Positions 1 through 64,000 of a stretch of 64,000 nt of DNA are shown piece by piece; within the stretch, counting starts at the first letter, position 1; the number at the start of each line of letters is the position of its first letter. Source of the DNA: a virus. The notes beneath the pieces are model-generated. The model was given only the letters and a program-made list of their open reading frames with translations. It was not told the DNA's origin and ran no database searches. Position numbers and translations under genes: made by a program. The stretch is from positions 1 to 64,000 of the IMG/VR virus record IMGVR_UViG_3300028590_000015. The stretch is one strand, 5' to 3'.

Positions 1-33
1 CTCGCAGGCTTTGCATCTTGATAAGGCAAAAGA

Positions 34-69
34 AAAGGGCTTGCAAACATCACGTTTGCAAGCCCTTTA
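34..69 (-). terminator. Rho-independent terminator downstream of tRNA 3' end (host flank)
   Basis: Perfect 12-bp inverted repeat GGGCTTGCAAAC / GTTTGCAAGCCC with 5-nt loop; on the minus strand followed by TTTTCTTTT. Confidence 0.6.
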
Positions 70-73
70 TGAT

Positions 74-101
74 TGGTGCCCAGGAGAGGACTCGAACCTC
101 C
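74..101 (-). tRNA. tRNA 3'-end fragment (T-arm + acceptor 3' strand + ACCA), probable prophage attachment core; no 5' half found
   Basis: Minus strand reads GGAGG-TTCGAGT-CCTCT CCTGGGC A CCA; no complementary GCCCAGG-type 5' acceptor strand within 60-95 nt upstream, so it is called partial. Confidence 0.5.
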
Positions 102-168
102 ACGATGTTACTCGCTAGTACCTGAATCTGGCGCGGAATTGAGGTTTCATGCGGGTTTGAGGCCGATT

Positions 169-181
169 TGATTCCCGCAAA
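169..181. repeat. Arm-type repeat TGATTCCCGCAAA (contains reverse complement of TTGCGGGAA); inverted copy of 63981-63993
   Basis: 13-mer identical to reverse complement of window end; core TTGCGGGAA recurs at 225-233, 63963-63971 and 63982-63990. Confidence 0.5.
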
Positions 182-224
182 ATTGCTCCATTGAGCATCC
201 CTATTTGCTTGCGAATAGGAGTTT

Positions 225-233
225 TTGCGGGAA
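225..233. repeat. TTGCGGGAA repeat (candidate integrase arm-binding site) between att fragment and int 3' end
   Basis: Exact 9-mer also at 63963-63971 and 63982-63990; inverted at 171-179. Confidence 0.45.
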
Positions 234-237
234 GGAT

Positions 238-1272
238 TCACCCGCCTCCAGACCCCTTGCGCGGCAGTGCCGTTACTCGCCGCGCTCGCCCGCCGGTGTA
301 GTGCTCGGTCATGGTCACGCTGGAGTGGCCGAGTAGGGCCTGCGACGCCTCGATACTGCCCGCCTGGTCGCGCAGATCGGCGGCGGCCTTGCGGCGCAGA
401 TCCCGGAACTGGAACGCCTGGCCATCCAGCCCGGCCGCGTTGCGCGCTGCCTCGAACCGGCTGCGCAGCTTCGCCTTGGTCATCGGCTTCCCTTCCTCGT
501 CCACCAGCAGGGCCAGCGACCGCACCGCGAACTTGCGCTTGCGCGCGAGCATCCGTTCGACCAGGCTCGCGAGCCCGCCCACCACGGCGATCCGCATCTG
601 CTTGCCGGTCTTGTCCTGGGTGAAGGCGAGGACGCCGTCGCGCACGTCGGTTTCGGCCATCTTGAGCACGTCGGCGGGGCGCTGGCCGGTGAAGTAGGCC
701 AAGTCCATGCAGTCGCGCAGCGCAGGGCTTCCTTTGGCGTAGACCGCGTCCACCATGCCATCGGTGATATCCACGTCCTTCCGGCCCGGCAGGCGCTTCG
801 TGCGAATCGCCGCCACCGGGTTGATCGTGCAGTAGTCGCGCGCCATTGCCCAGGTGTAGACCATCGACAGGACGGCCTTCTCACGCAGGGCGCGGTGCTT
901 CGACTCCTTGCTGCGCTGGTCGATGTAGATCGTCACGTGCGAGGGCTTCACCTCGTCCATGGGGGCATCGCCGAATTTGGCGAGCAGCTTGTCCAGGGCG
1001 AACCGATAGTCGGCCTGAGTGCCGGCGCCTACGTCGTCAAACTGCGGGCTGGCTAGGTACTGCCCGATGGCCCATGCGACCGTGATTCGGACCGTCGGTG
1101 CCGCCTCGTGGATTTCCACCCACTTCTGCACTGCCAGCACATAGTCGGTGCCCAGGGGCACTTCCTTGCGCGGCTTGCCGCCCAGGTCGTAGCTGTAGTA
1201 CGTGGTGCCGTTCTTGACCCGGGCCCTCATCAGGTCCGGCAAATTCAGGTTTTTGCTGCGCTTGCGGCCCAC
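238..1272 (-). CDS. int: Tyrosine recombinase, lambda-Int-like phage integrase (GTG start)
   Basis: 344 aa; N-term MGRKRSKNLNLPDL..NGTTYY resembles lambda Int MGRRRS..LPPNLY..NGYY; C-terminal catalytic region LLGHSSVTMTEHY (H-x-x-R...Y). Confidence 0.9.
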   Translation of the reverse strand: MGRKRSKNLNLPDLMRARVKNGTTYYSYDLGGKPRKEVPLGTDYVLAVQKWVEIHEAAPTVRITVAWAIGQYLASPQFDDVGAGTQADYRFALDKLLAKFGDAPMDEVKPSHVTIYIDQRSKESKHRALREKAVLSMVYTWAMARDYCTINPVAAIRTKRLPGRKDVDITDGMVDAVYAKGSPALRDCMDLAYFTGQRPADVLKMAETDVRDGVLAFTQDKTGKQMRIAVVGGLASLVERMLARKRKFAVRSLALLVDEEGKPMTKAKLRSRFEAARNAAGLDGQAFQFRDLRRKAAADLRDQAGSIEASQALLGHSSVTMTEHYTGGRARRVTALPRKGSGGG

Positions 1273-1496
1273 GAGGGACTCCAGGAGGGTTTGTTGCTAT
1301 TTGGAGACGCCGGGGCCACTTTACGCCCTTCCAGAACCGCTTTGGTCACGCGCGGCCGGCCGGCGCGGTTTTGGTGGAACGGGATGCGCTCCTTGCGAAG
1401 GTGCGCGACCTGCTTCGTGGGCTGCCGGTAGCCCGTCAGCTCGAACAGATCGTCTTCCGAGAGGAACAGGGATTCGGTCAAGGTGTGGCCCTCCAA
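1245..1496 (-). CDS. DUF4224-like small protein in the Xis position (putative excisionase / directionality factor)
   Basis: 83 aa; motif DLFELTGYRQPTKQVAHLRKERIPF; its 3' end overlaps the int start by 28 nt, as lambda xis does. Confidence 0.6.
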   Translation of the reverse strand: MEGHTLTESLFLSEDDLFELTGYRQPTKQVAHLRKERIPFHQNRAGRPRVTKAVLEGRKVAPASPNSNKPSWSPSWAASAAKT

Positions 1497-1900
1497 GCGA
1501 ATTCAAGGTGCCCCGCAGGGAGCACAAAAAGGTGCCGGATGTTCGCGACGTTCACCACGTCGCGGTCAGGCGGGAACACCTCCACGGCCTCAAAGTCACC
1601 GAATCCGGCCTCGCGCTTGAGCCGCTGCAGTTCCTCCCATGTGATGTCCTGCTTCCAGCCGCCGCCCGCCTCCAGCGCAGTGCGCAGAATCGACAGGCGG
1701 ACGATGGCAGGGGCGGGTGCTGGGTGCTCCTGCACCAGAAAGCCACGGCTGCGCCACACACGCGAGATTTTGGGGTTCGGAGAGGGCCATTCCTCGCGAG
1801 GCCACTCCTTGAGGGCGCCCGGCCATTTGGCATTTTCGCGCTTCATGTAGGCCTCGGCGTGCCGGCGCTCCGCTCGGCTCAGGTTAGCGAGTGCACTCAT
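1478..1900 (-). CDS. Hypothetical phage protein (141 aa)
   Basis: ORF with protein-like composition starting MSALANLSRAERRHAEAY; upstream in-frame extension looks like off-frame translation; overlaps neighbours by short coupling overlaps. Confidence 0.55.
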   Translation of the reverse strand: MSALANLSRAERRHAEAYMKRENAKWPGALKEWPREEWPSPNPKISRVWRSRGFLVQEHPAPAPAIVRLSILRTALEAGGGWKQDITWEELQRLKREAGFGDFEAVEVFPPDRDVVNVANIRHLFVLPAGHLEFAWRATP

Positions 1901-3206
1901 CACGCCCTCTCTCACCCGCGGAGGTGCCGATGCCGACCGATCCCGAATGCTTTTCAGAGATGGTGTAAATCGACATGTATCCGTCTTCGAAGTTGCAGGT
2001 GTATTTGTGAGGGACGCCCCAGCCGTCGTCCTGCCACTCATCCAAGTCAGCCAGGAATTCGCGCCACTTGGAATCGGGATGGCAAGCCACTTCCTCTTCG
2101 ACCTGGGCAACAAGTGCATCCCAACCTCGCAGCAAGATGGCGGCGGCACCGTCCGTCCCGGTCGCATAGCAGAACAAGGCGTGTTGCAGGGCCGGATGCG
2201 GAGCGATGATGACGGGGGCAGTGTCCTGCTCATCGGTGAGCGCCACACGCTCGGGCTGCGGTGCTGGTGGAGAGGCGGCGAGCAACTGAAGAAGCTGATT
2301 CGCTTCCTGAATCCATGCGCCAGCATCGACTACGGATTGGTCCTCACCGTTGTAGAACCGGCGAACAATTCCGCTCCCCTTGCCCATAAATCGGTGCAGA
2401 TAGTCCATCGGCTTCTGCTCGGCCTGCGCCGGGGTGGCGCGAACGTACTTGATGCCGTGGCCGGTCGCGTTGTCCTCGCTCCAGGTGACTTCACGCAGGT
2501 TGGAGAAATGGGCGTCCTCTTCCCATGGGTCGAACCCAAGATCGAGCCAGATGTGCTCAGGCGCAGACGAGATCGCCAGAGGCTCGTGAGGTCCGCGCTG
2601 CGCTTCTGCCTGCTCGGCCTGCGCTGGGGTAGCCGGTGTGGGGGCGCGGGTTCCCATGCTTCGCAACCGCGCGGGGGCATGCCGCTCCAGCCAGTTCAAC
2701 CCAAGCAACGCCATAAGCGCTGCCTCATCTTCTCCAGTTGGAATCTTCACAGTGTCCGGACGGGAGGTCTGCCCACCCTGCGCCTCTTGCTTGCTGGCGA
2801 GGGCGGCGCGAAGCTGCCAGCCAATCCAAGCGTTGTGCGGGATGCTCTTGCCGTCCCATTCCTCGCGTGCTGCAGCCTCGAACGCCTCCCGCTCCCCCGC
2901 AGCGCTGGCCGTGGGCTTCCTTGCGCAATAGCGGCCCTCATGCTCGCGGCAAGCCCCGGGCGTGTCGCACCAGTCACAGTTTTTGAAGGGCGCTTCTGCG
3001 TGCTCGGCCTTGCTGGCCTCGAAGGAGGCGATCTGGTCATCCAGCACTTCGCACCAGACCTTGTGAGGCTCCTCGACCTTAGCGAACTGGTGCCAGTAGC
3101 CGTAGCCGCTCCAGTTCCTGCCGAGGTAGACCAGGCGCTCTGGCTGGTTGCGCCAGTTGTACCGACCGCCGATCTGCATGTCAGTGTTTTTCAGTTCGGT
3201 GCTCAT
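1884..3206 (-). CDS. Hypothetical phage protein (440 aa)
   Basis: Start MSTELKNTDMQIGG; ATGA overlap with upstream gene at 3203-3206; Cys-containing N-terminal region, acidic C-terminal region. Confidence 0.6.
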   Translation of the reverse strand: MSTELKNTDMQIGGRYNWRNQPERLVYLGRNWSGYGYWHQFAKVEEPHKVWCEVLDDQIASFEASKAEHAEAPFKNCDWCDTPGACREHEGRYCARKPTASAAGEREAFEAAAREEWDGKSIPHNAWIGWQLRAALASKQEAQGGQTSRPDTVKIPTGEDEAALMALLGLNWLERHAPARLRSMGTRAPTPATPAQAEQAEAQRGPHEPLAISSAPEHIWLDLGFDPWEEDAHFSNLREVTWSEDNATGHGIKYVRATPAQAEQKPMDYLHRFMGKGSGIVRRFYNGEDQSVVDAGAWIQEANQLLQLLAASPPAPQPERVALTDEQDTAPVIIAPHPALQHALFCYATGTDGAAAILLRGWDALVAQVEEEVACHPDSKWREFLADLDEWQDDGWGVPHKYTCNFEDGYMSIYTISEKHSGSVGIGTSAGERGRDECTR

Positions 3207-3928
3207 GCATTGCTCCTTGAAAATTCGTACACCCACACCCAGGGATTTGCTCCCCACGAGCCGGGGCCATTGATGTCGCGCCAGAGTCGTGCGTACCCTT
3301 GCCGGTAGGTTGGGGGTGCGTCCGCATGCACGGTTTCGTTGTCGTCAGCGTCGAGCCATGCGGGCGCACAGCCCTCGGCTTGGCTGTCAGCCTCGCTGAT
3401 GTCCTGCAGGCGCTCCACGCGCACGCCGGTGATCTCCAGCGTTATGCGGCTCGCCCAGCGGGGCATGAACATGCTGGGGCGCAGCTTGCCAACCCACTCA
3501 GGGTGTTCGCGTGGGCTGTTGTCCTCCGATGCCGTCCACTGGCCGCCAGCGAAGGCGCTGTTGCAGGCATAGCCTCCGACCTCGTATTCGACCGTCATGG
3601 TTCGCGGCGGTAGATCCCGCGGGGCGGTGCCGTCCCATTTCTTTGCCACTCGCCACGCCTCGCGCACCCACAGCCGGTCGCCGGGCTGGCCGTAGGGGCA
3701 ACGCATGGGAATGTCGTCGAGGTAGTCGCCGTCGCGCTCGCGGCGTGTCACAAAGCACGACTCGCCGTCGTCGCTGCGGTGCGGCCACAGCGTGCCGTCC
3801 TTCTGTTCCACCAGAACAAACCCGCCGTCGTTTCCAACTGGCTTCACCACCCGCCGCGTCTGGGTCTTCGAGCCGTCCAGGATGGCGCGCACCATGGCGC
3901 CTTGGAAGAGGATGGGGCGCTCGGTCAT
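3203..3928 (-). CDS. Conserved phage protein, ASCH/PUA-like (KTQTRR family)
   Basis: 241 aa; N-term ILFQGAMVRAILDGSKTQTRRV and PYGQPGDRLWVRE, typical of a widespread phage family. Confidence 0.65.
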   Translation of the reverse strand: MTERPILFQGAMVRAILDGSKTQTRRVVKPVGNDGGFVLVEQKDGTLWPHRSDDGESCFVTRRERDGDYLDDIPMRCPYGQPGDRLWVREAWRVAKKWDGTAPRDLPPRTMTVEYEVGGYACNSAFAGGQWTASEDNSPREHPEWVGKLRPSMFMPRWASRITLEITGVRVERLQDISEADSQAEGCAPAWLDADDNETVHADAPPTYRQGYARLWRDINGPGSWGANPWVWVYEFSRSNA

Positions 3929-4224
3929 CGGGCACCTCCACGGATAGGCGATTCCGTGCCAAGCATGGCAGCCTGGGCGATCAGACCTAGCAGCGAGGCC
4001 GTGCGCTTATCTCCAGGTCGTGACAGCAAACTGGCACCAGCCCGGAAAAACCACACGAAGACCCGCCGCCCGATCAGACCGACATTCCAGCCCATGAGCA
4101 AAAGAAAACGACCAAAACCCCCCGCCGCGCGCTGCGCCGCTACCGCAATTGAGCGATGGGCGCGCGCATGCCGCGCCGTTGCGCAGGCCTTCCGAGCATG
4201 GCTCACCGTATGGATCTTGATCAT
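3925..4224 (-). CDS. Small hypothetical protein (99 aa), weak
   Basis: Bracketed by ATGA start/stop overlaps with both neighbours, but Arg/Ala-rich with lower third-position GC than neighbours. Confidence 0.3.
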   Translation of the reverse strand: MIKIHTVSHARKACATARHARAHRSIAVAAQRAAGGFGRFLLLMGWNVGLIGRRVFVWFFRAGASLLSRPGDKRTASLLGLIAQAAMLGTESPIRGGAR

Positions 4225-5219
4225 GGCGTGCCTTGCGATGTGACGGGGTAGCCGTCGTGCTGCACACCGTCGAGCAGGCGCCCCGCCGCCTTCTTGCCTG
4301 CGTGGCCCATGACCCAGCCGTCAGGCGTGGTGGTCTTCTCGCGCACCGGCACCCCCTCGGCCTGGCCGAGCATGGGCAGCCACTCGCCCCACTGCTTGAA
4401 CAGGAACGGGACGCCGGTGAATGCGCACTGGTCGCGAAGACTTCGGGCCCAGTCGGGGGACATGGGGCGTGCGGCTGTGCCGCTTTCGCCACCGACGATC
4501 ACCCAATCAATGCGGGCATGCATCGGGCCCACGGCATCAGCGATCGGCACGCCGTACCAGTCCTCGAAGTCTTCCTCCCAGTCGTCGCTGGTGTCGCGCC
4601 AGTTCTCGATCTCGGTCTCCCACAGGTCCGGCTTCAAGCAATCAATTTCGCCCTCGCCATAGGGCAGGCTGCGCAGGTTGATGGCACTCAGCAGCGGCTC
4701 GATGCTCAGGAAGTTCGGGCAGTACAGCTCGATCAGCTTGGCCACGTCGCGTTCGGCTTCGGTCTGGTTGCAGATCGTGATACCAAGGCGCAGGTGCTTG
4801 GGCCACCCCCCTGCCGCAAGCCATGGCGTCCCCACCATCTTCCGCACGTTGCCGATTCGCTTCGTCAACAGGAGCCAGTCAAGGTTTGGCGTGGCCTCGA
4901 TGAGGCGGAACAGGTCTGTGCGCCACTCGTCGGGCACCTCGTTGTCGAACACATCGGCCAGGCTGGCGCAGAACACGCGCTGGCGGCGGCCGTGCTGGGC
5001 CTGGAAGGCTTCGGCCTGGGCGTTCCAACGCAGAGGCAGGGACCAGTTGGCTGGGCTGGTGCGACGGCGAGGCTGACCAGCGCCCCAGACCACGCCCAGG
5101 GCGCGCGACGCCGTGCTCACCTCGGCGTAGCAGTGGTCGCAGGCCGGTGACACCTTGGTGCAACCGATCCACGGGTTGAACGTGTGGTCCGTCCACTCGA
5201 TCTTGCTGTTCGCGCTCAT
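4221..5219 (-). CDS. Phage Gp37/Gp68 family protein (DUF5131)
   Basis: 333 aa; N-term MSANSKIEWTDHTFNPWIGCTKVSPACDHCYAE matches the conserved start of the Gp37Gp68 family. Confidence 0.75.
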   Translation of the reverse strand: MSANSKIEWTDHTFNPWIGCTKVSPACDHCYAEVSTASRALGVVWGAGQPRRRTSPANWSLPLRWNAQAEAFQAQHGRRQRVFCASLADVFDNEVPDEWRTDLFRLIEATPNLDWLLLTKRIGNVRKMVGTPWLAAGGWPKHLRLGITICNQTEAERDVAKLIELYCPNFLSIEPLLSAINLRSLPYGEGEIDCLKPDLWETEIENWRDTSDDWEEDFEDWYGVPIADAVGPMHARIDWVIVGGESGTAARPMSPDWARSLRDQCAFTGVPFLFKQWGEWLPMLGQAEGVPVREKTTTPDGWVMGHAGKKAAGRLLDGVQHDGYPVTSQGTP

Positions 5220-5905
5220 GCCGGTGCCCCCGGCATGGAGTCGACGACTGGAAGCGTGATCAAGGCAGGCGCGGGTGTGACCGTCACGGGGGCGGATTTC
5301 GCGGCGTCGTAGACACTGATCGACCACGCCAGCGCATGGCAGCACCACAAGAACCGGTGGGAGAACTCGCGACAGGAGCGCTCCCAGTCTTGGAAGAACC
5401 ACTGCTTGTCGTGGTCGAACTGGCGCAGCGCGACCCAGGCGCCGTGCTCGCCGTCGTTTTCGAGTTCGTACAGCACCTCGTCCTCGATGCGCTTCCACAG
5501 ATCGGCCTTGGCCGCGTCGCTCCAGACTTCGTCGCTGGTGCGCTGCTCGAAAAAGTCGCGCACCTCGGCGCGGAAGCGCTCGTCGCTGAACCGGTGCACC
5601 TGGTCGGACTTGTCAGCCCCTTCAACCTTCTCGGCCCAGTAGCGGAAGTCGATGCGGTACCGGCGGTCGTCGTCGCTGCGGCGGAAGAACTGGAACATGT
5701 CCTGCAGCCGGGTGAACACGAAGGTGCCCATGTCACCGGTGTAGCAGAGGTAGCCCGGCCAGGTGATCAAATCGAAGTGCATGCACATCGTGCCCGGGCG
5801 CTTGAAGCGGATATGGCGATAGACACCGTCATCCCGCAGCACGATCATTTGATGCTGCTCGGTCTGTTTCGTGAAATCGCTGGTGATGTCGCGTGCGAAG
5901 GTCAT
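5216..5905 (-). CDS. Hypothetical phage protein (229 aa)
   Basis: Start MTFARDITSDFTKQTEQHQMIVL; ATGA-coupled on both sides. Confidence 0.6.
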   Translation of the reverse strand: MTFARDITSDFTKQTEQHQMIVLRDDGVYRHIRFKRPGTMCMHFDLITWPGYLCYTGDMGTFVFTRLQDMFQFFRRSDDDRRYRIDFRYWAEKVEGADKSDQVHRFSDERFRAEVRDFFEQRTSDEVWSDAAKADLWKRIEDEVLYELENDGEHGAWVALRQFDHDKQWFFQDWERSCREFSHRFLWCCHALAWSISVYDAAKSAPVTVTPAPALITLPVVDSMPGAPA

Positions 5906-6123
5906 GCCTTTACCTCGGCGGTGGGGGTGTCTGGGGTGGGGATGTTGACGACGACGGTTGCCGTCTTGCGGCGCAACAGCGCGTCGTCGATGCGCAGGCT
6001 GATGGGCACGACGAGTTCGCCCGGCTCCGCACTGGCGCGCGCGCCCAAGGTGCGCACTCGGTAGTAGGGCCACCGCGCAATGCGGCAGATGGCCAGGCTA
6101 GTCTCGATGGTGCTCGTGCTCAC
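5902..6123 (-). CDS. Hypothetical small protein (73 aa)
   Basis: ATGA coupling to flanking genes. Confidence 0.5.
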   Translation of the reverse strand: MSTSTIETSLAICRIARWPYYRVRTLGARASAEPGELVVPISLRIDDALLRRKTATVVVNIPTPDTPTAEVKA

Positions 6124-6368
6124 TGCACCCTCGGCTTCGTGAAGCGGTCGAACTCGACGCCGGGTTGCATGCTTCGCAACTGAGCTTCGATGAAGCCGCG
6201 TGCGAACTCAGTTCCGAGGGTGCCCCACATCGCCCCCATGAAAACGGCAAGCACGCCCGTGATGTGGGCTTCGAGTGCTTCCCGATCATTCGTTGGGATG
6301 CGCTGGACCGCATCCATGGCGAATGCCAGTCCCGCCTTCACCTTCTCATCAGGGAGTTGCCGGTTCAT
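6120..6368 (-). CDS. Hypothetical small protein (82 aa)
   Basis: Coupled overlaps; helical composition. Confidence 0.55.
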   Translation of the reverse strand: MNRQLPDEKVKAGLAFAMDAVQRIPTNDREALEAHITGVLAVFMGAMWGTLGTEFARGFIEAQLRSMQPGVEFDRFTKPRVQ

Positions 6369-7501
6369 GCGGAACTACCCTTCTGGAGCACGGTGCGGCC
6401 GCCGTTCGACGCCATGGCCGAAACCACGCCCATCGTTTCGAGCGACTCCAACAGGCGGGCCGCGCGGTTGTAGCCGATGCGCAGGTGCCGCTGGATGTAG
6501 GAAATGCTGCCGCGCTGACCTTTGACCACGAGGGCGCGGGCCTGCTCGATCAACTCGTCCTCGTCTTTCGCGGCCGCCGGCTGGTCGGAGGCGGCCGCGC
6601 CGAAGGCCATTTCGCCGCCCAGCGCCTCGATCAGCGCCGGGATGAGCTTCTGCAGTTCGCCGGTGGACAGGGCCACGTCCGCGTCGAAGCCCGACTCGGC
6701 GTCTTCCGCCCGGTCGGCGAACACGCCCTCCAGGAAGTTGAGCTTCTTGAGGCGGAGCGCGTCGGTGAGCACGAAGCCGATACGGCCTTCCCAGCTCATT
6801 GCGAGCTGGGTGGGCAGCTTGCCCTCGGTGATGTGCTTGCGCACCTCGTCGATCGCCAGGTTGTGGCGGTTGAACTTCACCACCGACATTTCCTCGTCGC
6901 TGGAGCGCAGCTCGCACGCGCGCTCGACCGCGAAGCCTTCCGGCCATTCATCGGGGCTGGTGGCCGACAGCCACTGCGTCATGGCTCCCGTGGGCGTCCA
7001 GTCGGTTTGCAGCAGCGTGAGCGCGAGGCCGTCGAAGGCTCGCACCAGTGCGGTGACCACCTCGTCCAGCTTGCCCTGGCTCGTCGCGTCGGCAACCAGC
7101 CACCCGCGCTGCAGGTCGAGCCACACCAGCACGCTCACGGCACGGGGGAAGGCCTGGGGCAGCAGGGCCAGCAGCGCGTCCTCGCGCAGCGCCTTCATTT
7201 CTTTCTTGCCGGGCTTGCGGCCAGTGGTGGCCTCGATGTGGTCGGCGTCCTCTTGGGCCTTCTTGCGCACGGTGGCGCTTGGCACCGACTTGGACTCGAT
7301 CTGGAGTTTCAGGATGCGCTGGCCAGCGACGGACTCCACGAGCGGGCCATGGGCCTCGCCGCGCGGCTCCACCCAGCCCACCGCTTTGTCCTGGGTCGCG
7401 CCGCAGGCCACAAACCGCGCTGCGTCGAGCGCGGCTTCCATATCCTCCAGCGAGGGCGCCCAGCCGGGCGCGATGCGGTAGATCACGATGTTCTTGAACA
7501 T
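6365..7501 (-). CDS. rdgC: RdgC-like recombination-associated protein with C-terminal FtsK-gamma winged-helix domain
   Basis: N-term MFKNIVIYRI (cf. E. coli RdgC MLWFKNLMVYRL), RdgC-like through LIEALGGE; C-term SISYIQRHLRIGYNRAARLLESLETMGVVS..NGGRTVL matches the FtsK gamma (KOPS/XerD-binding) domain. Confidence 0.8.
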   Translation of the reverse strand: MFKNIVIYRIAPGWAPSLEDMEAALDAARFVACGATQDKAVGWVEPRGEAHGPLVESVAGQRILKLQIESKSVPSATVRKKAQEDADHIEATTGRKPGKKEMKALREDALLALLPQAFPRAVSVLVWLDLQRGWLVADATSQGKLDEVVTALVRAFDGLALTLLQTDWTPTGAMTQWLSATSPDEWPEGFAVERACELRSSDEEMSVVKFNRHNLAIDEVRKHITEGKLPTQLAMSWEGRIGFVLTDALRLKKLNFLEGVFADRAEDAESGFDADVALSTGELQKLIPALIEALGGEMAFGAAASDQPAAAKDEDELIEQARALVVKGQRGSISYIQRHLRIGYNRAARLLESLETMGVVSAMASNGGRTVLQKGSSA

Positions 7502-7510
7502 GGCCACCGC

Positions 7511-8464
7511 CTACTTGATCTGGATGAAAGGCGTGGCGTTGTTGCCGCCCATCATGTATTGGGGCAGCTTCCCGTCCCACTTCTCGACGGCCTTCATGTC
7601 CACGTAGGCCTGGCCGCCCTGCTTGTTGATCGCCTCGGCTTGGATGCGGATGGTTTCAGCCCCGGCCTTCGCCCGCTCGATCGTCTGCTGGGCCTCGAAC
7701 TTGATTCGCTCCAGGTCGTTCTTTGCGGTCTCGGCGCGTTGCGTGGCTGTGACCTTGGCCTCGATCGCCTCGTCGAAGGCCTTGCTGAAACCAAAGTCGG
7801 TGATGTTGACGTTCTGCACGCGGACGTGGAACTGGGCCAGCTTGATCTTCAAGGCTTCGATGAACTCTGCGGAGACTGCTGCACGTTTGGTGATCAGCTC
7901 CTCGGCGGTGTAGCGCGAGGTGACCGCCTTGAAGGTCTCGAACAGCGCGGGCTCAATGAAGCTCTGGCGATACAAGAGCGTCGGGTTGAGGATGTACAGG
8001 TCGCGCGCCCTTGCCGGGTCCACTGCGTAGTTCACAGTGACCGATCCGCCAACCGCCTGCATGTCCTTGGAAGCGGCGCTCATCTTGTTGGCAGCCGCCG
8101 TGTCGAGCCCTGTGAAGACCTCGTGCACCGAACTCACGGGCAACACAAAGTGAGGCCCCTCGTGCAGCACCTCCGGGTGCGGTTTGCCGAAGGTGGTGAC
8201 CACACCAACGCGAGATGTGCCGATGATGGTGAAGGACGCCACCACGAGGACCGCGAGTGGCACCACGAGCCCGGCGCTGAAAGCAATCTTAGCGATGACA
8301 CCCAAGCCGTCGGCGGCGTCACGTGACTGGTCAGCGAGATCCGAACGTTCGCGCGTGCGGTATTCCTGTTCGTGCTTACGGTGGGCCCGCGCCTGCAGCC
8401 AGGCGAAGATCCCGATGCCCCAAGCGATCATGGCGATGATGAGGCAGATGACGATGATTCCCAT
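7511..8464 (-). CDS. SPFH/band-7 (prohibitin/HflKC-like) membrane protein
   Basis: N-terminal TM segment, then SRVGVVTTFGKPHPEVLHEGPHFVLP and coiled-coil tail typical of the SPFH family. Confidence 0.8.
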   Translation of the reverse strand: MGIIVICLIIAMIAWGIGIFAWLQARAHRKHEQEYRTRERSDLADQSRDAADGLGVIAKIAFSAGLVVPLAVLVVASFTIIGTSRVGVVTTFGKPHPEVLHEGPHFVLPVSSVHEVFTGLDTAAANKMSAASKDMQAVGGSVTVNYAVDPARARDLYILNPTLLYRQSFIEPALFETFKAVTSRYTAEELITKRAAVSAEFIEALKIKLAQFHVRVQNVNITDFGFSKAFDEAIEAKVTATQRAETAKNDLERIKFEAQQTIERAKAGAETIRIQAEAINKQGGQAYVDMKAVEKWDGKLPQYMMGGNNATPFIQIK

Positions 8465-8479
8465 GGTGGTTCCTATGTG

Positions 8480-8544
8480 TTGTGAGAGAAAAGGGCGGCC
8501 CTGGCGTAGTGGTGGTTCGGCAGGGATGGGGTGCCAGGGCCGCC
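8480..8544 (-). terminator. Intrinsic terminator / attenuator hairpin with large loop between KTSC gene and SPFH gene
   Basis: 12-bp perfect stem GGCGGCCCTGGC / GCCAGGGCCGCC; on the minus strand followed by CCTTTTCTCTC. Confidence 0.45.
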
Positions 8545-8550
8545 GGAAAA

Positions 8551-9096
8551 TCAGGCCGCGGCGAGCGAGATGGCGTCGGGTTCCTTCATGCGCGCGGGGT
8601 TCGCCAGGGCGAAGTCCTCGAATGCGGTGATGCGGTCGCGCACAGCGACGGAGTGGTCGATTTCCTTGACCATCGACAGGTAGGCGTGCAGCAGCGGCAC
8701 CGCGTAGATGTCCTGGGCGCGCAGCACGAAAACCGGTTCGTCGTCGGGGATGGGCTGGCCGGTGGAACGGTTGACCAGGCGGCCCGTCTTGCTCGACGCG
8801 GTGTATTTCGGCTCCTGGCCCTGGGTCAGTCCGAACACCACGCCGGTGCCGTCGGGCTGGCGCTCGAAGGCGTACTTGTTGCGGATGACCTTGCCGAAGA
8901 AGCTGCCCTTGGACTCGGCCGCCAGCATCGCGTCGAACTGCTCCTGGGGGAAGTCGAAGTAGTGGTAGACCGCGCCGCCATGGGCGAACTTCACGGCGAG
9001 AGTTTTGGACTCAGCGTGGTATCCGAAGCCGGAGATTTGCGACGAGTCGCAGGGCTGCAGTTCGATGGTCAGGGTGGGACGAGCGGTGATGGTCAT
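8551..9096 (-). CDS. KTSC-domain protein
   Basis: N-term ISGFGYHAESKTLAVKFAHGGAVYHYFDFPQEQFDAMLAAESKGSFFGKVIRNKYAFER matches the KTSC domain consensus. Confidence 0.7.
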   Translation of the reverse strand: MTITARPTLTIELQPCDSSQISGFGYHAESKTLAVKFAHGGAVYHYFDFPQEQFDAMLAAESKGSFFGKVIRNKYAFERQPDGTGVVFGLTQGQEPKYTASSKTGRLVNRSTGQPIPDDEPVFVLRAQDIYAVPLLHAYLSMVKEIDHSVAVRDRITAFEDFALANPARMKEPDAISLAAA

Positions 9097-9120
9097 GAAT
9101 GCTCCTGGTGGTGGTTGAGA

Positions 9121-9177
9121 AAGAAAAAGGGCACCCGCCGGCAAAGGGGAGGGAGGAGGTATGGAGGCACCGGCGGG
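9121..9177 (-). terminator. Intrinsic terminator / attenuator hairpin between exonuclease gene and KTSC gene
   Basis: 8-bp stem CCCGCCGG / CCGGCGGG with long loop; minus-strand U-tract TGCCCTTTTTCTT; shares 14-mer GGAAAATCAGGCCG with the 8538 region. Confidence 0.4.
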
Positions 9178-9192
9178 TATTGCCCGGGAAAA

Positions 9193-10983
9193 TCAGGCCG
9201 GCTGCGCTTGGGCAACCTGCTGGACGTGGCGGATGATTTCGAGGCAGATGGCCTCGAACTGCGACTCGCGGTAGAGGCGAGCATTGCGGTCGACGGTGGC
9301 GGCGAAGCCGAGTTCGGCGAGGAAGTCGGCGGTCACCGTGAAGCCCAGGCGCGCGCTGATGTCGCCCAGCTTCATGGTGGGCTTCTCGTCTTCCTTCGGC
9401 GGGAACAGGTCGGCTGCCGGGGCGCGCGCGGTGGTCCGGGTGTACAAAGCCACGGGCGGCGGCGCTGCGGGTGAGGCGGACGGTGCCGCCGGGGCCGGCG
9501 CCGGTGATGGCGTTGCGGCTGCAGCGATCGTGGCCCTGGCCAGGCGCTCGGCTTCGGCATCTGCGGCTTTCTGGCGCTCGCGGGCTTCGCGCTCCAGGCG
9601 CTCGGCTTCTTCCTTGCGGATCTGCTCGCGCTGCTCTTCGAGTCGCTTCTGCTCGGCCTGTTCGTGCGCGTTGATGCGGTTTGCCACCAGCGCCTGCAGG
9701 TCATCGGGCGCCTTGAGCACGATGGTGGGCGTGTCCGAGAACAGGAAGATGTGCTTCGATGCCGTCTCGCGCAGGTGCTTGAGGTTGGTGTCGATGCGAT
9801 CGGCGGTTTCGTTGGCGGCGATCTTCACGCGCGCCAGCTCGGTCTGGACCGCGTTGCGCAGGCTTTCAACGGTCCGCAGGTTCTTGATCACGCCGCCGAA
9901 GTCGGCCGCGATCGGGGGCATGTAGGGCTTGCCCAGGCGGGTGTTCAGCGCGTCGATGTGTTCGCGGAAGGCCGTCACCCCCTCGGCCACGATCTCGCCC
10001 TTGATGGCGACCTTGCGCGCCTCCAGCCTCTTCTCGGATGCCAGCCGGTTGTCGCGCGCCAGCTTGTGCAGCATTTCCTTGGTGCGCTTGATGGCGTCCA
10101 CCGATTCGACCTGCGACAGCATGTTGGCCTCGGCTGCGTCCAGTGCGGCTTCCGCCTTTTTGAGGGCGGCGATTTGCAGGGTGAGGTCCGCGAAATCCTG
10201 GTCGGTCTGCGGCTTCTCGATCAGGTCGGTGTCGATGAACTTGCGCAGCGCGGCCTCGAACACCTTGAAGTTGTCGCGCACCATGAGCGCGCCGGTCACC
10301 TGGACGGCCACCGCAGGGAGGTCGGTAACGGCTTTGGCCACTGACTTGTCGATCACCTCGACCGGCACGTAGACGGCGAGGTCGGCTTCAAACTGTTCCC
10401 AACCCTTGCGGATCTGCTCCGCCAGAGCAGGGTTGGACTCGTACCAGCAGTGGCGCTCTTGGATCAGCTCGCCATCGTCTGACCACTTCGACGCCATGAA
10501 CAGCACGCGCTTGCACTCGGCGACCATGCACTGCTGTTCCATCTGCACCTGGTACTTCCTGGGCAGCTCGCGGCCGCCGGCTGAGTCGCGCTGGGCCGGT
10601 GCGATCGTGTCGATCTGGTCGAATGCCTCGTTGAGCTCGTCGTTGAGCGTCTTGTGCTCAAAGGCGATGTCTTCCAGCAGGGTCAGGCCATCGAATGAGG
10701 CTGACAGCTTGCCGTTGGTGCCGGTGACGGCGTAAAGCTCCTGGCCAACGATCTTCTCGGCGAGTGGGCGCGAAAGGCTCTCGAAGCGGTGGCCAGGGTC
10801 GAACACGCGCTCCTGCACGAAGGAACTCACATCGCGCTCGAAGCCCACGTGCTTTTCGTGAAGCAGCTCGGTGCGCGTTTTGTGGCCGCAGCCCATCATT
10901 GCCGGCGCATCGCTGGCGTTGTAGTGCTGGGCGCGGTGGGCGACCCATTCCGGCGTGCCCTGGATCAGTTCGATGGTTTTCAT
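9193..10983 (-). CDS. YqaJ-like (lambda-Exo/PD-(D/E)xK) recombination exonuclease with long C-terminal coiled-coil and Ala/Pro-rich extension
   Basis: N-term MKTIELIQGTPEWVAHRAQHYNASDAPAMMGCG typical of YqaJ viral recombinases; ATGA-coupled to RecT; about 300 extra C-terminal residues of heptad-like EQ/KR-rich sequence. Confidence 0.75.
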   Translation of the reverse strand: MKTIELIQGTPEWVAHRAQHYNASDAPAMMGCGHKTRTELLHEKHVGFERDVSSFVQERVFDPGHRFESLSRPLAEKIVGQELYAVTGTNGKLSASFDGLTLLEDIAFEHKTLNDELNEAFDQIDTIAPAQRDSAGGRELPRKYQVQMEQQCMVAECKRVLFMASKWSDDGELIQERHCWYESNPALAEQIRKGWEQFEADLAVYVPVEVIDKSVAKAVTDLPAVAVQVTGALMVRDNFKVFEAALRKFIDTDLIEKPQTDQDFADLTLQIAALKKAEAALDAAEANMLSQVESVDAIKRTKEMLHKLARDNRLASEKRLEARKVAIKGEIVAEGVTAFREHIDALNTRLGKPYMPPIAADFGGVIKNLRTVESLRNAVQTELARVKIAANETADRIDTNLKHLRETASKHIFLFSDTPTIVLKAPDDLQALVANRINAHEQAEQKRLEEQREQIRKEEAERLEREARERQKAADAEAERLARATIAAAATPSPAPAPAAPSASPAAPPPVALYTRTTARAPAADLFPPKEDEKPTMKLGDISARLGFTVTADFLAELGFAATVDRNARLYRESQFEAICLEIIRHVQQVAQAQPA

Positions 10984-11810
10984 TTCCCCGCTCCTTCGGT
11001 GGTGGCATCGGTGGTGCTGGGCCCGGTGGCGGAGCCGGCGCCGTTCTCGATCGGGGCCAGCTTCTTGATCGCATCCTTCTGCGTTTCCGACAGCACGCCC
11101 TTCGTGGACAACATGGCGATCAGCGCCTCGGGGGTTTTCCGGCCGCTCTCGATCACGCCGCGCCAGGCGGGCAGGTTTGCGTCGAAGTCCTTCTGTGGGT
11201 AGTCCGGCAGCTCCGGCTTGTTCGGCGGCGGCGCAGGGGGAGGCGGCGGAGCGCCCACCTCGTCGGCCATGCCCATGTCCTTGGGCAAGTCCTGCAGCTC
11301 CTCGGTGACCGCCATGCCCTTGAGCACGTCGGGGAAGGAGTCGCGCAGGCGGAACGAGCGCGCACGCATCTGGCGCATGCGCTTCGGATACTGGGTCCAC
11401 GGGCCGGCCTTGCCGAGCAGGCCTGCGGTCTTCGCGTCGTTCATGTCGAACGTGCTGACCTGCTCAGGCTCGCCCCGCCGCTTCGCGCGGCATGTGGCTG
11501 TGTGACCGTCGTCGGTCTCGATGACGTACTCGCACAGCGGGCTGGAGCGCACGAGGGCGAGCACAGCATCGCCCCACATCGAGGGCCGACCGTTGATGAC
11601 GGCGATGTTCTGCATCGCCTGCAGAGGCTTCAAGCCCACCTCCATGCCCCATTGCATGGCGATCAGGCAGTTGCCCGGCTTGCCCACGAAGTCCTTGGGG
11701 ACCATGGTGCTGTCGGCGAGGTAGTCGGCCAGCGTAAGGGCCTGCTCGAAGGTCTTGGGACTCAGGTCGAACTGACCGACCTGGGCGGGTGCGATTTCAG
11801 TGCTGCTCAT
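10980..11810 (-). CDS. recT: RecT-family single-strand annealing protein
   Basis: 276 aa; FDLSPKTFEQALTLADYLADSTMVPKDFVGKPGNCLIAMQWGMEVGLKPLQAMQNIAVINGRPSMWGDAVLALV matches the RecT family. Confidence 0.85.
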   Translation of the reverse strand: MSSTEIAPAQVGQFDLSPKTFEQALTLADYLADSTMVPKDFVGKPGNCLIAMQWGMEVGLKPLQAMQNIAVINGRPSMWGDAVLALVRSSPLCEYVIETDDGHTATCRAKRRGEPEQVSTFDMNDAKTAGLLGKAGPWTQYPKRMRQMRARSFRLRDSFPDVLKGMAVTEELQDLPKDMGMADEVGAPPPPPAPPPNKPELPDYPQKDFDANLPAWRGVIESGRKTPEALIAMLSTKGVLSETQKDAIKKLAPIENGAGSATGPSTTDATTEGAGK

Positions 11811-12081
11811 CTGCTGCTTTCTGGTTGGTGATAAAGGGGCGGCGGGCGAGGGCCTGCCAGGCTTGGGCGAGGGCCTTTCGCACGCCGGCGGGCCGGTGGA
11901 TGCGGTAGGCGGTGGTGGCTGCCGTCCAGCGGCCGTCATTGGGGAGGGCGATATCCACGGCCAGGGCCTGGGTGGGCGCGGGCGGATCGGCGGGCTGCTG
12001 GTCGCCCAGTTCCTGAGAGATCGCGAGCGCGTCGCGCTCGATAGGAGAGCGGTACTCGACTGGTTGCTGGGTCATGGTCAT
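11797..12081 (-). CDS. Hypothetical protein (94 aa)
   Basis: Start MTMTQQPVEYRSPIERDALAISQELG; overlaps recT start by 14 nt. Confidence 0.45.
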   Translation of the reverse strand: MTMTQQPVEYRSPIERDALAISQELGDQQPADPPAPTQALAVDIALPNDGRWTAATTAYRIHRPAGVRKALAQAWQALARRPFITNQKAADEQH

Positions 12082-12154
12082 TGCCAGAAGTGAGGGGTAG
12101 AGAGGAGGAGTGCCAGCGCGATGCAGCACGACGCGTAGACGATCTGGTTCGAGG

Positions 12155-12328
12155 TCATGCGAGCACCACGACTGCGGCACCAAGGCCGATGACGAAGCCA
12201 ACGGCGATGCCTTGCCACCAGCCCGCGCGCCAGTGGAGCGAGTCCTGCTGGGTGCACTCGACCTGCGGGAGTGGGGCGGCCTTGCGCATCCGCTTCCACG
12301 TCGCGGTGACGTGGACGTGCACGTTCAT
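12155..12328 (-). CDS. Small membrane protein (57 aa), below the ORF-track length cutoff
   Basis: MNVHVHVTATWKRMRKAAPLPQVECTQQDSLHWRAGWWQGIAVGFVIGLGAAVVVLA; ATGA overlap with upstream gene stop at 12325-12328; high third-position GC; C-terminal TM helix. Confidence 0.4.
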   Translation of the reverse strand: MNVHVHVTATWKRMRKAAPLPQVECTQQDSLHWRAGWWQGIAVGFVIGLGAAVVVLA

Positions 12329-12759
12329 GGCGCGCTCCCGTTGGCTTGGGCGATGGCGGCGCGAGAGGCCTGTTTCGCCGCCTCTTCCGCATCTTCGATA
12401 TCGCTCAGAAGCCGCTCGTGCTCGTCTTCGTCCACTTCCATCAGCGCCAAATTGGCGTATGCCTTGTCGACCTGTTGACGCGCTACCAGCGCCTCCAGCA
12501 GCTCCATGCGCTGGCCCAACAACAGGCCAATCTTTCTCTCCAAGTTCGCGACCGTGTTCGGTCCGGCCGACTTCGGTAGGTCAAATGCTTCGTCGTCGTA
12601 GCGTTCGCCCTTGATCGCCATTTCTGCACGGTGCTCGATCCAGCGCAGGCGGCGCGTGGAAGTGCGACTGCGGCGAGCAGTGCGAGCGATGTGGTCCAGA
12701 GCGCCACGCATCATTTCAAAGTGCTCTGGTGATGGGCCTGGCGTGTGCTGCGCGCTCAT
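12325..12759 (-). CDS. Hypothetical protein (144 aa)
   Basis: Acidic/helical protein; coupled overlaps. Confidence 0.55.
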   Translation of the reverse strand: MSAQHTPGPSPEHFEMMRGALDHIARTARRSRTSTRRLRWIEHRAEMAIKGERYDDEAFDLPKSAGPNTVANLERKIGLLLGQRMELLEALVARQQVDKAYANLALMEVDEDEHERLLSDIEDAEEAAKQASRAAIAQANGSAP

Positions 12760-13226
12760 GCGGGCTCTCCCTGTTCGAGGGATTCGCTGTCGAGGGCAGC
12801 ACCGGCGGCGACGGCCTCAGCGGGCAGGACCACGCGCGGGACGGTGACCTCGCCCAGGACTTCGAGCGCCCTCAAGAGGCTAGGGTTGTTGGCGCTACCC
12901 TCGTGTTCATACGAATCGACCATGCCTTGAAGTGCATCGCGCAACATGTCGCGCTCCAGCAGGAGGAGGTCGCGGTCGGTCTGCAGCGTGGCATGCTCAG
13001 CGCGCAGGACGCGGTACGGAACCGTGGCACCAGCGATTCCCGGGATCTGTTCGAGCAGCTCGGTTTGGATGCCGTCGCAGGAGTTCCAGCAGGAAACGAG
13101 GCGGCGGGCAATGTCATGCCGATAGCGAGGCACGACCGCGATCAGCGTGTCCTGTTCGTCACGGATCTCCGAGTCCGCGTACAGCGCGTGGGCAACCAAG
13201 CGGCCCTGCGTCAGTGCGGCGCTCAT
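12756..13226 (-). CDS. Hypothetical protein (156 aa)
   Basis: Start MSAALTQGRLVAHALYADSEI; ATGA overlaps both sides. Confidence 0.5.
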   Translation of the reverse strand: MSAALTQGRLVAHALYADSEIRDEQDTLIAVVPRYRHDIARRLVSCWNSCDGIQTELLEQIPGIAGATVPYRVLRAEHATLQTDRDLLLLERDMLRDALQGMVDSYEHEGSANNPSLLRALEVLGEVTVPRVVLPAEAVAAGAALDSESLEQGEPA

Positions 13227-13408
13227 GCCTGACCACCCGTCTGCGCAATCCGCGTGCTCAGAGCCGCGCGAGCAGCAAGCCACGGCGCACCGGAGCGCGT
13301 TGGCGGAACCGTAGGGACTGGGTGGCCAGCAGCGAGCAGCTTGCGCATCCAGCGGTGGCACAGCTTGTAGGTGGCGCGCGCCTGTGCGGAGGTGCGGGCG
13401 GCGCTCAC
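13223..13408 (-). CDS. Hypothetical small protein (61 aa)
   Basis: ATGA-coupled at both ends. Confidence 0.45.
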   Translation of the reverse strand: MSAARTSAQARATYKLCHRWMRKLLAAGHPVPTVPPTRSGAPWLAARAALSTRIAQTGGQA

Positions 13409-13719
13409 CGTGCGTCTCCGAACTGCACCTGGGCGGCCAGCGCGCGGTGGTCTTCCTCTTCGCGCAACCGCCCGGACGCCTTCAAGTGGCTGTAGGACAG
13501 GTCGGCGGCGATGCGCTTCGCTTCGATGCAGCGGCGCTCTGCGCGGTTGGCGCAGGTAAGGCCGTGCTCGGGGCCCAGCACGCGGTGCTTGCGCTGGTCT
13601 TCGCTCTCTTCGAGCGGCTGCAGCACGAGGTCACCGGCCAGCGCGTGCGCCAGCACTTCCCTCGTATCTGCGCCGTGTAACTCGGTCGCTGTGGTTGTTT
13701 GCTCGTCTCGCATTTCCAT
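13405..13719 (-). CDS. Hypothetical protein (104 aa), first gene of the leftward early operon
   Basis: GGAGA Shine-Dalgarno 5 nt upstream of ATG; directly downstream of the candidate pL/OL. Confidence 0.55.
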   Translation of the reverse strand: MEMRDEQTTTATELHGADTREVLAHALAGDLVLQPLEESEDQRKHRVLGPEHGLTCANRAERRCIEAKRIAADLSYSHLKASGRLREEEDHRALAAQVQFGDAR

Positions 13720-13739
13720 CTCCGTTGTGGATGGAATGC

Positions 13740-13768
13740 AGTGTAGATAGAAAAACTAGCTTTAGCAA
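13740..13768 (-). promoter_or_regulatory. Candidate leftward early promoter pL with operator embedded in spacer
   Basis: Minus strand: TTGCTA - 17 nt (contains GCTAGTTTTTCTATCT) - TACACT, about 20 nt upstream of the 13719 start. Confidence 0.45.
13745..13760. promoter_or_regulatory. Operator-like dyad OL, AGATAGAAAAACTAGC
   Basis: 15/16 identity with 14871-14886; further ATAGAAA-like half sites at 13777-13783 (inverted) and 13788-13796. Confidence 0.5.
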
Positions 13769-13821
13769 GAAAAACTTTCTATCGCACAGAAAAACTTGCG
13801 ACGGGCGGTAGAGCGCAGACG

Positions 13822-13850
13822 AAAAAAAACCGCCCGAAGGCGGTTCGTAG
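13822..13850 (-). terminator. Rho-independent terminator after lipoprotein gene (possibly bidirectional)
   Basis: GAAAAAAAACCGCCCGAAGGCGGTTCG: stem CCGCC/GGCGG, flanked by an A8 run on plus, i.e. U8 on the minus transcript. Confidence 0.65.
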
Positions 13851-13865
13851 CGAGGCGTGAGGGCC

Positions 13866-14141
13866 TCAGCCTTTGCAGCGGAACTTGATCTCAGCGCTGG
13901 CGTAGCTGGTCATGGTCGCGTCCTGCGATGTGTCGCCCACTGGCGAGATCTCTTTACCCAGCTTCTTGCAATGAGCCGCCGCCTCGGCGTACAGCTCGGC
14001 CTTCACCTTGCCTCCTGACCACGCCATGGTCTCCTGCTTTGACAGCATGAAGATGCCGTCGCCGATCGGCACGACGCCGGTGGTGGTGGTGCATGCCGCC
14101 AGGCTGGCGGCCATGGCGAGCAGGGTGAGGGTGGTACGCAT
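13866..14141 (-). CDS. Small lipoprotein (moron downstream of cI)
   Basis: MRTTLTLLAMAASLAACTTT: signal peptide with lipobox LAAC; AGGAG SD 7 nt upstream; own terminator. Confidence 0.65.
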   Translation of the reverse strand: MRTTLTLLAMAASLAACTTTTGVVPIGDGIFMLSKQETMAWSGGKVKAELYAEAAAHCKKLGKEISPVGDTSQDATMTSYASAEIKFRCKG

Positions 14142-14167
14142 CGCAGTTGCTCCTGTGCTGTTGTTGA

Positions 14168-14839
14168 TTATTCGGGTACCCACTTGCCGATCACCACACC
14201 GGTGATGGAGGCATGTCCGTTGATCTCGACATAGCGCGGCTTCCATTCTGGGTTGAGCGCCTTGAGCATCTTCCTGCCGTCCTCGACGAGGAACTGCTTG
14301 AACGTGCCTTCCTGGTGGTCATCGAGGCGCACGATCACGCGGTCGCCATGCTTGGCCTCGCGGTCGGGGTCTACGAAGATGATGTCGCCGTCGGAGTAGC
14401 TGGGGCGGCCGCCGGGGTTGTACATGCTGTCGCCGCGCACGCGCAGGCAGTACGCGCGCGGGCCGTGCTTGACGGGGCAGGGCAGCCAGTCCTCGGCCTC
14501 GCCGAGCGCGTAAGGGTCCGCGATGTCGGCCCAGCAGCCAGCCTGAATCCACGAGATCAGCGGCACGCCATCGGGGATGGTCAAGGTTTCGGTGTTGCCA
14601 CCACCCATGCTCATGCGGACTTTGGACGTGGTGATGGACGCGGGCTCAATGCCGAGCAGCTCCGACACCGTGATGCCGAGCGCCAGCGCAACCGCTTCTT
14701 GGTTTGCGCGCTTCGGGGCAGTCTTTCCGCTCTCCCACTGCTGGATGGACCCGCGTGAAACACCAATGCGGTCGGCCAGTTGCTGCTCGGTGAGCTTCAA
14801 CCTCGCGCGGTGGTGCTTGATCACGTCTTTGGTCTGCAT
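14168..14839 (-). CDS. cI: CI-like prophage repressor (HTH_XRE + S24 LexA-like peptidase domain)
   Basis: N-term HTH LTEQQLADRIGVSRGSIQQWESGK; C-term autopeptidase region with G-DSM and K motifs (VRGDSMYNPGG..IIFVDPD..HGDRVIVRL). Confidence 0.9.
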   Translation of the reverse strand: MQTKDVIKHHRARLKLTEQQLADRIGVSRGSIQQWESGKTAPKRANQEAVALALGITVSELLGIEPASITTSKVRMSMGGGNTETLTIPDGVPLISWIQAGCWADIADPYALGEAEDWLPCPVKHGPRAYCLRVRGDSMYNPGGRPSYSDGDIIFVDPDREAKHGDRVIVRLDDHQEGTFKQFLVEDGRKMLKALNPEWKPRYVEINGHASITGVVIGKWVPE

Positions 14840-14850
14840 GGCACCATGCT

Positions 14851-14866
14851 AGAGATAGATATTCTT
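14851..14866. promoter_or_regulatory. Second operator-like site AGAGATAGATATTCTT in cI-cro intergenic region
   Basis: Contains GATAGA half-site and partial dyad; overlaps the likely leftward (cI) promoter. Confidence 0.3.
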
Positions 14867-14892
14867 GCAAAGATAGAAAATCTAGCTAGAAT
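14865..14892 (+). promoter_or_regulatory. Candidate rightward promoter pR (TTGCAA-16-TAGAAT) with operator filling the spacer; predicts leaderless cro
   Basis: -10 TAGAAT ends 6 nt before the cro ATG at 14899 and there is no SD in between. Confidence 0.5.
14871..14886. promoter_or_regulatory. Operator-like dyad OR, AGATAGAAAATCTAGC (GATAGA/TCTAGC inverted half-sites)
   Basis: Near-palindrome TAGA-AAA-TCTA; the same 16-mer (1 mismatch) is embedded in the spacer of the leftward promoter at 13745-13760. Confidence 0.5.
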
Positions 14893-14898
14893 GGGCGC

Positions 14899-15126
14899 AT
14901 GGACCCAAAGCAATCCCTCAATGAGGCCATCGCACTCGCGGGTGGGCTCAATGCCTTCACCGAGGCGGTCGCAGCGCCGTCCACCTCCGCCGTCAAGGCC
15001 TGGCGCCTGACTCAGGTGCCAGAGAAATACTGCCCAACCATCGAGCGCATCACCGGGGTGCGCTGTGAGCGGCTCCGGCCCGACGTGGAGTGGGGCGTTC
15101 TCAGGCAAACCACTGCGGAGGCCTGA
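14899..15126 (+). CDS. cro: Cro-like / YdaS-family HTH regulator
   Basis: 75 aa; divergent from cI; EAIALAGGLNAFTEAVAAPSTSAVKAWRLTQVPEKYCPTIERITGVRCERLRPDV resembles the Cro/YdaS HTH family. Confidence 0.75.
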   Translation: MDPKQSLNEAIALAGGLNAFTEAVAAPSTSAVKAWRLTQVPEKYCPTIERITGVRCERLRPDVEWGVLRQTTAEA

Positions 15127-15129
15127 CCC

Positions 15130-15387
15130 ATGAGCGACGTGCCCGTCCCCATGTTCGCCCGCAGCCAGGGCGGCCCCGAAAAGGTAGAGCTGCGCGGTCT
15201 CGCGCCGGCCGAGCTGGCCAACGCGCTCGACGCGCTGGCGCTCTCCGAAGGTCAGGATCGCAACAGCTATGTGGTGTCGGTTTTGCATGTGCATGTTCGT
15301 GAGCAGTTGAGGAAGGCCAGTCTCCTGCACCGCACGCTGCGCGGCAATCCGCTGCTCGCGGAATCTGCGGGAGGGACATCGGAATGA
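15130..15387 (+). CDS. Hypothetical early protein (85 aa)
   Basis: GGAGG SD; occupies the cII-like position. Confidence 0.55.
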   Translation: MSDVPVPMFARSQGGPEKVELRGLAPAELANALDALALSEGQDRNSYVVSVLHVHVREQLRKASLLHRTLRGNPLLAESAGGTSE

Positions 15388-15569
15388 GCAGCCCATTCGA
15401 CCTTGCCGCGCGCGTGGAGGCGGGCTCGGTGTTCGCTGCTGACCAGCGTTTCAGCACGCCGGAATACAACCGGTGGGTCGGCATGAACAAGGCAACGCGG
15501 CCGGCATGGCCCGCGTTCCGAGACGCCCTGCTTGAGAAGAAGCGCCAACCCGCAACCAGGGGGGCGTGA
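15384..15569 (+). CDS. Hypothetical small protein (61 aa)
   Basis: ATGA-coupled. Confidence 0.5.
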   Translation: MSSPFDLAARVEAGSVFAADQRFSTPEYNRWVGMNKATRPAWPAFRDALLEKKRQPATRGA

Positions 15570-15907
15570 TGCAAGCCGCATTCGACTTTCACGCTGCCGA
15601 GCGTCGGGCACAGCGCGGGATTCGCCGCGCCGCTGCGCACGCTGAGCGCACCGCGCCGGGCTGGATCGAACAGGCGCTGATCAAGCTCGCGGCCTTCGCG
15701 CGCGCCGCCAACGGGCCCTTCACCATCGAGCAGGCGAGGGCGTCGATCGCGTGTTCCCTCGCGGCTCCGCCCGAGCTGCGCGCCTGGGGCCAGGTCACCA
15801 AGGTGGCGCTCAAGCGCCACATCATCGAGCCGGCGGGCATTCTCCGCGCGGCATCCAGCAACGGCAGCTACAAGCCGGCCTATCGGGCAGGAGAGGGGTG
15901 TGCGTGA
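15566..15907 (+). CDS. Hypothetical protein (113 aa)
   Basis: ATGA-coupled; helical composition. Confidence 0.55.
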   Translation: MMQAAFDFHAAERRAQRGIRRAAAHAERTAPGWIEQALIKLAAFARAANGPFTIEQARASIACSLAAPPELRAWGQVTKVALKRHIIEPAGILRAASSNGSYKPAYRAGEGCA

Positions 15908-17336
15908 GCTGGCTCTACACACCATCGAAATCTGTGCCGGAGTGGGCATGCTTGGAGAAGGACTGCGAGCCGGGCTCGCCCACCTGGGCTACACGCCTCG
16001 CACCGTCTGTCTCGTGGAGCGGGAAGCCTATCCAGCCGCGACCCTTGCAGCTCGCTGCCAAGAAGGCAGCCTGGACGATGCTCCTGTCTGGTCCGACCTG
16101 CTCACCTTCGACGCTCGACGCTGGCGTGGAGCAGTGGATTGCATCGCTGCGGGTTTCCCGTGCCAAGACCTCAGCCTGGCGGGCCGGCGTGCTGGCCTCG
16201 ATGGCAAGCGGTCGGGACTCTTCTTCGACATCCTGGACATCGCCGACGCTTGCGATGCGTGGAGCCTCTTTCTGGAGAATGTTGCAGGCATCGCTTCTGC
16301 CACAGCCACCGTTGTGGACGAAGCCGGCGCCGCCGACCATGCCGCCCACGCCCTTGAGCACGGAACTGCTCTTGTGGGTGGAGAAGATGGACGCCTACTC
16401 GAACGCGCGGCCGCCCGCGTCCTGGGGGAACTTTCCGACCGCGGGTGGGATGCGGAGTGGATCACTCTTCCAGCGTCCGACGTTGGAGCCAGCCACGGCC
16501 GCGCGAGGTGGTTCTGCTTTGCATGGCGACGGGTGGGCAACGCCGGAAGCCAGCATGATGAAGCGGGGCGACCGCAGCGCGCACATGGGAGCGAACCCGA
16601 AAGCCGGCAACGATCTGGCCACGCAGTCGCTGCACTGGATGACCCCCAGCGTCTCGAATGCGCAGGGCAACGAGTACACGCGCGATCGGGGGCAGGAGGG
16701 CTCGGAGCGCCTGACGCTGACCGGGCAGGCGAACCAGTGGGCCACGCCGACGCAGAGCGACACGACGGGCCCGAGCCTGACGGCAGGCCAGCAGGGCACG
16801 CCGAATCTGCGCACCCAGGCGGATGCCTGGCCCACCCCGCGCAGCACGGATGGCACGAAGGGCGGCCCCAACCAGGCGGGGAGCAAAGGCGACCTGATGC
16901 TTCCGAGCATGGCAGCGCAATGGCCAACGCCAAGGGCGACGGAGGCGATGCAGCAAAACAGCCGGGACAACGGCATGGCGCTGTCTGCTGCGACAGCACA
17001 ATGGCCCACCCCGGCGAGTCGGGACCACAAAGGACACGACCTACCGTCGCGCAATGGCGGGGCGAGCCTGAGCCACGCAGCGGAGACGGGGGTGTTCTCC
17101 CATTCTTCGCGCCTGGACCGTCCGACCCTCAATGGCCCGGCATCCTCGCAACTGCCCCCCACCTCGCCCCAGCGCTTGAACCCGCTTTTCGGGGAGTGGC
17201 TGATGGGATGGCCTTCGCAATGGACGAAAGCCGAGCCCAGCGCCTCAAGTGCGTCGGCAACGGCGTTGTGGCGGCGCAGGCTGGCTTCGCATTTGTCGTG
17301 CTTGCTCGACGAGCAGGGTGGGGCACTCTGACGTGA
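15900..17336 (+). CDS. Dcm-type DNA cytosine-5 methyltransferase; conserved motifs split across two reading frames (apparent double frameshift or possible pseudogene)
   Basis: Frame of 15900: motif I IEICAGVGMLGEG, IV GFPCQDLS, VI LENVAG, VIII RARWFCFAWR. Frame +1 (about 16540-17226): TRD with six W-x-T-P repeats and EWLMGWPSQWT (cf. RLMGFPD.W). Back in frame 0: SRAQRLKCVGNGVV (motif X). Confidence 0.6.
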   Translation: MRELALHTIEICAGVGMLGEGLRAGLAHLGYTPRTVCLVEREAYPAATLAARCQEGSLDDAPVWSDLLTFDARRWRGAVDCIAAGFPCQDLSLAGRRAGLDGKRSGLFFDILDIADACDAWSLFLENVAGIASATATVVDEAGAADHAAHALEHGTALVGGEDGRLLERAAARVLGELSDRGWDAEWITLPASDVGASHGRARWFCFAWRRVGNAGSQHDEAGRPQRAHGSEPESRQRSGHAVAALDDPQRLECAGQRVHARSGAGGLGAPDADRAGEPVGHADAERHDGPEPDGRPAGHAESAHPGGCLAHPAQHGWHEGRPQPGGEQRRPDASEHGSAMANAKGDGGDAAKQPGQRHGAVCCDSTMAHPGESGPQRTRPTVAQWRGEPEPRSGDGGVLPFFAPGPSDPQWPGILATAPHLAPALEPAFRGVADGMAFAMDESRAQRLKCVGNGVVAAQAGFAFVVLARRAGWGTLT

Positions 17337-18076
17337 GCAAGAAGACCGACATCTGGATGCCGCTCTACATCGGGGAGTACATGGCCGACACCATGAGCTT
17401 CACGACCGAGCAGCACGGCGCCTACATGCTGCTGCTCATGGCGTGCTGGCGCGAGAAGGGTAAGCCGCTCACCGGCACCGATCAGGACATGGCCACCATC
17501 GCGGGCCTCACGCAGCCCAAATGGCGCGCGATGAAGGACAAGCTGCTGGCGAAGTTCATCGTCTCCGAGGATGGGAAGGTCACCCACAAGCGTGGCTTGC
17601 AAGAGGTCATGCGTGCCCAGGCGGTCAGCAAAAAGCGTAGCGAAGCAGGCAAAAACGGAGCATCAAAGCGCTGGCAAAAGGATGGCAAACCGATGGCAAA
17701 TGCCATGGCAAATGGTATGGCCAACGCTTCGCAAAACGATGGACAGTCACAGTCACATACCAATTCCGTTACTACCGTAACGGGCGGCGAGCCGCCGACC
17801 GACCGCGATCTGATGTTCTCGAACGGGGTGCCGCTGCTCACCGCTGCTGGTGTCGCCGAGAAGCACGCGCGCTCGATGCTCGCCGGCCTGGCAAAGGCGC
17901 ACGGCGATGCCGCCGTGGTGCAGGCCCTCAACGACTGCGCCGCTGCCAAACCCGTGCAGCCCGTGTCCTGGCTCCAGGCCGCGCTGCGCACCACCAGCCA
18001 ATCACGCCCGGCAGGCCCGGGCAACAAGTACGCCGGCGCTGCTGCCGCGATCTTCGACGGAGCTACCCATGTCTAA
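17333..18076 (+). CDS. DUF1376 (YdaU-like) phage replication-associated protein
   Basis: IWMPLYIGEYMADTMSFTTEQHGAYMLLLMACW matches the DUF1376 N-terminus; GTGA overlap with the MTase stop (alternative ATG start at 17357). Confidence 0.65.
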   Translation: MSKKTDIWMPLYIGEYMADTMSFTTEQHGAYMLLLMACWREKGKPLTGTDQDMATIAGLTQPKWRAMKDKLLAKFIVSEDGKVTHKRGLQEVMRAQAVSKKRSEAGKNGASKRWQKDGKPMANAMANGMANASQNDGQSQSHTNSVTTVTGGEPPTDRDLMFSNGVPLLTAAGVAEKHARSMLAGLAKAHGDAAVVQALNDCAAAKPVQPVSWLQAALRTTSQSRPAGPGNKYAGAAAAIFDGATHV

Positions 18077-18677
18077 GCACATCAGCCAAGCCCTGCAGGG
18101 CGTTAACGTCGGCGCCGCGGCGCTACCGCAGGAGGAAGACCTGGGCACGGTCAAGGGCCTGTTCATGCTGTTTCACGCCTGGTACGGCACGCTGCTGCTG
18201 GCCCGCTACAACACGGGCGACGTGGGCGTCGACGGCAAGGACCGGGGCATCAAGTCCGCAATGGTGGTTTGGCAGAAGGAACTGAGCGCCTTCGACGGTG
18301 ACATCGTCCGCGAAGCCGCCGAGCGCTGCAAGGTGGACCACCCGAAGTTTCCGCCGACGCTGCCCGAGTTCGTGGCCATTTGCAAGGCGACCCAGCCACG
18401 GCGGGCCTACAGCGGGCCGATGAAGGTCGAGATGGCCGAGGGCTTGAAGTCCTCGTACACCGCGCGGGCGCGCGCCGAGGCCATGGCCAGCTACCACGCC
18501 ACCACGCGAGCGGCGGCCGGCGCGGTGCGCACCGACGCGGGCCTGGGTGGGCTGCACGTGCTGGTGGCCAGGGCCGTCGGCTTGGCCGGTGGCGATGAGG
18601 TGGCGGTGCTCCGTCGGTTCGACCGGCAGGCGCCGGCCTGTGCTGCAGGGCAGGGCACCGCGATGGGGGCCTCATGA
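18069..18677 (+). CDS. Hypothetical protein (202 aa), replication-region
   Basis: Start MSKHISQALQGVNVG; no Walker A motif, so not a DnaC-type loader. Confidence 0.55.
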   Translation: MSKHISQALQGVNVGAAALPQEEDLGTVKGLFMLFHAWYGTLLLARYNTGDVGVDGKDRGIKSAMVVWQKELSAFDGDIVREAAERCKVDHPKFPPTLPEFVAICKATQPRRAYSGPMKVEMAEGLKSSYTARARAEAMASYHATTRAAAGAVRTDAGLGGLHVLVARAVGLAGGDEVAVLRRFDRQAPACAAGQGTAMGAS

Positions 18678-19492
18678 ACTCGCGGCCCCTCGTTCGGTAC
18701 CACGGTGGCAAGTGGAAGCTCGCGCCATGGATCATCACCCACTTTCCGAACCATCGCGTCTACTGCGAGCCCTTCGGCGGTGGGGGATCTGTTCTTCTGC
18801 GCAAGCCTCGCAGTGCGGCCGAGGTTTACAACGACCTGGACGGCGAAATCGCCAACCTGTTCCGAGTGGCGCGTGACGCCGGCGAAGCGCTCGCATTGCG
18901 GTGCGAACTGACGCCCTTCGCCCGCAGCGAGTTGGTTCTGGCTTATCAGGCCAGCGCTGATCCGCTGGAGCAGGCGAGACGGACGCTGGTGCGCAGCTTT
19001 ATGGGCTTCGGCAGTGCCGCGGCGAGCGGGCAGACAACGGGATTTCGTTCCAACAGCAATAGGTCCGGCACCACCCCAGCCCATGACTGGATGAACTACC
19101 CGGACGCGCTCCGCATGACCATTCAGCGGCTCCGCGGCGTTGTGATCGAGAACCGGGACGCCATGGCATGCATGCGCCAGCACGACGCGCCTACGACGCT
19201 CCACTACGTCGATCCCCCATACGTGCACTCGACCCGGAGCCTGCGCACCAGGGCGCCTGCCTACCGGCACGAACTGGACGATGGCCAACACGGCGAATTG
19301 ATCGCAGGCCTGCGCAGCCTGGTCGGGATGGTGGTCGTGAGTGGCTACCGAAGCGACCTCTATGACGAACTGTTTTCGGACTGGCGTCGTGTGGATGTGC
19401 CGGCCCATGCCGATGGCGCGCGAGCTCGCGTCGAGTCCCTTTGGCTGTCACCGAGCTGCCGCGTGCAGTACGACCTTTTGGAGGCCGCATGA
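18674..19492 (+). CDS. dam: Dam-type N6-adenine DNA methyltransferase (D12 class)
   Basis: N-term RYHGGKWKLAPWI (Dam-family K-W-AGGK-like motif); catalytic DPPY (LHYVDPPYV). Confidence 0.85.
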   Translation: MNSRPLVRYHGGKWKLAPWIITHFPNHRVYCEPFGGGGSVLLRKPRSAAEVYNDLDGEIANLFRVARDAGEALALRCELTPFARSELVLAYQASADPLEQARRTLVRSFMGFGSAAASGQTTGFRSNSNRSGTTPAHDWMNYPDALRMTIQRLRGVVIENRDAMACMRQHDAPTTLHYVDPPYVHSTRSLRTRAPAYRHELDDGQHGELIAGLRSLVGMVVVSGYRSDLYDELFSDWRRVDVPAHADGARARVESLWLSPSCRVQYDLLEAA

Positions 19493-19708
19493 ATGCCCTG
19501 CACACACTGCACGACCGCCTCGACCCAGCGTCACTGGGGCGGCTTCAACGCCAACTGCTTGGACTGCGCCGCGCGCGTGGTGGCCAGTACCAGCCCCTCG
19601 AAGCAGCAGGCAAAGGCGATGCTCGCCGCCATCTGCCGTCGGCCTGGGCGCCCAACCCCGGCCGAGATCCTTGGCCGCGTGACCCAGATGCTGGCGAAAC
19701 GGGGCTGA
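19493..19708 (+). CDS. Small Cys-rich (zinc-ribbon-like) protein
   Basis: MPCTHCTT...NANCLDCAARVV...AAICRR; third-position GC about 90% versus about 70% for the overlapping alternative frame. Confidence 0.55.
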   Translation: MPCTHCTTASTQRHWGGFNANCLDCAARVVASTSPSKQQAKAMLAAICRRPGRPTPAEILGRVTQMLAKRG

Positions 19709-19792
19709 GCGCCGACGAGGTCAAGTTCGCCATGCAAAGGGGGCTGTTGTGATCGACGAGGCGTCGAGCGCGTACTTCTGCGAGGCCTGACC

Positions 19793-20008
19793 ATGGGTAT
19801 GCGCTGCGTCCTGTGCACACGCCCGATGTCGATCGCGGCGGTCTTCTTCGCGGGCTACCCCGTGGGCCCAGTCTGCGCGCGCCGCGCGGGCCTCACCGCA
19901 CTCGCCGCCAAGGGCACGAACAAGGTGCTCACGCTGGGCCCGGCTATGCGCTCCAAGCGCCATCAGGTCGAGGACACGCAGCTCGCGCTGCCTTTGGAGG
20001 CTCCATGA
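19793..20008 (+). CDS. Small Cys-rich protein (71 aa)
   Basis: CVLCTRP...PVGPVCARR; ATGA-coupled to next gene. Confidence 0.5.
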   Translation: MGMRCVLCTRPMSIAAVFFAGYPVGPVCARRAGLTALAAKGTNKVLTLGPAMRSKRHQVEDTQLALPLEAP

Positions 20009-20544
20009 ACGGACGCGAAGTCATCCTGCTCAACGAGAGCCACGGCCATGCCGTGGTGGCCAAGACCTTCTGGCCCTGGTGCAAGACGCAGTTGCATGAG
20101 GGTCGCCAGGTGGTGATCGGGGCGCGGCTGGCCGAGGATGTGAAAACCGACAAGCAGCGCCGCTACCTGCATGGCTACGTGCTCAAGACCATTGCGGCCC
20201 AGGCCCAGCCCAACGGCCAGAAGTTCGACATGGCGGTGTGGAAGGAGCACTTCCGCAGCGAGTTCCTGGGCTTCAAGGTGGTCACGACGGTGAACCCGAT
20301 GACGCGGAAGAAGCTGCGCCGCCGCGTGCGCGTGAGCACCGAGGACTTGGGGGTCAAGGGATACGCCGAGTACATCGAGCGCGTGACGGCATACGCAGTG
20401 ACCGAGCTGGGCGTGGAGTTCGTGGAGCAGTGGATCGACCCCGAAACCGGCGAGATCCACAACCTCACCGACATGCGCACCTACCGCCGCGCCGCACGCA
20501 AGCCTCGCGCGCCGCTGGAGTACGTGGAAGAGGTGACCGCATGA
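20005..20544 (+). CDS. NinB/Orf-family-like recombination mediator (tentative)
   Basis: VVIGARLAEDVKTDKQRRYLHGYVLKTIAA and AVWKEHFRSEF resemble lambda NinB VVTIQERNRSLDQNRKLWACL and ESWKCVFTAAL. Confidence 0.55.
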   Translation: MNGREVILLNESHGHAVVAKTFWPWCKTQLHEGRQVVIGARLAEDVKTDKQRRYLHGYVLKTIAAQAQPNGQKFDMAVWKEHFRSEFLGFKVVTTVNPMTRKKLRRRVRVSTEDLGVKGYAEYIERVTAYAVTELGVEFVEQWIDPETGEIHNLTDMRTYRRAARKPRAPLEYVEEVTA

Positions 20545-20990
20545 TCCGATCAGGCTTCAAGCGCCCGGTGATCCAGCGCGCACGCACGGTGCACAAGCCC
20601 ATCCCGCTGGACCAGCGCCGCGGTGTGATCGTCAGGGTGCCCAGCGCGCCGGCCGAACCGCAGCCCAAAGATGAGGCGCTGCAGCACGAGGGGTACATGA
20701 GCATCGTGCGCCAGTTCCCCTGCGCGCATTGCGGCCGCGCCGGACCTTCCCAGTTTTGCCATACCGACGAAGGGAAGGGCACCGGCATCAAGACCGACTG
20801 CCGCCAGGGCTGGCCAGGCTGCGGGCCCGACGGTGACCGCCCCGGCTGCCACTACCTGATCGGCACCCAGCGCATCTATGCCAAAGAGGAGCGCCGCCGC
20901 ATCGAGGCCGACATGGCCGCTCGCACGCGCGCCCTCGTTCTTTCCCTGGGCCTGTGGCCCCGCAACTTGCCCCTTTGGAGCCCGACGTGA
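20541..20990 (+). CDS. Cys/His-rich putative zinc-binding phage protein (NinG/Rap- or HNH-like region, tentative)
   Basis: FPCAHCGRAGPSQFCH...DCRQGWPGCGPDGDRPGCHYLIG. Confidence 0.55.
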   Translation: MIRSGFKRPVIQRARTVHKPIPLDQRRGVIVRVPSAPAEPQPKDEALQHEGYMSIVRQFPCAHCGRAGPSQFCHTDEGKGTGIKTDCRQGWPGCGPDGDRPGCHYLIGTQRIYAKEERRRIEADMAARTRALVLSLGLWPRNLPLWSPT

Positions 20991-21154
20991 ACGACGAAGA
21001 GTTCAGCTACCCCATGCACATGGTGGGCAGCATCACAACCCTGCCGCCGGAGCCGGAGGTCGAAGCCGTGCGCCGGCTGCATGAGGTGGTGGCCGAGGTC
21101 ACCGGCCAGCCCGTCGACGAGCCGGCCAAGCCGCGCATCGGGTTCTTGCCATGA
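20987..21154 (+). CDS. Small hypothetical protein (55 aa, GTG start), weak
   Basis: GTGA/ATGA coupling to flanking genes. Confidence 0.35.
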   Translation: MNDEEFSYPMHMVGSITTLPPEPEVEAVRRLHEVVAEVTGQPVDEPAKPRIGFLP

Positions 21155-21615
21155 AGCGCCGCCGCATCAGGCACCCCGACTACCGCAACCCGGTTGCGGC
21201 CGCCATCCTGCGCGCCGGCATCCGCCGCCAGGTGCTGGAGCTGAAAACCGCCGCCGACCTGCAGGCCTGGGACGGCGCCAATGCCGCGCGCCTCGTCAAC
21301 AGCGCGGGCCGCATGGTGTTCGTGGTGGCCCACGCCGCAACGGCCTGTGGCGTGGGCGCGGACGAGCCCGACAGCCGCATCGTGCGCGGCATGGCCGAGG
21401 CCGTCGGGGATCTCGCCGCCGATGGCGACATGGAGCGCCACCGGCCTGCCATCCAGGCCGGGCTCCTGGCCATCGACCGCCTGCTGCCCCGCTGCAACGA
21501 CTGGGCCCTCGGCCTGGGCGCGCAGGAACTCGAGCGCCTGCTGGCCAGCACCGCGGGCATGGGCACCGCAGACATTCACGCCATTTTTTACCCTCAGCAG
21601 GAGACCACGCCTTGA
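21151..21615 (+). CDS. Hypothetical protein (154 aa)
   Basis: ATGA-coupled. Confidence 0.55.
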   Translation: MKRRRIRHPDYRNPVAAAILRAGIRRQVLELKTAADLQAWDGANAARLVNSAGRMVFVVAHAATACGVGADEPDSRIVRGMAEAVGDLAADGDMERHRPAIQAGLLAIDRLLPRCNDWALGLGAQELERLLASTAGMGTADIHAIFYPQQETTP

Positions 21616-21896
21616 CCCGCCCCCGCCTCAACCTCTCAGACGCCGTGGATGACCTGGCGCCGCCACCGCCGCCGTGCTTCTTGAACCGGGCTTCCTGGAA
21701 GGAGTACCTCAAGAGCGGCGCCGCGGTGCAGAACCACAAGGGTGAGCCCAAGGTGATCCTGTTGGTGGACGGTAGCCCTGCGTTCAACCACGCGCTGGAT
21801 TTCTGCTCGGACTGCAGCACCAGTCAACGCGCTTCCATGGTCAAGCAGTCCCGTTGCGACCCCGCCCACCTCAAGAAACTCACCACACCAGCATGA
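21612..21896 (+). CDS. Hypothetical protein (94 aa; TTG or internal GTG start), uncertain start
   Basis: TTGA overlap with upstream stop; contains C-x-x-C (CSDCS). Confidence 0.4.
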   Translation: MTRPRLNLSDAVDDLAPPPPPCFLNRASWKEYLKSGAAVQNHKGEPKVILLVDGSPAFNHALDFCSDCSTSQRASMVKQSRCDPAHLKKLTTPA

Positions 21897-22114
21897 CCAC
21901 CCCAGGACTTCAAGGAACCATCGAGATCGTGCGCCGCGTCGTGAAGGAGATCGGCCCGGCCCACGCGCGCGACATCGAGCGCCACCCCGAGGTGGTGAAG
22001 GCCTGCAGGTCGAGCAAGACCAAGGCTCGCCGACACATCGAGCGCCTGGTCGCGCTGGGCCACATCCGGTCCGACGGCGCCGCCCAGATGCCCAAGTTTT
22101 CAACCAAGGAGTGA
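21893..22114 (+). CDS. Hypothetical small protein (73 aa)
   Basis: Start MTTPGLQGTIEIVRRVVKEIGP; ATGA-coupled. Confidence 0.5.
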   Translation: MTTPGLQGTIEIVRRVVKEIGPAHARDIERHPEVVKACRSSKTKARRHIERLVALGHIRSDGAAQMPKFSTKE

Positions 22115-22117
22115 CCC

Positions 22118-22501
22118 ATGTTGATGAAGGGAATGAAGTTCTTCTGTGAACGCGTGCAGTTCGGCCGCGGGGTCCGCATTTACTTGGAGCAGGAAACTGG
22201 AAACGACACAGTTGCTCGAGCTGGACCGGTGAGGCTCGCTGTGTTCCCGGCGTCGTATGCTGAGACCGTGCAGGTCGATCCATTGATGGAGGTCGACCTG
22301 ACGTCAGCGCAACAACTCATGGACGAGCTCTGGCATTGCGGGTTGCGACCCAGTGAGGGCACGGGCAGCGCGGGATCGCTCGCCGCGACCGAGCGTCACC
22401 TGGCCGACATGCGCACGGTTGCGTTCAAACTGCTGAGCGAGGAGCAGTGGCTTGCCAACCAAGCGCGCGAGCGCGGTTTTCCCGTAGAGTTGAAGCCATG
22501 A
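22118..22501 (+). CDS. Hypothetical protein (127 aa)
   Basis: ORF with coupled downstream gene. Confidence 0.55.
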   Translation: MLMKGMKFFCERVQFGRGVRIYLEQETGNDTVARAGPVRLAVFPASYAETVQVDPLMEVDLTSAQQLMDELWHCGLRPSEGTGSAGSLAATERHLADMRTVAFKLLSEEQWLANQARERGFPVELKP

Positions 22502-23265
22502 CCAAAGAGCAAATCATCGACGACCTGCTGCAGCGCAGCAAGGCCGGCATCCAGCGCGAGACCTTGGAATCGGCGTTTGAGGCTGGAGCGGCGACCGCGC
22601 GCGCTCAGAAGGCGGCTGCCGGTCGGGTGACGTTCGAGCTCGTCGTGTTGGCGTTCGTGGCGCTCATGGCGATCGCGACGGTGGCGGTGTACATCGCGAA
22701 CTTTGTTGGGCAGCCTGTCGCATCAGACGGAGGTGCCTGGGGCCAGTTCGGCGACTACATCGGCGGTTTGTTGAACCCCACCGTGGCCTTTGCGGCGCTG
22801 CTCCTCCTGTATCGCTCCATCACGCTCCAAAAGAAAGAACTCGCGGACACGAGGGACGTGCTGGCCCAACAATCAGAAAGCGCACGGTTGCAGGCCGAAC
22901 TTTCCGGGTACACCGCAGCCATCAGTGCATGTCAGGATCAGGTGCAAATTCTGCAGGGCCAGCGCCAGTTCTACATTCAACAGGTGACGAATCATGCGGG
23001 TCATGGAACCCCCATCTTCGAGGTGGATGGAACTGGCCTCAGCCTGGTGCCAGCGCTGGATGCGCTGGGCAAGTTGGAGCAGGCTATCGCAGAGGAAATG
23101 CGGTCGAAGGCGTTTTACGAGAGACGATTGCGCAAGACGTTGGGCGAGCAAGGTCTTGGAGGGCACCACTCAGAGGACAACCAGAAGGTCGAGGCACCGT
23201 TGCTCGTCAACGAGTCGCAGTTCTTTCCGCCTGAAGTGAAGCAGACTCCTGCCGGCAAGGCCTGA
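22498..23265 (+). CDS. Membrane protein, paralog A of duplicated pair (2 TM + cytoplasmic coiled coil; WGQFGDYIGG..NP motif)
   Basis: TM1 FELVVLAFVALMAIATVAVYI, loop WGQFGDYIGGLLNPTVAFAALLLLY (TM2), then coiled coil; paralogous to 24157-24738. Confidence 0.65.
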   Translation: MTKEQIIDDLLQRSKAGIQRETLESAFEAGAATARAQKAAAGRVTFELVVLAFVALMAIATVAVYIANFVGQPVASDGGAWGQFGDYIGGLLNPTVAFAALLLLYRSITLQKKELADTRDVLAQQSESARLQAELSGYTAAISACQDQVQILQGQRQFYIQQVTNHAGHGTPIFEVDGTGLSLVPALDALGKLEQAIAEEMRSKAFYERRLRKTLGEQGLGGHHSEDNQKVEAPLLVNESQFFPPEVKQTPAGKA

Positions 23266-23516
23266 TGCTCGCCATACACGTGGCCCCGCTTTCACCGTTG
23301 ACATTCGGAGAACGTGGCCTACGATTCACGTGCGCCCGCTGGCACCGACGGGTGGAAGGAAATCGGAGCGCCACATAACACCCCGCCGAGAGAGGCACTA
23401 GGGGTTTTGGCGAACCCGGGGCTTCGGCCCCGGGCGAGCCTCTTACCTCGAAGGCCGTGCTGCCCCCAAGCTGTGAATCGCAAGAAGTCTCCCCGGCGGG
23501 GGGGCGTAGGAAAACA

Positions 23517-23540
23517 AGCCCGCATCGCGCGGGCTTTTTC
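23517..23540. terminator. Bidirectional rho-independent terminator
   Basis: GCCCGCATCGCGCGGGC stem followed by TTTTT on plus and TTGTTTT on minus; lies between convergent genes. Confidence 0.6.
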
Positions 23541-23895
23541 ACGGCTTGCGGCGGATCAACTCCACAGGGCCAGGACCGCGATAGATCTCCTGCTGGATGA
23601 TGCCCTTGTGGCGCACGACCACCTCCTTGCCCGAGGACTTGTCGACGACGTAGTAGTCCAGTGGCAGGTGCAGGAACATGTCGAGGGTCTTGCCCCGGTT
23701 GCTTGGGTCGGGGTGCCGCAGGTAGGTCCGCTCTCCCCGCGGGCTCTGTTCCGTGGACGCTTCCCACATGGCAAGTCGTTCTTTGTCCTCGGCGGTGGGC
23801 TTGAAGCCTGGCGGGAACGGTGGGAAGTCGGTGTTCAGCCAGAACTCTGGCTCGTCCATGTCGTTGTCGTCTTCGTTTTCCTCGTCGCGTGACAT
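23539..23895 (-). CDS. Small protein, paralog A (C-terminal LRHP...YRGPGPVE motif)
   Basis: 118 aa; acidic N-terminus; C-terminus RHPDPSNRGKTLDMFLHLPLDYYVV...YRGPGPVELIRRKP is paralogous to the 23906-24118 product; AGGAG SD. Confidence 0.6.
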   Translation of the reverse strand: MSRDEENEDDNDMDEPEFWLNTDFPPFPPGFKPTAEDKERLAMWEASTEQSPRGERTYLRHPDPSNRGKTLDMFLHLPLDYYVVDKSSGKEVVVRHKGIIQQEIYRGPGPVELIRRKP

Positions 23896-23905
23896 CGTGG
23901 ATCTC

Positions 23906-24118
23906 CTAGCAGGGGGCGGGTGACCTGACCACTTCGACAGGCCCAGGCCCAGCGTACACCGTTGTGCCGGTTTCCGTCTCGATCACCACCCACCAGTCGG
24001 CCTCGGTGCGGTGCACCTTGTAGGCCTCCGGTGCCAGGGGCAGCACCTCCTCGCCGAGCATCCGGCGCGGCGCAAGGATTGGGTGCCGCAGCAGCGTGGG
24101 GTGGGCTTGCGCGCTCAT
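23906..24118 (-). CDS. Small protein, paralog B (LRHP...YAGPGPVE motif)
   Basis: 70 aa MSAQAHPTLLRHPILAPRRMLGEEVLPLAPEAYKV...YAGPGPVEVVRSP; tandem with and upstream of paralog A. Confidence 0.55.
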   Translation of the reverse strand: MSAQAHPTLLRHPILAPRRMLGEEVLPLAPEAYKVHRTEADWWVVIETETGTTVYAGPGPVEVVRSPAPC

Positions 24119-24156
24119 GCGAGTATTCTTGCTGCTATCCAATACGAGGGATGACT

Positions 24157-24738
24157 ATGTCGATCAAAAAGCCAAAGATTTCCTGGCGGTGGAGCATCGC
24201 CAAAGAAGATGTCGTGCTTGCTGTAGCCGTGCTTTTCGTGGTGGCCGTTGGTGGCCCGCTGTTTAAGCGCTTCTTCACCAGCGACGCCTACACATTCCCT
24301 GAACAATGGGGCCAAATGGGCGATTTCGTGGGTGGGTTCGCCAATCCGGTTGTAGCGCTCGCAGCTCTGTTCTTGTTGTGGCTGTCGATAAAAATCCAAC
24401 GACATGAACTCCGCGAGGCTCATGAGTCGCTGAGGCGTCAGGCTGAGAGCGCGAGCGCGTCCGTCGAGATTGCGGGCTACACAGCGGCAATCAATGCAGC
24501 GGTGGCGCAGGTGGAAATCCATCAAACGCACATCACCTATCTGATGACGCAGATACACAGCGGCCAAATTGGTGCCGGCATTTTGGGCATGACTGGCGAT
24601 GGCTACTCGCGGCAGGAGGCATTCACGAAAATCACCGAGCTCCATGCGAAGGTGTCAGTCTTGATGGAAGAACAAGACTATTTTTCTAAGCGACTCAAGT
24701 TGACTTTGAGGGCCATGGGCCACAGTCAAATCGACTGA
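24157..24738 (+). CDS. Membrane protein, paralog B of duplicated pair
   Basis: WGQMGDFVGGFANPVVALAALFLLW then ...SASVEIAGYTAAINAAVAQVEIH, paralleling paralog A ...AELSGYTAAISACQDQVQIL. Confidence 0.65.
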   Translation: MSIKKPKISWRWSIAKEDVVLAVAVLFVVAVGGPLFKRFFTSDAYTFPEQWGQMGDFVGGFANPVVALAALFLLWLSIKIQRHELREAHESLRRQAESASASVEIAGYTAAINAAVAQVEIHQTHITYLMTQIHSGQIGAGILGMTGDGYSRQEAFTKITELHAKVSVLMEEQDYFSKRLKLTLRAMGHSQID

Positions 24739-24748
24739 GGAGTGAGGA

Positions 24749-25495
24749 ATGTGCAACATCTACGGCTCGTTGGACGAAGACCAGCTCGAACTATTCCTTG
24801 GGCTGGATGACGCGCTTTCCTGGGAGCAGCCGACGTGGGCCGAGCCCATCGTCGCCCCGCTCAAGCCGGGGGTGTTCGTGGCCGGCGGCCCGGATCGCCT
24901 CCGCGTGCTGGTGGGCCAGTGGGGAATGATCCCGCCGGACTCCGAGGACCGCGTGCCGCGCGCCAAACCCAAGCCGGGCCAGAAGGTCGGCACTCGCCTG
25001 AGCACCAACAACGCGCGCCGCGAGCGCATGAAGACGGCGTGGACGTTCCGGCGCGCCTGGGCGCGTGGTCAGCGCTGCCTCATTCCGGCCGCTTGGTACG
25101 ACGAGCCCTATTGGGGCATCAGCCATGCAGACCCGATGGCGGCCACCTTCAACACTTGGTGGCGCTTCCGCCGCGCCGATGGTGAGCCCTGGATGCTGGC
25201 TGGTCTGTGGGACGAGTGGACCGACCCGCACACGGGCGAGGTGGTGCTGAACTACACGATGGTGACCCAGAACTGCGACGGCCACCCGGTGCTGGCCCTT
25301 ATGCACAAGCCCGATCCGAAGCTGCCGCCTGACAAGCAGGACAAGCGCGCTGTGGTGCCCATCGAGCGGGCAGACTGGTCCACGTGGCTTCGTGGTGGTG
25401 CCGAAGAGGCCGAGAGCCTGATTCGCGTGCCACCCGTCGAGACCTTGAATCATGGGCCTGCAGATGCAGGGCGCACCGATCGGCTGCCCGTATAG
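24749..25495 (+). CDS. SRAP (SOS-response-associated peptidase, YedK/DUF159) family protein
   Basis: N-term MCNIYG (catalytic Cys2) and overall SRAP-like length and composition. Confidence 0.8.
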   Translation: MCNIYGSLDEDQLELFLGLDDALSWEQPTWAEPIVAPLKPGVFVAGGPDRLRVLVGQWGMIPPDSEDRVPRAKPKPGQKVGTRLSTNNARRERMKTAWTFRRAWARGQRCLIPAAWYDEPYWGISHADPMAATFNTWWRFRRADGEPWMLAGLWDEWTDPHTGEVVLNYTMVTQNCDGHPVLALMHKPDPKLPPDKQDKRAVVPIERADWSTWLRGGAEEAESLIRVPPVETLNHGPADAGRTDRLPV

Positions 25496-25525
25496 GCGTA
25501 CTGCGTGGCCTCGAAGCGAGGCTCG

Positions 25526-25993
25526 TCACTCACGCATGGCCAAGTGCGGCGCGAAGCGGTGATCGACCTCGGCCTGCCGATCCTTGAACCAATCGCGCAT
25601 GCGGTCGTATCCGGGAGCCGGGGGCGTGTAGTCCTCGGTCTCGTTTTCCTGCTGGTCGGCCAACTCCGCCATGAGTTTCCTGATGTTGACCCAGATCTTC
25701 TCGTCGATGTACTTTCCGATGTCGTCGTCGAACAGCCAGCGTGCCCCACGGGTGGCGAGCAGAAATTCTTCCAGGTCCGGGGCCAGAAGGTAGCCCTGGC
25801 GGTTCACCTTCGCGATGGTTTCTACGACAGCGCGATAGATGACGTAGCGCCGGTCGAATAGATCCAGCCGCAGCTTGTTGCGGGCAGTGCGCGCTTGGCG
25901 CCAGGCGATGTAGATACCGAAGCCGGCAATTGTGGGGGTGAGTAGCGCGGCCAGGACGGTTAGCCACATGGGGGTACTCGGGAAGGTCATCAT
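25526..25993 (-). CDS. Membrane-anchored hypothetical protein (155 aa)
   Basis: N-terminal TM (WLTVLAALLTPTIAGFGIYIAW); GGAGG SD; divergent from the 26057 gene. Confidence 0.6.
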   Translation of the reverse strand: MMTFPSTPMWLTVLAALLTPTIAGFGIYIAWRQARTARNKLRLDLFDRRYVIYRAVVETIAKVNRQGYLLAPDLEEFLLATRGARWLFDDDIGKYIDEKIWVNIRKLMAELADQQENETEDYTPPAPGYDRMRDWFKDRQAEVDHRFAPHLAMRE

Positions 25994-26036
25994 CTCCTCC
26001 GTGGTTGTGTAAAGTCGCCATCGTACAGAGCGTGTG

Positions 26037-26052
26037 CTGTATATTTATCCAG
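26037..26052. promoter_or_regulatory. LexA-box-like site CTGTATATTTATCCAG (CTGT-N8-ACAG class, 1 mismatch)
   Basis: In the 63-nt divergent promoter region, 5 nt upstream of the 26057 ATG; resembles the E. coli-type SOS box TACTGTATATATATACAGTA. Confidence 0.45.
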
Positions 26053-26056
26053 TATC

Positions 26057-26449
26057 ATGCTCGCAACCGTCTACCGCACCCGTGACCGGGGCATCCGCCT
26101 TCCCAGGCCGCACTCGCCCGTGACCGGCGACCTGCTGCTGGAGGTGCAGACACGCGGGGGCGAATCCATGCAGGTTGCCAGCCTCATGGGGGACAGCGGC
26201 AAGGTGCAGATGCTGCCGACCCTGTTCAAGGCGCGCGTCCTGCGCGTCACGGCCAACGGCTTGGTGATCGCTGGCAAGGAGCCGCTCACGCGCGGCCAGC
26301 AGAAGTCCAAGGTCGAGTTCAAGCCTCAGACCTGGTGGGCATTCATCCACACCGATAGAGGCATCTACCGCTACGACGGCAACGATCCGCTGGACTTCAT
26401 GGCGGATGAGGCCGTCCTTGCGCGCGGCGGTCGCAGCACAGGGCCGTAG
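26057..26449 (+). CDS. Hypothetical protein (130 aa), possibly SOS-regulated
   Basis: ORF immediately downstream of the LexA-like box; no recognisable domain. Confidence 0.55.
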   Translation: MLATVYRTRDRGIRLPRPHSPVTGDLLLEVQTRGGESMQVASLMGDSGKVQMLPTLFKARVLRVTANGLVIAGKEPLTRGQQKSKVEFKPQTWWAFIHTDRGIYRYDGNDPLDFMADEAVLARGGRSTGP

Positions 26450-26461
26450 CCCGCGCGCGCT

Positions 26462-26477
26462 CCGTTGACTCCGAGAG
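26462..26477 (+). promoter_or_regulatory. Conserved late-region 16-mer CCGTTGACTCCGAGAG (copy 1; TTGACT -35-like)
   Basis: Same 16-mer (CCGTTGACTCCGAGGG) at 36274-36289 and 49986-50001, all intergenic and upstream of plus-strand late genes. Confidence 0.55.
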
Positions 26478-26543
26478 AAATCCACTTTGAATAGCCAGTG
26501 AGTCCCGCCGGGGCTCGCTTGTCTCCTCAAGGGATTGAGTTGC

Positions 26544-26572
26544 GCCCAGCCTTAACCGGCTGGGCTCTTTTT
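26544..26572 (+). terminator. Strong intrinsic terminator 14 nt upstream of terS (tR'-like)
   Basis: GCCCAGCC-TTAACC-GGCTGGGC perfect 8-bp stem followed by TCTTTTT. Confidence 0.7.
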
Positions 26573-26585
26573 CGGAGTTCTCGCC

Positions 26586-27287
26586 ATGGCCCCCAAGTCG
26601 CGCAAGAGTGCGGCACCACCAGCACCCCCCGCCAAGCAGAAAACTGACTGGGATGCTGTTGAGCGCGATTACCGGACCGGCCGCTTCACCCTGCGTGAAC
26701 TCACCGCCAAGCACGGCCCCACTCACACCACCATCGCCCGCCGCGCCGAGCGCGAAGGCTGGACCAAAGACCTCACCGAGGCCATCCGCCAAGCCACCAA
26801 CGCCAAGCTGGTGCAACAGTCCGTGCAACAGGTGGTGCAACAGGAATGCACCAACGCGCACCAAGCTGTAACGGAATCGGTGCTCGTCGCGGCCGAGATG
26901 AACAAGGACATCATCCTGGGCCACCGCAGCGACCTCAAGGCCGCGCGCACCGTGGCAGTTTCGCTGCTCGACGAGCTGAGCAAGGCCGCCATGCTGGCCG
27001 CCGACGAAGACGCCCTCATCGACATCCTGGCCGGGAAGCACGCCGAGCCGCAGGACTTGGCCAGGGCCCGGTCGCTGGTCCAGAAGGCGCTGTCCGTGAA
27101 CTCGCGCATCAGCAGCGTCAAGGCGCTGGCCGAGGCCTTCACAAAACTCCACGACGGCGAGCGGCGCGCCTTCAACATCGGCGACGAACCCCCGAAAACT
27201 CCGGGCGGCGAGCTGGCGGAGTTTCTCAATGACCTGTCAGCGCGCGGCAGCCGCCTGCCGATCGCAGGTGCTGGGAGCGCCGCGTGA
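26586..27287 (+). CDS. terS: Terminase small subunit
   Basis: HTH-like RFTLRELTAKHGPTHTTIARRAEREGW near N-terminus; directly precedes and is ATGA-coupled to terL. Confidence 0.7.
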   Translation: MAPKSRKSAAPPAPPAKQKTDWDAVERDYRTGRFTLRELTAKHGPTHTTIARRAEREGWTKDLTEAIRQATNAKLVQQSVQQVVQQECTNAHQAVTESVLVAAEMNKDIILGHRSDLKAARTVAVSLLDELSKAAMLAADEDALIDILAGKHAEPQDLARARSLVQKALSVNSRISSVKALAEAFTKLHDGERRAFNIGDEPPKTPGGELAEFLNDLSARGSRLPIAGAGSAA

Positions 27288-28795
27288 TTCGTGAGGACAT
27301 TCAGTTGGGCCTGTCCGACCCCTGGTGGCGGATCTGCAACCTGTACTGGATCATCAACAAGGACGGCAAGCCCGAGGCTTTCAAGCCGAACGCCGAGCAG
27401 ACCGACTTCTACAACCAGCTCCACACGCGCAACGCCATCCTCAAGGCGCGGCAGAAGGGGTTTTCTACCCTCCTGCAGATCCTGGCGCTGGACCAGTGCC
27501 TGTTCAACGACAACTTCACGGCCAACACCATCGCCGACACGCTGCCCAACGCGGGCAAGCTGTTCCGCAAGGCCCTGTTCGCCTACAACCACCTGCCCGC
27601 GTTCCTCAAGGCGGCGAAACCCCTCAAGAGCCAGACCACCAGTGAAATGGTGTTCGCCAACGGTTCGAGTTTCAGCGTGGGCACCAGCGCGCGCGGCGGC
27701 ACCGTGCTGCTGTTGCACGTGTCCGAGATGGGGAAGATCGCCAAGAAGTACCCCGAGAAGGCGCGCGAGATCGTCACCGGCGCCTTCGAGGCCGTGCCGC
27801 TCAACGGGATCATCGTGGTGGAGTCCACCGCCGAGGGCAACGGCGGCGAGTTCTTCGACATCTGCGATGCCGCGTTGAAGAAGCGCGAGGCCAAGAGCCA
27901 CCTCACAGAGCTGGACTTCAAGCTGCACTTCTACCCGTGGTTCAACAGCCGCGAGTACCGCATCAACGCCCAGGGCGTGCACTTCACCGAAGAGGACCGG
28001 AAGTATTTCCGCCAGACCGAGGCCAACGCGGGCGTGACGTTGGACACGGAACAGCGCGCTTGGTACATCAAAAAGCGCGAAGTCCTCAAACGAGACATGA
28101 AGCGCGAGTACCCCGCGTCGATAAAAGAGAGCTTCGAGCAGGCCATTGAAGGCGCCGTCTACGGCGACGAGATGACCACGCTGCGCGAGCGCGGCCGCAT
28201 CTGCTCGGTCCCCATTGATCCCTTCGAGCGGGTCAACACCTTCTGGGATCTTGGCTCCAATGACCACACCGCCATTTGGCTTCACCAGCGCGTCGGCGCC
28301 TGGGACCACTTCGTCGCCTACATGGAAGGCACACGGACTGGACTCAGGAAATGGTGGGAACTCCTGGAGGACTGGCGACTAGCCAACGGTGTGGAGAAGT
28401 GGGGCGTCCACTACCTTCCACACGATGGCGATGCCGAGCGCCAGGGCGAAGAGATCAAGAGCGCCCGTTCCATCCTGGAAACAGACCTCAAGGTCAAGAA
28501 CGTCGAGATCGTCAAACGCATCTCCGACCTGGCCACCGGCATCGACGTGACGCGCACCGCGATGGTGAAGAGCGTTCGCATCGACGAGGCCCACTGCGCG
28601 GCCGGCATTCGATGCCTCGACAGCTACCAGTACGAGTGGGACGAGAAGCGCAGCCAGTGGAAGGCTGAACCCCTGCACAACTGGGCCTCCAACGGTTCCG
28701 ATGCATTTCGGCAATGGGCCCAGGGTTTCAAGCCTGGCTCCGACACCTCGGAGTCCATCAACGCATTCAAGAAACGAAAGAGGAGCTGGAGATGA
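27284..28795 (+). CDS. terL: Terminase large subunit
   Basis: 503 aa; ATPase-like N-terminal region (ARQKGFSTLL) and nuclease-type C-terminal region (WGVHYLPHDGD); position after terS. Confidence 0.8.
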   Translation: MIREDIQLGLSDPWWRICNLYWIINKDGKPEAFKPNAEQTDFYNQLHTRNAILKARQKGFSTLLQILALDQCLFNDNFTANTIADTLPNAGKLFRKALFAYNHLPAFLKAAKPLKSQTTSEMVFANGSSFSVGTSARGGTVLLLHVSEMGKIAKKYPEKAREIVTGAFEAVPLNGIIVVESTAEGNGGEFFDICDAALKKREAKSHLTELDFKLHFYPWFNSREYRINAQGVHFTEEDRKYFRQTEANAGVTLDTEQRAWYIKKREVLKRDMKREYPASIKESFEQAIEGAVYGDEMTTLRERGRICSVPIDPFERVNTFWDLGSNDHTAIWLHQRVGAWDHFVAYMEGTRTGLRKWWELLEDWRLANGVEKWGVHYLPHDGDAERQGEEIKSARSILETDLKVKNVEIVKRISDLATGIDVTRTAMVKSVRIDEAHCAAGIRCLDSYQYEWDEKRSQWKAEPLHNWASNGSDAFRQWAQGFKPGSDTSESINAFKKRKRSWR

Positions 28796-29292
28796 AGCTG
28801 TCCCCAATTTTGAGCCCCAAGGGCTTGCCCGTCTGGTCTGCAGGAGGTCGCCACGCATGGAAGGTGGGCGAGCACCGCGGCTTCGTGTGCAGCCTGGAGT
28901 GGGTGGGCAATGGGAGGCGCGCGCTGCCGTGCATGGTGATCTGGCCGGCCAGCAACGTGCTGGTGACGCGCGAGAGCCATGGCATGTGGGTGATCAGCCG
29001 GCGCGCCATCACCGAGTTCATCGGCTTCAACTCCGACCTCAAGTGCACCGGCTCGGTCAGCGAGCACTGCATGCGCGAGGCGCGTGAGTCGCTGGAGATC
29101 CTGGGCAAGGACAAGAACGACAAGCAAGCCCTGAACGCGCTGTGCGACGTGGTGCTGCGCTTCGCCCCTGACCTGGTGCACATGCCGGTCACCCCGTCGC
29201 ACGTCCGCAAGGAACTCGACAACCCACCCATGTGGACCGTGAAGGCCACCAACAAGGGCAGCGGCCAGGTGCTGTCCGAAACCGAGGTCTGA
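28792..29292 (+). CDS. Hypothetical protein (166 aa)
   Basis: ATGA-coupled to terL. Confidence 0.55.
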   Translation: MKLSPILSPKGLPVWSAGGRHAWKVGEHRGFVCSLEWVGNGRRALPCMVIWPASNVLVTRESHGMWVISRRAITEFIGFNSDLKCTGSVSEHCMREARESLEILGKDKNDKQALNALCDVVLRFAPDLVHMPVTPSHVRKELDNPPMWTVKATNKGSGQVLSETEV

Positions 29293-29294
29293 TC

Positions 29295-31553
29295 ATGGCA
29301 ACCCGATTGAAGCCCACCAAGATCGCAGCGGCGGTCGATGTCGCCATCACGCCGGCCGAGAAGGCGGCCACTCCCACCGCGAACGGCCAGTTGCCGCAGG
29401 ACGAGGAATCGAAGCGATCGCGCCACGAGCGCCGCAAGTCCTGGTTCCTGGCCGAGGCCTCGCGGCAGTCGGTCAACCGCGCCCTGATGGCCAAGTGCGA
29501 GGCCTTCTACGACGGCCAGCAGTGGACCCATGAGGACGCCGAAACTCTCCGGGCTCGGGGCCAGAACCCCGTGGTCTACAACGAGATCAAGCCCACGATC
29601 GACTGGCTCATCGGTACCGAGCGCCGCAGCCGCGTGGATTTCGTGGTGGTGGCCGAGGAGCCCGGCGAGGAGGCCGACGAGGACGCGCGCCTCAAGACCA
29701 AGCTGCTCAAGTACCTCGACGACACGAACCGCGCCACCTTCGAGAGGAGCTACGCGGCCGAGGACGCCTTCAAGGCCGGGCTGGGCTGGATCGAGGTGGG
29801 CCTGCGCGGCGACAAGAACGGCCCGCCCATCTACATCGGCTCTGAGTCGTGGCGCAACATGCTCCACGACAGCATCGGCTCGCAGAAGCGCGACATCACC
29901 GACGGCCGCTACATCTTCCGCATCAAGGTGGTGGACCTGGACATCGCGCTGGCCATCTTCCCCGACAAGGCCCAGGAGCTGCGCTCATGCGTGCAGAGCG
30001 GTGACGACATCTCCATCTTCCGCGAGTGGCTTGGCGGTACCGGCCTGATCTCTGGCCTGGACGCCTTCGGCGCCAGCAAGGAAGACGATCTCGACTACCT
30101 CACGCCGCGCCCGGTGGACATGTTCAACGCGCGCGAGCGCGTGCTGCTGATTGAGTGCTGGAGCCGCGAGCCGGTGCGCAACACCGAGGTGGGGCCGCAC
30201 GGGATCGCCGACCCGGTGACCTTCAAGATCTTCTGCTCGGTGATGACCGAGAAGGACACCCTGATCGAGGCGCCCAGCCCGTTCCGCCATGACCGGTTTC
30301 CTTTCATCCCCGTGTGGGCCTATCGCAATCGCCGCACGGGGCTGCCATACAGCCCGGTGTGGCCTCTGATCGGCCCGCAGGAGTCTTTGAACCACCGCAT
30401 TGGCCGCTCGCTGCACGAGGCCAGTAGCAACCAGATCGAGATCGAGTCCGACGCCTACGACCCGGAGATCATGGATCTCGACGAGCTGCGCGCCGAGTAC
30501 GACGATCCCAACGGCATGCCTGTGGTAAAGCCCGGGGCATTGAGTGGCGGCAAGGTGCGCGCACGGCCTGCAACGCAGGAGGCCCGCTTCCAGTTGGAGT
30601 TCGCCGCGCGCGACATCCAGGCTATCCGTGGCGTGTCTGGCGTCACCGGCGAGAACCGGGGCTTGGACACCAACTCGGTGTCCGGCCGAGCCGTGCTGGC
30701 CAAGCAGGACCAGGGCAGCTTGCTCACCATGGAGCTGTTCGACAACCTGCTGTTCGCGCGCCAGATGGAGGGCGAGCTGGTGCTGAGCGTGGCAGAGCAG
30801 TTCATCACCGAGGAGTTCAACGTCCGCACCGCCGACGAGCGCAAGGGCTACGAGTTCAGCACGCTCAACAAGTGGGACGCACAGACCGAGCAGTACGTCA
30901 ACGACATCACGAAGCGGCGCGCGCACTTCGTGGTGGGCGAGCAGGCCTGGAAGCAGTCGTTCGCTGAGGCCGCGTTCGAGTCCCTCATGCAGGTGCTCAC
31001 CCAGCTCGCAGCCGCGTCGCCCGAGGTGGTGGTGGCCATGCTGGACGTGGTGTTCGAGATCCATCCCAACCTGCCGCGCAAGGCCCTCATCCTGGAGCGC
31101 ATCCGCAGCGTAAACGGTCAGACGCCTGCCGACGGGAAGATGACGCCCGAGCAGCAGCAGGCCAAGCTGCAACAGCAGCAGCAGGCGAAGGCGCAGTTCG
31201 AGCTGCAGATGGCCGAGATGCAGGCCAAGGTGAAGGAAGCCCAGGCCAAGGGCGAAAAACTCGACGCCGAGGCCATGGCCAAGCGCCTGGAGGCGCTCTA
31301 CATGTCGGCCCAGGGCGCCCAGGTGCTCGCCGCCAACCCCCTGATCACACCGGTGGCCGACGAGCTGCTGCGCTCCGCAGGCTTTCAGGACCGCGGCGCA
31401 CCGCAGGTGCTGCCTGCCAACACCGTGCCTGCCGATGCCGTCCAGCCCGGCCTGCCCGCGCCGGAGCAGGCCGCTGGCCCCATGGAGGGCGGCATGCAGG
31501 GCGCCATGGCCGGAAGCATCACCCCCGAAGCCGACGGCGTGGCCGCGGTTTGA
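29295..31553 (+). CDS. Portal protein
   Basis: 752 aa following terminase; portal-like N-terminal region (KCEAFYDGQQW..PVVYNEIKPTIDWLIG); Gln/Ala-rich coiled-coil C-terminus. Confidence 0.75.
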   Translation: MATRLKPTKIAAAVDVAITPAEKAATPTANGQLPQDEESKRSRHERRKSWFLAEASRQSVNRALMAKCEAFYDGQQWTHEDAETLRARGQNPVVYNEIKPTIDWLIGTERRSRVDFVVVAEEPGEEADEDARLKTKLLKYLDDTNRATFERSYAAEDAFKAGLGWIEVGLRGDKNGPPIYIGSESWRNMLHDSIGSQKRDITDGRYIFRIKVVDLDIALAIFPDKAQELRSCVQSGDDISIFREWLGGTGLISGLDAFGASKEDDLDYLTPRPVDMFNARERVLLIECWSREPVRNTEVGPHGIADPVTFKIFCSVMTEKDTLIEAPSPFRHDRFPFIPVWAYRNRRTGLPYSPVWPLIGPQESLNHRIGRSLHEASSNQIEIESDAYDPEIMDLDELRAEYDDPNGMPVVKPGALSGGKVRARPATQEARFQLEFAARDIQAIRGVSGVTGENRGLDTNSVSGRAVLAKQDQGSLLTMELFDNLLFARQMEGELVLSVAEQFITEEFNVRTADERKGYEFSTLNKWDAQTEQYVNDITKRRAHFVVGEQAWKQSFAEAAFESLMQVLTQLAAASPEVVVAMLDVVFEIHPNLPRKALILERIRSVNGQTPADGKMTPEQQQAKLQQQQQAKAQFELQMAEMQAKVKEAQAKGEKLDAEAMAKRLEALYMSAQGAQVLAANPLITPVADELLRSAGFQDRGAPQVLPANTVPADAVQPGLPAPEQAAGPMEGGMQGAMAGSITPEADGVAAV

Positions 31554-31582
31554 CCCATCACCACCACCAACCAGGAGTTCCC

Positions 31583-31780
31583 ATGGGCAATGCCATCGCC
31601 ACCCCCGATTCCAAGGACAGCTACGACAAGTGGCAGGCCGAGGATGACCTTCGCACCATCACCCGCGCTCGCGAGATCGAGAAGGACTCGAAGCGCATGG
31701 CACACGTGCGCCGCGCCGCCAAGGAAAAGCTCGGCGAGATGCAGCAGATCAAAGACCTGGCTGCCGGCAAGAAGGCCTGA
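31583..31780 (+). CDS. Small hypothetical head-region protein (65 aa)
   Basis: AGGAG SD 7 nt upstream. Confidence 0.45.
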   Translation: MGNAIATPDSKDSYDKWQAEDDLRTITRAREIEKDSKRMAHVRRAAKEKLGEMQQIKDLAAGKKA

Positions 31781-31822
31781 ACCCGTTTTCCCGTCCCGCA
31801 ACCCCCAACCAGAGAGCACACC

Positions 31823-32335
31823 ATGAACGAACAGAGTACCGAAAGCAGCACCACCACCTCTTCCGACACGCCGGATACCGAGGTCGGCAAGGTGGACCAG
31901 GCGCAGGCCGAATTCAACCCTGTGGCGCTGAGCGAGATCGTCGAGCAGTCTGCCCAGCCGATCGCCGACCCCTACGCACCCAAGGGCTCGGAGGCCAATC
32001 CTCTGAACGACCAGGACGCCGCCGCCGACCTCGCTGGAGAGCCGCGCCCCGTGCCCCAGATCATCATGCCCACCGTGGGCCGCAAGGTGTGGTTTTTCCC
32101 GAACGGCGCCTGCTTTCATTCCAACCCGTACTGCATCAACCCCGAGGTGCCCATGGACGCCGACGTGGTGTTCGTGTGGGGCGAGCGCATGGTGAACCTC
32201 ACCGTGAAGGACCACATCGGCCAGGTGCACGCCTTCACCAGCGTGACGCTCCTGCAGCCCGGCGACGAGATCCCGGCCGGCGGCTACGCGCGCTGGATGC
32301 CGTTCCAGATTGGCCAGGCCATAGCCGCCGCCTGA
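31823..32335 (+). CDS. Hypothetical protein (170 aa)
   Basis: Acidic N-terminus; Cys/His-containing C-terminal region. Confidence 0.55.
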   Translation: MNEQSTESSTTTSSDTPDTEVGKVDQAQAEFNPVALSEIVEQSAQPIADPYAPKGSEANPLNDQDAAADLAGEPRPVPQIIMPTVGRKVWFFPNGACFHSNPYCINPEVPMDADVVFVWGERMVNLTVKDHIGQVHAFTSVTLLQPGDEIPAGGYARWMPFQIGQAIAAA

Positions 32336-32367
32336 CCCCACCACCATCAACCTCGCAGGAGTGAGCC

Positions 32368-33390
32368 ATGAGCCGTACCCCCGAAGAACAGAAAACCCTC
32401 GATGCCACCGCTGCCGCACTCGCGGCTGGCGAAGACCCGTTTGGTGATGACGAAGAGCTGGTGCGCGTCGGCGCCGACGGCAAAGTGCCGGGCGAGACCG
32501 ATGCCACCGAGACGCCCGCAACGGGCACCGAAACGGACACCGAGGCCGGTACCGGCACCGAAGGTGATGCCGGCGCCACGAAGGAAGGCGAGGGCGGCGA
32601 GCCCGGCGCCGCCAAGGGCGAAGGTGAAAACGGGGGTGCGGTGGCCGCCAATGAGGAGCAGCAGCCTGGCGCTGGCGCAGCCGAGGAACTCGACGCCCAG
32701 GTGCTGGCCGATATCGCCCAGCCGCGCAGCGAGCAGCCCGCGCTGTTCAACGCCTCGATGCCCGAGGACTACAAGGGCCAGCGCGCCAAGCTGCTGACCG
32801 AGAAAGCGGCTGCCATGAAGAAACTCATGGACGGCGAACTCGAGCCCGAGGCCTACGCGGCGGAGGACACGCGCATCTCCGACGCGCTGGATGACCTCAC
32901 TGCCCAGCGCATCCGTGCGGAAACTCTGCAGCAGGCGAACGTGCAGACCCAGGCCGCCTACCAGACGCGCGAGATCAACAAGCTCATCGCTCGCACCAAG
33001 ACCGAGGTGGATTACGCCGGCGATCCGACTGCCCCCAAGCAATTCGACAAGGCCATTGCGCTGGTGATGGGCGACCCGGAAAACGCGGGCCGCGACTTTG
33101 CCGAGCTGGCTGACGAGGCACACCGGATGGTGGCTGCGATGCGAGGGGTCAAGACCAAGACCCCGGCCCCGCCGCCGGCGCCTGCGGCCAAAACTCCCGC
33201 CGCTGCACCGCCGGCGCGCACGCCAGACGGAAAACCACCAGTCACCCTGCGTGACGTGCCCGCCGCATCGCTGCCCAACACCGGCGGTGGCGTGGTGGAG
33301 CAGATGGCAACGCTGACTGGCCAGGCCTACGAGGCCGCGTTCGCGAAACTCTCGCCGCAACAGCGCCGCCAACTGCTCGACGAGGTCTGA
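32368..33390 (+). CDS. Scaffolding protein (putative)
   Basis: Highly acidic Gly/Thr/Glu-rich N-terminus, central coiled coil, position between portal and capsid. Confidence 0.6.
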   Translation: MSRTPEEQKTLDATAAALAAGEDPFGDDEELVRVGADGKVPGETDATETPATGTETDTEAGTGTEGDAGATKEGEGGEPGAAKGEGENGGAVAANEEQQPGAGAAEELDAQVLADIAQPRSEQPALFNASMPEDYKGQRAKLLTEKAAAMKKLMDGELEPEAYAAEDTRISDALDDLTAQRIRAETLQQANVQTQAAYQTREINKLIARTKTEVDYAGDPTAPKQFDKAIALVMGDPENAGRDFAELADEAHRMVAAMRGVKTKTPAPPPAPAAKTPAAAPPARTPDGKPPVTLRDVPAASLPNTGGGVVEQMATLTGQAYEAAFAKLSPQQRRQLLDEV

Positions 33391-33393
33391 AAC

Positions 33394-33585
33394 ATGGCCC
33401 AACCGCGTTCGGGTTTGGTGCTGGAAATGCGTGCTGGCGAGATGATCACATTGCGCGGCCCGAATGGTGTTGACTCCGAAAAAATCGTGCTAATACTCGA
33501 ACAGAAGGATGGGCGAAAGGCCCGTCTGCGCATCCAGGCCGGGCCTGCCGTCAAGGTGGGCAAGCCGGAGAAGCAGCCGGGCTGA
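33394..33585 (+). CDS. Small protein with CsrA-like sequence pattern (tentative)
   Basis: LVLEMRAGEMITL...KIVLILEQKDGRKARLRIQAGPAVKV vs CsrA LILTRRVGETLMI...[25 protein letters not shown]. Confidence 0.4.
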   Translation: MAQPRSGLVLEMRAGEMITLRGPNGVDSEKIVLILEQKDGRKARLRIQAGPAVKVGKPEKQPG

Positions 33586-33597
33586 CGCCGTCCTCGT

Positions 33598-33623
33598 GGC
33601 CCTGGCTTCGCCGGGGGTTTTGT
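33598..33623 (+). terminator. Putative intrinsic terminator/attenuator upstream of major capsid gene
   Basis: CCTGGC-TTC-GCCGGG stem (one G:T wobble) followed by GGTTTT. Confidence 0.4.
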
Positions 33624-33665
33624 CGGCTCGCAGGAGTGAGTCAGTGCTTATTCAAGGAGTAATTC

Positions 33666-34775
33666 ATGGCACGCACGACAATTCTGCCGACCGACCCCAA
33701 CAAACGCAAAGCGTGGGCCGCGGCAGTTGCAGAAGACGCTGCTCAGAAGCAGTATTTCGCACGCCTGGTTGGCGAGGAAGGCTCGCGCAGCGCGGTCATC
33801 AAGAAGACCGAGATGGAAAAGGGCGCCGCCGACGAGGTGACCACCGCACTGGTGGCCAAACTCCAAGGCCGTGCGCGCCGTGAAGGCGAGAAACTCGCCG
33901 GCTCGGAATTCAAGCTGCAGCACGCCGCGCACACCATGCGCATCAACGAGCACCGCCACGGCGTGAACGTCGGTGCCCGCATCGAGCAGTCGCGCGTGGG
34001 CTACAACCTCAAGAAGCAGGGCCGCGAGAAGCTCACCGAGTACATCAAGGAACTCTACGAGCACACCATCGTGGCTGCTGCCGCTGGCGCTCGCGGCGTC
34101 GGTGAAGAACTCCACACCCTGGAGCCCGACTACGCCGGCTACCCCAACGCCTTGCGCGCCCCAGACGCGGCCCACCTGTTCGTCGGCACTGCCGGTGACA
34201 AGGCCAAGGCCTCGCTCGCTGCCAACGACAAGCTGACCCTGGCCACCATCAACAAGCTGCGCACCAAGGCGGTGAAGATGCTGGGCGGCAAGGACAAGCC
34301 GGTGAAGATGCAGAAGGTCTTGAAGGGCGGCAAAGAGTGCTTCATCCTGGCCGTTTCGCCCGAGGCGATGCAGGACATTCGGGACGATGTCGGCACCCAG
34401 GGCTGGTTCGAGGCTCAGAAGGCGCTGATCGCCTCCGTGGGCAAGGAAGCCGAGTTCTTCAAGGGCGGCGCCGGCATGTTCAACAGCGTGCTGGTGGACG
34501 AGATGGAGTTCGGCGTCTACTTCAACGACTACGGCGCTGGCGGCAACGTGCTGGCCACCCGCAACCTGTTCATGGGCGCGAACGCCGTCGTGGTCGCACA
34601 CGGCACCAAGGGCATGGCCGACGGCATGACCGTGAGCCTGGACGAGGACACGGACGATCGCAAGCACGATCACATCCTGTTCTTTGAAATGATCATGGGC
34701 GCCGACAAGTCCCAGTTCGACGGTCGCGACTACGGAATGATTTCCGTGGACACGTCGTACACGCCGGCCGTCTGA
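33666..34775 (+). CDS. Major capsid protein (putative)
   Basis: 369 aa, abundant-protein codon usage, strong SD (AAGGAG), position after scaffold. Confidence 0.7.
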   Translation: MARTTILPTDPNKRKAWAAAVAEDAAQKQYFARLVGEEGSRSAVIKKTEMEKGAADEVTTALVAKLQGRARREGEKLAGSEFKLQHAAHTMRINEHRHGVNVGARIEQSRVGYNLKKQGREKLTEYIKELYEHTIVAAAAGARGVGEELHTLEPDYAGYPNALRAPDAAHLFVGTAGDKAKASLAANDKLTLATINKLRTKAVKMLGGKDKPVKMQKVLKGGKECFILAVSPEAMQDIRDDVGTQGWFEAQKALIASVGKEAEFFKGGAGMFNSVLVDEMEFGVYFNDYGAGGNVLATRNLFMGANAVVVAHGTKGMADGMTVSLDEDTDDRKHDHILFFEMIMGADKSQFDGRDYGMISVDTSYTPAV

Positions 34776-34806
34776 GCCCAGGCCTGACCACCAAGGAGAA
34801 CCTCAA

Positions 34807-35265
34807 ATGGCAAACTTCAAATCGAAACAGGTGGCGGCTCGCCGCCAGGCAATGTCCGCCCTGGACGCGAGCTCGCTGGTGCATGTCATCGGCGAGTACG
34901 TTACCAAGGCCGGTGACGCCATCGGTGACATCGTCGAGATGGGTGCCATCCCGGCCGGCCACGTGCCGGTGGATGTCATCGTCGACAACGGCGTGCTCGG
35001 CGCCTCGGCGACCCTCGATGTCGGCATCCTGTCCGGCAACTACGAGGACGCCGGCGTGCGCACCATGGGCAGCGAGTTCATCGCTGCTGGCGCTGCTGCC
35101 ACCGCTGGCGTGCTGCGTCGGAACAAGGTGGTGAGCGACATCGCGGTGCAGCTCACCGACAAGGGCTGGGGCGTCAAGTTCCTGGGTGCCAACCCCGCCA
35201 CCGGTCAGAAGATCCGCGCCGTGCTGCTCTGCGCACCGTCCCCGGGTGGCCTGGCAGTCGCCTGA
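34807..35265 (+). CDS. Hypothetical structural protein (152 aa)
   Basis: AAGGAGA SD; Gly/Ala-rich, beta-like composition (decoration-like). Confidence 0.55.
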   Translation: MANFKSKQVAARRQAMSALDASSLVHVIGEYVTKAGDAIGDIVEMGAIPAGHVPVDVIVDNGVLGASATLDVGILSGNYEDAGVRTMGSEFIAAGAAATAGVLRRNKVVSDIAVQLTDKGWGVKFLGANPATGQKIRAVLLCAPSPGGLAVA

Positions 35266-35666
35266 TGGGCAAGCGAGGCCCCAAGCCTGGCTTCAAGCAG
35301 GAGCGCGCGAAAGCCGCTGCTGCTGACACAGCCCAGGCTCCGAATGCCGCTGCGAAGAAACGCGCAGCGGCTTCCCCCATTTCAGACGCCCAGCAGCCCT
35401 CTGCGCCTGCTGGGCCGGTCGCTACGGTCACACAGGCCGCCCCCGTCGTGTCGCCGCCTCCGCCAGCGGCACCGCCGAAGGCCTCCAAGGCGGTGCTCAG
35501 TGCCAGCGACCGGGAGAACCCCAACAAGCTCAGCGGCAAGCCGCTGCGCGAGCTGGCCCACCGTCGCGGGCTGGCCAAGTCGTCGCTGCCTACCATGAGC
35601 GACGAGAAGATCCGCGAGCAGCTCCGGTACATGACCCACCGTCAGTACGACGATGCTGTGGACTGA
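35265..35666 (+). CDS. Hypothetical protein (133 aa), Ala/Pro-rich
   Basis: ATGA-coupled. Confidence 0.5.
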   Translation: MGKRGPKPGFKQERAKAAAADTAQAPNAAAKKRAAASPISDAQQPSAPAGPVATVTQAAPVVSPPPPAAPPKASKAVLSASDRENPNKLSGKPLRELAHRRGLAKSSLPTMSDEKIREQLRYMTHRQYDDAVD

Positions 35667-36258
35667 CTTTCAACCCTTCGTGATGCCCTACGTGGTGGGT
35701 TGCCCCACCCCGATCCTGGTGCATCACGCTCGCCTCGTGTCCATCGACTGGTGCCGCAAGACACTGGCCCACACCATGGATCTCGACCCGGTGCTCACCG
35801 ACGGCACCGAAGCGGTGGAGATGGAGCCCGAGAGCAAAACCCAGATCGTGAAGGTCATGGCCGTGGCAGTCGGCGGCAAAGACTGGGAGCTGGTCGATCC
35901 ACGTCGCGGCCAGCAGTTCGTGCGCAGCCAGCACCCTGGCGATTTCTGCTTCACACGGGACAACAAGATCCTCACCGTCTACGGCATCCAGCCGGCCGAC
36001 ACCGAGGTCGTGGTCACGGCCGCGCTCATGCCGGACATGCTGCGGGCCACTGGCCTGAGCGATGACCTGGCCAGCCAGTACGCCGACGACATCGCCAAGG
36101 GCATCATCGCCTCGATCATGAGGCTGCCAGCGTTCGCTGACCCCGGCGGCGCGGTCATGCATCAGGCCATGTACGAGAGTCGGCGCACCACGATCGCCGC
36201 CAAGATCTCGCGCGGCCTCGTCGCCGCAAAACGCCGCAACCCTGTCAGTTTCATCTGA
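35653..36258 (+). CDS. Hypothetical structural protein (201 aa)
   Basis: Overlaps previous gene by 14 nt. Confidence 0.55.
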   Translation: MLWTDFQPFVMPYVVGCPTPILVHHARLVSIDWCRKTLAHTMDLDPVLTDGTEAVEMEPESKTQIVKVMAVAVGGKDWELVDPRRGQQFVRSQHPGDFCFTRDNKILTVYGIQPADTEVVVTAALMPDMLRATGLSDDLASQYADDIAKGIIASIMRLPAFADPGGAVMHQAMYESRRTTIAAKISRGLVAAKRRNPVSFI

Positions 36259-36273
36259 GCCAGCGGCGCTTTG

Positions 36274-36289
36274 CCGTTGACTCCGAGGG
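36274..36289 (+). promoter_or_regulatory. Conserved late-region 16-mer CCGTTGACTCCGAGGG (copy 2)
   Basis: Followed by small hairpin CCTGC-ATACC-GCAGG overlapping the SD of the 36329 gene. Confidence 0.55.
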
Positions 36290-36328
36290 GTCTGGCCTGA
36301 GCATTCCTGCATACCGCAGGAGCGCTTT

Positions 36329-36991
36329 GTGTCAACCACCCTCAAGTCCGTTTTGGAGCGCGTCGTAGGAACGCTCAACGACAACGCCAGCGACACCTGG
36401 ACGTTGCAGGACTTGGTGCGCTACGCCAATGATGGCGCTCGCGACATGCACACGCTCCGGCCCGACCTGTTCAACGTCGAGCAGGAACTGGCGCTGGTCG
36501 CCGGCACCAGGCAGACGCTGCCTACGCGCGGCTCGAAGCTCATCAGCATCACGCACAACACCGTCGGCGACATGCGTGCGGTGACCCTCGTTCAGCGAGT
36601 GATGTTGGACGCCCAGTACCCGGGCTGGCGCAGAGCGTTCCCTGAGATCGAGGTCGAGCACTACATGTACGACGAGCGCCAGCCCAAGGTGTTCGAGGTG
36701 TACCCACCGGCCAGGGTCGGCGCGAAGCTGCAGGTGGAGTTCGCCCTGATCCCTGTGGACATGCCAATCCCCGCTGACAACACGCCGCTGGCATCCATTT
36801 CTGGCGACATCAACGTGCCCGACCTGCAGGCCACGACGTTGCAGCACTACATCTGCTCGCGCTGCTACGCCGAGGGCAGCGAGGACGGCCACCTCGTCCT
36901 CGCCAAGACCTTCCTTTCCCTCTTCGCGTCCGACCTGGGCGTGGAAATCGCAGCTACGAAAGCCGTGGCGCCCACCGCAACCTCACCCTGA
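36329..36991 (+). CDS. Hypothetical structural protein (220 aa, GTG start)
   Basis: GCAGGAG SD upstream of GTG. Confidence 0.55.
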   Translation: MSTTLKSVLERVVGTLNDNASDTWTLQDLVRYANDGARDMHTLRPDLFNVEQELALVAGTRQTLPTRGSKLISITHNTVGDMRAVTLVQRVMLDAQYPGWRRAFPEIEVEHYMYDERQPKVFEVYPPARVGAKLQVEFALIPVDMPIPADNTPLASISGDINVPDLQATTLQHYICSRCYAEGSEDGHLVLAKTFLSLFASDLGVEIAATKAVAPTATSP

Positions 36992-37005
36992 CAGGAGCTT
37001 TCACC

Positions 37006-37395
37006 ATGGCACGCTTTGAACACGCCGATGTGATGGACAACGGCCTGGCCTACCTCAAGGCCCAATGCAACAAGATCGCGCTGATCAGCGGCTACACCGT
37101 GGGCGACAGCTACGCCACGGTCAACGCCGCGATCTTGGCCGATGCCGCGATGACCTCGGCAGACATCGTCCTTGGGTCCAGCGGCAACAACCGCACGGCG
37201 ACCGTGGCCGGCAAGACCGACCCATCGGCCAACGCGGGCGGTGGCGGTGCCAACAGCCACACGGCGCTGCTCGACACGGTGAACAGCAAGGTGCTGTATG
37301 TCACCGAAGAGGACGCCGCGCAGTCGATCATTGCCGGGAACGCTGTCGCGATCGCGGGCTTTGTGATCACGCGCACCCAGCCTGTCGCCCCGTAA
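37006..37395 (+). CDS. Hypothetical structural protein (129 aa)
   Basis: ORF with SD. Confidence 0.55.
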   Translation: MARFEHADVMDNGLAYLKAQCNKIALISGYTVGDSYATVNAAILADAAMTSADIVLGSSGNNRTATVAGKTDPSANAGGGGANSHTALLDTVNSKVLYVTEEDAAQSIIAGNAVAIAGFVITRTQPVAP

Positions 37396-37404
37396 GGCGT
37401 CCTC

Positions 37405-39861
37405 ATGGCCCAGGCCGTCAACCGCACCTACCACGGTGTGCCGGGGACCCGGCTGTACGTGGGCATTGCGCCGCCTGTTGGTGGGGCGCTGGTGATGAGC
37501 TACTTCGTCGACAACACCTCCGGCGCTACGCAGGCCAGCGGGTTTGTCACGAAGATGAAGGGCCTGCCATTCAAGGCGGGTGAAATGCCGGCCGGGCAGT
37601 ACCCTGTCTTCAAAGTCGGCGGCGTGGAGTGCCCACCCTCGATCGGCGGCATTTCGTACTGGCCCGACGGTTCGATGAAGCGCTGCTCGGTGTTTCTGAT
37701 CGTCCCCACGGCCGTGGCCGGCAACGGCAGTGTTCAGGTTGACGTTTACAGCGGTGGCACGGCGCCGGCCCCGAGCGCGCGCACGCTATCTGATTTCACG
37801 TCGGCCGACCTCAAGGTCGAGGTCACCGGAGTTTCGGGCCTCACTGGCACTTGGACTGCCTCGCTCAACGACGCGATCACGGCGAACACTGACCTGGTGC
37901 CGTGGACCGATGGCCCGGCGGGCAAGTCCTGGCGCGTCGGCGGCGATTTCAAGCAGTCGGCGGCCGCGCATGGCCAGATGTACTGCCAGCACTACGTGAT
38001 GGCGCTCTCCAACGCCAACGGCACCCTAAAGGGCTTGCGCTGGATGCCGCGTCCTTGCCAGCCGTGGGGCGATGTGGCCTCGCCGGCCGTGGCCACGCGC
38101 GTCGTAACCTCCGTCGTCAAGTCTGGCGCCACGACGATCCGCACGATGACCGGGCACAGCGGCAGCGAGACGGTCGGCGCCAACATCGGCATCGACCAGT
38201 ACACAAGTTGGTTCGGCATCGGCGGCAATGGCGAGTGCAACTACGTCCAGGGCGGCGGCACCGATGCAGCCGAGACCACCACTCGCAACCGATTCACGCC
38301 CGCAAGCCTGATTCGCACCGAGCAGTTCGGTGCTTACGACGCCGCACAGAGCGCTACGAGCAACTCGAGTGTCAGCTACGTGCCCTACTGCCGTGGTCAC
38401 ATGGCGCGCCACACGCCCGGCACTGGCGAGCGCGGCGACATCGGCCTGATGCCGGAGTGGTACGTCCGGGCCTTGCTCAAGCAGACAGCCGTGGACGAGC
38501 AGGCGGTGCGGGTGAACGCTCTGGCTGCAGGCGGCTGGCGCATCGTGGTGCGGCAGCAAGCGAGCAAGAACGTGATCGCCTGCGTGGACATCCAGGCCAG
38601 CTACACCGGCATGGGCACCATGCGCACCGGGTGGCGTCACTGGCCGGCGGCCTACATGACTGGCCTGCAGAACCCGAGCAGTTGGTCATCGCTGTGGACT
38701 GAGGAATTCTGCTCCCATCACCGCGCGGCCGCCTTCTACTACGCGGCCCAGCTCACGGGCGAGCAGCAGTATTTCGACATGATGGCCGAGATGGCGACGG
38801 TGACCATGCTGAACATGGAGCCCAACGCCCAGGGCTGGAGCACCACGCTGCCGATCACGAGCCCGGTTACCGGCGGCTACGGCGAGCGCGGCTCCATCAT
38901 CGCAGGCACAACCTACAAGGGTGCCGGCCTGATCTTCCGCCAGGACAACTACCGCATCCCCGCCTGGGGCATCCGCGACATCGCCCACGCGGCGGCCATC
39001 CTGCCGGACAGCGGGACGCACTATACCGGCGTGAAGGCCTACTGCCGCGACGTGATCACGTCGTGCTGGGCCGCGACCACCGCCTACAACAACGCCATGT
39101 CGGCGGACTGGCGCGCGGCCGGGCTGTGGTCCCTCAACAGTCGGATCGCCGTGGACGAGGCCTACGAGGGCCCGTGGGGCATGGCGTATCTGGTGAACGT
39201 GGTGTGCTTCATCTCGAAGGCCGTGCCCGAGACCGGCACCTCTTTCCGCAGCCACCTGGCCAAGCTGCCGGCGCAGATCCATGCCGGCGGATTCGACGTG
39301 GCGTGCCTCGCCTCCTACCGCCTCTGCCAGTACAACGAGACCCAGCGGATCGACAAGACCGACGACATCGTCTGCCAGCCGCGAGATACCACACTCACGC
39401 CGAGCACCAGCGACAGCTTCTTCACGATCAGCGGCCCCAACAGCGGCTGGACGCCCACAAACGGCGATGTCTTCATGTTCTCCACGACCATGAGCAGCGC
39501 CAAGCCGTTCGCGGCCGCCGTGAACGACCGCCGTCTGTACGTGGTGAATGCGAACAGCAGCACCAAGCGGTTCCAGCTTTCGCTCACCCGTGGCGGCGCG
39601 CCGATCACCGTGACCAGTTCAGCCGCGATCACGCTGTTCGCCATGCGGGTGCAGAACTTCAATCCTCGCTTCTCCTTCGAGGGCTACGACACCACCGACG
39701 GCTACTGCGCAAGCTGGACTGGTGCCATGCGCCACCTGGTGGCGAGTGGCGAGTCGGGGGTCGCAGCCGCGCAGGCCCGCCAGGAGCAACTCTTTGCCAA
39801 CTCGGGCGTGAGCTTCGCCAGCGACCCGAAGAACGCAATGGCGGCGGCCTTTCCGGGATAA
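37405..39861 (+). CDS. Large virion structural protein (818 aa; tail/tailspike-like)
   Basis: Size and position in the tail region; Thr/Ser/Gly-rich beta-type composition. Confidence 0.6.
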   Translation: MAQAVNRTYHGVPGTRLYVGIAPPVGGALVMSYFVDNTSGATQASGFVTKMKGLPFKAGEMPAGQYPVFKVGGVECPPSIGGISYWPDGSMKRCSVFLIVPTAVAGNGSVQVDVYSGGTAPAPSARTLSDFTSADLKVEVTGVSGLTGTWTASLNDAITANTDLVPWTDGPAGKSWRVGGDFKQSAAAHGQMYCQHYVMALSNANGTLKGLRWMPRPCQPWGDVASPAVATRVVTSVVKSGATTIRTMTGHSGSETVGANIGIDQYTSWFGIGGNGECNYVQGGGTDAAETTTRNRFTPASLIRTEQFGAYDAAQSATSNSSVSYVPYCRGHMARHTPGTGERGDIGLMPEWYVRALLKQTAVDEQAVRVNALAAGGWRIVVRQQASKNVIACVDIQASYTGMGTMRTGWRHWPAAYMTGLQNPSSWSSLWTEEFCSHHRAAAFYYAAQLTGEQQYFDMMAEMATVTMLNMEPNAQGWSTTLPITSPVTGGYGERGSIIAGTTYKGAGLIFRQDNYRIPAWGIRDIAHAAAILPDSGTHYTGVKAYCRDVITSCWAATTAYNNAMSADWRAAGLWSLNSRIAVDEAYEGPWGMAYLVNVVCFISKAVPETGTSFRSHLAKLPAQIHAGGFDVACLASYRLCQYNETQRIDKTDDIVCQPRDTTLTPSTSDSFFTISGPNSGWTPTNGDVFMFSTTMSSAKPFAAAVNDRRLYVVNANSSTKRFQLSLTRGGAPITVTSSAAITLFAMRVQNFNPRFSFEGYDTTDGYCASWTGAMRHLVASGESGVAAAQARQEQLFANSGVSFASDPKNAMAAAFPG

Positions 39862-39864
39862 GCA

Positions 39865-41892
39865 ATGCCAACTCAAACCGGCTTCATTGTCCCCACGCCG
39901 TTCCCGGACACGGCCTCTCCTGGCGCGCTTCCGCTCGGTGCGGATGTGCCGGCCGGCGCCAACCTGTGTGTGGCGCTCCTCAGTGGCAGCAACGACGCGG
40001 GCGTCACACTCAACAGCCTCGCTTCAAACTTCACGACTGCCGGCTTCGTCCTCACGAACCACCCCGGTTTCACCGGGTACGGTGTGCAGTTCGGCGTGGC
40101 GCAGGTGAACTCATCCGGCTCCGGGAAGACATTGACCCCGGTCTGGTCGACGACGCTGGGCTACGGCCCAACCTGCACGCTGCTGTTCTTCAATGTGTCG
40201 GACCCGGCCGCCTGCATCGCCGAACTCAGCGCCGAGGGCACGCGCCTGCAGTTGGACAATTCCTCGGACACCACGCCGAAGGTTTTGAACGTCAGCGCCG
40301 ACAGCGTCGCTGACCTCGTATACGCGCACGACTGCAAGTACACGACCTCCAGCGTCATCCCTGGCCTGGACGCGGCATACACCAATGTCACGACCCAGGC
40401 GGACCTGCGAGGCGCTACGACCCGCACCTCGCGCAAGACCGCCGTCACGGTGGGCACGAACTCAGGCACCACCACGGATACGGACTACAGCGCCCTGGCT
40501 GTCTTCGTGATTCGTGACATCGGGGGCGGCGGTGGTGACACGACCGATCCGACGCTCACCGGCTCAATTACCGAGGTCTCCAAGACCAGCGCCAGTATCT
40601 CGATCTCATGGCCAGCGGGGGCAGACAATGTAGGCGTCACTTCATATGAAGTGAGCCGCGACGCAGGCTCAAGCTGGACAGATGTGGGCAATGTTCTATC
40701 CCACACCTTCAGTGGTTTGAGCGCATCCACCGCATACGCGATCCGCGTTCGCGCAAAAGACGCTGCAGGTCTCACGAGCACCCCACCTCTCGCCACCTCA
40801 ATCACGACCAGCGCCGCAGGGGACGTGACTCTCCCGACGATGAATGGCGCCATCACCGTCGGCCAGAAAACGAGCGGCAGCATCTCGATCAGCTACCCGG
40901 CGGCGTCCGACAACGTGGGTGTCACCGGCTACGAGGTGAGCAGCAACGGTGGTTCCTCGTGGCTGGACAACGGCCTGGTCCTGTCCTACACCTTCCTCGG
41001 TCTGGCCGCGGTCACCAGCTACAACCTCCGCGTCCGGGCCTACGACGGGGCGGGCAATCGCGCCGCCACGCCGCTGGCTGCGACCAGCAGCACCTACGGC
41101 AACGGTGCAACCGGGCAGTACATCCTCGACCACCCTGAATCCTTCATGGCGCAGTGCGTCGAAGCCGGCGATGAGGCAGCTTGGTTTGAATGGGAGTTGA
41201 TCACGGGCCCGGCAACCGGCACCTGGGTCGAGGGCCCTTATGCCGACGGCACCGGGGTTTTCGAGGGGCCGGATGCCACCTCCATGGTTATCCGCTTGCG
41301 CAAGAACGGCGTGGTGGTCGGCGATTTCACCGTCTACCTCTACGACCCTGGCCACTACGCCACGCCGGCCAACAGCGTGTCGGGCGCGACTTCGACAGCT
41401 TCCAACGGCGTCCAGACGTATCGCGCGACGCCGGCCGGTGCGAGGGCAGGGGCAACGGTTTCCAGCACCACGGCGGTGCAGGTACAGCTCGCGACCCCTG
41501 CCGACGCCGTGGGCGGCGCCACCGTTGCCCCCTCGAATGCGGTGCAGACCTATCGAGCGACGCCGGCCAACTGTATGGCCGGGGCGACGGCCACTGCAAC
41601 CAGCGCAGGAGGGAGCGGAGAACATCAGGCCACGCCCGCCAATTCGGTGTCGGGAGCCACTGTCAGCAGCTCGAACGCGGTGCAGACGCACCTGGCCACC
41701 TCGGCGGATTCCGTTTCTGGCGCTACCAGCAGCTCAAGCCAAGCACTCCAGACGTTCCAGGCAACCCCTGCCGACTGCGGTGCCGGGGCGACTGTTCAAG
41801 CCACGCGAGCCTTCGTGCTGAGCCGCGCCCCGTCGAGCGACAGGGCGTACTACCCCGTTTCGCGCAACCGCGCGTATTTCCCGTCGCGTTGA
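39865..41892 (+). CDS. Tail fibre / receptor-binding-like protein with two fibronectin type III domains and C-terminal 22-aa tandem repeats
   Basis: Two segments ...SISISWPAG(A)DNVGVT(S/G)YEVS...AY..RVRA.D.AGN fit the FN3 pattern; C-terminus has seven repeats (ATPANSVSGATSTASNGVQTYR-like). Confidence 0.7.
   Translation: MPTQTGFIVPTPFPDTASPGALPLGADVPAGANLCVALLSGSNDAGVTLNSLASNFTTAGFVLTNHPGFTGYGVQFGVAQVNSSGSGKTLTPVWSTTLGYGPTCTLLFFNVSDPAACIAELSAEGTRLQLDNSSDTTPKVLNVSADSVADLVYAHDCKYTTSSVIPGLDAAYTNVTTQADLRGATTRTSRKTAVTVGTNSGTTTDTDYSALAVFVIRDIGGGGGDTTDPTLTGSITEVSKTSASISISWPAGADNVGVTSYEVSRDAGSSWTDVGNVLSHTFSGLSASTAYAIRVRAKDAAGLTSTPPLATSITTSAAGDVTLPTMNGAITVGQKTSGSISISYPAASDNVGVTGYEVSSNGGSSWLDNGLVLSYTFLGLAAVTSYNLRVRAYDGAGNRAATPLAATSSTYGNGATGQYILDHPESFMAQCVEAGDEAAWFEWELITGPATGTWVEGPYADGTGVFEGPDATSMVIRLRKNGVVVGDFTVYLYDPGHYATPANSVSGATSTASNGVQTYRATPAGARAGATVSSTTAVQVQLATPADAVGGATVAPSNAVQTYRATPANCMAGATATATSAGGSGEHQATPANSVSGATVSSSNAVQTHLATSADSVSGATSSSSQALQTFQATPADCGAGATVQATRAFVLSRAPSSDRAYYPVSRNRAYFPSR
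41359..41817 (+). repeat. Imperfect tandem repeat, about 7 x 66 nt, inside the fibre gene
   Basis: Units start GC(C/G)ACGCC(G/C)GCC... and end ...CAGAC(G)TATCG / CAGACGCACCTG. Confidence 0.7.
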
Positions 41893-41899
41893 GGTACCC

Positions 41900-42196
41900 A
41901 TGGCCATCCTTGAAACCTTCGAGAAGCAGCCGGGCGAGATCCGAGCGTTCGACATCGACTATGCCGAGTACCTGGCGCGCAACGGCACCAGCGCGCGCGC
42001 AGTGGACCCGATCGAATACCAGATCCAGGAAGGCATCACGCTGGTTGCTGCGCTCTGGGTGGACGAGGGCGGTTTCGTGAAGCTCTATTTCGATCGCGGC
42101 GTACATCGGAAGAAATACAAGGCCACGGTCTGGCTCAACACGGCCGGCGGCGAGCGTCTCGAAGCCGACATCGTGATCAAGGTCAAGGACTCATGA
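41900..42196 (+). CDS. Hypothetical protein (98 aa)
   Basis: ATGA-coupled to holin-like gene. Confidence 0.5.
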   Translation: MAILETFEKQPGEIRAFDIDYAEYLARNGTSARAVDPIEYQIQEGITLVAALWVDEGGFVKLYFDRGVHRKKYKATVWLNTAGGERLEADIVIKVKDS

Positions 42197-42624
42197 GCAC
42201 CACGCACCCCACTTCCACGATTCACAACCACAGCCGGACCAAAGCCATGTCTGAACCAGCATCTTCCTCTGCAGCCGCCGGGTTTGCCGCCTACAAGCTC
42301 GCCGTGGCGTTCGGCGTGCCGGCCGGCCTCGCCGCAATCGTCGTCATGCTCTGGGTACAGCCCAAGAGCAAGCGCGAGTGGGCCATGGCCCTGATCGTCA
42401 CCGTCGTGTCCAGCCTGTGCGGAGGGGCCTGGGTGATCGAGTACTTCAAGCTGCAGCACCTCGCTGCCGGCGGGCTCCACGGCCTGATGGCCATGGGCGG
42501 GCTCATCTTTGCCTGCGGCATGCCGGGCTGGGTGATCGTGCGAGGGTGGTTCGCCTGGGCCGACAAGCGCAAAGCTCTTGACCTTGCTGAGCTGGTGCGT
42601 GATGCGCGGGAGGTGATCAAGTGA
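42193..42624 (+). CDS. Holin-like protein (3 TM)
   Basis: Three hydrophobic helices (AAYKLAVAFGVPAGLAAIVVMLW, AMALIVTVVSSLCGGAWVI, GLMAMGGLIFACGMPGWVIV) and a charged C-terminus. Confidence 0.55.
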   Translation: MSTTHPTSTIHNHSRTKAMSEPASSSAAAGFAAYKLAVAFGVPAGLAAIVVMLWVQPKSKREWAMALIVTVVSSLCGGAWVIEYFKLQHLAAGGLHGLMAMGGLIFACGMPGWVIVRGWFAWADKRKALDLAELVRDAREVIK

Positions 42625-43154
42625 AGCCGATCGCCACCCCAATCCTCGCGGCCATCGACGAGGCCTTCGCCTTCCTGCCGGGGCCGATGGACACGCGCGA
42701 CGCCCGCGTGATGATCTACTCCACGGGCCTGCAGGAAAGCCGCTTCGAGGACCGACGCCAGATCGTCGAGGTGATCGGTCGTGGCGGGAAGGTCGAACTG
42801 CGCCCCACCGGCCCCGCGAAGTCCCTCTACCAGTTCGAGCGCGGGGGCGGGTGCAAAGGCGTGATCCAGCACGACGCCAGCCGCTACTGGATGCACCAGG
42901 CGTGCCAGTGGCGCGGCGTGGAGTTCAACCCCACGGCCCTTTGGAACGCGATTGAGACCGACGACGTGCTGGCCACGTGCGCGGCCCGGTTGCTGTATTT
43001 CACCGACCCGAAGAAGCTGCCGGATGCGAGCGACGAAGAGGGCGGCTGGAAGCTCTACACGCGGACCTGGCGTCCCGGCGCGTTGCAACGCCAGCGCGAG
43101 GAGCTGCGCCAGAAGTGGGCGCGCAACCATGCGCAAGCGAGGGCAATGGCATGA
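42621..43154 (+). CDS. Lysis-cassette protein, possible endolysin (family not recognised)
   Basis: Position between holin-like and spanin-like genes; GTGA-coupled. Confidence 0.4.
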   Translation: MKPIATPILAAIDEAFAFLPGPMDTRDARVMIYSTGLQESRFEDRRQIVEVIGRGGKVELRPTGPAKSLYQFERGGGCKGVIQHDASRYWMHQACQWRGVEFNPTALWNAIETDDVLATCAARLLYFTDPKKLPDASDEEGGWKLYTRTWRPGALQRQREELRQKWARNHAQARAMA

Positions 43155-43465
43155 ACATCGCCCTGGACTACGACGGCACCTACACCGCCGACCCGGCGCT
43201 CTGGGACACCTTCATCCTCTGTGCCCACAACCGCGGTCACCAGGTGCACATCGTGACCATGCGCCACGAGAGCGAGCCCGTTCGCATCGGCGAGCGGCCG
43301 GCGCGCATCCATTACACGGATCGCAAGGCCAAGCGCCCGTTCATGCAGGCCCTCGGCGTCCCGGTGCAGATCTGGATCGATGACATGCCCGATTTCATCG
43401 TCGGCTCGGCCGCTCCTCGCGACCTGCGCGAGAACGCCGTGGTCGGTCTCTGGAGTGAACCATGA
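43151..43465 (+). CDS. Small protein with HAD-like DxDGT motif (104 aa)
   Basis: MNIALDYDGTYT; ATGA-coupled. Confidence 0.45.
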   Translation: MNIALDYDGTYTADPALWDTFILCAHNRGHQVHIVTMRHESEPVRIGERPARIHYTDRKAKRPFMQALGVPVQIWIDDMPDFIVGSAAPRDLRENAVVGLWSEP

Positions 43466-43830
43466 ATCCGATCATGGTCGCCCTGGGCGTGCTCCTGGCC
43501 ACCAGCGTGGCTGGCAATGCGCTGCTGTTCGATGCGCTTGGTGATGCGCGAGACCGCGCAACGCGTGCAGACGCCGGCCGGCGAACCGCCGTCGGTGCGG
43601 CCCAGACCTGCAGCAACTACGTCGGCAAGCTGAGCTTGGACGCGAAAAAGCGTGTCGAAGACGCGAAACCACTGATTGAGGCCTCTGCGGTCGCCGCGAA
43701 AGCCGCCAATGCCCGAGCCGACGGCGAGGTGATGCGCACGCCGGCCGTGCCCGGAAACGCCTGCGCCAGCGCCGAGGCGGAGAACAGGGAGTGGCTGCAG
43801 AAGCGAATGGAGGCCCGCCATGGACGGTAA
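43462..43830 (+). CDS. i-spanin (Rz-like) candidate
   Basis: N-terminal TM (IMVALGVLLATSVAG) then periplasmic charged coiled-coil region. Confidence 0.55.
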   Translation: MNPIMVALGVLLATSVAGNALLFDALGDARDRATRADAGRRTAVGAAQTCSNYVGKLSLDAKKRVEDAKPLIEASAVAAKAANARADGEVMRTPAVPGNACASAEAENREWLQKRMEARHGR

Positions 43831-44173
43831 GTGGGGTTCTTGGCGGATGCTTCCGCTGGCCATCGTTGCGCTCTTCGCGCTGTATTGGCGGTACATCGTT
43901 GCGGTCGCGGCTGTTGTGCTGCTGGTGGTGTCGCTCGCGGGCTGCGAAACCATTCCGGAGATCGTGGAGGTGCGCGTTCCCATCGCTGTGCGGTGCGAGG
44001 TTGCGATGCCTGTGCGCCCCCGCATGGACACCGAACACCTGCCCCTCGATGCAAAGGTAGATGTGCAGTCCCGCGCCATGCGGGCCGAGATCGAGCGTCG
44101 GGAGGGCTACGAGGGCGAGCTTCGCACCGCGCTCGACGTGTGCACGGCCCCCTCATCCCCCCTGGAGCACTGA
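43820..44173 (+). CDS. o-spanin (Rz1-like) lipoprotein candidate, start overlaps i-spanin gene
   Basis: Signal peptide with lipobox LAGC (VVSLAGCET); Pro-rich. Confidence 0.5.
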   Translation: MDGKWGSWRMLPLAIVALFALYWRYIVAVAAVVLLVVSLAGCETIPEIVEVRVPIAVRCEVAMPVRPRMDTEHLPLDAKVDVQSRAMRAEIERREGYEGELRTALDVCTAPSSPLEH

Positions 44174-44174
44174 C

Positions 44175-45050
44175 ATGGGTCAAAAATTCACCAACAACGC
44201 CCGATCGCGCCTTGTGGGCGCGCTGAGTGGTTCGGCCACGAGTTTTACGGTCGAGGCCTCTACCGCCGACCTTTTCCCGATCGCCAACACCCCGAACTGG
44301 CTTGCGTCGGTTGACTGGTTCAAGGCCACGATCGAGAACAGCTTGGGTCAGGTTGAAATCGTGAAGGTAGGGGTGCGCAGCCTTGGCAGTGGCGTGTTCT
44401 CGAACGTCCTCCGCGCTCAGGACGGCACCAGCGCGATCGCTTTCGACGCCGGGTCGGTGGTCGGACTGCGCTTCACCTCGGCGGATCTGCAGTCCATTTT
44501 CGATTCGTTCGAGACCATGGTGCAGATCACCGGCGACCAGAGCATCAACGGGGTCAAGACCTTCCTGCAAAAGGTCGTGGGCGACCTGCAGGGTAAAGCC
44601 GACACGGCCGGGCACGCCGATACCGCGGATGCATCAGAGGCAGCGGAAACGGCTGAAACGGTGACGGGCACGGTTGCCGATGGCGCCGTGGCCACGACCC
44701 AGGCCGCCAAGGACGCCACGCACAAGGTGGCCACCAATGCCTTCGTGGACCGCATGCGCTCGATGCACGCGAGCACGAACGCGGCCACCTTGGTGATTTC
44801 TGATCGCGGCTCGGTGGTGCGCCGTGCCGCCGCCACCACGGTACCGGCGGGCGTGTTTGCCCAGGATGACGTGGTCACGATCAAGAACACGAGCGGGACG
44901 CCGTTCAACGTGATCGCCGGCGCGGGGATGACCCTGATTCGCGCGGGCACCACGACCATCGGCTCTTTTTCGCTTGGGGCCAACGGCCTCGTGACGATCC
45001 TGTTTGACAGCGCGGGCCAGGCCACCTACAGCGGGGCCGGGGTTTCCTGA
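44175..45050 (+). CDS. Tail-fibre-like protein
   Basis: 291 aa; ...ITGDQSINGVKTF (G-x-KTF tail-fibre motif); Thr/Ala/Gly-rich. Confidence 0.6.
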   Translation: MGQKFTNNARSRLVGALSGSATSFTVEASTADLFPIANTPNWLASVDWFKATIENSLGQVEIVKVGVRSLGSGVFSNVLRAQDGTSAIAFDAGSVVGLRFTSADLQSIFDSFETMVQITGDQSINGVKTFLQKVVGDLQGKADTAGHADTADASEAAETAETVTGTVADGAVATTQAAKDATHKVATNAFVDRMRSMHASTNAATLVISDRGSVVRRAAATTVPAGVFAQDDVVTIKNTSGTPFNVIAGAGMTLIRAGTTTIGSFSLGANGLVTILFDSAGQATYSGAGVS

Positions 45051-45904
45051 TGGCCGGCATTCATGCCATGTTGCTGGGCACTGGAGACATCTTTGTCTTC
45101 AAGCACTACATCGCGGCCCACCTCACCAACTACAACGTGCGGGACTACGCGACAGCGGCCGGGTGGAACGGTGTGCGCCCGCTGTTTGCCGACATCGAGA
45201 TCGCTCCCGGCTACTACCTGAGCGCGAGCGACCCCAGTGTCTACGCCTTCCACACGAGCAACGGCTACCCGCCGGGATCAATCATCCGATTGAAGAATCG
45301 CGGCTTCATCATCGGCGCCGGCGGCTATGGCGGCCGTGGATCTGCAAACCAAAGCGGAGCGGGATGGGGAGGCGGCGGTGGCGGCCCGGCTCTTGGCGCG
45401 GGCTGGTACATCACCATCGACAACACCGGCGGAACCATCGGCGGCGGTGGTGGCGGCGGTGGCGGTGGCCAGGGCGTCTCCGTCCAATTCCCGATCGATC
45501 CAAAACTGGGCGGTGGATCTGCAGAGTACCGGGCAGCCGGTGGCGGAGGTGGCGGCGGGCGATCGAACCTGGCCATGAACACGGCGCCAGGCTCCGGTGG
45601 CTGGAGCGCAGGCGCATCAGCTCCTGCCAGCGGCGGCGATGGAGCCACTGGCTACTACACCGGTGCCGGTGGGGGTGGAGGCGGCGGGAATTCGGGTGGC
45701 ATGGCATTCGGCGGCGCCGGCGGAAGCGGCGGCTCCTGGGGCACCAACGGAGGCAATGGCGGCAGCGGAAGCTGGGTTGGTGGAGCGTCCTCCGCCGGCG
45801 GCTATGGCGGGCCCTATGCCGGCGGCCCAGGTGGCCCCGCCGTGCAAGGCAATTCCCTCATCACATGGGTTGCCGCTGGCACCCGACTCGGAGCACTCCT
45901 ATGA
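45050..45904 (+). CDS. Glycine-rich protein (poly-Gly tracts)
   Basis: Runs of up to 10 Gly (GGGGGGGGGQG; GGGGGGG) interspersed with YTGAGGGGGGG units; ATGA-coupled to the fibre-like gene. Confidence 0.6.
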   Translation: MAGIHAMLLGTGDIFVFKHYIAAHLTNYNVRDYATAAGWNGVRPLFADIEIAPGYYLSASDPSVYAFHTSNGYPPGSIIRLKNRGFIIGAGGYGGRGSANQSGAGWGGGGGGPALGAGWYITIDNTGGTIGGGGGGGGGGQGVSVQFPIDPKLGGGSAEYRAAGGGGGGGRSNLAMNTAPGSGGWSAGASAPASGGDGATGYYTGAGGGGGGGNSGGMAFGGAGGSGGSWGTNGGNGGSGSWVGGASSAGGYGGPYAGGPGGPAVQGNSLITWVAAGTRLGALL

Positions 45905-46206
45905 AGAATTTCACCTTCGTCATCACCCGCGTGGACGAGGCCGCGCGCTGCATGGACGTTGTCTATACGGCTGATGGCTACGAGGCTGTGCCGGTGGGCG
46001 TGCGTGCACCCGTTGAGGGCGAAGACCTCAACGAGGTTATCGCTCGCGCAGCTCCGTTCTTTGTCTGGGACGAAATCGACCGCGCACGCGCCCCGCTGGT
46101 GCTCCCAGAGGTGGGCACCACTGGACGGATCGAGGCTCCGCCCCCGCAAGAGGTAGTGCGTGCGGAACCTCCGCCGGAAATCATCATGCGCCGGGTGACC
46201 CTGTGA
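45901..46206 (+). CDS. Hypothetical protein (101 aa)
   Basis: ATGA-coupled. Confidence 0.5.
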   Translation: MKNFTFVITRVDEAARCMDVVYTADGYEAVPVGVRAPVEGEDLNEVIARAAPFFVWDEIDRARAPLVLPEVGTTGRIEAPPPQEVVRAEPPPEIIMRRVTL

Positions 46207-46721
46207 CCGACTTCGTAAACACCAAGGCCAAGGCCTTCGGGTGGGTCATCCACCGCAAGCTGATCGCGCCTGGCGAGACCTACCGCGCGAGCGTGCTCGA
46301 AGACACGCTGCCCAAGGACAGCGAGAACATCACTCTCTGGACCAAGGGACATCTGGTGGGCACGCGTGAGGACGGCTACATCCCCCCACCTCGGCGCGCA
46401 GGCGATTTCAGCCTGGAGCGCCAGATGATGCCCAAGGGCGTCTACACGTTCACCGCCCTGGAAGCGAGCGAGTGGTGGTGCATCAACTGGCGCGCGAACC
46501 GTCACGCACTGCCCGCGGTGTTGCCGCTGCGCCTGGCGGCCGGGGAACAGCGGGCGCTGCGCGCCAGCACCCTGCTGCTCGTGTGCTCTGGCGCCCTTGA
46601 AACGCAGTCGGGGGAGCTTGGTCCAGGCACAGAGGTCGTGGTGGGCGCGGCTGGCGCGACTGTGCGCGCATCGCGCGCTGGTCCTGTTTTTGGCCTGTTT
46701 TTCGAGAAGGAGCGATCATGA
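46203..46721 (+). CDS. Hypothetical protein (172 aa, GTG start)
   Basis: GTGA coupling. Confidence 0.5.
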   Translation: MTDFVNTKAKAFGWVIHRKLIAPGETYRASVLEDTLPKDSENITLWTKGHLVGTREDGYIPPPRRAGDFSLERQMMPKGVYTFTALEASEWWCINWRANRHALPAVLPLRLAAGEQRALRASTLLLVCSGALETQSGELGPGTEVVVGAAGATVRASRAGPVFGLFFEKERS

Positions 46722-47437
46722 GGCACGCCGCCTGGATGTCCACCTGCGCCTACTACGTGGGCCTGCTGTTCCTGTTCACGATGCCACTGCGTGACCCTGG
46801 CTGGGTGTCCTGGCTCCCAGTGCTGCTGGCGATTCAGATCGTTGGAGGCCTCACGATCAGCGTGGGCTACCACCGCCTGTTCTGCCATCAGGCTTTTCAG
46901 GCCGCGCGCCCTTGGCACTGGCTGTTTGCGTTCCTGGGTATCTACTACTGGTACGGGTCGCCCTCACAGTGGAGGCCCACCCACACCGCGCACCACGTGC
47001 ACAGTGACACCCCCCTGGACCCACACCCATCCGGCCCCCGCGCGCTGCTGACGAAGGCCTACAACGACGTGCCATTGGACGTGTGGTGCCTGCGGCGCCT
47101 CTGGCGAACTGACCCCACGCTGCATGCGTTGGTGGACCTGTTGTATGTGCCCATCGCCCTCCTGATGATCGCGGTGATGGCCTGGATCTCACCCACGTTC
47201 CTGACCATGGCTTACCTGCCCGCGCTGGGTGTGGCGCATCTGGTCGGCGCCATCCACAACACGTTCAGCCACTGGCCCAACGGACCGCGCGACATCTGGT
47301 GGATGGAATTGATTGCGCCGGCCGGCGGTGAGTGGCTGCATGCCACGCACCACGCCAATCCTGGTCGCGTGAGTTTCCGAACGCGCTGGTACCACATTGA
47401 CCCGGGCGCCGCGCTCATCCGTTTGATTCGTTCTTGA
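46718..47437 (+). CDS. Membrane fatty-acid desaturase (stearoyl-CoA/acyl-lipid delta-9 type, three His boxes)
   Basis: GYHRLFCH (box 1), HTAHHVHSDTPLDPH (box 2; cf. SCD HRxHHxxSDTDxDPH), HATHHANP (box 3); four hydrophobic segments. Confidence 0.8.
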   Translation: MRHAAWMSTCAYYVGLLFLFTMPLRDPGWVSWLPVLLAIQIVGGLTISVGYHRLFCHQAFQAARPWHWLFAFLGIYYWYGSPSQWRPTHTAHHVHSDTPLDPHPSGPRALLTKAYNDVPLDVWCLRRLWRTDPTLHALVDLLYVPIALLMIAVMAWISPTFLTMAYLPALGVAHLVGAIHNTFSHWPNGPRDIWWMELIAPAGGEWLHATHHANPGRVSFRTRWYHIDPGAALIRLIRS

Positions 47438-47491
47438 ACAGGGAAATGGCAGCGGCCCTGACTCTCTCGCTGCCGAAATTGGAGAAAACTC

Positions 47492-47734
47492 ATGAAGATC
47501 GTTGCAACCGACAAGCGCCTGCGCGTGGACTTCAAGGTCAAGGGCAAGCAGTACGACCCGTCCGCCGCGTCCGAAGGCCAGCCCGGCACGAACAACGCGA
47601 CCTACTCGACCTATCCCTTCGACTCCGTCGACGTGGAGATCGGCAAGGAATTCGACCAGTCCGGCGTCGATGTGGTCCGCATCGTCGAATACACCGAACA
47701 CGCCGAGCAGAGCACCTTCCCCACCGGCGAGTAA
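47492..47734 (+). CDS. Hypothetical small protein (80 aa)
   Basis: GGAGAA SD. Confidence 0.5.
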   Translation: MKIVATDKRLRVDFKVKGKQYDPSAASEGQPGTNNATYSTYPFDSVDVEIGKEFDQSGVDVVRIVEYTEHAEQSTFPTGE

Positions 47735-47765
47735 CCCGCGCCACCAGACCTCCAGGGAGTAGCCC

Positions 47766-49790
47766 ATGACCGTTCTGGCCATCAAGGGATTCCGTGGCGC
47801 TGTGCCTCGGTACAGCTCACGCCTGCTGCAGCCCAACCAGGCGCAGCGGGCCTGGAACTGTCGCATCACATCCGGGCGCCTGGACCCGATCAAGGGTCCG
47901 GGCCTCGTCTTTTCTTCCACATTGGCGTCGGACATCCGCACCATGTATCGCTACCGCCACTTCGTTGGTGGAGCGCCGCTGGACAACTGGCTGATCTGGG
48001 CCTCCGATGTGGACGTGCAGCTTTCGCCGCTCGCCAACGACGAGCGAGGCGTTTTCTATTTCACATCCGAGACCTTCGAGCCTCGGGTGTCCTCCTACGC
48101 GCACGCGATCGCGGGCGCTGTCTATCCGAACGCATGGTTTGCGCTCGGGGTTCCCAGCCCGACGGTCGCACCAACTGTGACGCCGTCTGGAGGCACTGCC
48201 GCCGACGAGGAGCGCTCCTACGCCATCACCTTCGCTACTGCCTGGGGCGAAGAGTCGGGGCCGAGCCCGGCATCTGCGCTCGCCACCGGGAAGCCCGACG
48301 GCACATGGGCCCTCAGCAACCTGCAGACGGCACCGCCAAACGGCGGCGCCATCGTGGGCGCGGTGGCCGACAGCCCTGTGGATGGCCAGGTCACGGTGGA
48401 GCTGGATACCGTGTTCGGGCTGGCCGCCCACGAGTCCATCACCGTCAGTGGGGTGGGGGGCATGACCAGCCTGAACACTACGCATCGAATTCTGTCGATC
48501 AACGTGGCCACCAAGAAGGTGGTGGTGAAGCTCGATACGGCCCAGACCTACACCAGCGGTGGCGCCTGGGCTCGCGAGAGCCCGTTGAACACCACGGGCA
48601 TGGTGAAGCGGATCTACCGCACGGCTGGCACGAACCCGGCATTCCTGTTCGCGGCTGAGATCCCTGTCGCGGATACGACCTACAACGACACGGTGCCGGG
48701 CACGATGCTGGGTGAGGTGCTGCCCACCCTTCTGACGCTTCCGCCGCCGAAAAACCTCACCTGCCTGACGCGGCTGCCCAATGGGTGCATGGTCGGCCTG
48801 GCTGGCAATGAGCTGTGCCTGAGTGACCCATATCGTCCGTATTCCTGGCCCATCGGCAATCGCTACAGCTTTTCGGGGCGTGGAGTGGCGCTGTGCGTGG
48901 CTGGAACTTCGGTGATCGTGCTCACCGACAGCTACCCCATCCTTTTTACCGGGAGCGACCCCGAGGTTATGAGCCCGAGCACCATGGAGACTTATGCGCC
49001 GTGCGTGTCCAAGCGCGGCTCGGTCAACGTGGGCGGGGGCAGCATCTACCCCAGCTTCGACGGCCTTTGGCTGGCCACTCCGGCCGGTGTGAAGAAGCTG
49101 ACCCAGAACCTCTACCGCGACAAGGAGTGGGGCGAGCTCAACCCCGTCACGTTCGATGCGGCCTTTCACGACGGCCAGTATTACGCTCAGTACAGCGCCA
49201 ACGACGCGCGCGCACGCATCTGGGTGCTTGATGTGTCGGAGCCGGACAGCACGACCGAGATCGATGAGCAGGTTGGCGCGCTCTACCGGAACGAGTACGA
49301 CGGGCTGCTCTACGTCGCCAAGGGCGCCAAGGTGTTCCAGTGGGATGCCGACAACGGCATGCGCTACGAGTCGGACTGGATGAGCAGGGTGAACCAGTTG
49401 GCCAAGCCTACGACGTTCAACTGCGCCCAGGTGTTCGCTGATTTCAGCGACATCGTGCCGATCGACACAGCGCAGCAGGAGGCGAATGCAGCCTTGCAGC
49501 TCACGCCCATGATGGGCGGTGGGCAGATGGCCGGGCTGGAGATCGGGGTCGCCGAGGTCAATGGCTCGCTGCTGACCCCCATCGTGGTGCAGACCCAGCG
49601 CAAGGTGCAGTTCACCCTCTACCTCAAGGACGTGCCGATCTTCACGAAGTCGGTCACCAGCCAGAAGCCGTTTCGGCTGCCCACGGGGTACAAGGCCGAG
49701 CTGTTCGCAGTGCAGTTGTCGGCCTCGGTGCCCACCTACTCGGTGGCGATGGCAACCTCGATGGAGGAACTCAAGCAGGTGGCGCCATGA
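47766..49790 (+). CDS. Large virion structural protein (674 aa)
   Basis: Size, Thr/Ser/Gly-rich beta composition, SD GGGAG. Confidence 0.6.
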   Translation: MTVLAIKGFRGAVPRYSSRLLQPNQAQRAWNCRITSGRLDPIKGPGLVFSSTLASDIRTMYRYRHFVGGAPLDNWLIWASDVDVQLSPLANDERGVFYFTSETFEPRVSSYAHAIAGAVYPNAWFALGVPSPTVAPTVTPSGGTAADEERSYAITFATAWGEESGPSPASALATGKPDGTWALSNLQTAPPNGGAIVGAVADSPVDGQVTVELDTVFGLAAHESITVSGVGGMTSLNTTHRILSINVATKKVVVKLDTAQTYTSGGAWARESPLNTTGMVKRIYRTAGTNPAFLFAAEIPVADTTYNDTVPGTMLGEVLPTLLTLPPPKNLTCLTRLPNGCMVGLAGNELCLSDPYRPYSWPIGNRYSFSGRGVALCVAGTSVIVLTDSYPILFTGSDPEVMSPSTMETYAPCVSKRGSVNVGGGSIYPSFDGLWLATPAGVKKLTQNLYRDKEWGELNPVTFDAAFHDGQYYAQYSANDARARIWVLDVSEPDSTTEIDEQVGALYRNEYDGLLYVAKGAKVFQWDADNGMRYESDWMSRVNQLAKPTTFNCAQVFADFSDIVPIDTAQQEANAALQLTPMMGGGQMAGLEIGVAEVNGSLLTPIVVQTQRKVQFTLYLKDVPIFTKSVTSQKPFRLPTGYKAELFAVQLSASVPTYSVAMATSMEELKQVAP

Positions 49791-49978
49791 AACCAGCCCT
49801 GGAACATCCGAAAACTGGCGCCGTGGCCCTCGATCGTTTTTGCTCGAACGTGAAGCAGATCCTTGACGACATCACCGGCCAGTCTCGGAAACTCAAGCGG
49901 TTGCAGCCGCTTCCCGCCGATGCGACCTTGCCGCAGGTGATCGAGCGGTTGAACGAGGTGCTGTCCCGGCTGCAGTAG
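49787..49978 (+). CDS. Hypothetical small protein (63 aa)
   Basis: ATGA-coupled. Confidence 0.45.
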   Translation: MKPALEHPKTGAVALDRFCSNVKQILDDITGQSRKLKRLQPLPADATLPQVIERLNEVLSRLQ

Positions 49979-49985
49979 GCCGGGG

Positions 49986-50001
49986 CCGTTGACTCCGAGG
50001 G
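49986..50001 (+). promoter_or_regulatory. Conserved late-region 16-mer CCGTTGACTCCGAGGG (copy 3)
   Basis: Followed by two hairpins (CTTCCGGGGC..GCCCGAAGG; GGCCCAC-G-GTGGGCC) then the GTG of the 50055 gene. Confidence 0.55.
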
Positions 50002-50054
50002 CTTCCGGGGCAAAGTTGCCCGAAGGCCCACGGTGGGCCTCTTCGAGGGCCGCT

Positions 50055-50654
50055 GTGACCGTTTCCGCTATTCGTCAGGCACTGGTCGAGCACCTTGGGA
50101 AGGTGCTCACGCCGGACATCGCCATGGCTCTGGAAATGGCTGCTGTGGCCCCGGAAGACCGAAGCATCGACCCCCGCAGTTTCGGTCAACACCAGCATGG
50201 GGACTACACGATCGCCGCGGAGCGCTTCGCAAGCATCGTGGACGAGCTGCACCCGCTGCACGAGGTCCACTGGCTTGAAACCGAGCATTACCGACACGGC
50301 CTTGCGCTGCGGCCGGACTATGCCGGGATGGCCGCCCTGGAGCGCAACGGCCGCGCCATCCAGTTCACTGTGCGCCACGCTGGCCAGCTCGTTGGGAACC
50401 TGCGCGTCTACCTGGGCACGAGCTTGCACACGCAGACCCCCTATGCGAGCGAAGACACCTTGTTTCTGCTGCCCGAGCACCGGGGCGGTTTCCTCGTGCT
50501 CGCGCTCATCAAGTTTGCCGAGGACGCCTTGCGCGCCATCGGGATCGACGAGTTCCGCGTGAACAGCAAGTTGGTCAACAACGCCGACGTGCTCATGCGC
50601 CGGCGCCGCTACACCCCTGCGGCGCTTCAGTTCGTCAAATTCTTCCAGGAGTGA
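50055..50654 (+). CDS. GNAT-fold acetyltransferase-like protein (tentative; start uncertain)
   Basis: LFLLPEHRGGFLVLALIKFAEDALRAIGIDEF resembles GNAT motif A. Confidence 0.45.
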   Translation: MTVSAIRQALVEHLGKVLTPDIAMALEMAAVAPEDRSIDPRSFGQHQHGDYTIAAERFASIVDELHPLHEVHWLETEHYRHGLALRPDYAGMAALERNGRAIQFTVRHAGQLVGNLRVYLGTSLHTQTPYASEDTLFLLPEHRGGFLVLALIKFAEDALRAIGIDEFRVNSKLVNNADVLMRRRRYTPAALQFVKFFQE

Positions 50655-50658
50655 AGCC

Positions 50659-51450
50659 ATGTGCTCCGACGCACCAGACCAGAGCGGCGTGAACGCCGCA
50701 GCCATCGCGAACGCGGAGATCTCAAAGGAGGCGCTTGACTTCTACAAGCAGGTGTACGCGGAGCAAGCGCCAGCCCGAGCGGAAGCTGCCGCCGTGGCCA
50801 AAGAAGTCTCGCAGCGCCAGTTGGAGAGTTCCAAGCTCAACGACGAGATCAGCAAGGACTACTGGGACTACCAGAAAAACACGTTCCGGCCACTGGAAGA
50901 AGGCATCGTGGCGGAGGCTCAGGCCTATGACACGGCGGAGCGGCGCGAGGCCGAAGCGGGCACTGCAGTGGCCGATGTTGGAATGCAGGCCCAGGTGGCG
51001 CGCGATGCTCAGACTCGGCAACAGCAGCGCATGGGCGTGAATCCGAACAGCGGGGCTGCGGTCTCAATGCAGAACGTCTTGAGCATTGGAGACGCGGCTG
51101 CCAAGGCGGGAGCCGCTGGTGCAGCGCGCAAGAACGTGGAAACGGTTGGTCGTGCGATGAAGATGGACGCGGCCAGCCTGGGCCGCAATCTCGCATCGAG
51201 CCAAGCCACCAGCGCCAGCGTGGCGCTGAGTGCCGGCGACAGAGCGGTAGTCAACGCCAGCGCTCCACAACAACAAGCACAGAGCGCCGCGAGCATGATG
51301 GGGCAGGGGTTTCAAACCAGCATCAACGGCAACTCGTCGGCGGGGCAACTGTTTGGCCAAGCCGCCAATGCCCAGGCAGGCGCGGACGCGGCAAACGGCC
51401 AGGCTCTTGGCGGCTTGGCGGGCGCGGGCATGATGGCCGTGGCCATCTGA
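50659..51450 (+). CDS. Hypothetical virion/internal protein (263 aa), Ala/Gln-rich
   Basis: Low-complexity coiled-coil-like composition. Confidence 0.5.
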   Translation: MCSDAPDQSGVNAAAIANAEISKEALDFYKQVYAEQAPARAEAAAVAKEVSQRQLESSKLNDEISKDYWDYQKNTFRPLEEGIVAEAQAYDTAERREAEAGTAVADVGMQAQVARDAQTRQQQRMGVNPNSGAAVSMQNVLSIGDAAAKAGAAGAARKNVETVGRAMKMDAASLGRNLASSQATSASVALSAGDRAVVNASAPQQQAQSAASMMGQGFQTSINGNSSAGQLFGQAANAQAGADAANGQALGGLAGAGMMAVAI

Positions 51451-51461
51451 TCGGAGCCGCC

Positions 51462-52877
51462 ATGCAAAGCAGCTACGAGGTTTCGGTCAACGCAGCCACG
51501 CGCGCGGCAGTCGCGAGCGGCATTAACGTGCTCAACGCCTACCTGTTTGGCCAGACGGAGACGGAGCATGTCGCCCGGCTGCTCGACATGATGGACCCTC
51601 CGCCTGGCGCGGTGGTGATCGATGCAGGCTGCGGCGTCGGCGCGGTCGCCGAGGTCATGGCGCAGTTTCGGTCGGACCTACAGTTTGTCCTCGTGAACTC
51701 GAATGCCGAGCAGTTGGCGCGGTGTCCGGCCAGGATGCAGCAGCACCTGTGCAGTTTCGATCAGATGCCGCTCGACGACTGCAGCGCCGATGTGGTGATG
51801 TTCCATTTCTCGATCTGCCACGCGGAAAACTGGAGCGCGGCCGCGCGCGAGGCGTGGCGCGTGCTCAAACCCGGCGGCCTGCTGTTCATCAACGACATGC
51901 AGCGCATGCGCGGCGACAACACGCTTCTGGCCCACACGTTGAAGGCCTACGCGCACCCTGCTGGGGCCGTCGAAGAGGCCGCGCAGCGATGCGGTTTCGA
52001 GCTGGATGCGCTGATCGAGCCAGCACCCGTGGTGGAGCGACTGGCGCAGGCCCTCGATTCGCCTGCCTGGGCAACGGCGCTGCTGTCGGACGTGGCGCCG
52101 GCCGTGTGGCGCTTCACCAAGGCCGTGGCGGCCGGGCCCGTTGCATCAGCCTTCGCGCGCCATCGCCGCATCGGCTTCCAGTTCTCGGGCGGCCGTGACT
52201 CCACCGCGGCGCTGTACCTGCTGCGCCCTTACTGGGATCGCATGACGGTCTACCACCTGGACACCGGCGATCAGTTTCCTGAGACGCGGGCTGTGGTCGA
52301 GGCGGTCGAGCGCGATATGGGGAAACCCATGACGCGGATCGCCGGTGATGTGGAGGCGGTGCGCGAGCAATACGGGCTGGCCACTGACCTGCTGCCCGTC
52401 GACAACACCGCGCTGGGGCGCATGGTTTCCGGCAAGTCCGTGAAACTCATCAGCCGATTCGACTGCTGCTACCTGTCGCTCATGAAGCCAATGCAGGCCC
52501 GCATGGTTGCCGACGGCATCACCCTCGTGGTTCGTGGTCAGCGCGACGACGAGTACCACCAGCCGCCGCTGCGATCCGGCGATGGCGAGGGCGGCATTGA
52601 GGCGCTCTATCCCATTCAGGACTGGACGGGCGACGAAGTCTCGGCATACCTCGTGGCCCGAGGTCTTCCGCTCGCCCCGTTTTACGAGCGCGGCGCGCGC
52701 CGAGCGCCAGAGTGCATGGGGTGCACGGCCTGGTGGGACGAGGGCCGTGCCGCCTACCTGCGCAAATGGCATCCAGTCGCGTTCACCCAGTACCAGCAGC
52801 GCATGGGCGTCGTGAAGAACCAGATCCACCAGCAATACGCCGTCTTGATGGCGGCCGAAAAGGAGACCCAGCCATGA
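51462..52877 (+). CDS. Fusion protein: class-I SAM-dependent methyltransferase (N) + PAPS-reductase-family PP-loop ATP pyrophosphatase (C)
   Basis: N: VVIDAGCGVGAVAEVMAQ (motif I), LKPGGLLFIND. C: FQFSGGRDSTAALYLL (SGGxDS PP-loop) and C-terminal CMGC (CysH/DndC-like family). Confidence 0.75.
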   Translation: MQSSYEVSVNAATRAAVASGINVLNAYLFGQTETEHVARLLDMMDPPPGAVVIDAGCGVGAVAEVMAQFRSDLQFVLVNSNAEQLARCPARMQQHLCSFDQMPLDDCSADVVMFHFSICHAENWSAAAREAWRVLKPGGLLFINDMQRMRGDNTLLAHTLKAYAHPAGAVEEAAQRCGFELDALIEPAPVVERLAQALDSPAWATALLSDVAPAVWRFTKAVAAGPVASAFARHRRIGFQFSGGRDSTAALYLLRPYWDRMTVYHLDTGDQFPETRAVVEAVERDMGKPMTRIAGDVEAVREQYGLATDLLPVDNTALGRMVSGKSVKLISRFDCCYLSLMKPMQARMVADGITLVVRGQRDDEYHQPPLRSGDGEGGIEALYPIQDWTGDEVSAYLVARGLPLAPFYERGARRAPECMGCTAWWDEGRAAYLRKWHPVAFTQYQQRMGVVKNQIHQQYAVLMAAEKETQP

Positions 52878-54517
52878 GCAAAGGCGCAGCCATCGCAAAC
52901 GCGCTCGCACAGGGCATCAACGGCTATTTCCGGGGCATGAACTACACCCTGCAAATGCAGCGCGACGAGAAGGAATCGGAGTATCGCGACGAGCAGCGCG
53001 ATCGCCAGCGAAAGGACGATGCGAAGAAGGACAAGTTGGAAACCGACTTGGCCGACGCCGCCGCGCCGCGCACCACCATGCAGGGCACTGTCACCGAGAC
53101 CGCCGACAACAAGTTCCTGAATGCTGACTCGGCGCAGGCCGCCGCCATGCAGGACACGCTGGCAGCCGAAGCCGAGTTGAAGGGCGAATCGGCGCCCACC
53201 CAGCAGGCCGGCACCGGCGTGGTGGGCACGATGGCGCGCGGCAACGAGATCACGACCGGGCCGGTGGACACGTCCAAAGTCAACAGCTCCGATGCGCGCA
53301 ACGAGCGAGTGCTTGGCGCGCTGCGCAGCAACGGGCAGGTTGAACGCGCCATGAGCATGGAGAGCAACATCCTGGACCAGCAGGCCAAGCGCCTGGGCCT
53401 GGATGTGGCCCAGGCCAAGTTCGCTGACGAGCAGTTCAACCGTAAGCTCACCGAGCGCCTCTCCACGCCAAACTGGGGCGAGGAGGCGGCGAAGATGCTC
53501 GACGAGACCGAGGTGGGCAGTCTCGCTGGCGTGACCGTCACCTCGCGCCCGTCCAAGGACGGCAAGTCGATCGACCTCGTCGGGGTGCGCGACGGCAAGG
53601 AGAAGGTGGTAGGCACGTTTGAGAACAGCGATGCCGGACGCGCCAAGTTCATGCAACAGGTCGCACGCGTGCCGCTCGAAGCCAAGATCGGCTGGATCGT
53701 CGAGTCGGAGAAATCCGCGCGCGAGGAGCAGCGGTGGCAGCAAACCTTCGACTTCAACAAGAAGAAGGAGGAGAACGACCAGCAGTACCGCAACCGCGTG
53801 CTCAGCATCCAGATGGCCCAGGAATCGCGCGCGCGCCAGACGCACGCCCTGGCCATGGAGGACGCCAAGATCCCGCCTGCGGTAAAGCTGCAGGCGCAAA
53901 CGCTGGCCAAGCAAATGGAGACCATCAACTCCGCGCTGTCCAAGGCGATGGCCGAGGGTTCCTTCGACGCGAACAACCCCGCATCTGCGGACCTGATCAA
54001 GCAGCAGCGGGTGCTCGGCTTGAAGTACCAGAACCTGCTCACGCCATACACCCCCGGCGCGCAGAAGAACGCCGACCCTCTGGGACTGGGCGGTGGCGAG
54101 GCGCCGGCTGCTGGTGCGCCTGCTTCGACGCCCGCTGCCACCACCACGACCCAGCAGCCCTCTGCTCCGGTGCCACGCATGGGGATTGGCGGCGGAGCGA
54201 TGCCACCGGCGGCCGCGCCCGCTGCTGCGCCAGCGCCTGCGAAAGAAAAGCCGACCGTCGCCCAGGTGCTCGCAGGCCCCAGCGCCGATCCGACGCTCCT
54301 GGCCAGCGCGCAGCAGAAGGCCCAGGTGGTCGAGCAACTGGCCGGGCAGATCAAGGCCGCGCAGGCCGCCGTGGCCCAGACCGCTCGTGCGAACCCTGCA
54401 GGCGTCGGCCCGGCCATGCAGCAGGTGGCCGCCGCGCGTGCAGAACTCACGAAGGCCCTCGCGGGCATGAACGATCAGCAGGCCGCCCAGGTTCTGGCGG
54501 CTGTCGGACTCCAGTAA
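52874..54517 (+). CDS. Hypothetical virion/internal protein (547 aa)
   Basis: ATGA-coupled; charged coiled-coil N-terminal region, Ala/Pro-rich C-terminal region. Confidence 0.55.
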   Translation: MSKGAAIANALAQGINGYFRGMNYTLQMQRDEKESEYRDEQRDRQRKDDAKKDKLETDLADAAAPRTTMQGTVTETADNKFLNADSAQAAAMQDTLAAEAELKGESAPTQQAGTGVVGTMARGNEITTGPVDTSKVNSSDARNERVLGALRSNGQVERAMSMESNILDQQAKRLGLDVAQAKFADEQFNRKLTERLSTPNWGEEAAKMLDETEVGSLAGVTVTSRPSKDGKSIDLVGVRDGKEKVVGTFENSDAGRAKFMQQVARVPLEAKIGWIVESEKSAREEQRWQQTFDFNKKKEENDQQYRNRVLSIQMAQESRARQTHALAMEDAKIPPAVKLQAQTLAKQMETINSALSKAMAEGSFDANNPASADLIKQQRVLGLKYQNLLTPYTPGAQKNADPLGLGGGEAPAAGAPASTPAATTTTQQPSAPVPRMGIGGGAMPPAAAPAAAPAPAKEKPTVAQVLAGPSADPTLLASAQQKAQVVEQLAGQIKAAQAAVAQTARANPAGVGPAMQQVAAARAELTKALAGMNDQQAAQVLAAVGLQ

Positions 54518-54529
54518 TCGGACGCTCAC

Positions 54530-57500
54530 ATGAACCTCGAAGAAGCCCGCAAGCGCCTGCCCGAACTCGAAGGGCTGAGCGACCCCGCTGCGATCGATGT
54601 GATCCACGAGGTCTACTACCCGCAGATGGACAAGGCCAAGCTGGCGGGCAAGTTGGGCTACAAGGCCCCGCCGGCGCCCGCGCCAGAGCGCAGCACCATG
54701 CGCGCCGCAGGCGACTTAGCGCTGCAGTTCGGTGGTGGTGCCGTGTCTGGTGTGCGCATGATGTCCGACTTGCTGGGGGCGAACAACGCGGTGTCGGGCA
54801 CGCTGCGCAACGCCGAGGACGCCCTGCAGAAACTCCAGAGCGCGGCTGCGCAGGCCGACCAGCAGCAGATCGCCGCCATCATGAAAGAGGCCGAAAGCAA
54901 GGGCTTCGTGGACCAGGTGCTGGCGGGGGTCAAGGCATTCGGCGTGGCGCCTGCGGCAATGGTTGCTCAAGCCCTGGGCACTTCGCTGCCCACCCTGGCC
55001 ACAGCAGCCATTCCAGGCGCTGGGCCCATGGCACTGGCGGCGCGCCTTGGCGCGGCAGGTGCGGTGGGCGCAGGGCAGGGCGCGGGCAACATCAAGGGCG
55101 TCATCTACGACCAGGTGAAGGCAAACCCACTGCCGGGTGAGGCGCCCGAACAGACCGAGGCCCGCGCCGTGGACGCGCAGTCCTACACCGGAGAAAACGC
55201 CGATCAGATCGCGCTGGGCGGTGGCCTTGGCCTGCTCGCTGGTGCCACGGGTATGGAGCGGGCCGTCGGCGCTCTGCGAAACGGTGTCGCGAAGGCCGCG
55301 CCCGGCATGGCCGCGCGCGTGGGCCTCGGCGCCGCTGGCGAAGCCGTGCCGGAGGCCCTGCAGGGTGGCCAGGAGAAGCTGGCGGGCAACCTGGCGCTCG
55401 GCCGCGAGGGGTTCGATGTGGACCCCATGTCGGGCGTCGTGGCCGGCGGCACGATGGAGGCGCTGGCCGGCGGCGTAATGGGTGGCGCAACGGCGCTTCC
55501 TCGACCCGCAGTGCGCACGCCCGACCCGATTTCCCAGGCCGGCGACGCCATTCGATCGGCTGAGGTGGTGCCGGAGTCGGGCCCGATGACCCGCGCGGCC
55601 AACGTGGCCACCGAGATGAAGGCGCAGCAAGCTGAGGCCGACGTCGCTGCGCAGGTGGCCGCGATCGAGCCTGCCGAACCTGCGCCGGTGCCAGCACAGC
55701 CAGTGGCCGACGATCCGGTGGCGCAGCCCGTCGCCGCTGTCTCGCCGGTTGAAGCCGCGCCGGTGGACGCCTCGGACGCTGCCCAAGAGCAGCGGGCCAA
55801 CAACGCGCTGGCCAGCATGGAGCGCCAGGCGCAACGCGACATGCAGAGCATGCGCGATTTCAGCCGGACCACGCCTGCCACCAGCGATGTGCCCGATCCG
55901 TTCGCCGACGTGCCGGTGGCCGGCGGTGCGCCCGCGGCTGCCGCGTCGGGGGATGTCCTGAATCCCAAGGGCGAGCCTTTCAAGACCAGGATGGCTGCGC
56001 AACGTGCCACCAAGAAGACCCCTGGCGATGTCGTGCCCGTCGCGGGCGGCTTCGTCGTTCGCCCAACCATCTCCCAGGATCTCGCCAGTGAGCCCACCCA
56101 AGGAACCCCAGATGCAGCCGCTGTCGCGCCGTTTGACGCGGGCGCAGCGCCGGCAGTGGAGCCCGGTGCCGGGCCCGATGCGGGAGAAGCTGGCGCTGCA
56201 GCGCTTGTTCGACCGGCCGAGCCCGAGCAGCCTGCGGCACTGATCGCGCAGGCCCCTGCCATGCCTGCCGCTGAAAGCGACTGGCAGGTCTTCCCAGCCG
56301 ACACCGAGACGCTCAACGTGCCGCGCGCCGAGATGCCGCAGATCAAGGCCGCGCACCGCGGCGCGATGGTCAATTTCCTCAAGGCCCGAGGTATTGAGCA
56401 CGAGGCCGACGAGGTGGCGGCCAACACGCTCAAGCCCACCCAGGCCGAGTTTTCAATCTCCAAGGTGAAGAAGGCCCAGGACTTCGGCGACCCCGATCGT
56501 TCCATCCTGGTGTCGGCCGACGGCTACGTGGTCGATGGCCACCACCAGTGGATTGCGCGCGGAGCCAACGGCGCCAGCGTCAAGGTGATCCGCCTCAAGG
56601 CTCCGATCTCCGAGCTGCTGCCCGCGGTGCGCGAGTTTCCCAGCTCCACCGTCGATGAAACGACAGCCGATGTCCAGAACGCAACGCAAGAGCCCGCAGG
56701 GGAAGCGGCCCAAGCCGCGAACACTGAAACGACAGCGCCAGCGGGAAGCGATGGAGCCGCCACCGAAGGAGTTTCCCCAGAGGGAAGTTCCCCCGTGGAA
56801 GCCGCTGGGGTGAAGGATGGGGCAGCGCCCGAGTCGGACGCCGCCCACCCCCCGCAGGCGGATGCGTCGCCTCCTCAACAAACCGGCCAGGCTCCTGAGC
56901 CCGAACCCGAGCAGCGCACGCCGGAAAAGGTGGTGGCGCGGCGTAAGCGCCTGATCGCTGAACGCAAGGCCTCCGAGATTGCCTCACCAGCCCAAGAAGC
57001 AACGAAGGAGGCGCCTGCAACGGAGGCGCCCGCCCCATCGAAGCCGAAGGCGAAGCGGCAGACGGCGGCCTCGCGCCAGGCGGAAGCAGAGGCCGCGCGC
57101 GCCGGCTATTTCACCCCTGGTCACGTGGTGCGCGGTTACGGTGGCTTCGATGAGGTGTTGGCGTACAACCCAACAGACGGCGGCGGGTTCAGCGTGACCG
57201 TGCATGAGGTGAAGCGCGTGGGAGACGAATGGCACCGCGTCGGCAAGCCGCAGGACGCGCGCACGCACAGCACGCAGCCCGAGGACCGGCTGCTCAAGAA
57301 CGGCCCATTCGCGCGCCTGTCCTACCGTCGCGCTGGCGAGGTGGTCTACACCAGCCCGCGCGCTGATGGCCAGCCGTTCCCGAATGCCGTTGATCGAGGT
57401 GTCGCGCCGCCTGCGGAGAAGGTCGCCGAGCCTGATCCAGCACCAGCCCCGAAGGCTGAACGAGCGGCCGCTCCAAAGAGCGCCGCACCGGTCAAGATCG

Positions 57501-60500
57501 AGGACTTCGGCGAGAAGCTCGCCGGCGCGCGCAAGGACTACGCCGCGCAGCTCAAGGACGCCGAGGCCCTGGACGTGTCCGCTGTGCCGCTGTCGCAGTC
57601 GTGGCCCGAGCCGGACTACCAGAAGCTGCTGGAGGGCGGCGCCGATCCATTCACCGTGGCGTTCATTCACGCTGCGCGCGATGAGGTGCCGAACAAGCCG
57701 CAGACGGCTTGGAAGCTCAAGGGATGGGTGCCGATGGTGAATGCGCTTCGCGGCATGTCGCACATGCTGCTGGCGGGCCGTGCCACGAGGCAGTCCTTGA
57801 CGGACATGCTCAGCCGCGCCGACATGCGCAGCGTGCGCGATGGAGTCGCCAGCCGCGCCGAGCTTTACGAGGCTGTGGGGCACGACCGGTCGCTTAAAGG
57901 CCTGTCGTTCGCTGAGCACCACTACTCGCTCTACAAGGGCCAGCCGAACGTGCGGAAATGGGTTGTCTCGCAGCGCTCGAAGTCCACTGCTTTCGGCAAC
58001 TGGCCCCGCGAGCTGGCCGTCGGCGATACCAAGGCGGCCATGCTGGAGCAGTTCACGGCGAAGCTGGTTGCTCAGGACATCAATGGTGTCAGCGCCAAAG
58101 CCAAGCCCAGTTTCGTGATCTACGGCAAGCGCGGCCAGAAGGGCGCGTTCATCGGGAAGAAGATCGGGCGCGAGTACATCGACCTGCACAAGGCCGACGA
58201 CGTCGTCGCCGCGCGACGCTACATGGCCGAGAACACGGCCGCGCTGGAGAAGGCGCTGGAGCGATACAAAGAAACCCCGTTCGAGCGGAAGTCGGAGAAT
58301 GCCCCCCGTGTTGGTGGCGACCACCGCAATGGCGCGCCGGTGACGCCCGAGGTTTTTGGCGACACCTTCGGTTTCCGTGGCGTGCAGTTCGGCAACTACG
58401 TGGAGCAGGGTCGGCGTCAGTCGGACCTCAACGAGGCGTTTGACGCCCTGATGGACATGGCCGCCGTGCTCGACCTGCCGCCGCGGGCACTCTCGCTCAA
58501 CGGGCGGCTGGGGTTGGCCTTCGGCGCGCGTGGCAAGGGCGGGAAGAACGCCCCAGTCGCGCACTATGAGCCCAGCAGCGTGGTGATCAACCTCACCAAG
58601 GGCGGCGGGCCCGGCAGCTTGGCGCACGAGTGGTTCCACGCCATGGACAACTATTTCGCCAAGGAGGGCGGGGATATCGGGTTCATGACCGACGCAGCAC
58701 GCGGCGACGCGCTGCGCGCGGAGATGCGCGAGGCGTTCATGGTCATCAAGCGCGCGATGAACCAGGGCGAACTCAAGAAGCGTTCGCTGGAGCTGGACAA
58801 GCGCCGCTCGAAACCGTACTGGTCCACATCGCTGGAGATGGCAGCAAGGTCGTTTGAGAGCTACGTGATCGCGAAACTCTACGACCAGGGCGCGGCCAAC
58901 GACTACTTGGCCAACGTGGTCAGCCCGGAATACTGGGCGGCCGAAGAGGCGATGCGCGAGGTGTTCGAGGGCAAGAAGGCCGGGCCGACCTTTCCCTACC
59001 CCACGGTGGACGAGATGCCGGCGTTGCGCGCAGCGTTCGACGACTTTTTCAAGGTGGTCCAAACCCGCAAAGATGACGATGGCAAGGTGGCCATGTTCAG
59101 TCGCGCGGAAGGGGCGCCGAAGGGCATCAGCCCGGCCCAGGCGTCGAGCATCGTCAGCGCGCTCAGCAAGCGTTGGGCGAACGCACCCGAGGTGGTGGTT
59201 GTTTCCAGCATCCAGGACGAAGCGGTCCCGGTCGAGGTCCGCGAGCATGACCTTGAGCAACGAAGCCTTGGCGCCAGTGGCGAGCCGGAAGGATTCTGGT
59301 ACGACGGCAAAGCCTACGTGGTGGCTGGCGCGCTGAATGGCCCTGCGGACGTGGTGCGCGTGCTATTCCACGAGGCGCTCGGCCACTACGGCCTGCGTGG
59401 CACGTTCGGCGAAGGTCTGACCCCCATCCTGAAGCAGTTGATCGCCATGCGGCGGCCCGCCGTCGAAGCGAAGGCAGCGCAGTACGGCCTGCAGATGAGC
59501 AACGAAGAGCACCGGATGCAGGCCGCCGAGGAAGTGCTGGCCGAGATGGCTCAAAGCCGTCCAGGGCTCGGCTTCGTGAAGCGCGCGATCGCAGCCGTTC
59601 GCGCGTGGCTGCGCACGCACGTGCCCGGGTTTGCGAGCATGAAGCTCACCGACACGGACATCATTTCCCAGTTCATCCTGCCCGCGCGCCGGTTTGTCGA
59701 GAATGGCGCTGCGCGCCAGCAGGGGGGCGTCGAACCCGCCATGGCGTTCAGCAAAGCCGAGCGCAATGCCCTGGACGAGATCAGCCGCATGGACGAGATG
59801 TTCGCCGTGCCGAAGTCCAACCAGTTGACCCTGGAGGGCATCTTTGCTGACCTGGCGCCGCAGATCCAGGTGAAGCGCGGGCATGCCATGGGCACGCAGA
59901 CCACCTACCGGCTCACGTTGCCAATCGCGAACAAGGGCGATGGGTTGATCACGGCCACGGTGACGGTGCGAGAGCCGAACCCCTATGGCGCGAGTGTCTA
60001 TGGGGTGGAGTTCGACGCCGAGAACGAGATCATGGAGGCCTCTACGGTGCGCCCGGGGGAAAACCCAGCGGACCTGTCGCCGGACATGGCGGATGTGTGG
60101 ATCGATGTCTCCAGCCTGCCCCAGGGGTCCGGCTTGGGCGAGATCATCTACAGTGCGGCCGCCAATTTCGCGCACAACACCGGGCGGGTGTTCATCGGCG
60201 ACCCTAACGGGTTGAGCGCTGTCGCGCTGCGCCGCCGCACTGAGCAGATGATCTCCAGCGCATTGAAGTTCGGCACGACCGACCACCTCGCGCCCCATCC
60301 CGACCAGGTGAAAGGTGACACCGCCGCCGGCGTGCCGGCGCTGCGGTGGGTCTATGGTGACTCGGAGGGCAACATCGAGCGCATGATTGACGTGAGCCTC
60401 CAGTCCATCGAAAATGCCCTTCCTTCCGCGAAACTCATCGGGTATGACGCTGCCAGCAACAAGTTCTTCCGCATCGACACCGGCGCTCGCTTGCCTTTCC

Positions 60501-63500
60501 GATCGGCAATTGCTGGCGTGGTCAATGCGCAGAGTTTGGGCAGGGCTATCGACGGGCGACGACCTGATGGCCTGGGCCGAGCAGCCGACCGAGCAGGACA
60601 AGGCGTGGATGCTGGAGCAGCAAGCGCGGGATCAGCGGGTTGGCGTACTGTTGCGCGAGCTGCACTATTTCGGTACCTCCGAGAGGCCCAGGGCGTGGCG
60701 GCCGACGGAGCAGACCGAGGAAGCCTTCTGGACCGATTGCGCGATGCGGGCGCCCGGCTTGGACGAGAAGGCCCAGTTGCAAGCGGTGGCGCGTCTGCGG
60801 AACCCATCTTCTACAGCCGTAGCGCGGGCAACAGCAACGGCCTGAGCGCCGAGACGGGGGCGCGTTTCAGCCGCTCCCTCACCGAATCGATCAACAACGT
60901 CCGCAGCATGGCGCTGCCGGCCGGCTACGTCGTCAACGACCTGTTCCAGTCCACCGGCAAGCTGTCGTGGTGGAACAAGACGGTGGGCACGATGTACAAC
61001 CTCGCGCAGCGCGAGCGCGACTTCAAACCGGTGTTCGACAAGGCGCAGGAGTTTCTGAACGACGTGGCGTTCTACGCCGCCGAGGCCTCCAACCTGGCGC
61101 CCAAGATCTTGCCCAAGCTGGAAACGCTCAAGGACATCACGAAGTCGCCCATTTCGGCCGCCGACAATAAGGCCATTTCCGCGCCCATCTTTGAAGGGAC
61201 GCTCACATGGATGCGCGACCCCTCGACGCGCAAGCCCATCACCATGGAAGAGGCCGAGGCGAAGGCCGCCAGCATGACCACCGAGCAGAAAGCCGGTGAG
61301 CTGGTGCGTAAGGGCATGCTCGCGCCCGAGGTGCTCAAGATGTGGCAGGGTCAGCCGGTGGATCAGTACACGGCCATGGTGTCCGACCGGTACGAGCGGG
61401 ACATGCTGAACGCCGGCATCGTCTGGACCGACGCCGAACTCAAGGGGCAGTTCAAGCTGAGCGATGACCAGGTGGCGCTCTACCGCGAGTTTCGGGCGGC
61501 AGTGGACAAGAGCCTCTCCACCCTGGCGATCGCCGATATGGTGCGCTTCGGTGGCCAGGACGTGCAGCCGGTGCGCGAGCTGGCGCTGGAAGCCGAAAGC
61601 GTGGATGCCGCGGCGAAACTGTTGCGGGACTTCCTGCTCGCTGAGGCCGAGGCGGACCCGGCGCGCAAGCGCGTCCTGACCGACACCGCCGACCGCATGC
61701 TGGACAAAGCGGCGAAGGCGAACAGCCTGATGGAGCGCGGCTACGCGCCCCTGTCGCGATTTGGGCGGTACTCGCTGGACGTGGTGGATGCCGGCGGCGA
61801 GCGCGTGTACTTCGGGCTGTTCGAGTCCCAGGCCCAGGCCAACAAGATGGCGCGCCAGATGCGCGGCAACTTCCCCAAGGCCTCGATCACCCAGGGCACG
61901 GTGAGCCAGGAGGCCTACAAGATGTTCGCCGGCGTGTCGCCTGAGACTCTGGAGCTGTTCGGCCAACTGGTTGGCCTGGAGGCGAAGGGCGATGGTGCAC
62001 TGAACGAGGTGTTCCAGCAGTACCTCAAGAACGCGAAGAGCCAGCGCAGTGCGATGAAGCGCCTGATCCAGCGCAAGGGCATCTCCGGTTTCAGCGAAGA
62101 CCCGGGCCGCGTGCTGGCCGGCTTCGTCTACTCGAATGCCCGGCAGACTTCGAGCAGCCTGCACATGGGCGAGCTGGCCACTGCCGTCGACGAGATCCCG
62201 AAGACCAAGGGCGAGCTCAAGGACATGGCGGTCAAGCTCAACGACTATGTGAAGAACCCCCAGGAGGAGGCGCAGGCGCTGCGCGGTCTGCTGTTTGCCC
62301 AGTACCTGGGCGGCTCGGTGTCGTCGGCGCTGCTCAACGCCCTGCAGCCGGTGCAGGTCACCTTTCCGTGGCTTTCGCAGTTCGGGGGCGGCATCAAGGC
62401 TGCCAGCCGCATGAAGCGCGCCATCAGCGACGTGCTCGCTCGCCGCGAACTGGAGCCGACCCTGGCCAAGGCCTTGAAGAAGGCCGAGGAAGACGGCGTG
62501 GTGAGCCCGCAGGAGGTGTTCCAGCTCCAGGCCCAGGCCGCAGGTCGCGCACCGCTGCTGACGAGCGATGGCACCCGCCTAGGCGCCGCCGGCGCGGCCG
62601 CCAACAACACGCTGTCGCGTGTCACGCTGGCCTGGGGCAAGCTGTTCGGCGCGGCCGAGCAGTTCAACCGCCGCTCGACCTACATCGCGGCGTATCGCAC
62701 GGCGGTGGAGCAGGGCATGGGCGACCCGGCCAAGTTTGCCGAGCGCGCGGTTTACGAGACCCAGTTCGTCTACTCCAAGGCCAACCGGCCGCAGTGGGCC
62801 CGCGGTGCCGTCGGCGCGACCCTCTTCACCTTCAAGCAGTACAGCATCAGCTACGTGGAGCTGATGCACCGCATGTACACCCAGGGCGGCCCCGAGGGCA
62901 AGAAGGCCGCGCTGCTGGGCATCGCGGTGCTGTTCCTGATGTCCGGGCTGGGTGGGCTGCCCTTCAACGACGATCTGGAGGATCTGATCGACGGCTTCAT
63001 GCAACGGGTGATGAACCGCAACTTCAACACCAAGCAGGCGAAACGGGAGTTTTTCACCAACCTGCTGGGCGCCAATTTGGCCAACTTCCTGGAGCGCGGA
63101 GTTTCCGGGCTGCCGGGCGCGCCCATCGACGTGTCGGGCCGGCTTGGGCTGGGCAACCTCATTCCTGGCACCGGCGTGTTTCAGAAGAAGGACGATTACA
63201 GCCGCGACCTGCTGGAGATCGTCGGCCCGGCCGGAGACTTCGCGAAGCGCGGTGGCCAGGCTGCCGGCAAGGCGCTGCAGGGCGAGGTGCTGGGCGCTCG
63301 CGGCGCGTTGGCCACCGTTTCGCCTGTGGCCTCGCGCAACGCCATCAAGGGCTGGGAGATGGCCACCACCGGCATGTACCTGGATGACCGAGGCCGCAAG
63401 GTGCTCGACTCGAGCGGCATGGATGCCCTGTTCAAGTCCATCGGCATCCAGCCAGCCGGCGTAGCCCAGGTGCAGGAATCGGTGTTCGAGGTGCAGCGCC

Positions 63501-63772
63501 AGATCTCGCTCAACAAGATGCGCGAGACCGAGATCGCGAACAAGTGGGCCATGGGGGTGTTCCGCAAGGACTCCGACCTCGTCCGTGAGGCGCGGAGTGA
63601 GCTGGCCGCCTGGAACCGCGACAATCCCAGCACACCCATCGTGATAAAGATGCCTCAGATCCTCAAGCGCGTGCGCCAGATGAACCTCAACAAGGCCGAT
63701 CGCATCGCCAAGACCGCGCCCACCGAGATTCGGAGCCAGGTGCGCGATGCGCTGCGCGAGGCTCAGCGATGA
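54530..63772 (+). CDS. Giant (3080 aa) polyvalent virion protein: Ala/Gly/Pro-rich N-terminal region, ParB-like nuclease domain, two HExxH zincin-like motifs, long C-terminal region with a TM-like segment
   Basis: ParB motif at about 56290-56600 (LKPTQAEF...ILVSADGYVVDGHHQWIARG); HEWFH at 58625-58639; HEALGH at 59369-59386; uninterrupted 9.2-kb ORF with uniform codon usage. Confidence 0.85.
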   Translation: MNLEEARKRLPELEGLSDPAAIDVIHEVYYPQMDKAKLAGKLGYKAPPAPAPERSTMRAAGDLALQFGGGAVSGVRMMSDLLGANNAVSGTLRNAEDALQKLQSAAAQADQQQIAAIMKEAESKGFVDQVLAGVKAFGVAPAAMVAQALGTSLPTLATAAIPGAGPMALAARLGAAGAVGAGQGAGNIKGVIYDQVKANPLPGEAPEQTEARAVDAQSYTGENADQIALGGGLGLLAGATGMERAVGALRNGVAKAAPGMAARVGLGAAGEAVPEALQGGQEKLAGNLALGREGFDVDPMSGVVAGGTMEALAGGVMGGATALPRPAVRTPDPISQAGDAIRSAEVVPESGPMTRAANVATEMKAQQAEADVAAQVAAIEPAEPAPVPAQPVADDPVAQPVAAVSPVEAAPVDASDAAQEQRANNALASMERQAQRDMQSMRDFSRTTPATSDVPDPFADVPVAGGAPAAAASGDVLNPKGEPFKTRMAAQRATKKTPGDVVPVAGGFVVRPTISQDLASEPTQGTPDAAAVAPFDAGAAPAVEPGAGPDAGEAGAAALVRPAEPEQPAALIAQAPAMPAAESDWQVFPADTETLNVPRAEMPQIKAAHRGAMVNFLKARGIEHEADEVAANTLKPTQAEFSISKVKKAQDFGDPDRSILVSADGYVVDGHHQWIARGANGASVKVIRLKAPISELLPAVREFPSSTVDETTADVQNATQEPAGEAAQAANTETTAPAGSDGAATEGVSPEGSSPVEAAGVKDGAAPESDAAHPPQADASPPQQTGQAPEPEPEQRTPEKVVARRKRLIAERKASEIASPAQEATKEAPATEAPAPSKPKAKRQTAASRQAEAEAARAGYFTPGHVVRGYGGFDEVLAYNPTDGGGFSVTVHEVKRVGDEWHRVGKPQDARTHSTQPEDRLLKNGPFARLSYRRAGEVVYTSPRADGQPFPNAVDRGVAPPAEKVAEPDPAPAPKAERAAAPKSAAPVKIEDFGEKLAGARKDYAAQLKDAEALDVSAVPLSQSWPEPDYQKLLEGGADPFTVAFIHAARDEVPNKPQTAWKLKGWVPMVNALRGMSHMLLAGRATRQSLTDMLSRADMRSVRDGVASRAELYEAVGHDRSLKGLSFAEHHYSLYKGQPNVRKWVVSQRSKSTAFGNWPRELAVGDTKAAMLEQFTAKLVAQDINGVSAKAKPSFVIYGKRGQKGAFIGKKIGREYIDLHKADDVVAARRYMAENTAALEKALERYKETPFERKSENAPRVGGDHRNGAPVTPEVFGDTFGFRGVQFGNYVEQGRRQSDLNEAFDALMDMAAVLDLPPRALSLNGRLGLAFGARGKGGKNAPVAHYEPSSVVINLTKGGGPGSLAHEWFHAMDNYFAKEGGDIGFMTDAARGDALRAEMREAFMVIKRAMNQGELKKRSLELDKRRSKPYWSTSLEMAARSFESYVIAKLYDQGAANDYLANVVSPEYWAAEEAMREVFEGKKAGPTFPYPTVDEMPALRAAFDDFFKVVQTRKDDDGKVAMFSRAEGAPKGISPAQASSIVSALSKRWANAPEVVVVSSIQDEAVPVEVREHDLEQRSLGASGEPEGFWYDGKAYVVAGALNGPADVVRVLFHEALGHYGLRGTFGEGLTPILKQLIAMRRPAVEAKAAQYGLQMSNEEHRMQAAEEVLAEMAQSRPGLGFVKRAIAAVRAWLRTHVPGFASMKLTDTDIISQFILPARRFVENGAARQQGGVEPAMAFSKAERNALDEISRMDEMFAVPKSNQLTLEGIFADLAPQIQVKRGHAMGTQTTYRLTLPIANKGDGLITATVTVREPNPYGASVYGVEFDAENEIMEASTVRPGENPADLSPDMADVWIDVSSLPQGSGLGEIIYSAAANFAHNTGRVFIGDPNGLSAVALRRRTEQMISSALKFGTTDHLAPHPDQVKGDTAAGVPALRWVYGDSEGNIERMIDVSLQSIENALPSAKLIGYDAASNKFFRIDTGARLPFRSAIAGVVNAQSLGRAIDGRRPDGLGRAADRAGQGVDAGAASAGSAGWRTVARAALFRYLREAQGVAADGADRGSLLDRLRDAGARLGREGPVASGGASAEPIFYSRSAGNSNGLSAETGARFSRSLTESINNVRSMALPAGYVVNDLFQSTGKLSWWNKTVGTMYNLAQRERDFKPVFDKAQEFLNDVAFYAAEASNLAPKILPKLETLKDITKSPISAADNKAISAPIFEGTLTWMRDPSTRKPITMEEAEAKAASMTTEQKAGELVRKGMLAPEVLKMWQGQPVDQYTAMVSDRYERDMLNAGIVWTDAELKGQFKLSDDQVALYREFRAAVDKSLSTLAIADMVRFGGQDVQPVRELALEAESVDAAAKLLRDFLLAEAEADPARKRVLTDTADRMLDKAAKANSLMERGYAPLSRFGRYSLDVVDAGGERVYFGLFESQAQANKMARQMRGNFPKASITQGTVSQEAYKMFAGVSPETLELFGQLVGLEAKGDGALNEVFQQYLKNAKSQRSAMKRLIQRKGISGFSEDPGRVLAGFVYSNARQTSSSLHMGELATAVDEIPKTKGELKDMAVKLNDYVKNPQEEAQALRGLLFAQYLGGSVSSALLNALQPVQVTFPWLSQFGGGIKAASRMKRAISDVLARRELEPTLAKALKKAEEDGVVSPQEVFQLQAQAAGRAPLLTSDGTRLGAAGAAANNTLSRVTLAWGKLFGAAEQFNRRSTYIAAYRTAVEQGMGDPAKFAERAVYETQFVYSKANRPQWARGAVGATLFTFKQYSISYVELMHRMYTQGGPEGKKAALLGIAVLFLMSGLGGLPFNDDLEDLIDGFMQRVMNRNFNTKQAKREFFTNLLGANLANFLERGVSGLPGAPIDVSGRLGLGNLIPGTGVFQKKDDYSRDLLEIVGPAGDFAKRGGQAAGKALQGEVLGARGALATVSPVASRNAIKGWEMATTGMYLDDRGRKVLDSSGMDALFKSIGIQPAGVAQVQESVFEVQRQISLNKMRETEIANKWAMGVFRKDSDLVREARSELAAWNRDNPSTPIVIKMPQILKRVRQMNLNKADRIAKTAPTEIRSQVRDALREAQR

Positions 63773-63882
63773 ACTGGCCGGGGGTCTTTGTTGTGCTGGG
63801 GCTGCTGGTGCTCGCCGGTGTCACGTGGCCCTACGGCATCGTGATCGTCATCGGCCTCGTGCTGCTGCTACTGCGCGGATAG
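63769..63882 (+). CDS. Small membrane protein (37 aa), below the ORF-track length cutoff
   Basis: MNWPGVFVVLGLLVLAGVTWPYGIVIVIGLVLLLLRG; ATGA overlap with the giant gene stop; high third-position GC. Confidence 0.4.
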   Translation: MNWPGVFVVLGLLVLAGVTWPYGIVIVIGLVLLLLRG

Positions 63883-63962
63883 GGCGGCTTGGCGGGGCCG
63901 ATCCAGCAGCACAAAAGAAAACGGCGCCTAGTTGGCGCCGTGCTCAATTTCAAAGATAAGAA

Positions 63963-63971
63963 TTGCGGGAA
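63963..63971. repeat. TTGCGGGAA repeat (right-end arm-type site candidate)
   Basis: Exact 9-mer shared with 225-233 and 63982-63990. Confidence 0.45.
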
Positions 63972-63980
63972 ACTTGTCGG

Positions 63981-63993
63981 TTTGCGGGAATCA
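63981..63993. repeat. TTTGCGGGAATCA, inverted copy of 169-181
   Basis: 13/13 reverse-complement identity with TGATTCCCGCAAA at the left end. Confidence 0.5.
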
Positions 63994-64000
63994 CAATTGA

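Follow-up and report, generated by a model that had tools for sequence, protein, structure and literature searches.

A temperate phage carries, in its late region, a real and widely conserved gene that fuses an N-terminal class I SAM-dependent methyltransferase to a C-terminal PAPS-reductase-like PP-loop domain. The gene lies in a 64-kb window, the whole stretch of viral DNA analysed here, and encodes 471 amino acids. The PP-loop enzyme, equivalent to gp73 of phage Bcep22, is the constant core of the module, which the methyltransferase joins often but not always. The routine annotation of phage "PAPS reductases" is that of sulfur-metabolism morons, and the sequence of the present clade, which includes the gene of the therapy-relevant Bcep22-like Burkholderia phages and of the GP4-like Ralstonia phages, argues otherwise. 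Its members lack the reductase nucleophile, keep an ATP-cleaving loop and a predicted Fe-S site, are repeatedly coupled to a methyltransferase and share an operon with injected and giant anti-restriction proteins. The module probably serves chemical modification for counter-defence and not sulfur nutrition.

A conserved fusion gene in a Bcep22-like virion module

The fusion ORF shows a GC3 of 0.83, the value usual for coding DNA, starts 6 nt downstream of a GGAG ribosome-binding site, and lies within a tight operon, its TGA stop codon sharing ATGA with the start codon of the following gene. As the sequence-only reading had proposed, the two halves are a methyltransferase and a PAPS-reductase-like domain, and both passed the curated Pfam gathering thresholds: Methyltransf_11 (PF08241) at residues 54-143 (E 1.1e-16, 61.7 bits, cut-off 21.2) and PAPS_reduct (PF01507) at residues 239-414 (E 1.2e-15, 58.4 bits, cut-off 22.5). 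The protein also matched PHROG 424 (PAPS reductase, E 5.9e-40), and AlphaFold returned a confident two-domain model (pLDDT 92.6, pTM 0.83). The features of the region are as follows.

47766..49790, + strand: internal virion protein, Bcep22 gp67-like (phrog_511, E 1e-126), kept in related loci
50055..50654, + strand: GNAT acyltransferase, positional counterpart of Bcep22 gp69 (phrog_1249 acetyltransferase, E 1.3e-8; weak Pfam Acetyltransf_1), in the same slot in Bcep22 and GP4
50659..51450, + strand: virion structural protein directly 5' of the fusion, Bcep22 gp70-like (phrog_8003, E 6e-46), neighbour in most related loci
51453..51456, + strand: GGAG ribosome-binding site, read directly from the sequence
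51462..52877, + strand: fusion gene, methyltransferase plus PAPS-reductase-like PP-loop domain of predicted Fe-S type (ORF, Pfam and PHROG matches, full-length homologues, AF2 model)
51462..52145, + strand: methyltransferase domain, residues 1-228, class I Rossmann fold with a lid, small-molecule-methyltransferase-like (Methyltransf_11, PDB profile, Foldseek)
51621..51641, + strand: SAM-binding motif I, D54-A-G-C-G-V-G60
52158..52877, + strand: PAPS-reductase-like domain, residues 233-471, orthologue of Bcep22 gp73
52185..52202, + strand: PP-loop S242-G-G-R-D-S247, ATP pyrophosphatase signature
52464..52469, + strand: invariant Cys335-Cys336
52713..52724, + strand: invariant Cys418-x-x-Cys421
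52874..54517, + strand: 547-aa protein, positional counterpart of the virion protein Bcep22 gp74, its start overlapping the fusion stop (gene call, sequence, synteny)
54530..63772, + strand: giant 3080-aa polyvalent "DarB-like" protein (Pfam LPD37, LPD5, LPD1)

An assembly artefact or frameshift joining two separate genes, the case named by the sequence-only reading as fatal to its claim, is excluded as the source of the fusion. Identical copies of the protein are encoded on 5 contigs, which come from at least 3 sequencing samples (ERZ27256788, SRR9007738, SRR8439262), and the survey of the architecture recovered it at full length in more than 120 distinct homologue clusters, at 46-85% identity. 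This recurrence, together with the confident AlphaFold model, demonstrates that the fusion is a genuine gene. The 13-kb region had no megablast match among deposited phages, a tRNA scan of the 64-kb window found none, and a promoter and terminator scan found no enrichment over shuffled sequences.

The gene order bears out the proposed location among internal-virion genes beside a giant protein, and reproduces the Bcep22 gp67-gp75 synteny: internal virion protein, GNAT, virion protein, PAPS-like gene, virion protein and giant polyvalent protein. This slot, adjoining virion protein genes and a giant ORF that exceeds 2000 aa, recurs in Bcep22 and GP4, in a Variovorax prophage, on about 35 IMG/VR contigs and in a lineage of 31% identity. 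The giant counterparts in Bcep22, GP4 and JC1 are annotated as DarB-like antirestriction proteins, the one in JC1 being virion-associated (PMC9144972), and the giant proteins encoded next to the gene in relatives include small-molecule counter-defence domains, for example Acb1. A ParB-like nuclease domain had been attributed to the giant protein. This attribution was not sustained, as the Pfam ParBc_2 model scored 12.6 bits against a cut-off of 23.6 (E 0.16) and neither phmmer with the single sequence nor a 12-sequence profile matched a ParB among solved structures in the PDB; what remains is a motif-level resemblance (LKPTQ...DGHHQ). The analogy to DndB/IbrB, which depends on the ParB-like domain, is likewise unsupported here.

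The PAPS-reductase-like core

The C-terminal domain belongs to the PAPS_reduct superfamily (PF01507) by its Pfam score and its adenine-nucleotide alpha-hydrolase fold, and the AF2 models for domain identity were confident. Its fold neighbours are APS/PAPS reductase (APS reductase being the closest), FMN adenylyltransferase and CysD. The SGGRDS loop recognised in the sequence-only reading was found at S242-S247; in 34 fusion homologues as well as in 66 members of the wider clade, S242, G243, G244, D246 and S247 vary little or not at all, and R or K occupies position 245. This sequence matches the SGGxDS signature that PP-loop ATP pyrophosphatases carry at the end of strand beta-1, an activity that is thus predicted for the domain.

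Across the 66 diverse clade members, the sole invariant residues are C335, C336, C418, C421 and one Gly. The four cysteines align with the heCC...GCapCtA residues of Mycobacterium tuberculosis APS reductase (7lhr), the CC pair with its CC pair and the CxxC with its GCAPCTA, reproducing the ligand pattern of the [4Fe-4S] subclass of APS reductases and suggesting that the domain binds such a cluster. The C-terminal Cys pair, previously described as typical of the CysH/DndC/BrxP family, is present as C418-x-x-C421 and invariant in the 34 homologues, but it is no CysH feature and aligns instead with the APS-reductase [4Fe-4S] ligands. The invariant C335-C336 pair had gone unremarked in that reading.

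These cysteines do not make the domain a sulfonucleotide reductase. In CysH/APR enzymes, the Cys of an ECGLH motif in the C-terminal tail is the essential nucleophile. Unlike the [4Fe-4S] APS reductases of Pseudomonas aeruginosa (2goy) and M. tuberculosis (7lhr), the phage protein has no Cys after the CxxC: in the alignments of the 34 homologues and 66 clade members only the four cysteines are invariant, and C421 is the last Cys, so that a role in sulfate assimilation is unlikely. The loop differs as well, being a canonical ATP-cleaving SGGxDS in the phage protein and degenerate in APS reductase/CysH (SSSFG in CysH). Moreover, the position of APS-reductase Lys144, a residue that follows the CC pair and contacts the sulfate, is occupied by an invariant Leu in the fusion family, which makes a sulfonucleotide substrate unlikely. 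The NCBIfam sulfonucleotide reductase models all remained far under their cut-offs (TIGR02055, 46.2 against 235.3 bits; TIGR00434, 25.7 against 165.1; PRK02090, 40.7 against 154). The absent catalytic Cys, the canonical PP-loop and the sub-threshold family scores led us to reject a CysH-type metabolic gene, and the mechanism known for CysH/APS sulfonucleotide reductases is not available to the C-terminal domain.

The closest described relatives are the "PAPS reductase-like proteins" of Bcep22 (gp73) and Ralstonia phage GP4 (Lessievirus, Gervaisevirus; PHROG 424), which are orthologous to the C-terminal domain (40-49% identity), carry the same SGG[KR]DS, CC and CxxC motifs and occupy the same slot between the GNAT and virion protein genes on one side and the virion protein and giant DarB-like genes on the other. 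Unlike the fusion, they measure about 242 aa and have no methyltransferase. These unfused homologues have been read in the literature as sulfate-assimilation morons (PMC9144972, PMC10269572).

Membership in the DndC/BrxP-type family, as the sequence-only reading had it, was not borne out. The phage domain shares with DndC, SspD and BrxP the PAPS_reduct superfamily, a PP-loop (SGGKDS in those proteins) and the [4Fe-4S]-type Cys set, and those proteins act in phage-host conflict; the SGGKDS-type motif of DndC has been described as adenylation-specific (PMC6435447). However, at 240 aa the phage domain is much smaller, and HMM searches reject its assignment to any of the three: the DndC models of PADLOC and NCBIfam gave no match at E<=1, the SspD model matched residues 16-88 of the domain only (E 2.5e-6, 25 bits), and the BrxP model reached 23 bits, with a best stretch of 39 residues (aa 159-197 of the domain). 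Among the window ORFs scanned, no Ssp (SspB, SspC) or BREX type 4 partner genes were found, and none resembled DndA, DndD or DndE or encoded a sulfur donor. The [4Fe-4S] PP-loop thiolases TtuA, NcsA and Fe-S LarE belong to a different subfamily (ATP_bind_3/NAD_synthase); they differ from the phage protein in the motifs of their clusters and carry additional tRNA-binding or Zn domains.

The methyltransferase partner and its arrangements

The DAGCGVG motif claimed for the N-terminal half was recovered as DxGCGxG at D54-G60, with D54, G56, C57, G58 and G60 invariant in the 34 homologues. This motif, the Pfam score and the fold place the domain among class I SAM-dependent methyltransferases of the Methyltransf_11 type. 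A PDB profile search matched PEAMT, TleD and RebM, and Foldseek returned SpnF, TleD, MitM, RebM and SDMT (E 1e-13-1e-14 to TleD, SpnF and MitM); GPP C-MT was also among the small-molecule neighbours by sequence or fold. All of the top 50 fold matches are small-molecule methyltransferases or a Trm112 partner. The best NCBIfam match was the DVU_1556 family (65 bits, cut-off 155), a methyltransferase family on which we found no literature. As no DNA-methyltransferase family (N6A, N4C or C5) appeared among the Pfam and NCBIfam matches and the fold neighbours act on small molecules, a DNA methyltransferase identity was rejected; judged by sequence and predicted structure, the domain is of the small-molecule type. 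An ArsM-like As/thiol-binding role for C119 was dropped, this residue falling, by eye, on the "xLH" position that follows strand beta-4 and apparently not on the ArsM Cys position. The phage encodes a Dam-type (D12) methyltransferase in a separate gene (18674-19492).

The methyltransferase and the PAPS-like enzyme occur in three arrangements: the present MT-PAPS fusion, a reverse-order PAPS-MT fusion (P0141, P0142, L048), and two separate genes that overlap by 4 nt and are translationally coupled (L031). Many close relatives, up to 65-66% identical, have no methyltransferase, indicating that this partner is dispensable. In a tblastn search, no deposited phage genome matched the N-terminal half of the fusion at E<=1e-5.

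The domain combination had been called unusual, which holds less well than claimed, as the unfused gene is annotated in Bcep22-like phages and a Vibrio phage PAPS-reductase-Dam fusion (p0018) was shown genetically to confer resistance to Dnd (Piel et al., 10.1101/2021.05.05.442762). The Vibrio protein is likewise a fusion of a phage PAPS reductase with a methyltransferase, of about 475 aa. It differs from the present one in its opposite domain order, in its methyltransferase (a Dam-type DNA adenine methylase, against the small-molecule Methyltransf_11 type here) and in its location (an early/variable region, against the virion module here). No Vibrio phage appeared among the tblastn matches at E<=1e-5, so the two PAPS domains are not close and the present one belongs to a different clade.

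A candidate modification enzyme and the competing readings

The reading that we favour, tentatively, is a bifunctional late enzyme whose target would be phage DNA or something nucleotide-like, modified against the restriction-type defences of the next host. O-to-S replacement after ATP adenylation is proposed for DndC and shown for TtuA/NcsA-type thiolases. The C-terminal domain, a predicted APS-reductase-fold, [4Fe-4S]-type PP-loop ATP pyrophosphatase, would likewise adenylate a substrate oxygen with ATP, whereupon sulfur may replace the oxygen with the help of the cluster. The methyltransferase would then tailor the same substrate or product, for instance by S- or O-methylation. The pair would share its transcription with the genes for the injected internal-virion proteins and for the giant DarB-like polyvalent anti-restriction protein that Bcep22-like temperate podophages encode, and modification of phage DNA or of a nucleotide-like molecule late in infection would most likely let the phage evade the restriction-type defences of its next host.

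Support for this modification reading comes from the Pfam-level domains, the conserved catalytic motifs, the domain coupling, the virion-operon slot, the Vibrio precedent and the finding of phage PAPS reductases in Aca-regulated anti-defence operons (PMC13551039). Against it, both domains most resemble small-molecule enzymes, the family is acidic (median pI 5.4 for fusions, 5.8 for stand-alone forms) with no recognisable DNA-binding domain, the methyltransferase falls outside the DNA-methyltransferase classes in a phage that already has a separate Dam-type enzyme, and it is dispensable. The absence of a Dnd-like partner or sulfur-donor gene among the ORFs scanned and of a DndC HMM match also count against it, as does virion proteomics of JC1, in which the flanking products were present and the unfused homologue was not detected (PMC9144972), indicating that the PAPS-like enzyme is not itself injected. 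The modification or anti-defence role first proposed stands as more plausible than metabolism, with a methyltransferase half that is not of a DNA-methyltransferase type.

A more specific version, which we consider improbable, is that the Fe-S PP-loop enzyme and its optional methyltransferase put a new modification on phage DNA shortly before packaging, without DndA/D/E or Ssp machinery, candidates being a base with a thio or methylthio group, or a backbone group resembling an S-methylated phosphorothioate. If true, this would be a sulfur-based DNA modification system reduced to one or two enzymes and protecting a widespread group of temperate podophages. The two-enzyme module is clonable and tractable, and some relatives can be cultured, prophage-carrying Variovorax strains among them; characterising it could bring to light a new modification of nucleic acid or protein, or a new chemistry of counter-defence, and would mend a widespread annotation.

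The small-molecule resemblance of both domains, the acidic and compact protein with no nucleic-acid-binding module, and the Acb1-type domains in giant neighbours of relatives would also fit a two-step small-molecule pathway. Here, the PP-loop enzyme would adenylylate or thiolate a metabolite, nucleotide or cofactor that the methyltransferase then methylates. The outcome would be a small molecule made or destroyed, such as a signal in defence, a cofactor or an analogue of a nucleotide, and not a modified polymer. We regard this as rather unlikely: candidate pathway or partner genes were not found, the strict placement within an ejection-protein operon is odd for a metabolic gene, and the Leu in place of Lys144 disfavours a sulfonucleotide substrate.

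That same placement, always between virion or ejection protein genes and translationally coupled to one, raises the question of whether the enzyme could act post-translationally, before packaging, on the injected proteins encoded alongside it (counterparts of gp70, gp74 and the giant gp75), together with the neighbouring GNAT acyltransferase. To our knowledge, no PAPS-reductase-fold enzyme modifies proteins, the neighbours of the methyltransferase are not protein methyltransferases, and a conserved acceptor motif was not identified. The presence of the flanking products, and not of the enzyme, in JC1 virions (PMC9144972) and a RimL-like GNAT in the same gene cluster (PMC10269572) agree with protein modification, and other PP-loop enzymes can modify proteins, such as Cap9-CdnD (9nto); nonetheless, we hold this to be a doubtful explanation, with a low probability.

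It is highly unlikely that the protein acts by imitating DndC/SspD, non-catalytically or as a competitor, and so poisons phosphorothioate-based restriction complexes of the host (anti-Dnd or anti-Ssp). The weak SspD and BrxP similarities and the Dnd resistance given by the Vibrio fusion (10.1101/2021.05.05.442762) would be compatible with such a decoy. By contrast, the invariance of the PP-loop, the four cysteines and methyltransferase motif I over deep divergence favours enzyme activity, and the lack of a DndC HMM match and the separate clade of the Vibrio phages count against mimicry. Finally, an auxiliary metabolic gene, that is, a CysH-like PAPS/APS reductase raising host sulfate assimilation, is scarcely credible: the database names, the published interpretation of JC1 gp65 and CSP3 orf41, and the closest fold point to it, whereas the missing nucleophile, the ATP-cleaving loop, the family scores, the fixed virion-module position and the methyltransferase fusion all argue against it.

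Architecture and active sites of the fusion

The gene that joins an N-terminal SAM methyltransferase (MTase) domain to a C-terminal PAPS-reductase-like domain (C domain) has a third-position GC of 0.83, as fits a real gene in a 65% GC genome, and is preceded by a GGAG ribosome-binding site 6 nt 5' of its start, while its TGA stop shares an ATGA overlap with the ATG of the next gene.

51462-52877, +, fusion gene, 471 aa

Pfam recognised Methyltransf_11 (aa 54-143, E 1.1e-16) and PAPS_reduct (aa 239-414, E 1.2e-15), both well over the curated cut-off, and the protein matched PHROG 424 (PAPS reductase, E 5.9e-40). The DAGCGVG and SGGRDS motifs and the late Cys pair noticed in the sequence-only reading are genuine, being invariant across an alignment of 34 homologues. 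The same exact protein occurs on 5 contigs from at least three sequencing samples, and more than 120 distinct clusters in a search of 5.8 billion proteins share its full-length architecture at 46-85% identity. AlphaFold2 predicted both domains and their packing confidently (pLDDT 92.6, pTM 0.83). Contigs, clusters and model together rule out an artefactual fusion. Several full-length homologues are encoded in complete genomes of Comamonadaceae (Variovorax, Polaromonas, Rhizobacter, Xenophilus).

Whether searched as a profile against solved structures or, using the model, with Foldseek, the MTase domain matched small-molecule methyltransferases, including phosphoethanolamine N-MT, TleD, RebM, AtmM, MitM, SpnF, sarcosine/dimethylglycine MT and geranyl-PP C-MT; no DNA methyltransferase family was among the matches. 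The best curated family, DVU_1556, on which we found nothing in the literature, scored far under its cut-off. An orphan phage DNA MTase, distinct from the fusion, lies in the early/replication region:

18674-19492, +, D12-class (Dam-type) N6-adenine DNA MTase (PF02086, E 4.6e-19)

The clade of the C domain is small, with only 769 relatives (E<=1e-3) when 1.84 billion representatives were scanned exhaustively with HMMER. It is distinct among phages too, because a single predicted viral structure comes close (TM 0.83-0.90), and TM falls to ~0.5 for other phage "PAPS reductases". Over 66 diverse members, only four Cys and one Gly are invariant, with the S, G, G, D and S of the PP-loop nearly so. 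Profile alignment to the M. tuberculosis APS reductase (7lhr) places the clade's CC on the reductase CC and its DCxxCTA on GCAPCTA, residues that hold the [4Fe-4S] cluster in APS reductases. Three features speak against sulfonucleotide reduction. CysH and APR require a C-terminal ECGLH cysteine as nucleophile, and here no Cys lies past CxxC; the PP-loop is the ATP-cleaving SGG[RK]DS, where E. coli-type CysH has SSSFG; and in place of the Lys next after CC, which contacts sulfate in APS reductase, there is an invariant Leu. Curated CysH and APS-reductase models also scored far under cut-off. Membership of the DNA-phosphorothioation families fails on HMM results: DndC models gave no match to the C domain, and SspD and BrxP models reached about 23-25 bits over short stretches only. 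The likeness to DndC would be functional, in the combination of an SGGKDS loop and an essential [4Fe-4S] centre with which its ATP pyrophosphatase activity was reported (PMC6435447). The analysis shows a predicted bifunctional protein whose SAM site and PP-loop are both intact, with a four-Cys site of the APS-reductase type.

Coupling of the two domains

Among the best 147 relatives of the C domain, 111 stand alone and 21 match the MTase domain of the window (E down to 1e-47), at least two of the latter (homologues P0141 and P0142) having the PAPS-like domain in front, the reverse of the window's order. Another 14 carry other N-terminal extensions, which in four is a CxxCxxCC metal-binding domain (PF03692; P0138 and P0178 are among the clade members with this domain instead of the MTase); one extension-bearing homologue (alignment A2) has a Cys/Met-metabolism PLP-enzyme domain. 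These extensions may hint at sulfur or redox chemistry. Within IMG/VR, we observed the fusion in the order of the window (about 35 loci), unfused PAPS-like and MTase genes, in that order, with a 4-nt overlap (locus L031 and similar), and the reverse-order fusion (L048). On a rough neighbour-joining tree of 165 PAPS-like domains (a label of "alone" may conceal neighbouring genes), MTase-linked members are dispersed and the state changes at least 21 times. The MTase is absent from close relatives at 65-66% identity. The two domains have hence been coupled genetically on repeated occasions, and we read the PAPS-like enzyme as the constant core and the MTase as a frequent but dispensable tailoring partner.

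A fixed place beside a giant protein

The window is a temperate phage or prophage, which also encodes a RecE-like exonuclease, TerS, TerL, a P22-type portal and a major capsid protein.

238-1272, -, integrase
14168-14839, -, cI-like repressor

The exonuclease (735 aa) belongs to a recombination module spanning 6365-7507 (-) and 9193-11400 (-), where the C-terminus of an associated protein matches FtsK/SpoIIIE-like winged-helix PHROGs. Two small ORFs separate the gene of a SRAP protein (SOS-response-associated peptidase, abasic-site crosslinking; 24749-25495, +) from the small terminase gene ~1.1 kb downstream, an odd location for a DNA-damage-tolerance factor.

DNA-level comparison with deposited phages revealed no close relative. 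The C-terminal half of the fusion matches, at 42-49% identity, a ~242-aa PAPS reductase-like protein of Bcep22-like Burkholderia and GP4-like Ralstonia phages; the N-terminal half has no match among deposited phages. Around the PAPS-like gene, Bcep22 and GP4 have the same gene order as the window:

internal virion protein, small ORF, GNAT acyltransferase, virion protein, PAPS-like gene, virion protein, giant DarB-like protein

The GNAT acyltransferase (50055-50654, +) occupies the slot of Bcep22 gp69 and the GP4 acyl-CoA N-acyltransferase, two genes 5' of the PAPS-like gene. This position is kept over deep sequence divergence, tblastn detecting GNAT in only some loci, and the enzyme may belong to the functional module of the PAPS-like gene.

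The giant protein (3080 aa) bears the polyvalent-protein domains LPD37, LPD5 and LPD1. A ParB-like domain, as the sequence-only reading had proposed, is not recognisable: Pfam ParBc_2 reached only E 0.16, and single-sequence and profile searches of solved structures were empty. The proposal probably referred to aa 585-708 (56282-56653), the most conserved ~120 aa of these giant proteins, with 44-63% identity across the phage group, including Bcep22 gp75, and invariant PRxEMPQ, LKPTQxEFS and DGHHQ motifs. The segment had no significant Pfam match and, by sequence, matched no solved structure; it may be a new or very divergent ParB/Srx-like domain. GC reaches 0.71 at 54000-56000, where the protein's N-terminal part is of low complexity and rich in Ala, Pro and Gly, and several long spurious antisense ORFs result, such as 54716-56401 (-).

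Across several lineages, the PAPS-like gene keeps its slot beside genes for virion or ejection proteins. Where synteny is Bcep22-like, a giant ORF (>2000 aa, running off the locus end) begins 1.3-2 kb downstream. In the Variovorax sp. PBS-H4 prophage (L003), the fusion is followed by an SLT-domain protein and a 4381-aa polyvalent protein (13434-21410) with Acb1, Eco57I-type MTase, helicase and RadC matches, a domain set different from that of the window's giant protein. The giant neighbour is thus conserved in position and modular in content. Viral contigs of ~36 kb (L038-L057, e.g. L043 7977-8735) carry a stand-alone PAPS-like gene, then 626-aa and 716-aa proteins, the latter bearing a glucosaminidase (peptidoglycan hydrolase) at its N-terminus; the setting again resembles an ejection-protein context, here in another phage type. 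A lineage at 31% identity (L072-L078, e.g. L073 7926-8732), which includes contigs with HMP-style IMG identifiers, has a stand-alone gene, a 504-aa protein and a giant ORF (>2138 aa, from 10246 in L073), the last two without a Pfam match. These data show that the late-operon position is fixed beside an anti-restriction-type giant protein. In virions of phage JC1, proteomics found the DarB-like protein and the products of the flanking genes, whereas the PAPS-like enzyme went undetected (PMC9144972); the enzyme is therefore non-structural, encoded within and co-expressed with the injected-protein module.

Proposed chemistry and alternatives

The fusion is a well-defined, testable candidate for new modification or counter-defence chemistry. 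It would catalyse ATP-dependent adenylation, then cluster-assisted transfer of sulfur or another nucleophile, and finally methylation. Our tentative preference is for a counter-defence enzyme that acts on phage DNA or a nucleotide-like molecule, given the genomic context, catalytic features like those of DndC, and the precedent of a PAPS-reductase-Dam fusion from a Vibrio phage by which Dnd resistance is conferred (10.1101/2021.05.05.442762). Against this reading, both domains resemble small-molecule enzymes, the protein family has an acidic median pI (5.4) and lacks a DNA-binding module, and a partial scan of the window's ORFs revealed no sulfur-donor or Dnd-partner gene. A small-molecule pathway, to which the domain resemblance points and the context does not, is somewhat doubtful. 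Modification of the co-encoded injected proteins, jointly with GNAT, would suit the gene's neighbours and is unlikely. That the protein is a decoy mimicking DndC, whose models gave no HMM match, seems very improbable. CysH-like metabolism, in line with the JC1 (PMC9144972) and CSP3 papers, which read the enzyme as a sulfate-assimilation moron, is hardly credible given the missing Cys, the PP-loop and the Leu.

In the literature, we found no description of a small-molecule-type MTase joined, in both orders, to an Fe-S APS-reductase-fold PP-loop enzyme in an ejection/anti-restriction module. The one characterised precedent for a PAPS-reductase-methylase fusion is different in kind, and the unfused gene is a known and annotated, though probably mis-described, feature of Bcep22-like phages.

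Follow-up and report, generated by a model that had tools for sequence, protein, structure and literature searches.

The giant gene and its genomic neighborhood

The window, i.e., the whole 64,000-nt stretch of viral DNA that was analyzed, carries on its + strand a giant gene (54530..63772), which runs in a single frame from ATG to TGA and encodes 3080 aa, proposed below to form a polyvalent internal-virion (ejection) protein. An earlier note on this DNA had described one uninterrupted 9.2-kb ORF at the end of the late operon, and both points stand, since no large gene follows the ORF in the structural operon of this prophage, whose portal is of the P22 type. Genes for the portal, a phrog_511 internal virion protein and virion structural proteins lie upstream, while the prophage ends and host genes begin just downstream. 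A search of phage and plasmid collections for near-identical DNA gave no plasmid match and, on the phage side, only 1.1 kb at 72% in a Pseudomonas Hollowayvirus. As DNA, the phage is new.

The giant gene is directly preceded by a conserved partner gene of 547 aa (52874..54517, + strand; a called gene in locus L006), with no Pfam, PHROG or PADLOC match. A gene of 500-567 aa occupies the same position in the related loci L005, L008 and L009. At the other end, a 37-aa hydrophobic ORF (63769..63882, + strand), also called in L005 and L006, overlaps the stop codon of the giant gene (ATGA). A hairpin at 63921-63941 was considered as the late-operon terminator and rejected, as it scores as a terminator for the minus strand only. 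The earlier note also drew attention to the pairing of the giant gene with an adjacent MTase-PAPS-reductase gene. This gene (51462-52877) is not adjacent, the 547-aa gene lying between the two, and it is absent from L005 (a 92% relative), L008 and L009, in which a Peptidase_S74 gene takes its place, as well as from L003. On account of this separation and of the absences in relatives, a functional ParB and PAPS-reductase pair of the DndB/DndC or IbrB/IbrA type was rejected.

The giant ORF is real and mis-assembly, which the earlier note had raised as a concern, is excluded, since a protein identical to the 3080-aa product (P0015) is on record from two sources (ENA and JGI) and a 92%-identical relative (P0016) forms an uninterrupted 3083-aa ORF on an independent Logan contig, with 3- and 6-codon in-frame indels only. 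An artefact, either a mis-assembly or a read-through fusion of separate genes, could be suspected from the extreme length and the low-complexity linkers, from the equivalent region of phage F116, which consists of two genes (p59 and p60), and from the metagenomic relative L003, which is broken into three ORFs. Such an explanation is extremely improbable and for practical purposes already refuted, as one reading frame holds a high GC3 (0.74-0.92) along the entire ORF and more than 200 relatives of 2400-5200 aa are built on the same module framework, in addition to the intact near-identical proteins. The overall dN/dS of the gene is 0.125 and purifying selection acts on every module. The dS varies tenfold along the gene, which indicates frequent recombination.

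Domain architecture of the giant protein

The giant protein is a phage “polyvalent protein”, typical of an already described class. Several unrelated globular domains are found in one polypeptide, namely LPD5, LPD1 and LPD37, all above the Pfam cut-offs (E 9.6e-33, 2.9e-18 and 3.6e-52, respectively), together with ParB/sulfiredoxin (Srx)-fold and CLCA_X domains. [quoted passage not shown] A search of the PDB with the whole protein sequence gave nothing significant, and no methyltransferase or helicase domain was detected by Pfam, whereas many relatives have them.

From sequence comparison, hundreds of relatives of 2400-5200 aa share two constant parts, a Gly/Ala-rich N-module and a helical PLxRFG C-module of ~970 aa that includes a strongly hydrophobic segment, with swappable cassettes in between. 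Among 120 homologues, the N-module was found in 63 and the C-module in 106, and the middle cassettes are variable, SNF2, N6-MTase, ART, MuF-C, RadC, SLT and ddrB-ParB domains being swapped among them. In the window, the cassettes are, in order, a ParB/Srx-fold domain, a region without assigned function, LPD5, a CLCA_X zincin (HExxH-x-x-D), LPD1, an HExxxH zincin-like domain and LPD37.

The N-module (aa ~1-335; 54530..55534, + strand) was delimited by phmmer and by the consensus of alignments A2 and A3. The earlier note had seen in the N-terminus a low-complexity region rich in Ala, Gly and Pro. This richness is confirmed (33-49% Ala+Gly+Pro over the N-terminal ~600 aa), but the region is not merely of low complexity: the 63 matches were obtained by phmmer at E<1e-5, a specific consensus spans aa ~50-330 in A2 and A3, and the module is also visible in Shewanella phage Y11. 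It is moderately hydrophobic at aa 130-171 (hydropathy peaks of 1.2-1.5), has a dN/dS of 0.27 and could take part in ejection or membrane interaction. It is followed by a variable linker defined by its Ala/Pro-rich composition (aa 336-584; 55535..56281, + strand), which is poorly conserved in A2 and A3 and contains an FSR at aa 444.

The ParB/sulfiredoxin-fold domain

A ParB/Srx alpha+beta fold is present at aa 585-705 (56282..56644, + strand), with KPTQ at aa 635 and DGHHQW at aa 669. The invariant motifs of the domain are PRxxMPQ, LKPTQAE and DGHHQ, the last of which replaces the canonical DGxxR: each of the 28 giant homologues has Gln at the position of the ParB/Srx Arg, and DGHHR was found only in one distant small homologue (P0013). 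None of the ParB-family HMMs (PF02195, PF08857 and PF18763) gave a significant match, the best being ParBc_2 with an E of 0.24, below the cut-off, and PDB searches with the ParB-like profiles A1 and A5 returned nothing significant. The earlier note had placed a ParB-like nuclease here. The fold is found at that place, but the nuclease assignment is not borne out, for want of a ParB HMM match and with an invariant Gln for the conserved Arg. Because the conserved Arg of the superfamily is absent, the domain may not be a nuclease.

Compared to the ParB/sulfiredoxin superfamily (pNOB8 ParB-N, SbnI, SerK, sulfiredoxin, PadC, KorB and Atu1540), to which no significant HMM or PDB sequence match was obtained, the domain has an invariant Gln for the phosphate-binding Arg of the GxxR motif and comes with neither a ParA partner nor an HTH or dimerization domain. 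The ParB-like family comprises 5045 cluster representatives. A ParB/Srx-fold domain in which Gln replaces the catalytic or phosphate-binding Arg is thus very abundant, has no database model and is directly testable.

Two candidate groupings were rejected. The DdrB-like ParB model (PF18763) did not match the tile even at E<=5, and hhalign of A1 against the corresponding region of Y11 gave a probability of 0.03, arguing against kinship with the Y11 ddrB-ParB. The small “stand-alone” ParB-like homologues (P0001-P0014) were not retained as a separate family but treated as fragments, because most of them lie either on short contigs or within giant genes broken by frameshifts. In L003, the ParB piece is located between a 1680-aa Kinase-PolyVal ORF and a 798-aa ORF, with overlapping ends.

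LPD domains and putative metallopeptidases

Downstream of the ParB-like domain, a conserved region without assigned function (aa 860-1135; 57107..57934, + strand), which includes the DFGEKLAGARKDY motif and lies within phrog_616, was delimited from matches in 24 of the 120 homologues; it has no Pfam match and a dN/dS of 0.12. It is followed by LPD5 (aa 1139-1279; 57944..58366, + strand; PF18799, 114 bits for a cut-off of 27), a domain listed as potentially enzymatic (PMC5512222). LPD1 (aa 1422-1513; 58793..59068, + strand; PF18796) and LPD37 (aa ~1765-1995; 59822..60514, + strand; PF18853, dN/dS 0.07) lie further on.

Between LPD5 and LPD1, a putative zincin-like metallopeptidase of the CLCA_X type (aa ~1280-1421; 58367..58792, + strand) was assigned from NF041907 and alignment A6. 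The HEWFH motif at aa 1366, within LAHEWFHAMDNYF, begins a predicted active-site helix, HEWFHAMD (aa 1366-1373). In A6, H112, E113, H116 and D119 are invariant, as is the upstream His of AHYEP. The NCBIfam model NF041907 matches aa 1260-1462 with an E of 3.8e-37 and 128 bits, below its whole-protein cut-off of 260 because it models stand-alone proteins of ~250 aa. CLCA_X, a mainly phage and plasmid family whose members are frequently part of proteins exceeding 1000 aa, was linked to the CLCA_N zincins (Lenart et al. 2013, PMC3650047). The zincin-like HEWFH motif of the earlier note therefore falls in a recognized zincin-like family. Against the PDB, the best matches of this profile are astacins aligned on HExxH, with a non-significant E of ~1, and protease activity is not reported for CLCA_X members in the publications cited here.

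The earlier note had counted two HExxH motifs. There is only one, as the second, HEALGH (aa 1614-1619), is an HExxxH, which from its sequence would correspond to one of the variants on record for the metallopeptidases of polyvalent proteins. The class description in PMC5512222, which includes both HExxH+Asp and HExxxH variants, is the basis for assigning aa 1525-1745 (59102..59764, + strand), delimited by conservation in alignment A4, as a second putative metallopeptidase. In A4, H90, E91, H95 and E143/E144 are nearly invariant, and an AAEEVLAEMAQ helix downstream of the motif is conserved. The domain was found in 60 of the 120 homologues, and a further set of 35 homologues has the HExxxH motif in all but one (34 of 35). 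Neither HMMs nor PDB or hhalign comparisons tie this domain to any zincin, and a relation between the two metallopeptidases was rejected, none being detectable by hhalign. Pfam scans of all members of both alignments gave no peptidase family, and PDB searches with both profiles gave no significant solved zincin.

The enzyme-like cassettes could be degenerate passengers, i.e., dead spacers or binding modules carried by a protein which is only an ejection scaffold. The DGHHQ found instead of the canonical DGxxR, the HExxxH that differs from the HExxH spacing, and the lack of any match to a ParB or peptidase Pfam model would all be explained in this way. The proposal is nevertheless improbable, since even divergent homologues keep the motifs with little or no change, the ParB-like and metallopeptidase-like domains, including the HExxxH domain, have a dN/dS of 0.06-0.16, and the ParB-like family counts thousands of cluster representatives. 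Such conservation argues for a selected activity, not necessarily that of a nuclease or a protease.

The C-terminal module, a probable ejection module

A Gly/Ala/Arg-rich disordered linker (aa 1996-2114; 60515..60871, + strand), with a YSR at aa 2095 and an FSR at aa 2113, separates LPD37 from the C-module. Its dN/dS is 1.26, and the first 48 residues of the AF2 model that covers its end (aa 2090-2137) have a pLDDT below 50. The C-module itself (aa 2115-3080; 60872..63769, + strand) is a PLxRFG/IVP-D-like module, matched by NF032893, phrog_11358 and phrog_21376. NF032893 (PLxRFG, “tail-700”) scores 649 bits for a cut-off of 100 over aa 2404-3066. In the PLSRFG motif (aa 2407-2412), P, R, F and G are invariant in A2 and A3, and L is invariant in A3 and nearly so in A2. 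With a dN/dS of 0.03-0.09, the C-module is the most strongly conserved part of the protein. The strongest hydrophobic segment (aa 2794-2812, hydropathy 2.03; GIAVLFLMSGLGGLPF at aa 2797) also lies there: the earlier note had reported this segment near the C-terminal third, whereas it is located at 91% of the length, inside the ejection module.

The C-terminal ~970-980 aa are 53-55% identical to p60 of phage F116 and gp60 of phage H66, the value for H66 gp60 being 54%. These two proteins and orf71 of VT2-Sakai were assigned as homologues of the T7 IVP-D (HMM-HMM E 8e-19), and the phages concerned carry either an IVP-D homologue or P22 gp16, never both (PMC4819975). For the closest characterized relative, H66 gp60, the annotation states that mass spectrometry verified it as part of the virion, and packaging of the giant protein in the virion is therefore probable by homology. 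An AF2 model of aa 2090-3080, built from A3, is almost entirely helical with a pLDDT of 76. In the BFVD, it matches proteins to which their depositors gave the annotation “Internal virion protein D”, with E values of 2.9e-10 and 1.4e-7, as well as Vibrio phage ICP2, while Foldseek found no solved structure alike, T7 gp16 included (all E>0.5). The IVP-D link thus draws on the published HMM-HMM comparison of orthologues and on predicted structures with depositor annotation.

The class of polyvalent proteins was described as early-phase conflict effectors (PMC5512222), from which a counter-defense role may be suggested by analogy. In line with the earlier note, which saw a bundle of counter-defense activities, the giant protein could be a purely cytoplasmic counter-defense or host-takeover bundle similar to DarB, its C-terminus serving only as a packaging signal. 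The DarB-like annotation of some relatives, the requirement of the homologous C-terminal region of N4 gp50 for encapsidation (PMC5512222) and the absence of a matching solved ejectosome structure are consistent with such a bundle. It is however rather unlikely: the ~970-aa C-module, which is helical and has a strongly hydrophobic segment, is the most conserved part (dN/dS down to 0.03), and its orthologues are homologous to the T7 IVP-D and mutually exclusive with P22 gp16 (PMC4819975). Moreover, unlike the antirestriction protein DarB of P1, the giant protein has no methyltransferase or helicase domain, and PADLOC gave no match. The IVP-D module argues for a structural ejection protein with cargo, and not for a counter-defense enzyme bundle alone.

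A short motif at module junctions

New to this analysis is a short F-S-R motif which marks module junctions and is a candidate self-processing site. The copy at aa 1523-1525 (59096..59104, + strand) lies between LPD1 and the HExxxH domain, and further copies of this type are found at aa 444, 1740, 2095 (YSR) and 2113. Occurrences number 7, for 1.8 expected. The motif stands at module junctions, in disordered and otherwise unconserved linkers, its position is kept in homologues, and the HExxxH domain has a copy on either flank. Among homologues, the motif co-occurs with the HExxxH domain according to statistics which ignore phylogeny: it is found ahead of the C-module in 24 of the 25 proteins whose HExxxH domain is more than 150 aa away, and also in 16 of 51 homologues devoid of this domain. 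In a smaller independent set (6/9 versus 6/11), the association, again with phylogeny ignored, is not significant (p 0.67).

It is conceivable, albeit doubtful, that x-(F/Y/M)-S-(R/K)-(S/G/T/A), set in disordered linkers at almost all module junctions of these giant proteins, is the cleavage code of the HExxxH domain, that the giant protein is a self-processing polyprotein and that the DGHHQ domain ranks among the most widely delivered early phage effectors. Cargo units would then be released after ejection or during maturation, with predicted fragments of aa ~1-445, 446-1524, 1525-1741, 1742-2114 and 2115-3080. If this were true, the DGHHQ domain, for which there is no Pfam model in spite of more than 5000 cluster representatives, would have a chemistry unlike that of canonical ParB nucleases and CTPases.

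Alternatively, and no less speculatively, F-S-R might not be a cleavage site. It might instead serve for docking or recognition, with the portal, the core or a chaperone as the partner, or result from recombination joints between cassettes. The motif preceding the C-module in homologues without the HExxxH domain, the lack of significance in the independent set and the frequent recombination indicated by the dS variation all point in this direction. On the other hand, the location of the motif in unconserved disordered linkers, its presence on both sides of the HExxxH domain and its near-constant occurrence before the C-module when this domain is distant speak against this alternative, and a recombination joint is not expected to keep a three-residue peptide motif.

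Proposed role and comparison with known systems

Taken as a whole, the giant gene most probably (with a probability of about 0.7) encodes a prophage IVP-D-type ejection protein, the counterpart of T7 gp16, the C-terminal part of N4 gp50 and H66 gp60, which has grown into a carrier of polyvalent cargo. The protein would be packaged in the capsid through its IVP-D module and ejected at infection ahead of, or together with, the DNA, the IVP-D module taking part in a trans-envelope conduit. The N-proximal cargo would reach the cytoplasm and, within minutes of the onset of infection, act on host proteins and on nucleic acid, either that of the host or the incoming one, while the metallopeptidase domains would cleave the polyprotein into its working units, the conserved x-F-S-R-S/G junctions being the most likely sites. 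Ejection and proteolytic processing, and any nuclease or anti-defense role, are thus inferences. The N-terminus of T7 gp16 is periplasmic, which counts against the ejection model since the latter places the N-proximal cargo in the cytoplasm.

The gene is typical of a class described in 2016-2017, the IVP-D-type ejection proteins with polyvalent cargo, and leaves the picture of phage workings unchanged, but it makes a useful test case. Such proteins account for 14-19% of a podovirus genome, have hardly been studied by experiment and are the likely route for ready-made enzymes into the cell with the DNA. The F-S-R motif may define how the polyprotein is cut and is directly testable, and both this point and the Gln-type ParB/Srx domain would apply to hundreds or thousands of phages.

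H66 gp60 and F116 p59+p60, from Pseudomonas phages of the Hollowayvirus type and named “PLxRFG domain-containing protein”, similarly correspond to a giant late gene in a podovirus with a P22-type portal. Their cargo differs, H66 gp60 carrying a SAM-methyltransferase, LPD23 and LPD3 where the window protein has ParB/Srx-like, LPD5, CLCA_X, LPD1, HExxxH and LPD37 domains, and the giant gene is followed by lysis genes in H66 and by the prophage end in the window. T7 gp16 (IVP-D) and the C-terminal domain of N4 gp50 are likewise large helical ejection proteins able to host enzymes, an SLT domain in T7 gp16 and an RNA polymerase and a metallopeptidase in N4 gp50. No direct sequence or structure match to either was found, and the window protein lacks a transglycosylase and reaches 2.3 times the length of T7 gp16.

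With the polyvalent proteins of Iyer, Burroughs, Anand, de Souza and Aravind (2017, PMC5512222), the window protein has in common three of the LPD domains defined there, a ParB-superfamily domain and a place among late genes beside those of virion proteins. Its two putative metallopeptidases, one in which an Asp follows the HExxH by three residues and one with HExxxH, also correspond to variants of that class. In contrast, the ParB-like domain of the window is not of the DdrB-like ParB family, and the IVP-D nature of the C-terminus and the F-S-R junction motif are not discussed in that work. The 3372-aa “methyltransferase” of Shewanella phage vB_SbaS_Y11 (WIF21962.1) is 38% identical over 68% of a 2500-aa query (aa 581-3080 of the window protein). 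Both proteins share a frame in which the Gly/Ala-rich N-module is followed by a ParB-superfamily domain (near aa 700), LPD5, a putative zincin (HEWFHALD in Y11), LPD1, an HExxxH domain with HELGGH in Y11 and the PLxRFG C-module, whereas Y11 has a ddrB-ParB (PF18763) for the DGHHQ-type domain and ART-PolyVal for LPD37. Similar to the CLCA_X family, the window protein has at aa 1260-1462 the HExxH...D active-site pattern of NF041907, and the CLCA_X seed Bbp10 of Bordetella phage BPP-1 is itself listed as an IVP-D homologue (PMC4819975).

The giant gene is a single intact ORF

The earlier note had described a single unbroken ORF, which was borne out: 3080 codons at 54530-63772 (+) run from ATG to TGA with no interruption, and GC3 stays at 0.74-0.92 in this frame over the whole length. 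An identical protein (P0015) was found in two sources, ENA and JGI, the longest contig being 89.7 kb, and an independent Logan contig carries a 3083-aa ORF with 92% identity; the indels that separate the two genes are all in frame (3 and 6 codons). Every module of the gene is under purifying selection, with dN/dS values against this relative of 0.03-0.27 across all modules and 0.5-1.3 in two linkers. The linker at aa 1990-2090 reaches 1.26 (54530-63769 compared with 10001-19249 of L005, the locus of the 92% relative), which points to a fast-evolving segment. Steady GC3, the identical protein in two sources, the 92% relative, the restriction to in-frame indels and the dN/dS pattern together argue that the ORF is real and rule out a mis-assembly. 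The dS values form a mosaic with a roughly tenfold range, namely 0.05 over aa 1-705, 0.45-0.73 over aa 860-1990 and 0.32-0.39 in the C-terminal module (aa 2115-3080), which points to recent recombination within the gene.

A C-terminal module of probable ejection type

The C-terminal module contains a PLxRFG domain (aa 2404-3066; NCBIfam, 649 bits, cut-off 100) and shares 53-55% identity over ~980 aa with F116 p60 and H66 gp60, the latter a 3787-aa protein annotated as part of the virion and verified by mass spectrometry. [quoted passage not shown] An AlphaFold model of aa 2090-3080 (pLDDT 76, pTM 0.68) is helical nearly throughout, and the module holds the most strongly hydrophobic segment of the entire protein (aa 2794-2812). 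No significant match to the model was found among solved structures. Among predicted viral structures, 62 matched at E<=1e-3, mostly end chunks of other giant polyvalent proteins; proteins annotated as 'Internal virion protein D' in the Roseobacter phages CRP-4 (2.9e-10) and CRP-5 (1.4e-7) were matched, as was a protein of Vibrio phage ICP2. Based on the identity to F116 and H66, the published HMM-HMM link and the predicted-structure matches, the IVP-D type of this module is well supported, but indirectly.

The giant protein is a member of the PLxRFG family and the polyvalent-protein class, and would function like an IVP-D protein that is ejected together with its cargo; neither idea is new to the literature. 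By analogy with its homologues and from the literature (PMC4819975, PMC5512222, PMC8954989), it would be packaged by way of its IVP-D module and ejected upon infection, the C-terminal module could help form an envelope-spanning conduit, the cargo would be active early in the cytoplasm, and the putative metallopeptidases might process the polyprotein. Counter-defence, as suggested earlier, is at most a candidate role for this cargo; PADLOC gave no match.

A constant frame with variable cargo

A database search with the giant protein returned >200 relatives of 2400-5200 aa, and its modules were mapped onto the best 120 of these. The C-terminal module was present in 106/120 and the N-terminal Gly/Ala-rich module in 63, while the middle domains were found in 60 (HExxxH domain), 33 (CLCA_X), 28 (ParB-like) and 23 (LPD37). 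Alternative middle cassettes in the relatives comprise SNF2 helicases, N6-adenine methylases, ART, MuF-C, RadC, lysozymes and ddrB-ParB. Hence the N- and C-terminal modules are constant and the cargo between them is variable; Shewanella phage Y11, for example, has the same frame but with ddrB-ParB and ART swapped in. The N-terminus had been regarded as low-complexity, a description that needs amending, since a conserved module with a specific consensus (~aa 50-330) precedes a variable linker.

LPD5 (aa 1139-1279), LPD1 (aa 1422-1513) and LPD37 (~aa 1765-1995) were all matched far above the Pfam cut-offs. PHROG matches, all annotated 'unknown function', span the ParB-like region with phrog_2859, the middle with phrog_616 among others, and the final ~990 aa with phrog_11358 and phrog_21376. 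The cassette combination of the giant protein is shared solely with its very close relatives P0016 and P0017, as is expected for a family built by cassette shuffling. A DarB-type identity was rejected because the giant protein has neither a methylase nor a helicase.

In a metagenomic relative (L003, 4962-13179), a 266-aa ORF holding the ParB-like domain is flanked by a 1680-aa Kinase-PolyVal ORF and a 798-aa ORF, and the ORF ends overlap; this trio is probably one giant gene split by frameshifts. An Acb2/Tad1-hairpin (anti-CBASS-type) gene is located further upstream (637-1077).

A ParB/Srx-like domain without a family model

The motifs named earlier were all confirmed in place: KPTQ (aa 635), DGHHQW (aa 669), HEWFH (aa 1366, within LAHEWFHAMDNYF), HEALGH (aa 1614, within VLFHEALGHYGLRG) and GIAVLFLMSGLGGLPF (aa 2797). 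The first two mark the region that had been assigned to ParB. Here the ParB/Srx fold holds, but no ParB model was significant on the giant protein (best ParBc_2, E 0.24) and the conserved Arg of the superfamily is replaced by Gln within DGHHQ, the invariant motif of the domain. The DdrB-like ParB of polyvalent proteins was rejected as its identity. The domain is very common, a profile search having retrieved 5045 cluster representatives at E<=1e-3; the best matches are nearly all giant proteins, with the domain at ~aa 500-1300. Together with the junction motif described below, this DGHHQ domain is the part worth pursuing.

Two putative metallopeptidases of different classes

Two HExxH motifs had been proposed; the giant protein has a single one, because HEALGH is H-E-x-x-x-H. 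The HEWFHAMD region matches the CLCA_X zincin-like family (aa 1260-1462; NCBIfam, E 3.8e-37, below the whole-protein cut-off), which was tied to CLCA_N proteases via HHalign by Lenart et al. (PMC3650047). In an alignment of homologues the H, E, H and D are invariant, as is a His further upstream. This fits the HExxH variant of phage polyvalent proteins, in which a His ends strand 2 and an Asp lies three residues past HExxH (PMC5512222). A PDB profile search with this region gave astacins as best matches, aligned on the active-site helix at a non-significant E of ~1.

Of the 120 homologues, 60 share the conserved HEALGH region (aa 1525-1745), in which the H, E, H and a downstream AAEE helix are nearly invariant, and HExxxH is retained in 34/35 additional homologues. 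Judged by its sequence, the region would fit the HExxxH metallopeptidase class of PMC5512222; HMM, PDB sequence and hhalign searches gave no link to zincins.

A recurrent motif at module junctions

A short motif of F-S-R type, x-(F/Y/M)-S-(R/K)-(S/G/T/A), recurs at module junctions in linkers that are otherwise unconserved. The giant protein holds 7 copies against 1.8 expected from shuffling, among them those at aa 444, at the LPD1/HExxxH junction (aa 1523), at the HExxxH/LPD37 junction (aa 1740) and directly before the C-terminal module (aa 2095 and 2113, in a stretch disordered in the model). Among homologues, it is located <=10 residues from the start of the HExxxH domain in 37/60, near its end in ~34/60 and directly before the C-terminal module in 47/79, compared with a background of 6% of random 76-aa windows. 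The motif stays at junctions despite altered module order, as in P0017. No such motif is mentioned in PMC5512222.

With relatedness ignored, the motif precedes the C-terminal module in 41/47 proteins with the HExxxH domain versus 16/51 without (Fisher p 1.4e-8), and shows no association with CLCA_X (p 0.6). It is also present there in 24/25 proteins in which the HExxxH domain lies >150 aa upstream. In a smaller independent set, the association with HExxxH was not significant (6/9 vs 6/11). That the junction motifs might be self-processing sites of the putative HExxxH peptidase is a tentative reading of low confidence.

Gene context: the right-hand border of a prophage

Structural genes of the phage lie upstream of the giant gene and encode a portal of P22 type (29232-31553; Pfam E 3e-122), fibre-like proteins, an internal virion protein (phrog_511, 47766-49790) and a virion structural protein (phrog_8003, 50659-51450). 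A 471-aa MTase-PAPS-reductase fusion is found at 51462-52877 (+; Methyltransf_11 and PAPS_reduct). The suggested pairing of this fusion with the giant gene did not hold: a 547-aa gene (52874-54517, +) lies between them, and the fusion is missing from all three related loci (L005, L008 and L009), where an internal virion protein is followed by small genes, a Peptidase_S74 protein, a 500-567-aa protein and the giant protein. The fusion looks like an insertion specific to this locus. The phrog_8003 gene and the fusion (50659-52877, +) replace the single Peptidase_S74 (fibre chaperone-type) gene of the three relatives (7275-8357 in L005), a local cassette replacement. The 547-aa gene has no match in Pfam, PHROG or PADLOC; a 500-567-aa gene precedes the giant gene in 4/4 loci, the fourth being the present one (L006 on its longer source contig), and may encode a second, IVP-C-like ejection protein.

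At the DNA level the prophage is new. The structural region (27000-51900) gave zero megablast matches among 50,697 phage records, and positions 1-26000 gave only short matches (75-81%) to Burkholderia, Gordonia, Xanthomonas and Mycobacterium phages.

The stop codon of the giant gene overlaps (ATGA) a 37-aa ORF with two hydrophobic segments (MNWPGVFVVLGLLVLAGVTWPYGIVIVIGLVLLLLRG; 63769-63882, +), also called in L005 and L006, which might encode a small membrane protein of holin-like or exclusion-like type. Host genes for RNase R, a GATase, YggT, rpsB and tsf follow just downstream on the source contig, which places the giant gene at the right end of the prophage. Between this end and the RNase R gene, there is an 8-bp GC-rich hairpin (ACGGCGCC...GGCGCCGT; 63921-63941) whose T-run is confined to the minus strand; it may be part of the attachment region or of the host flank.
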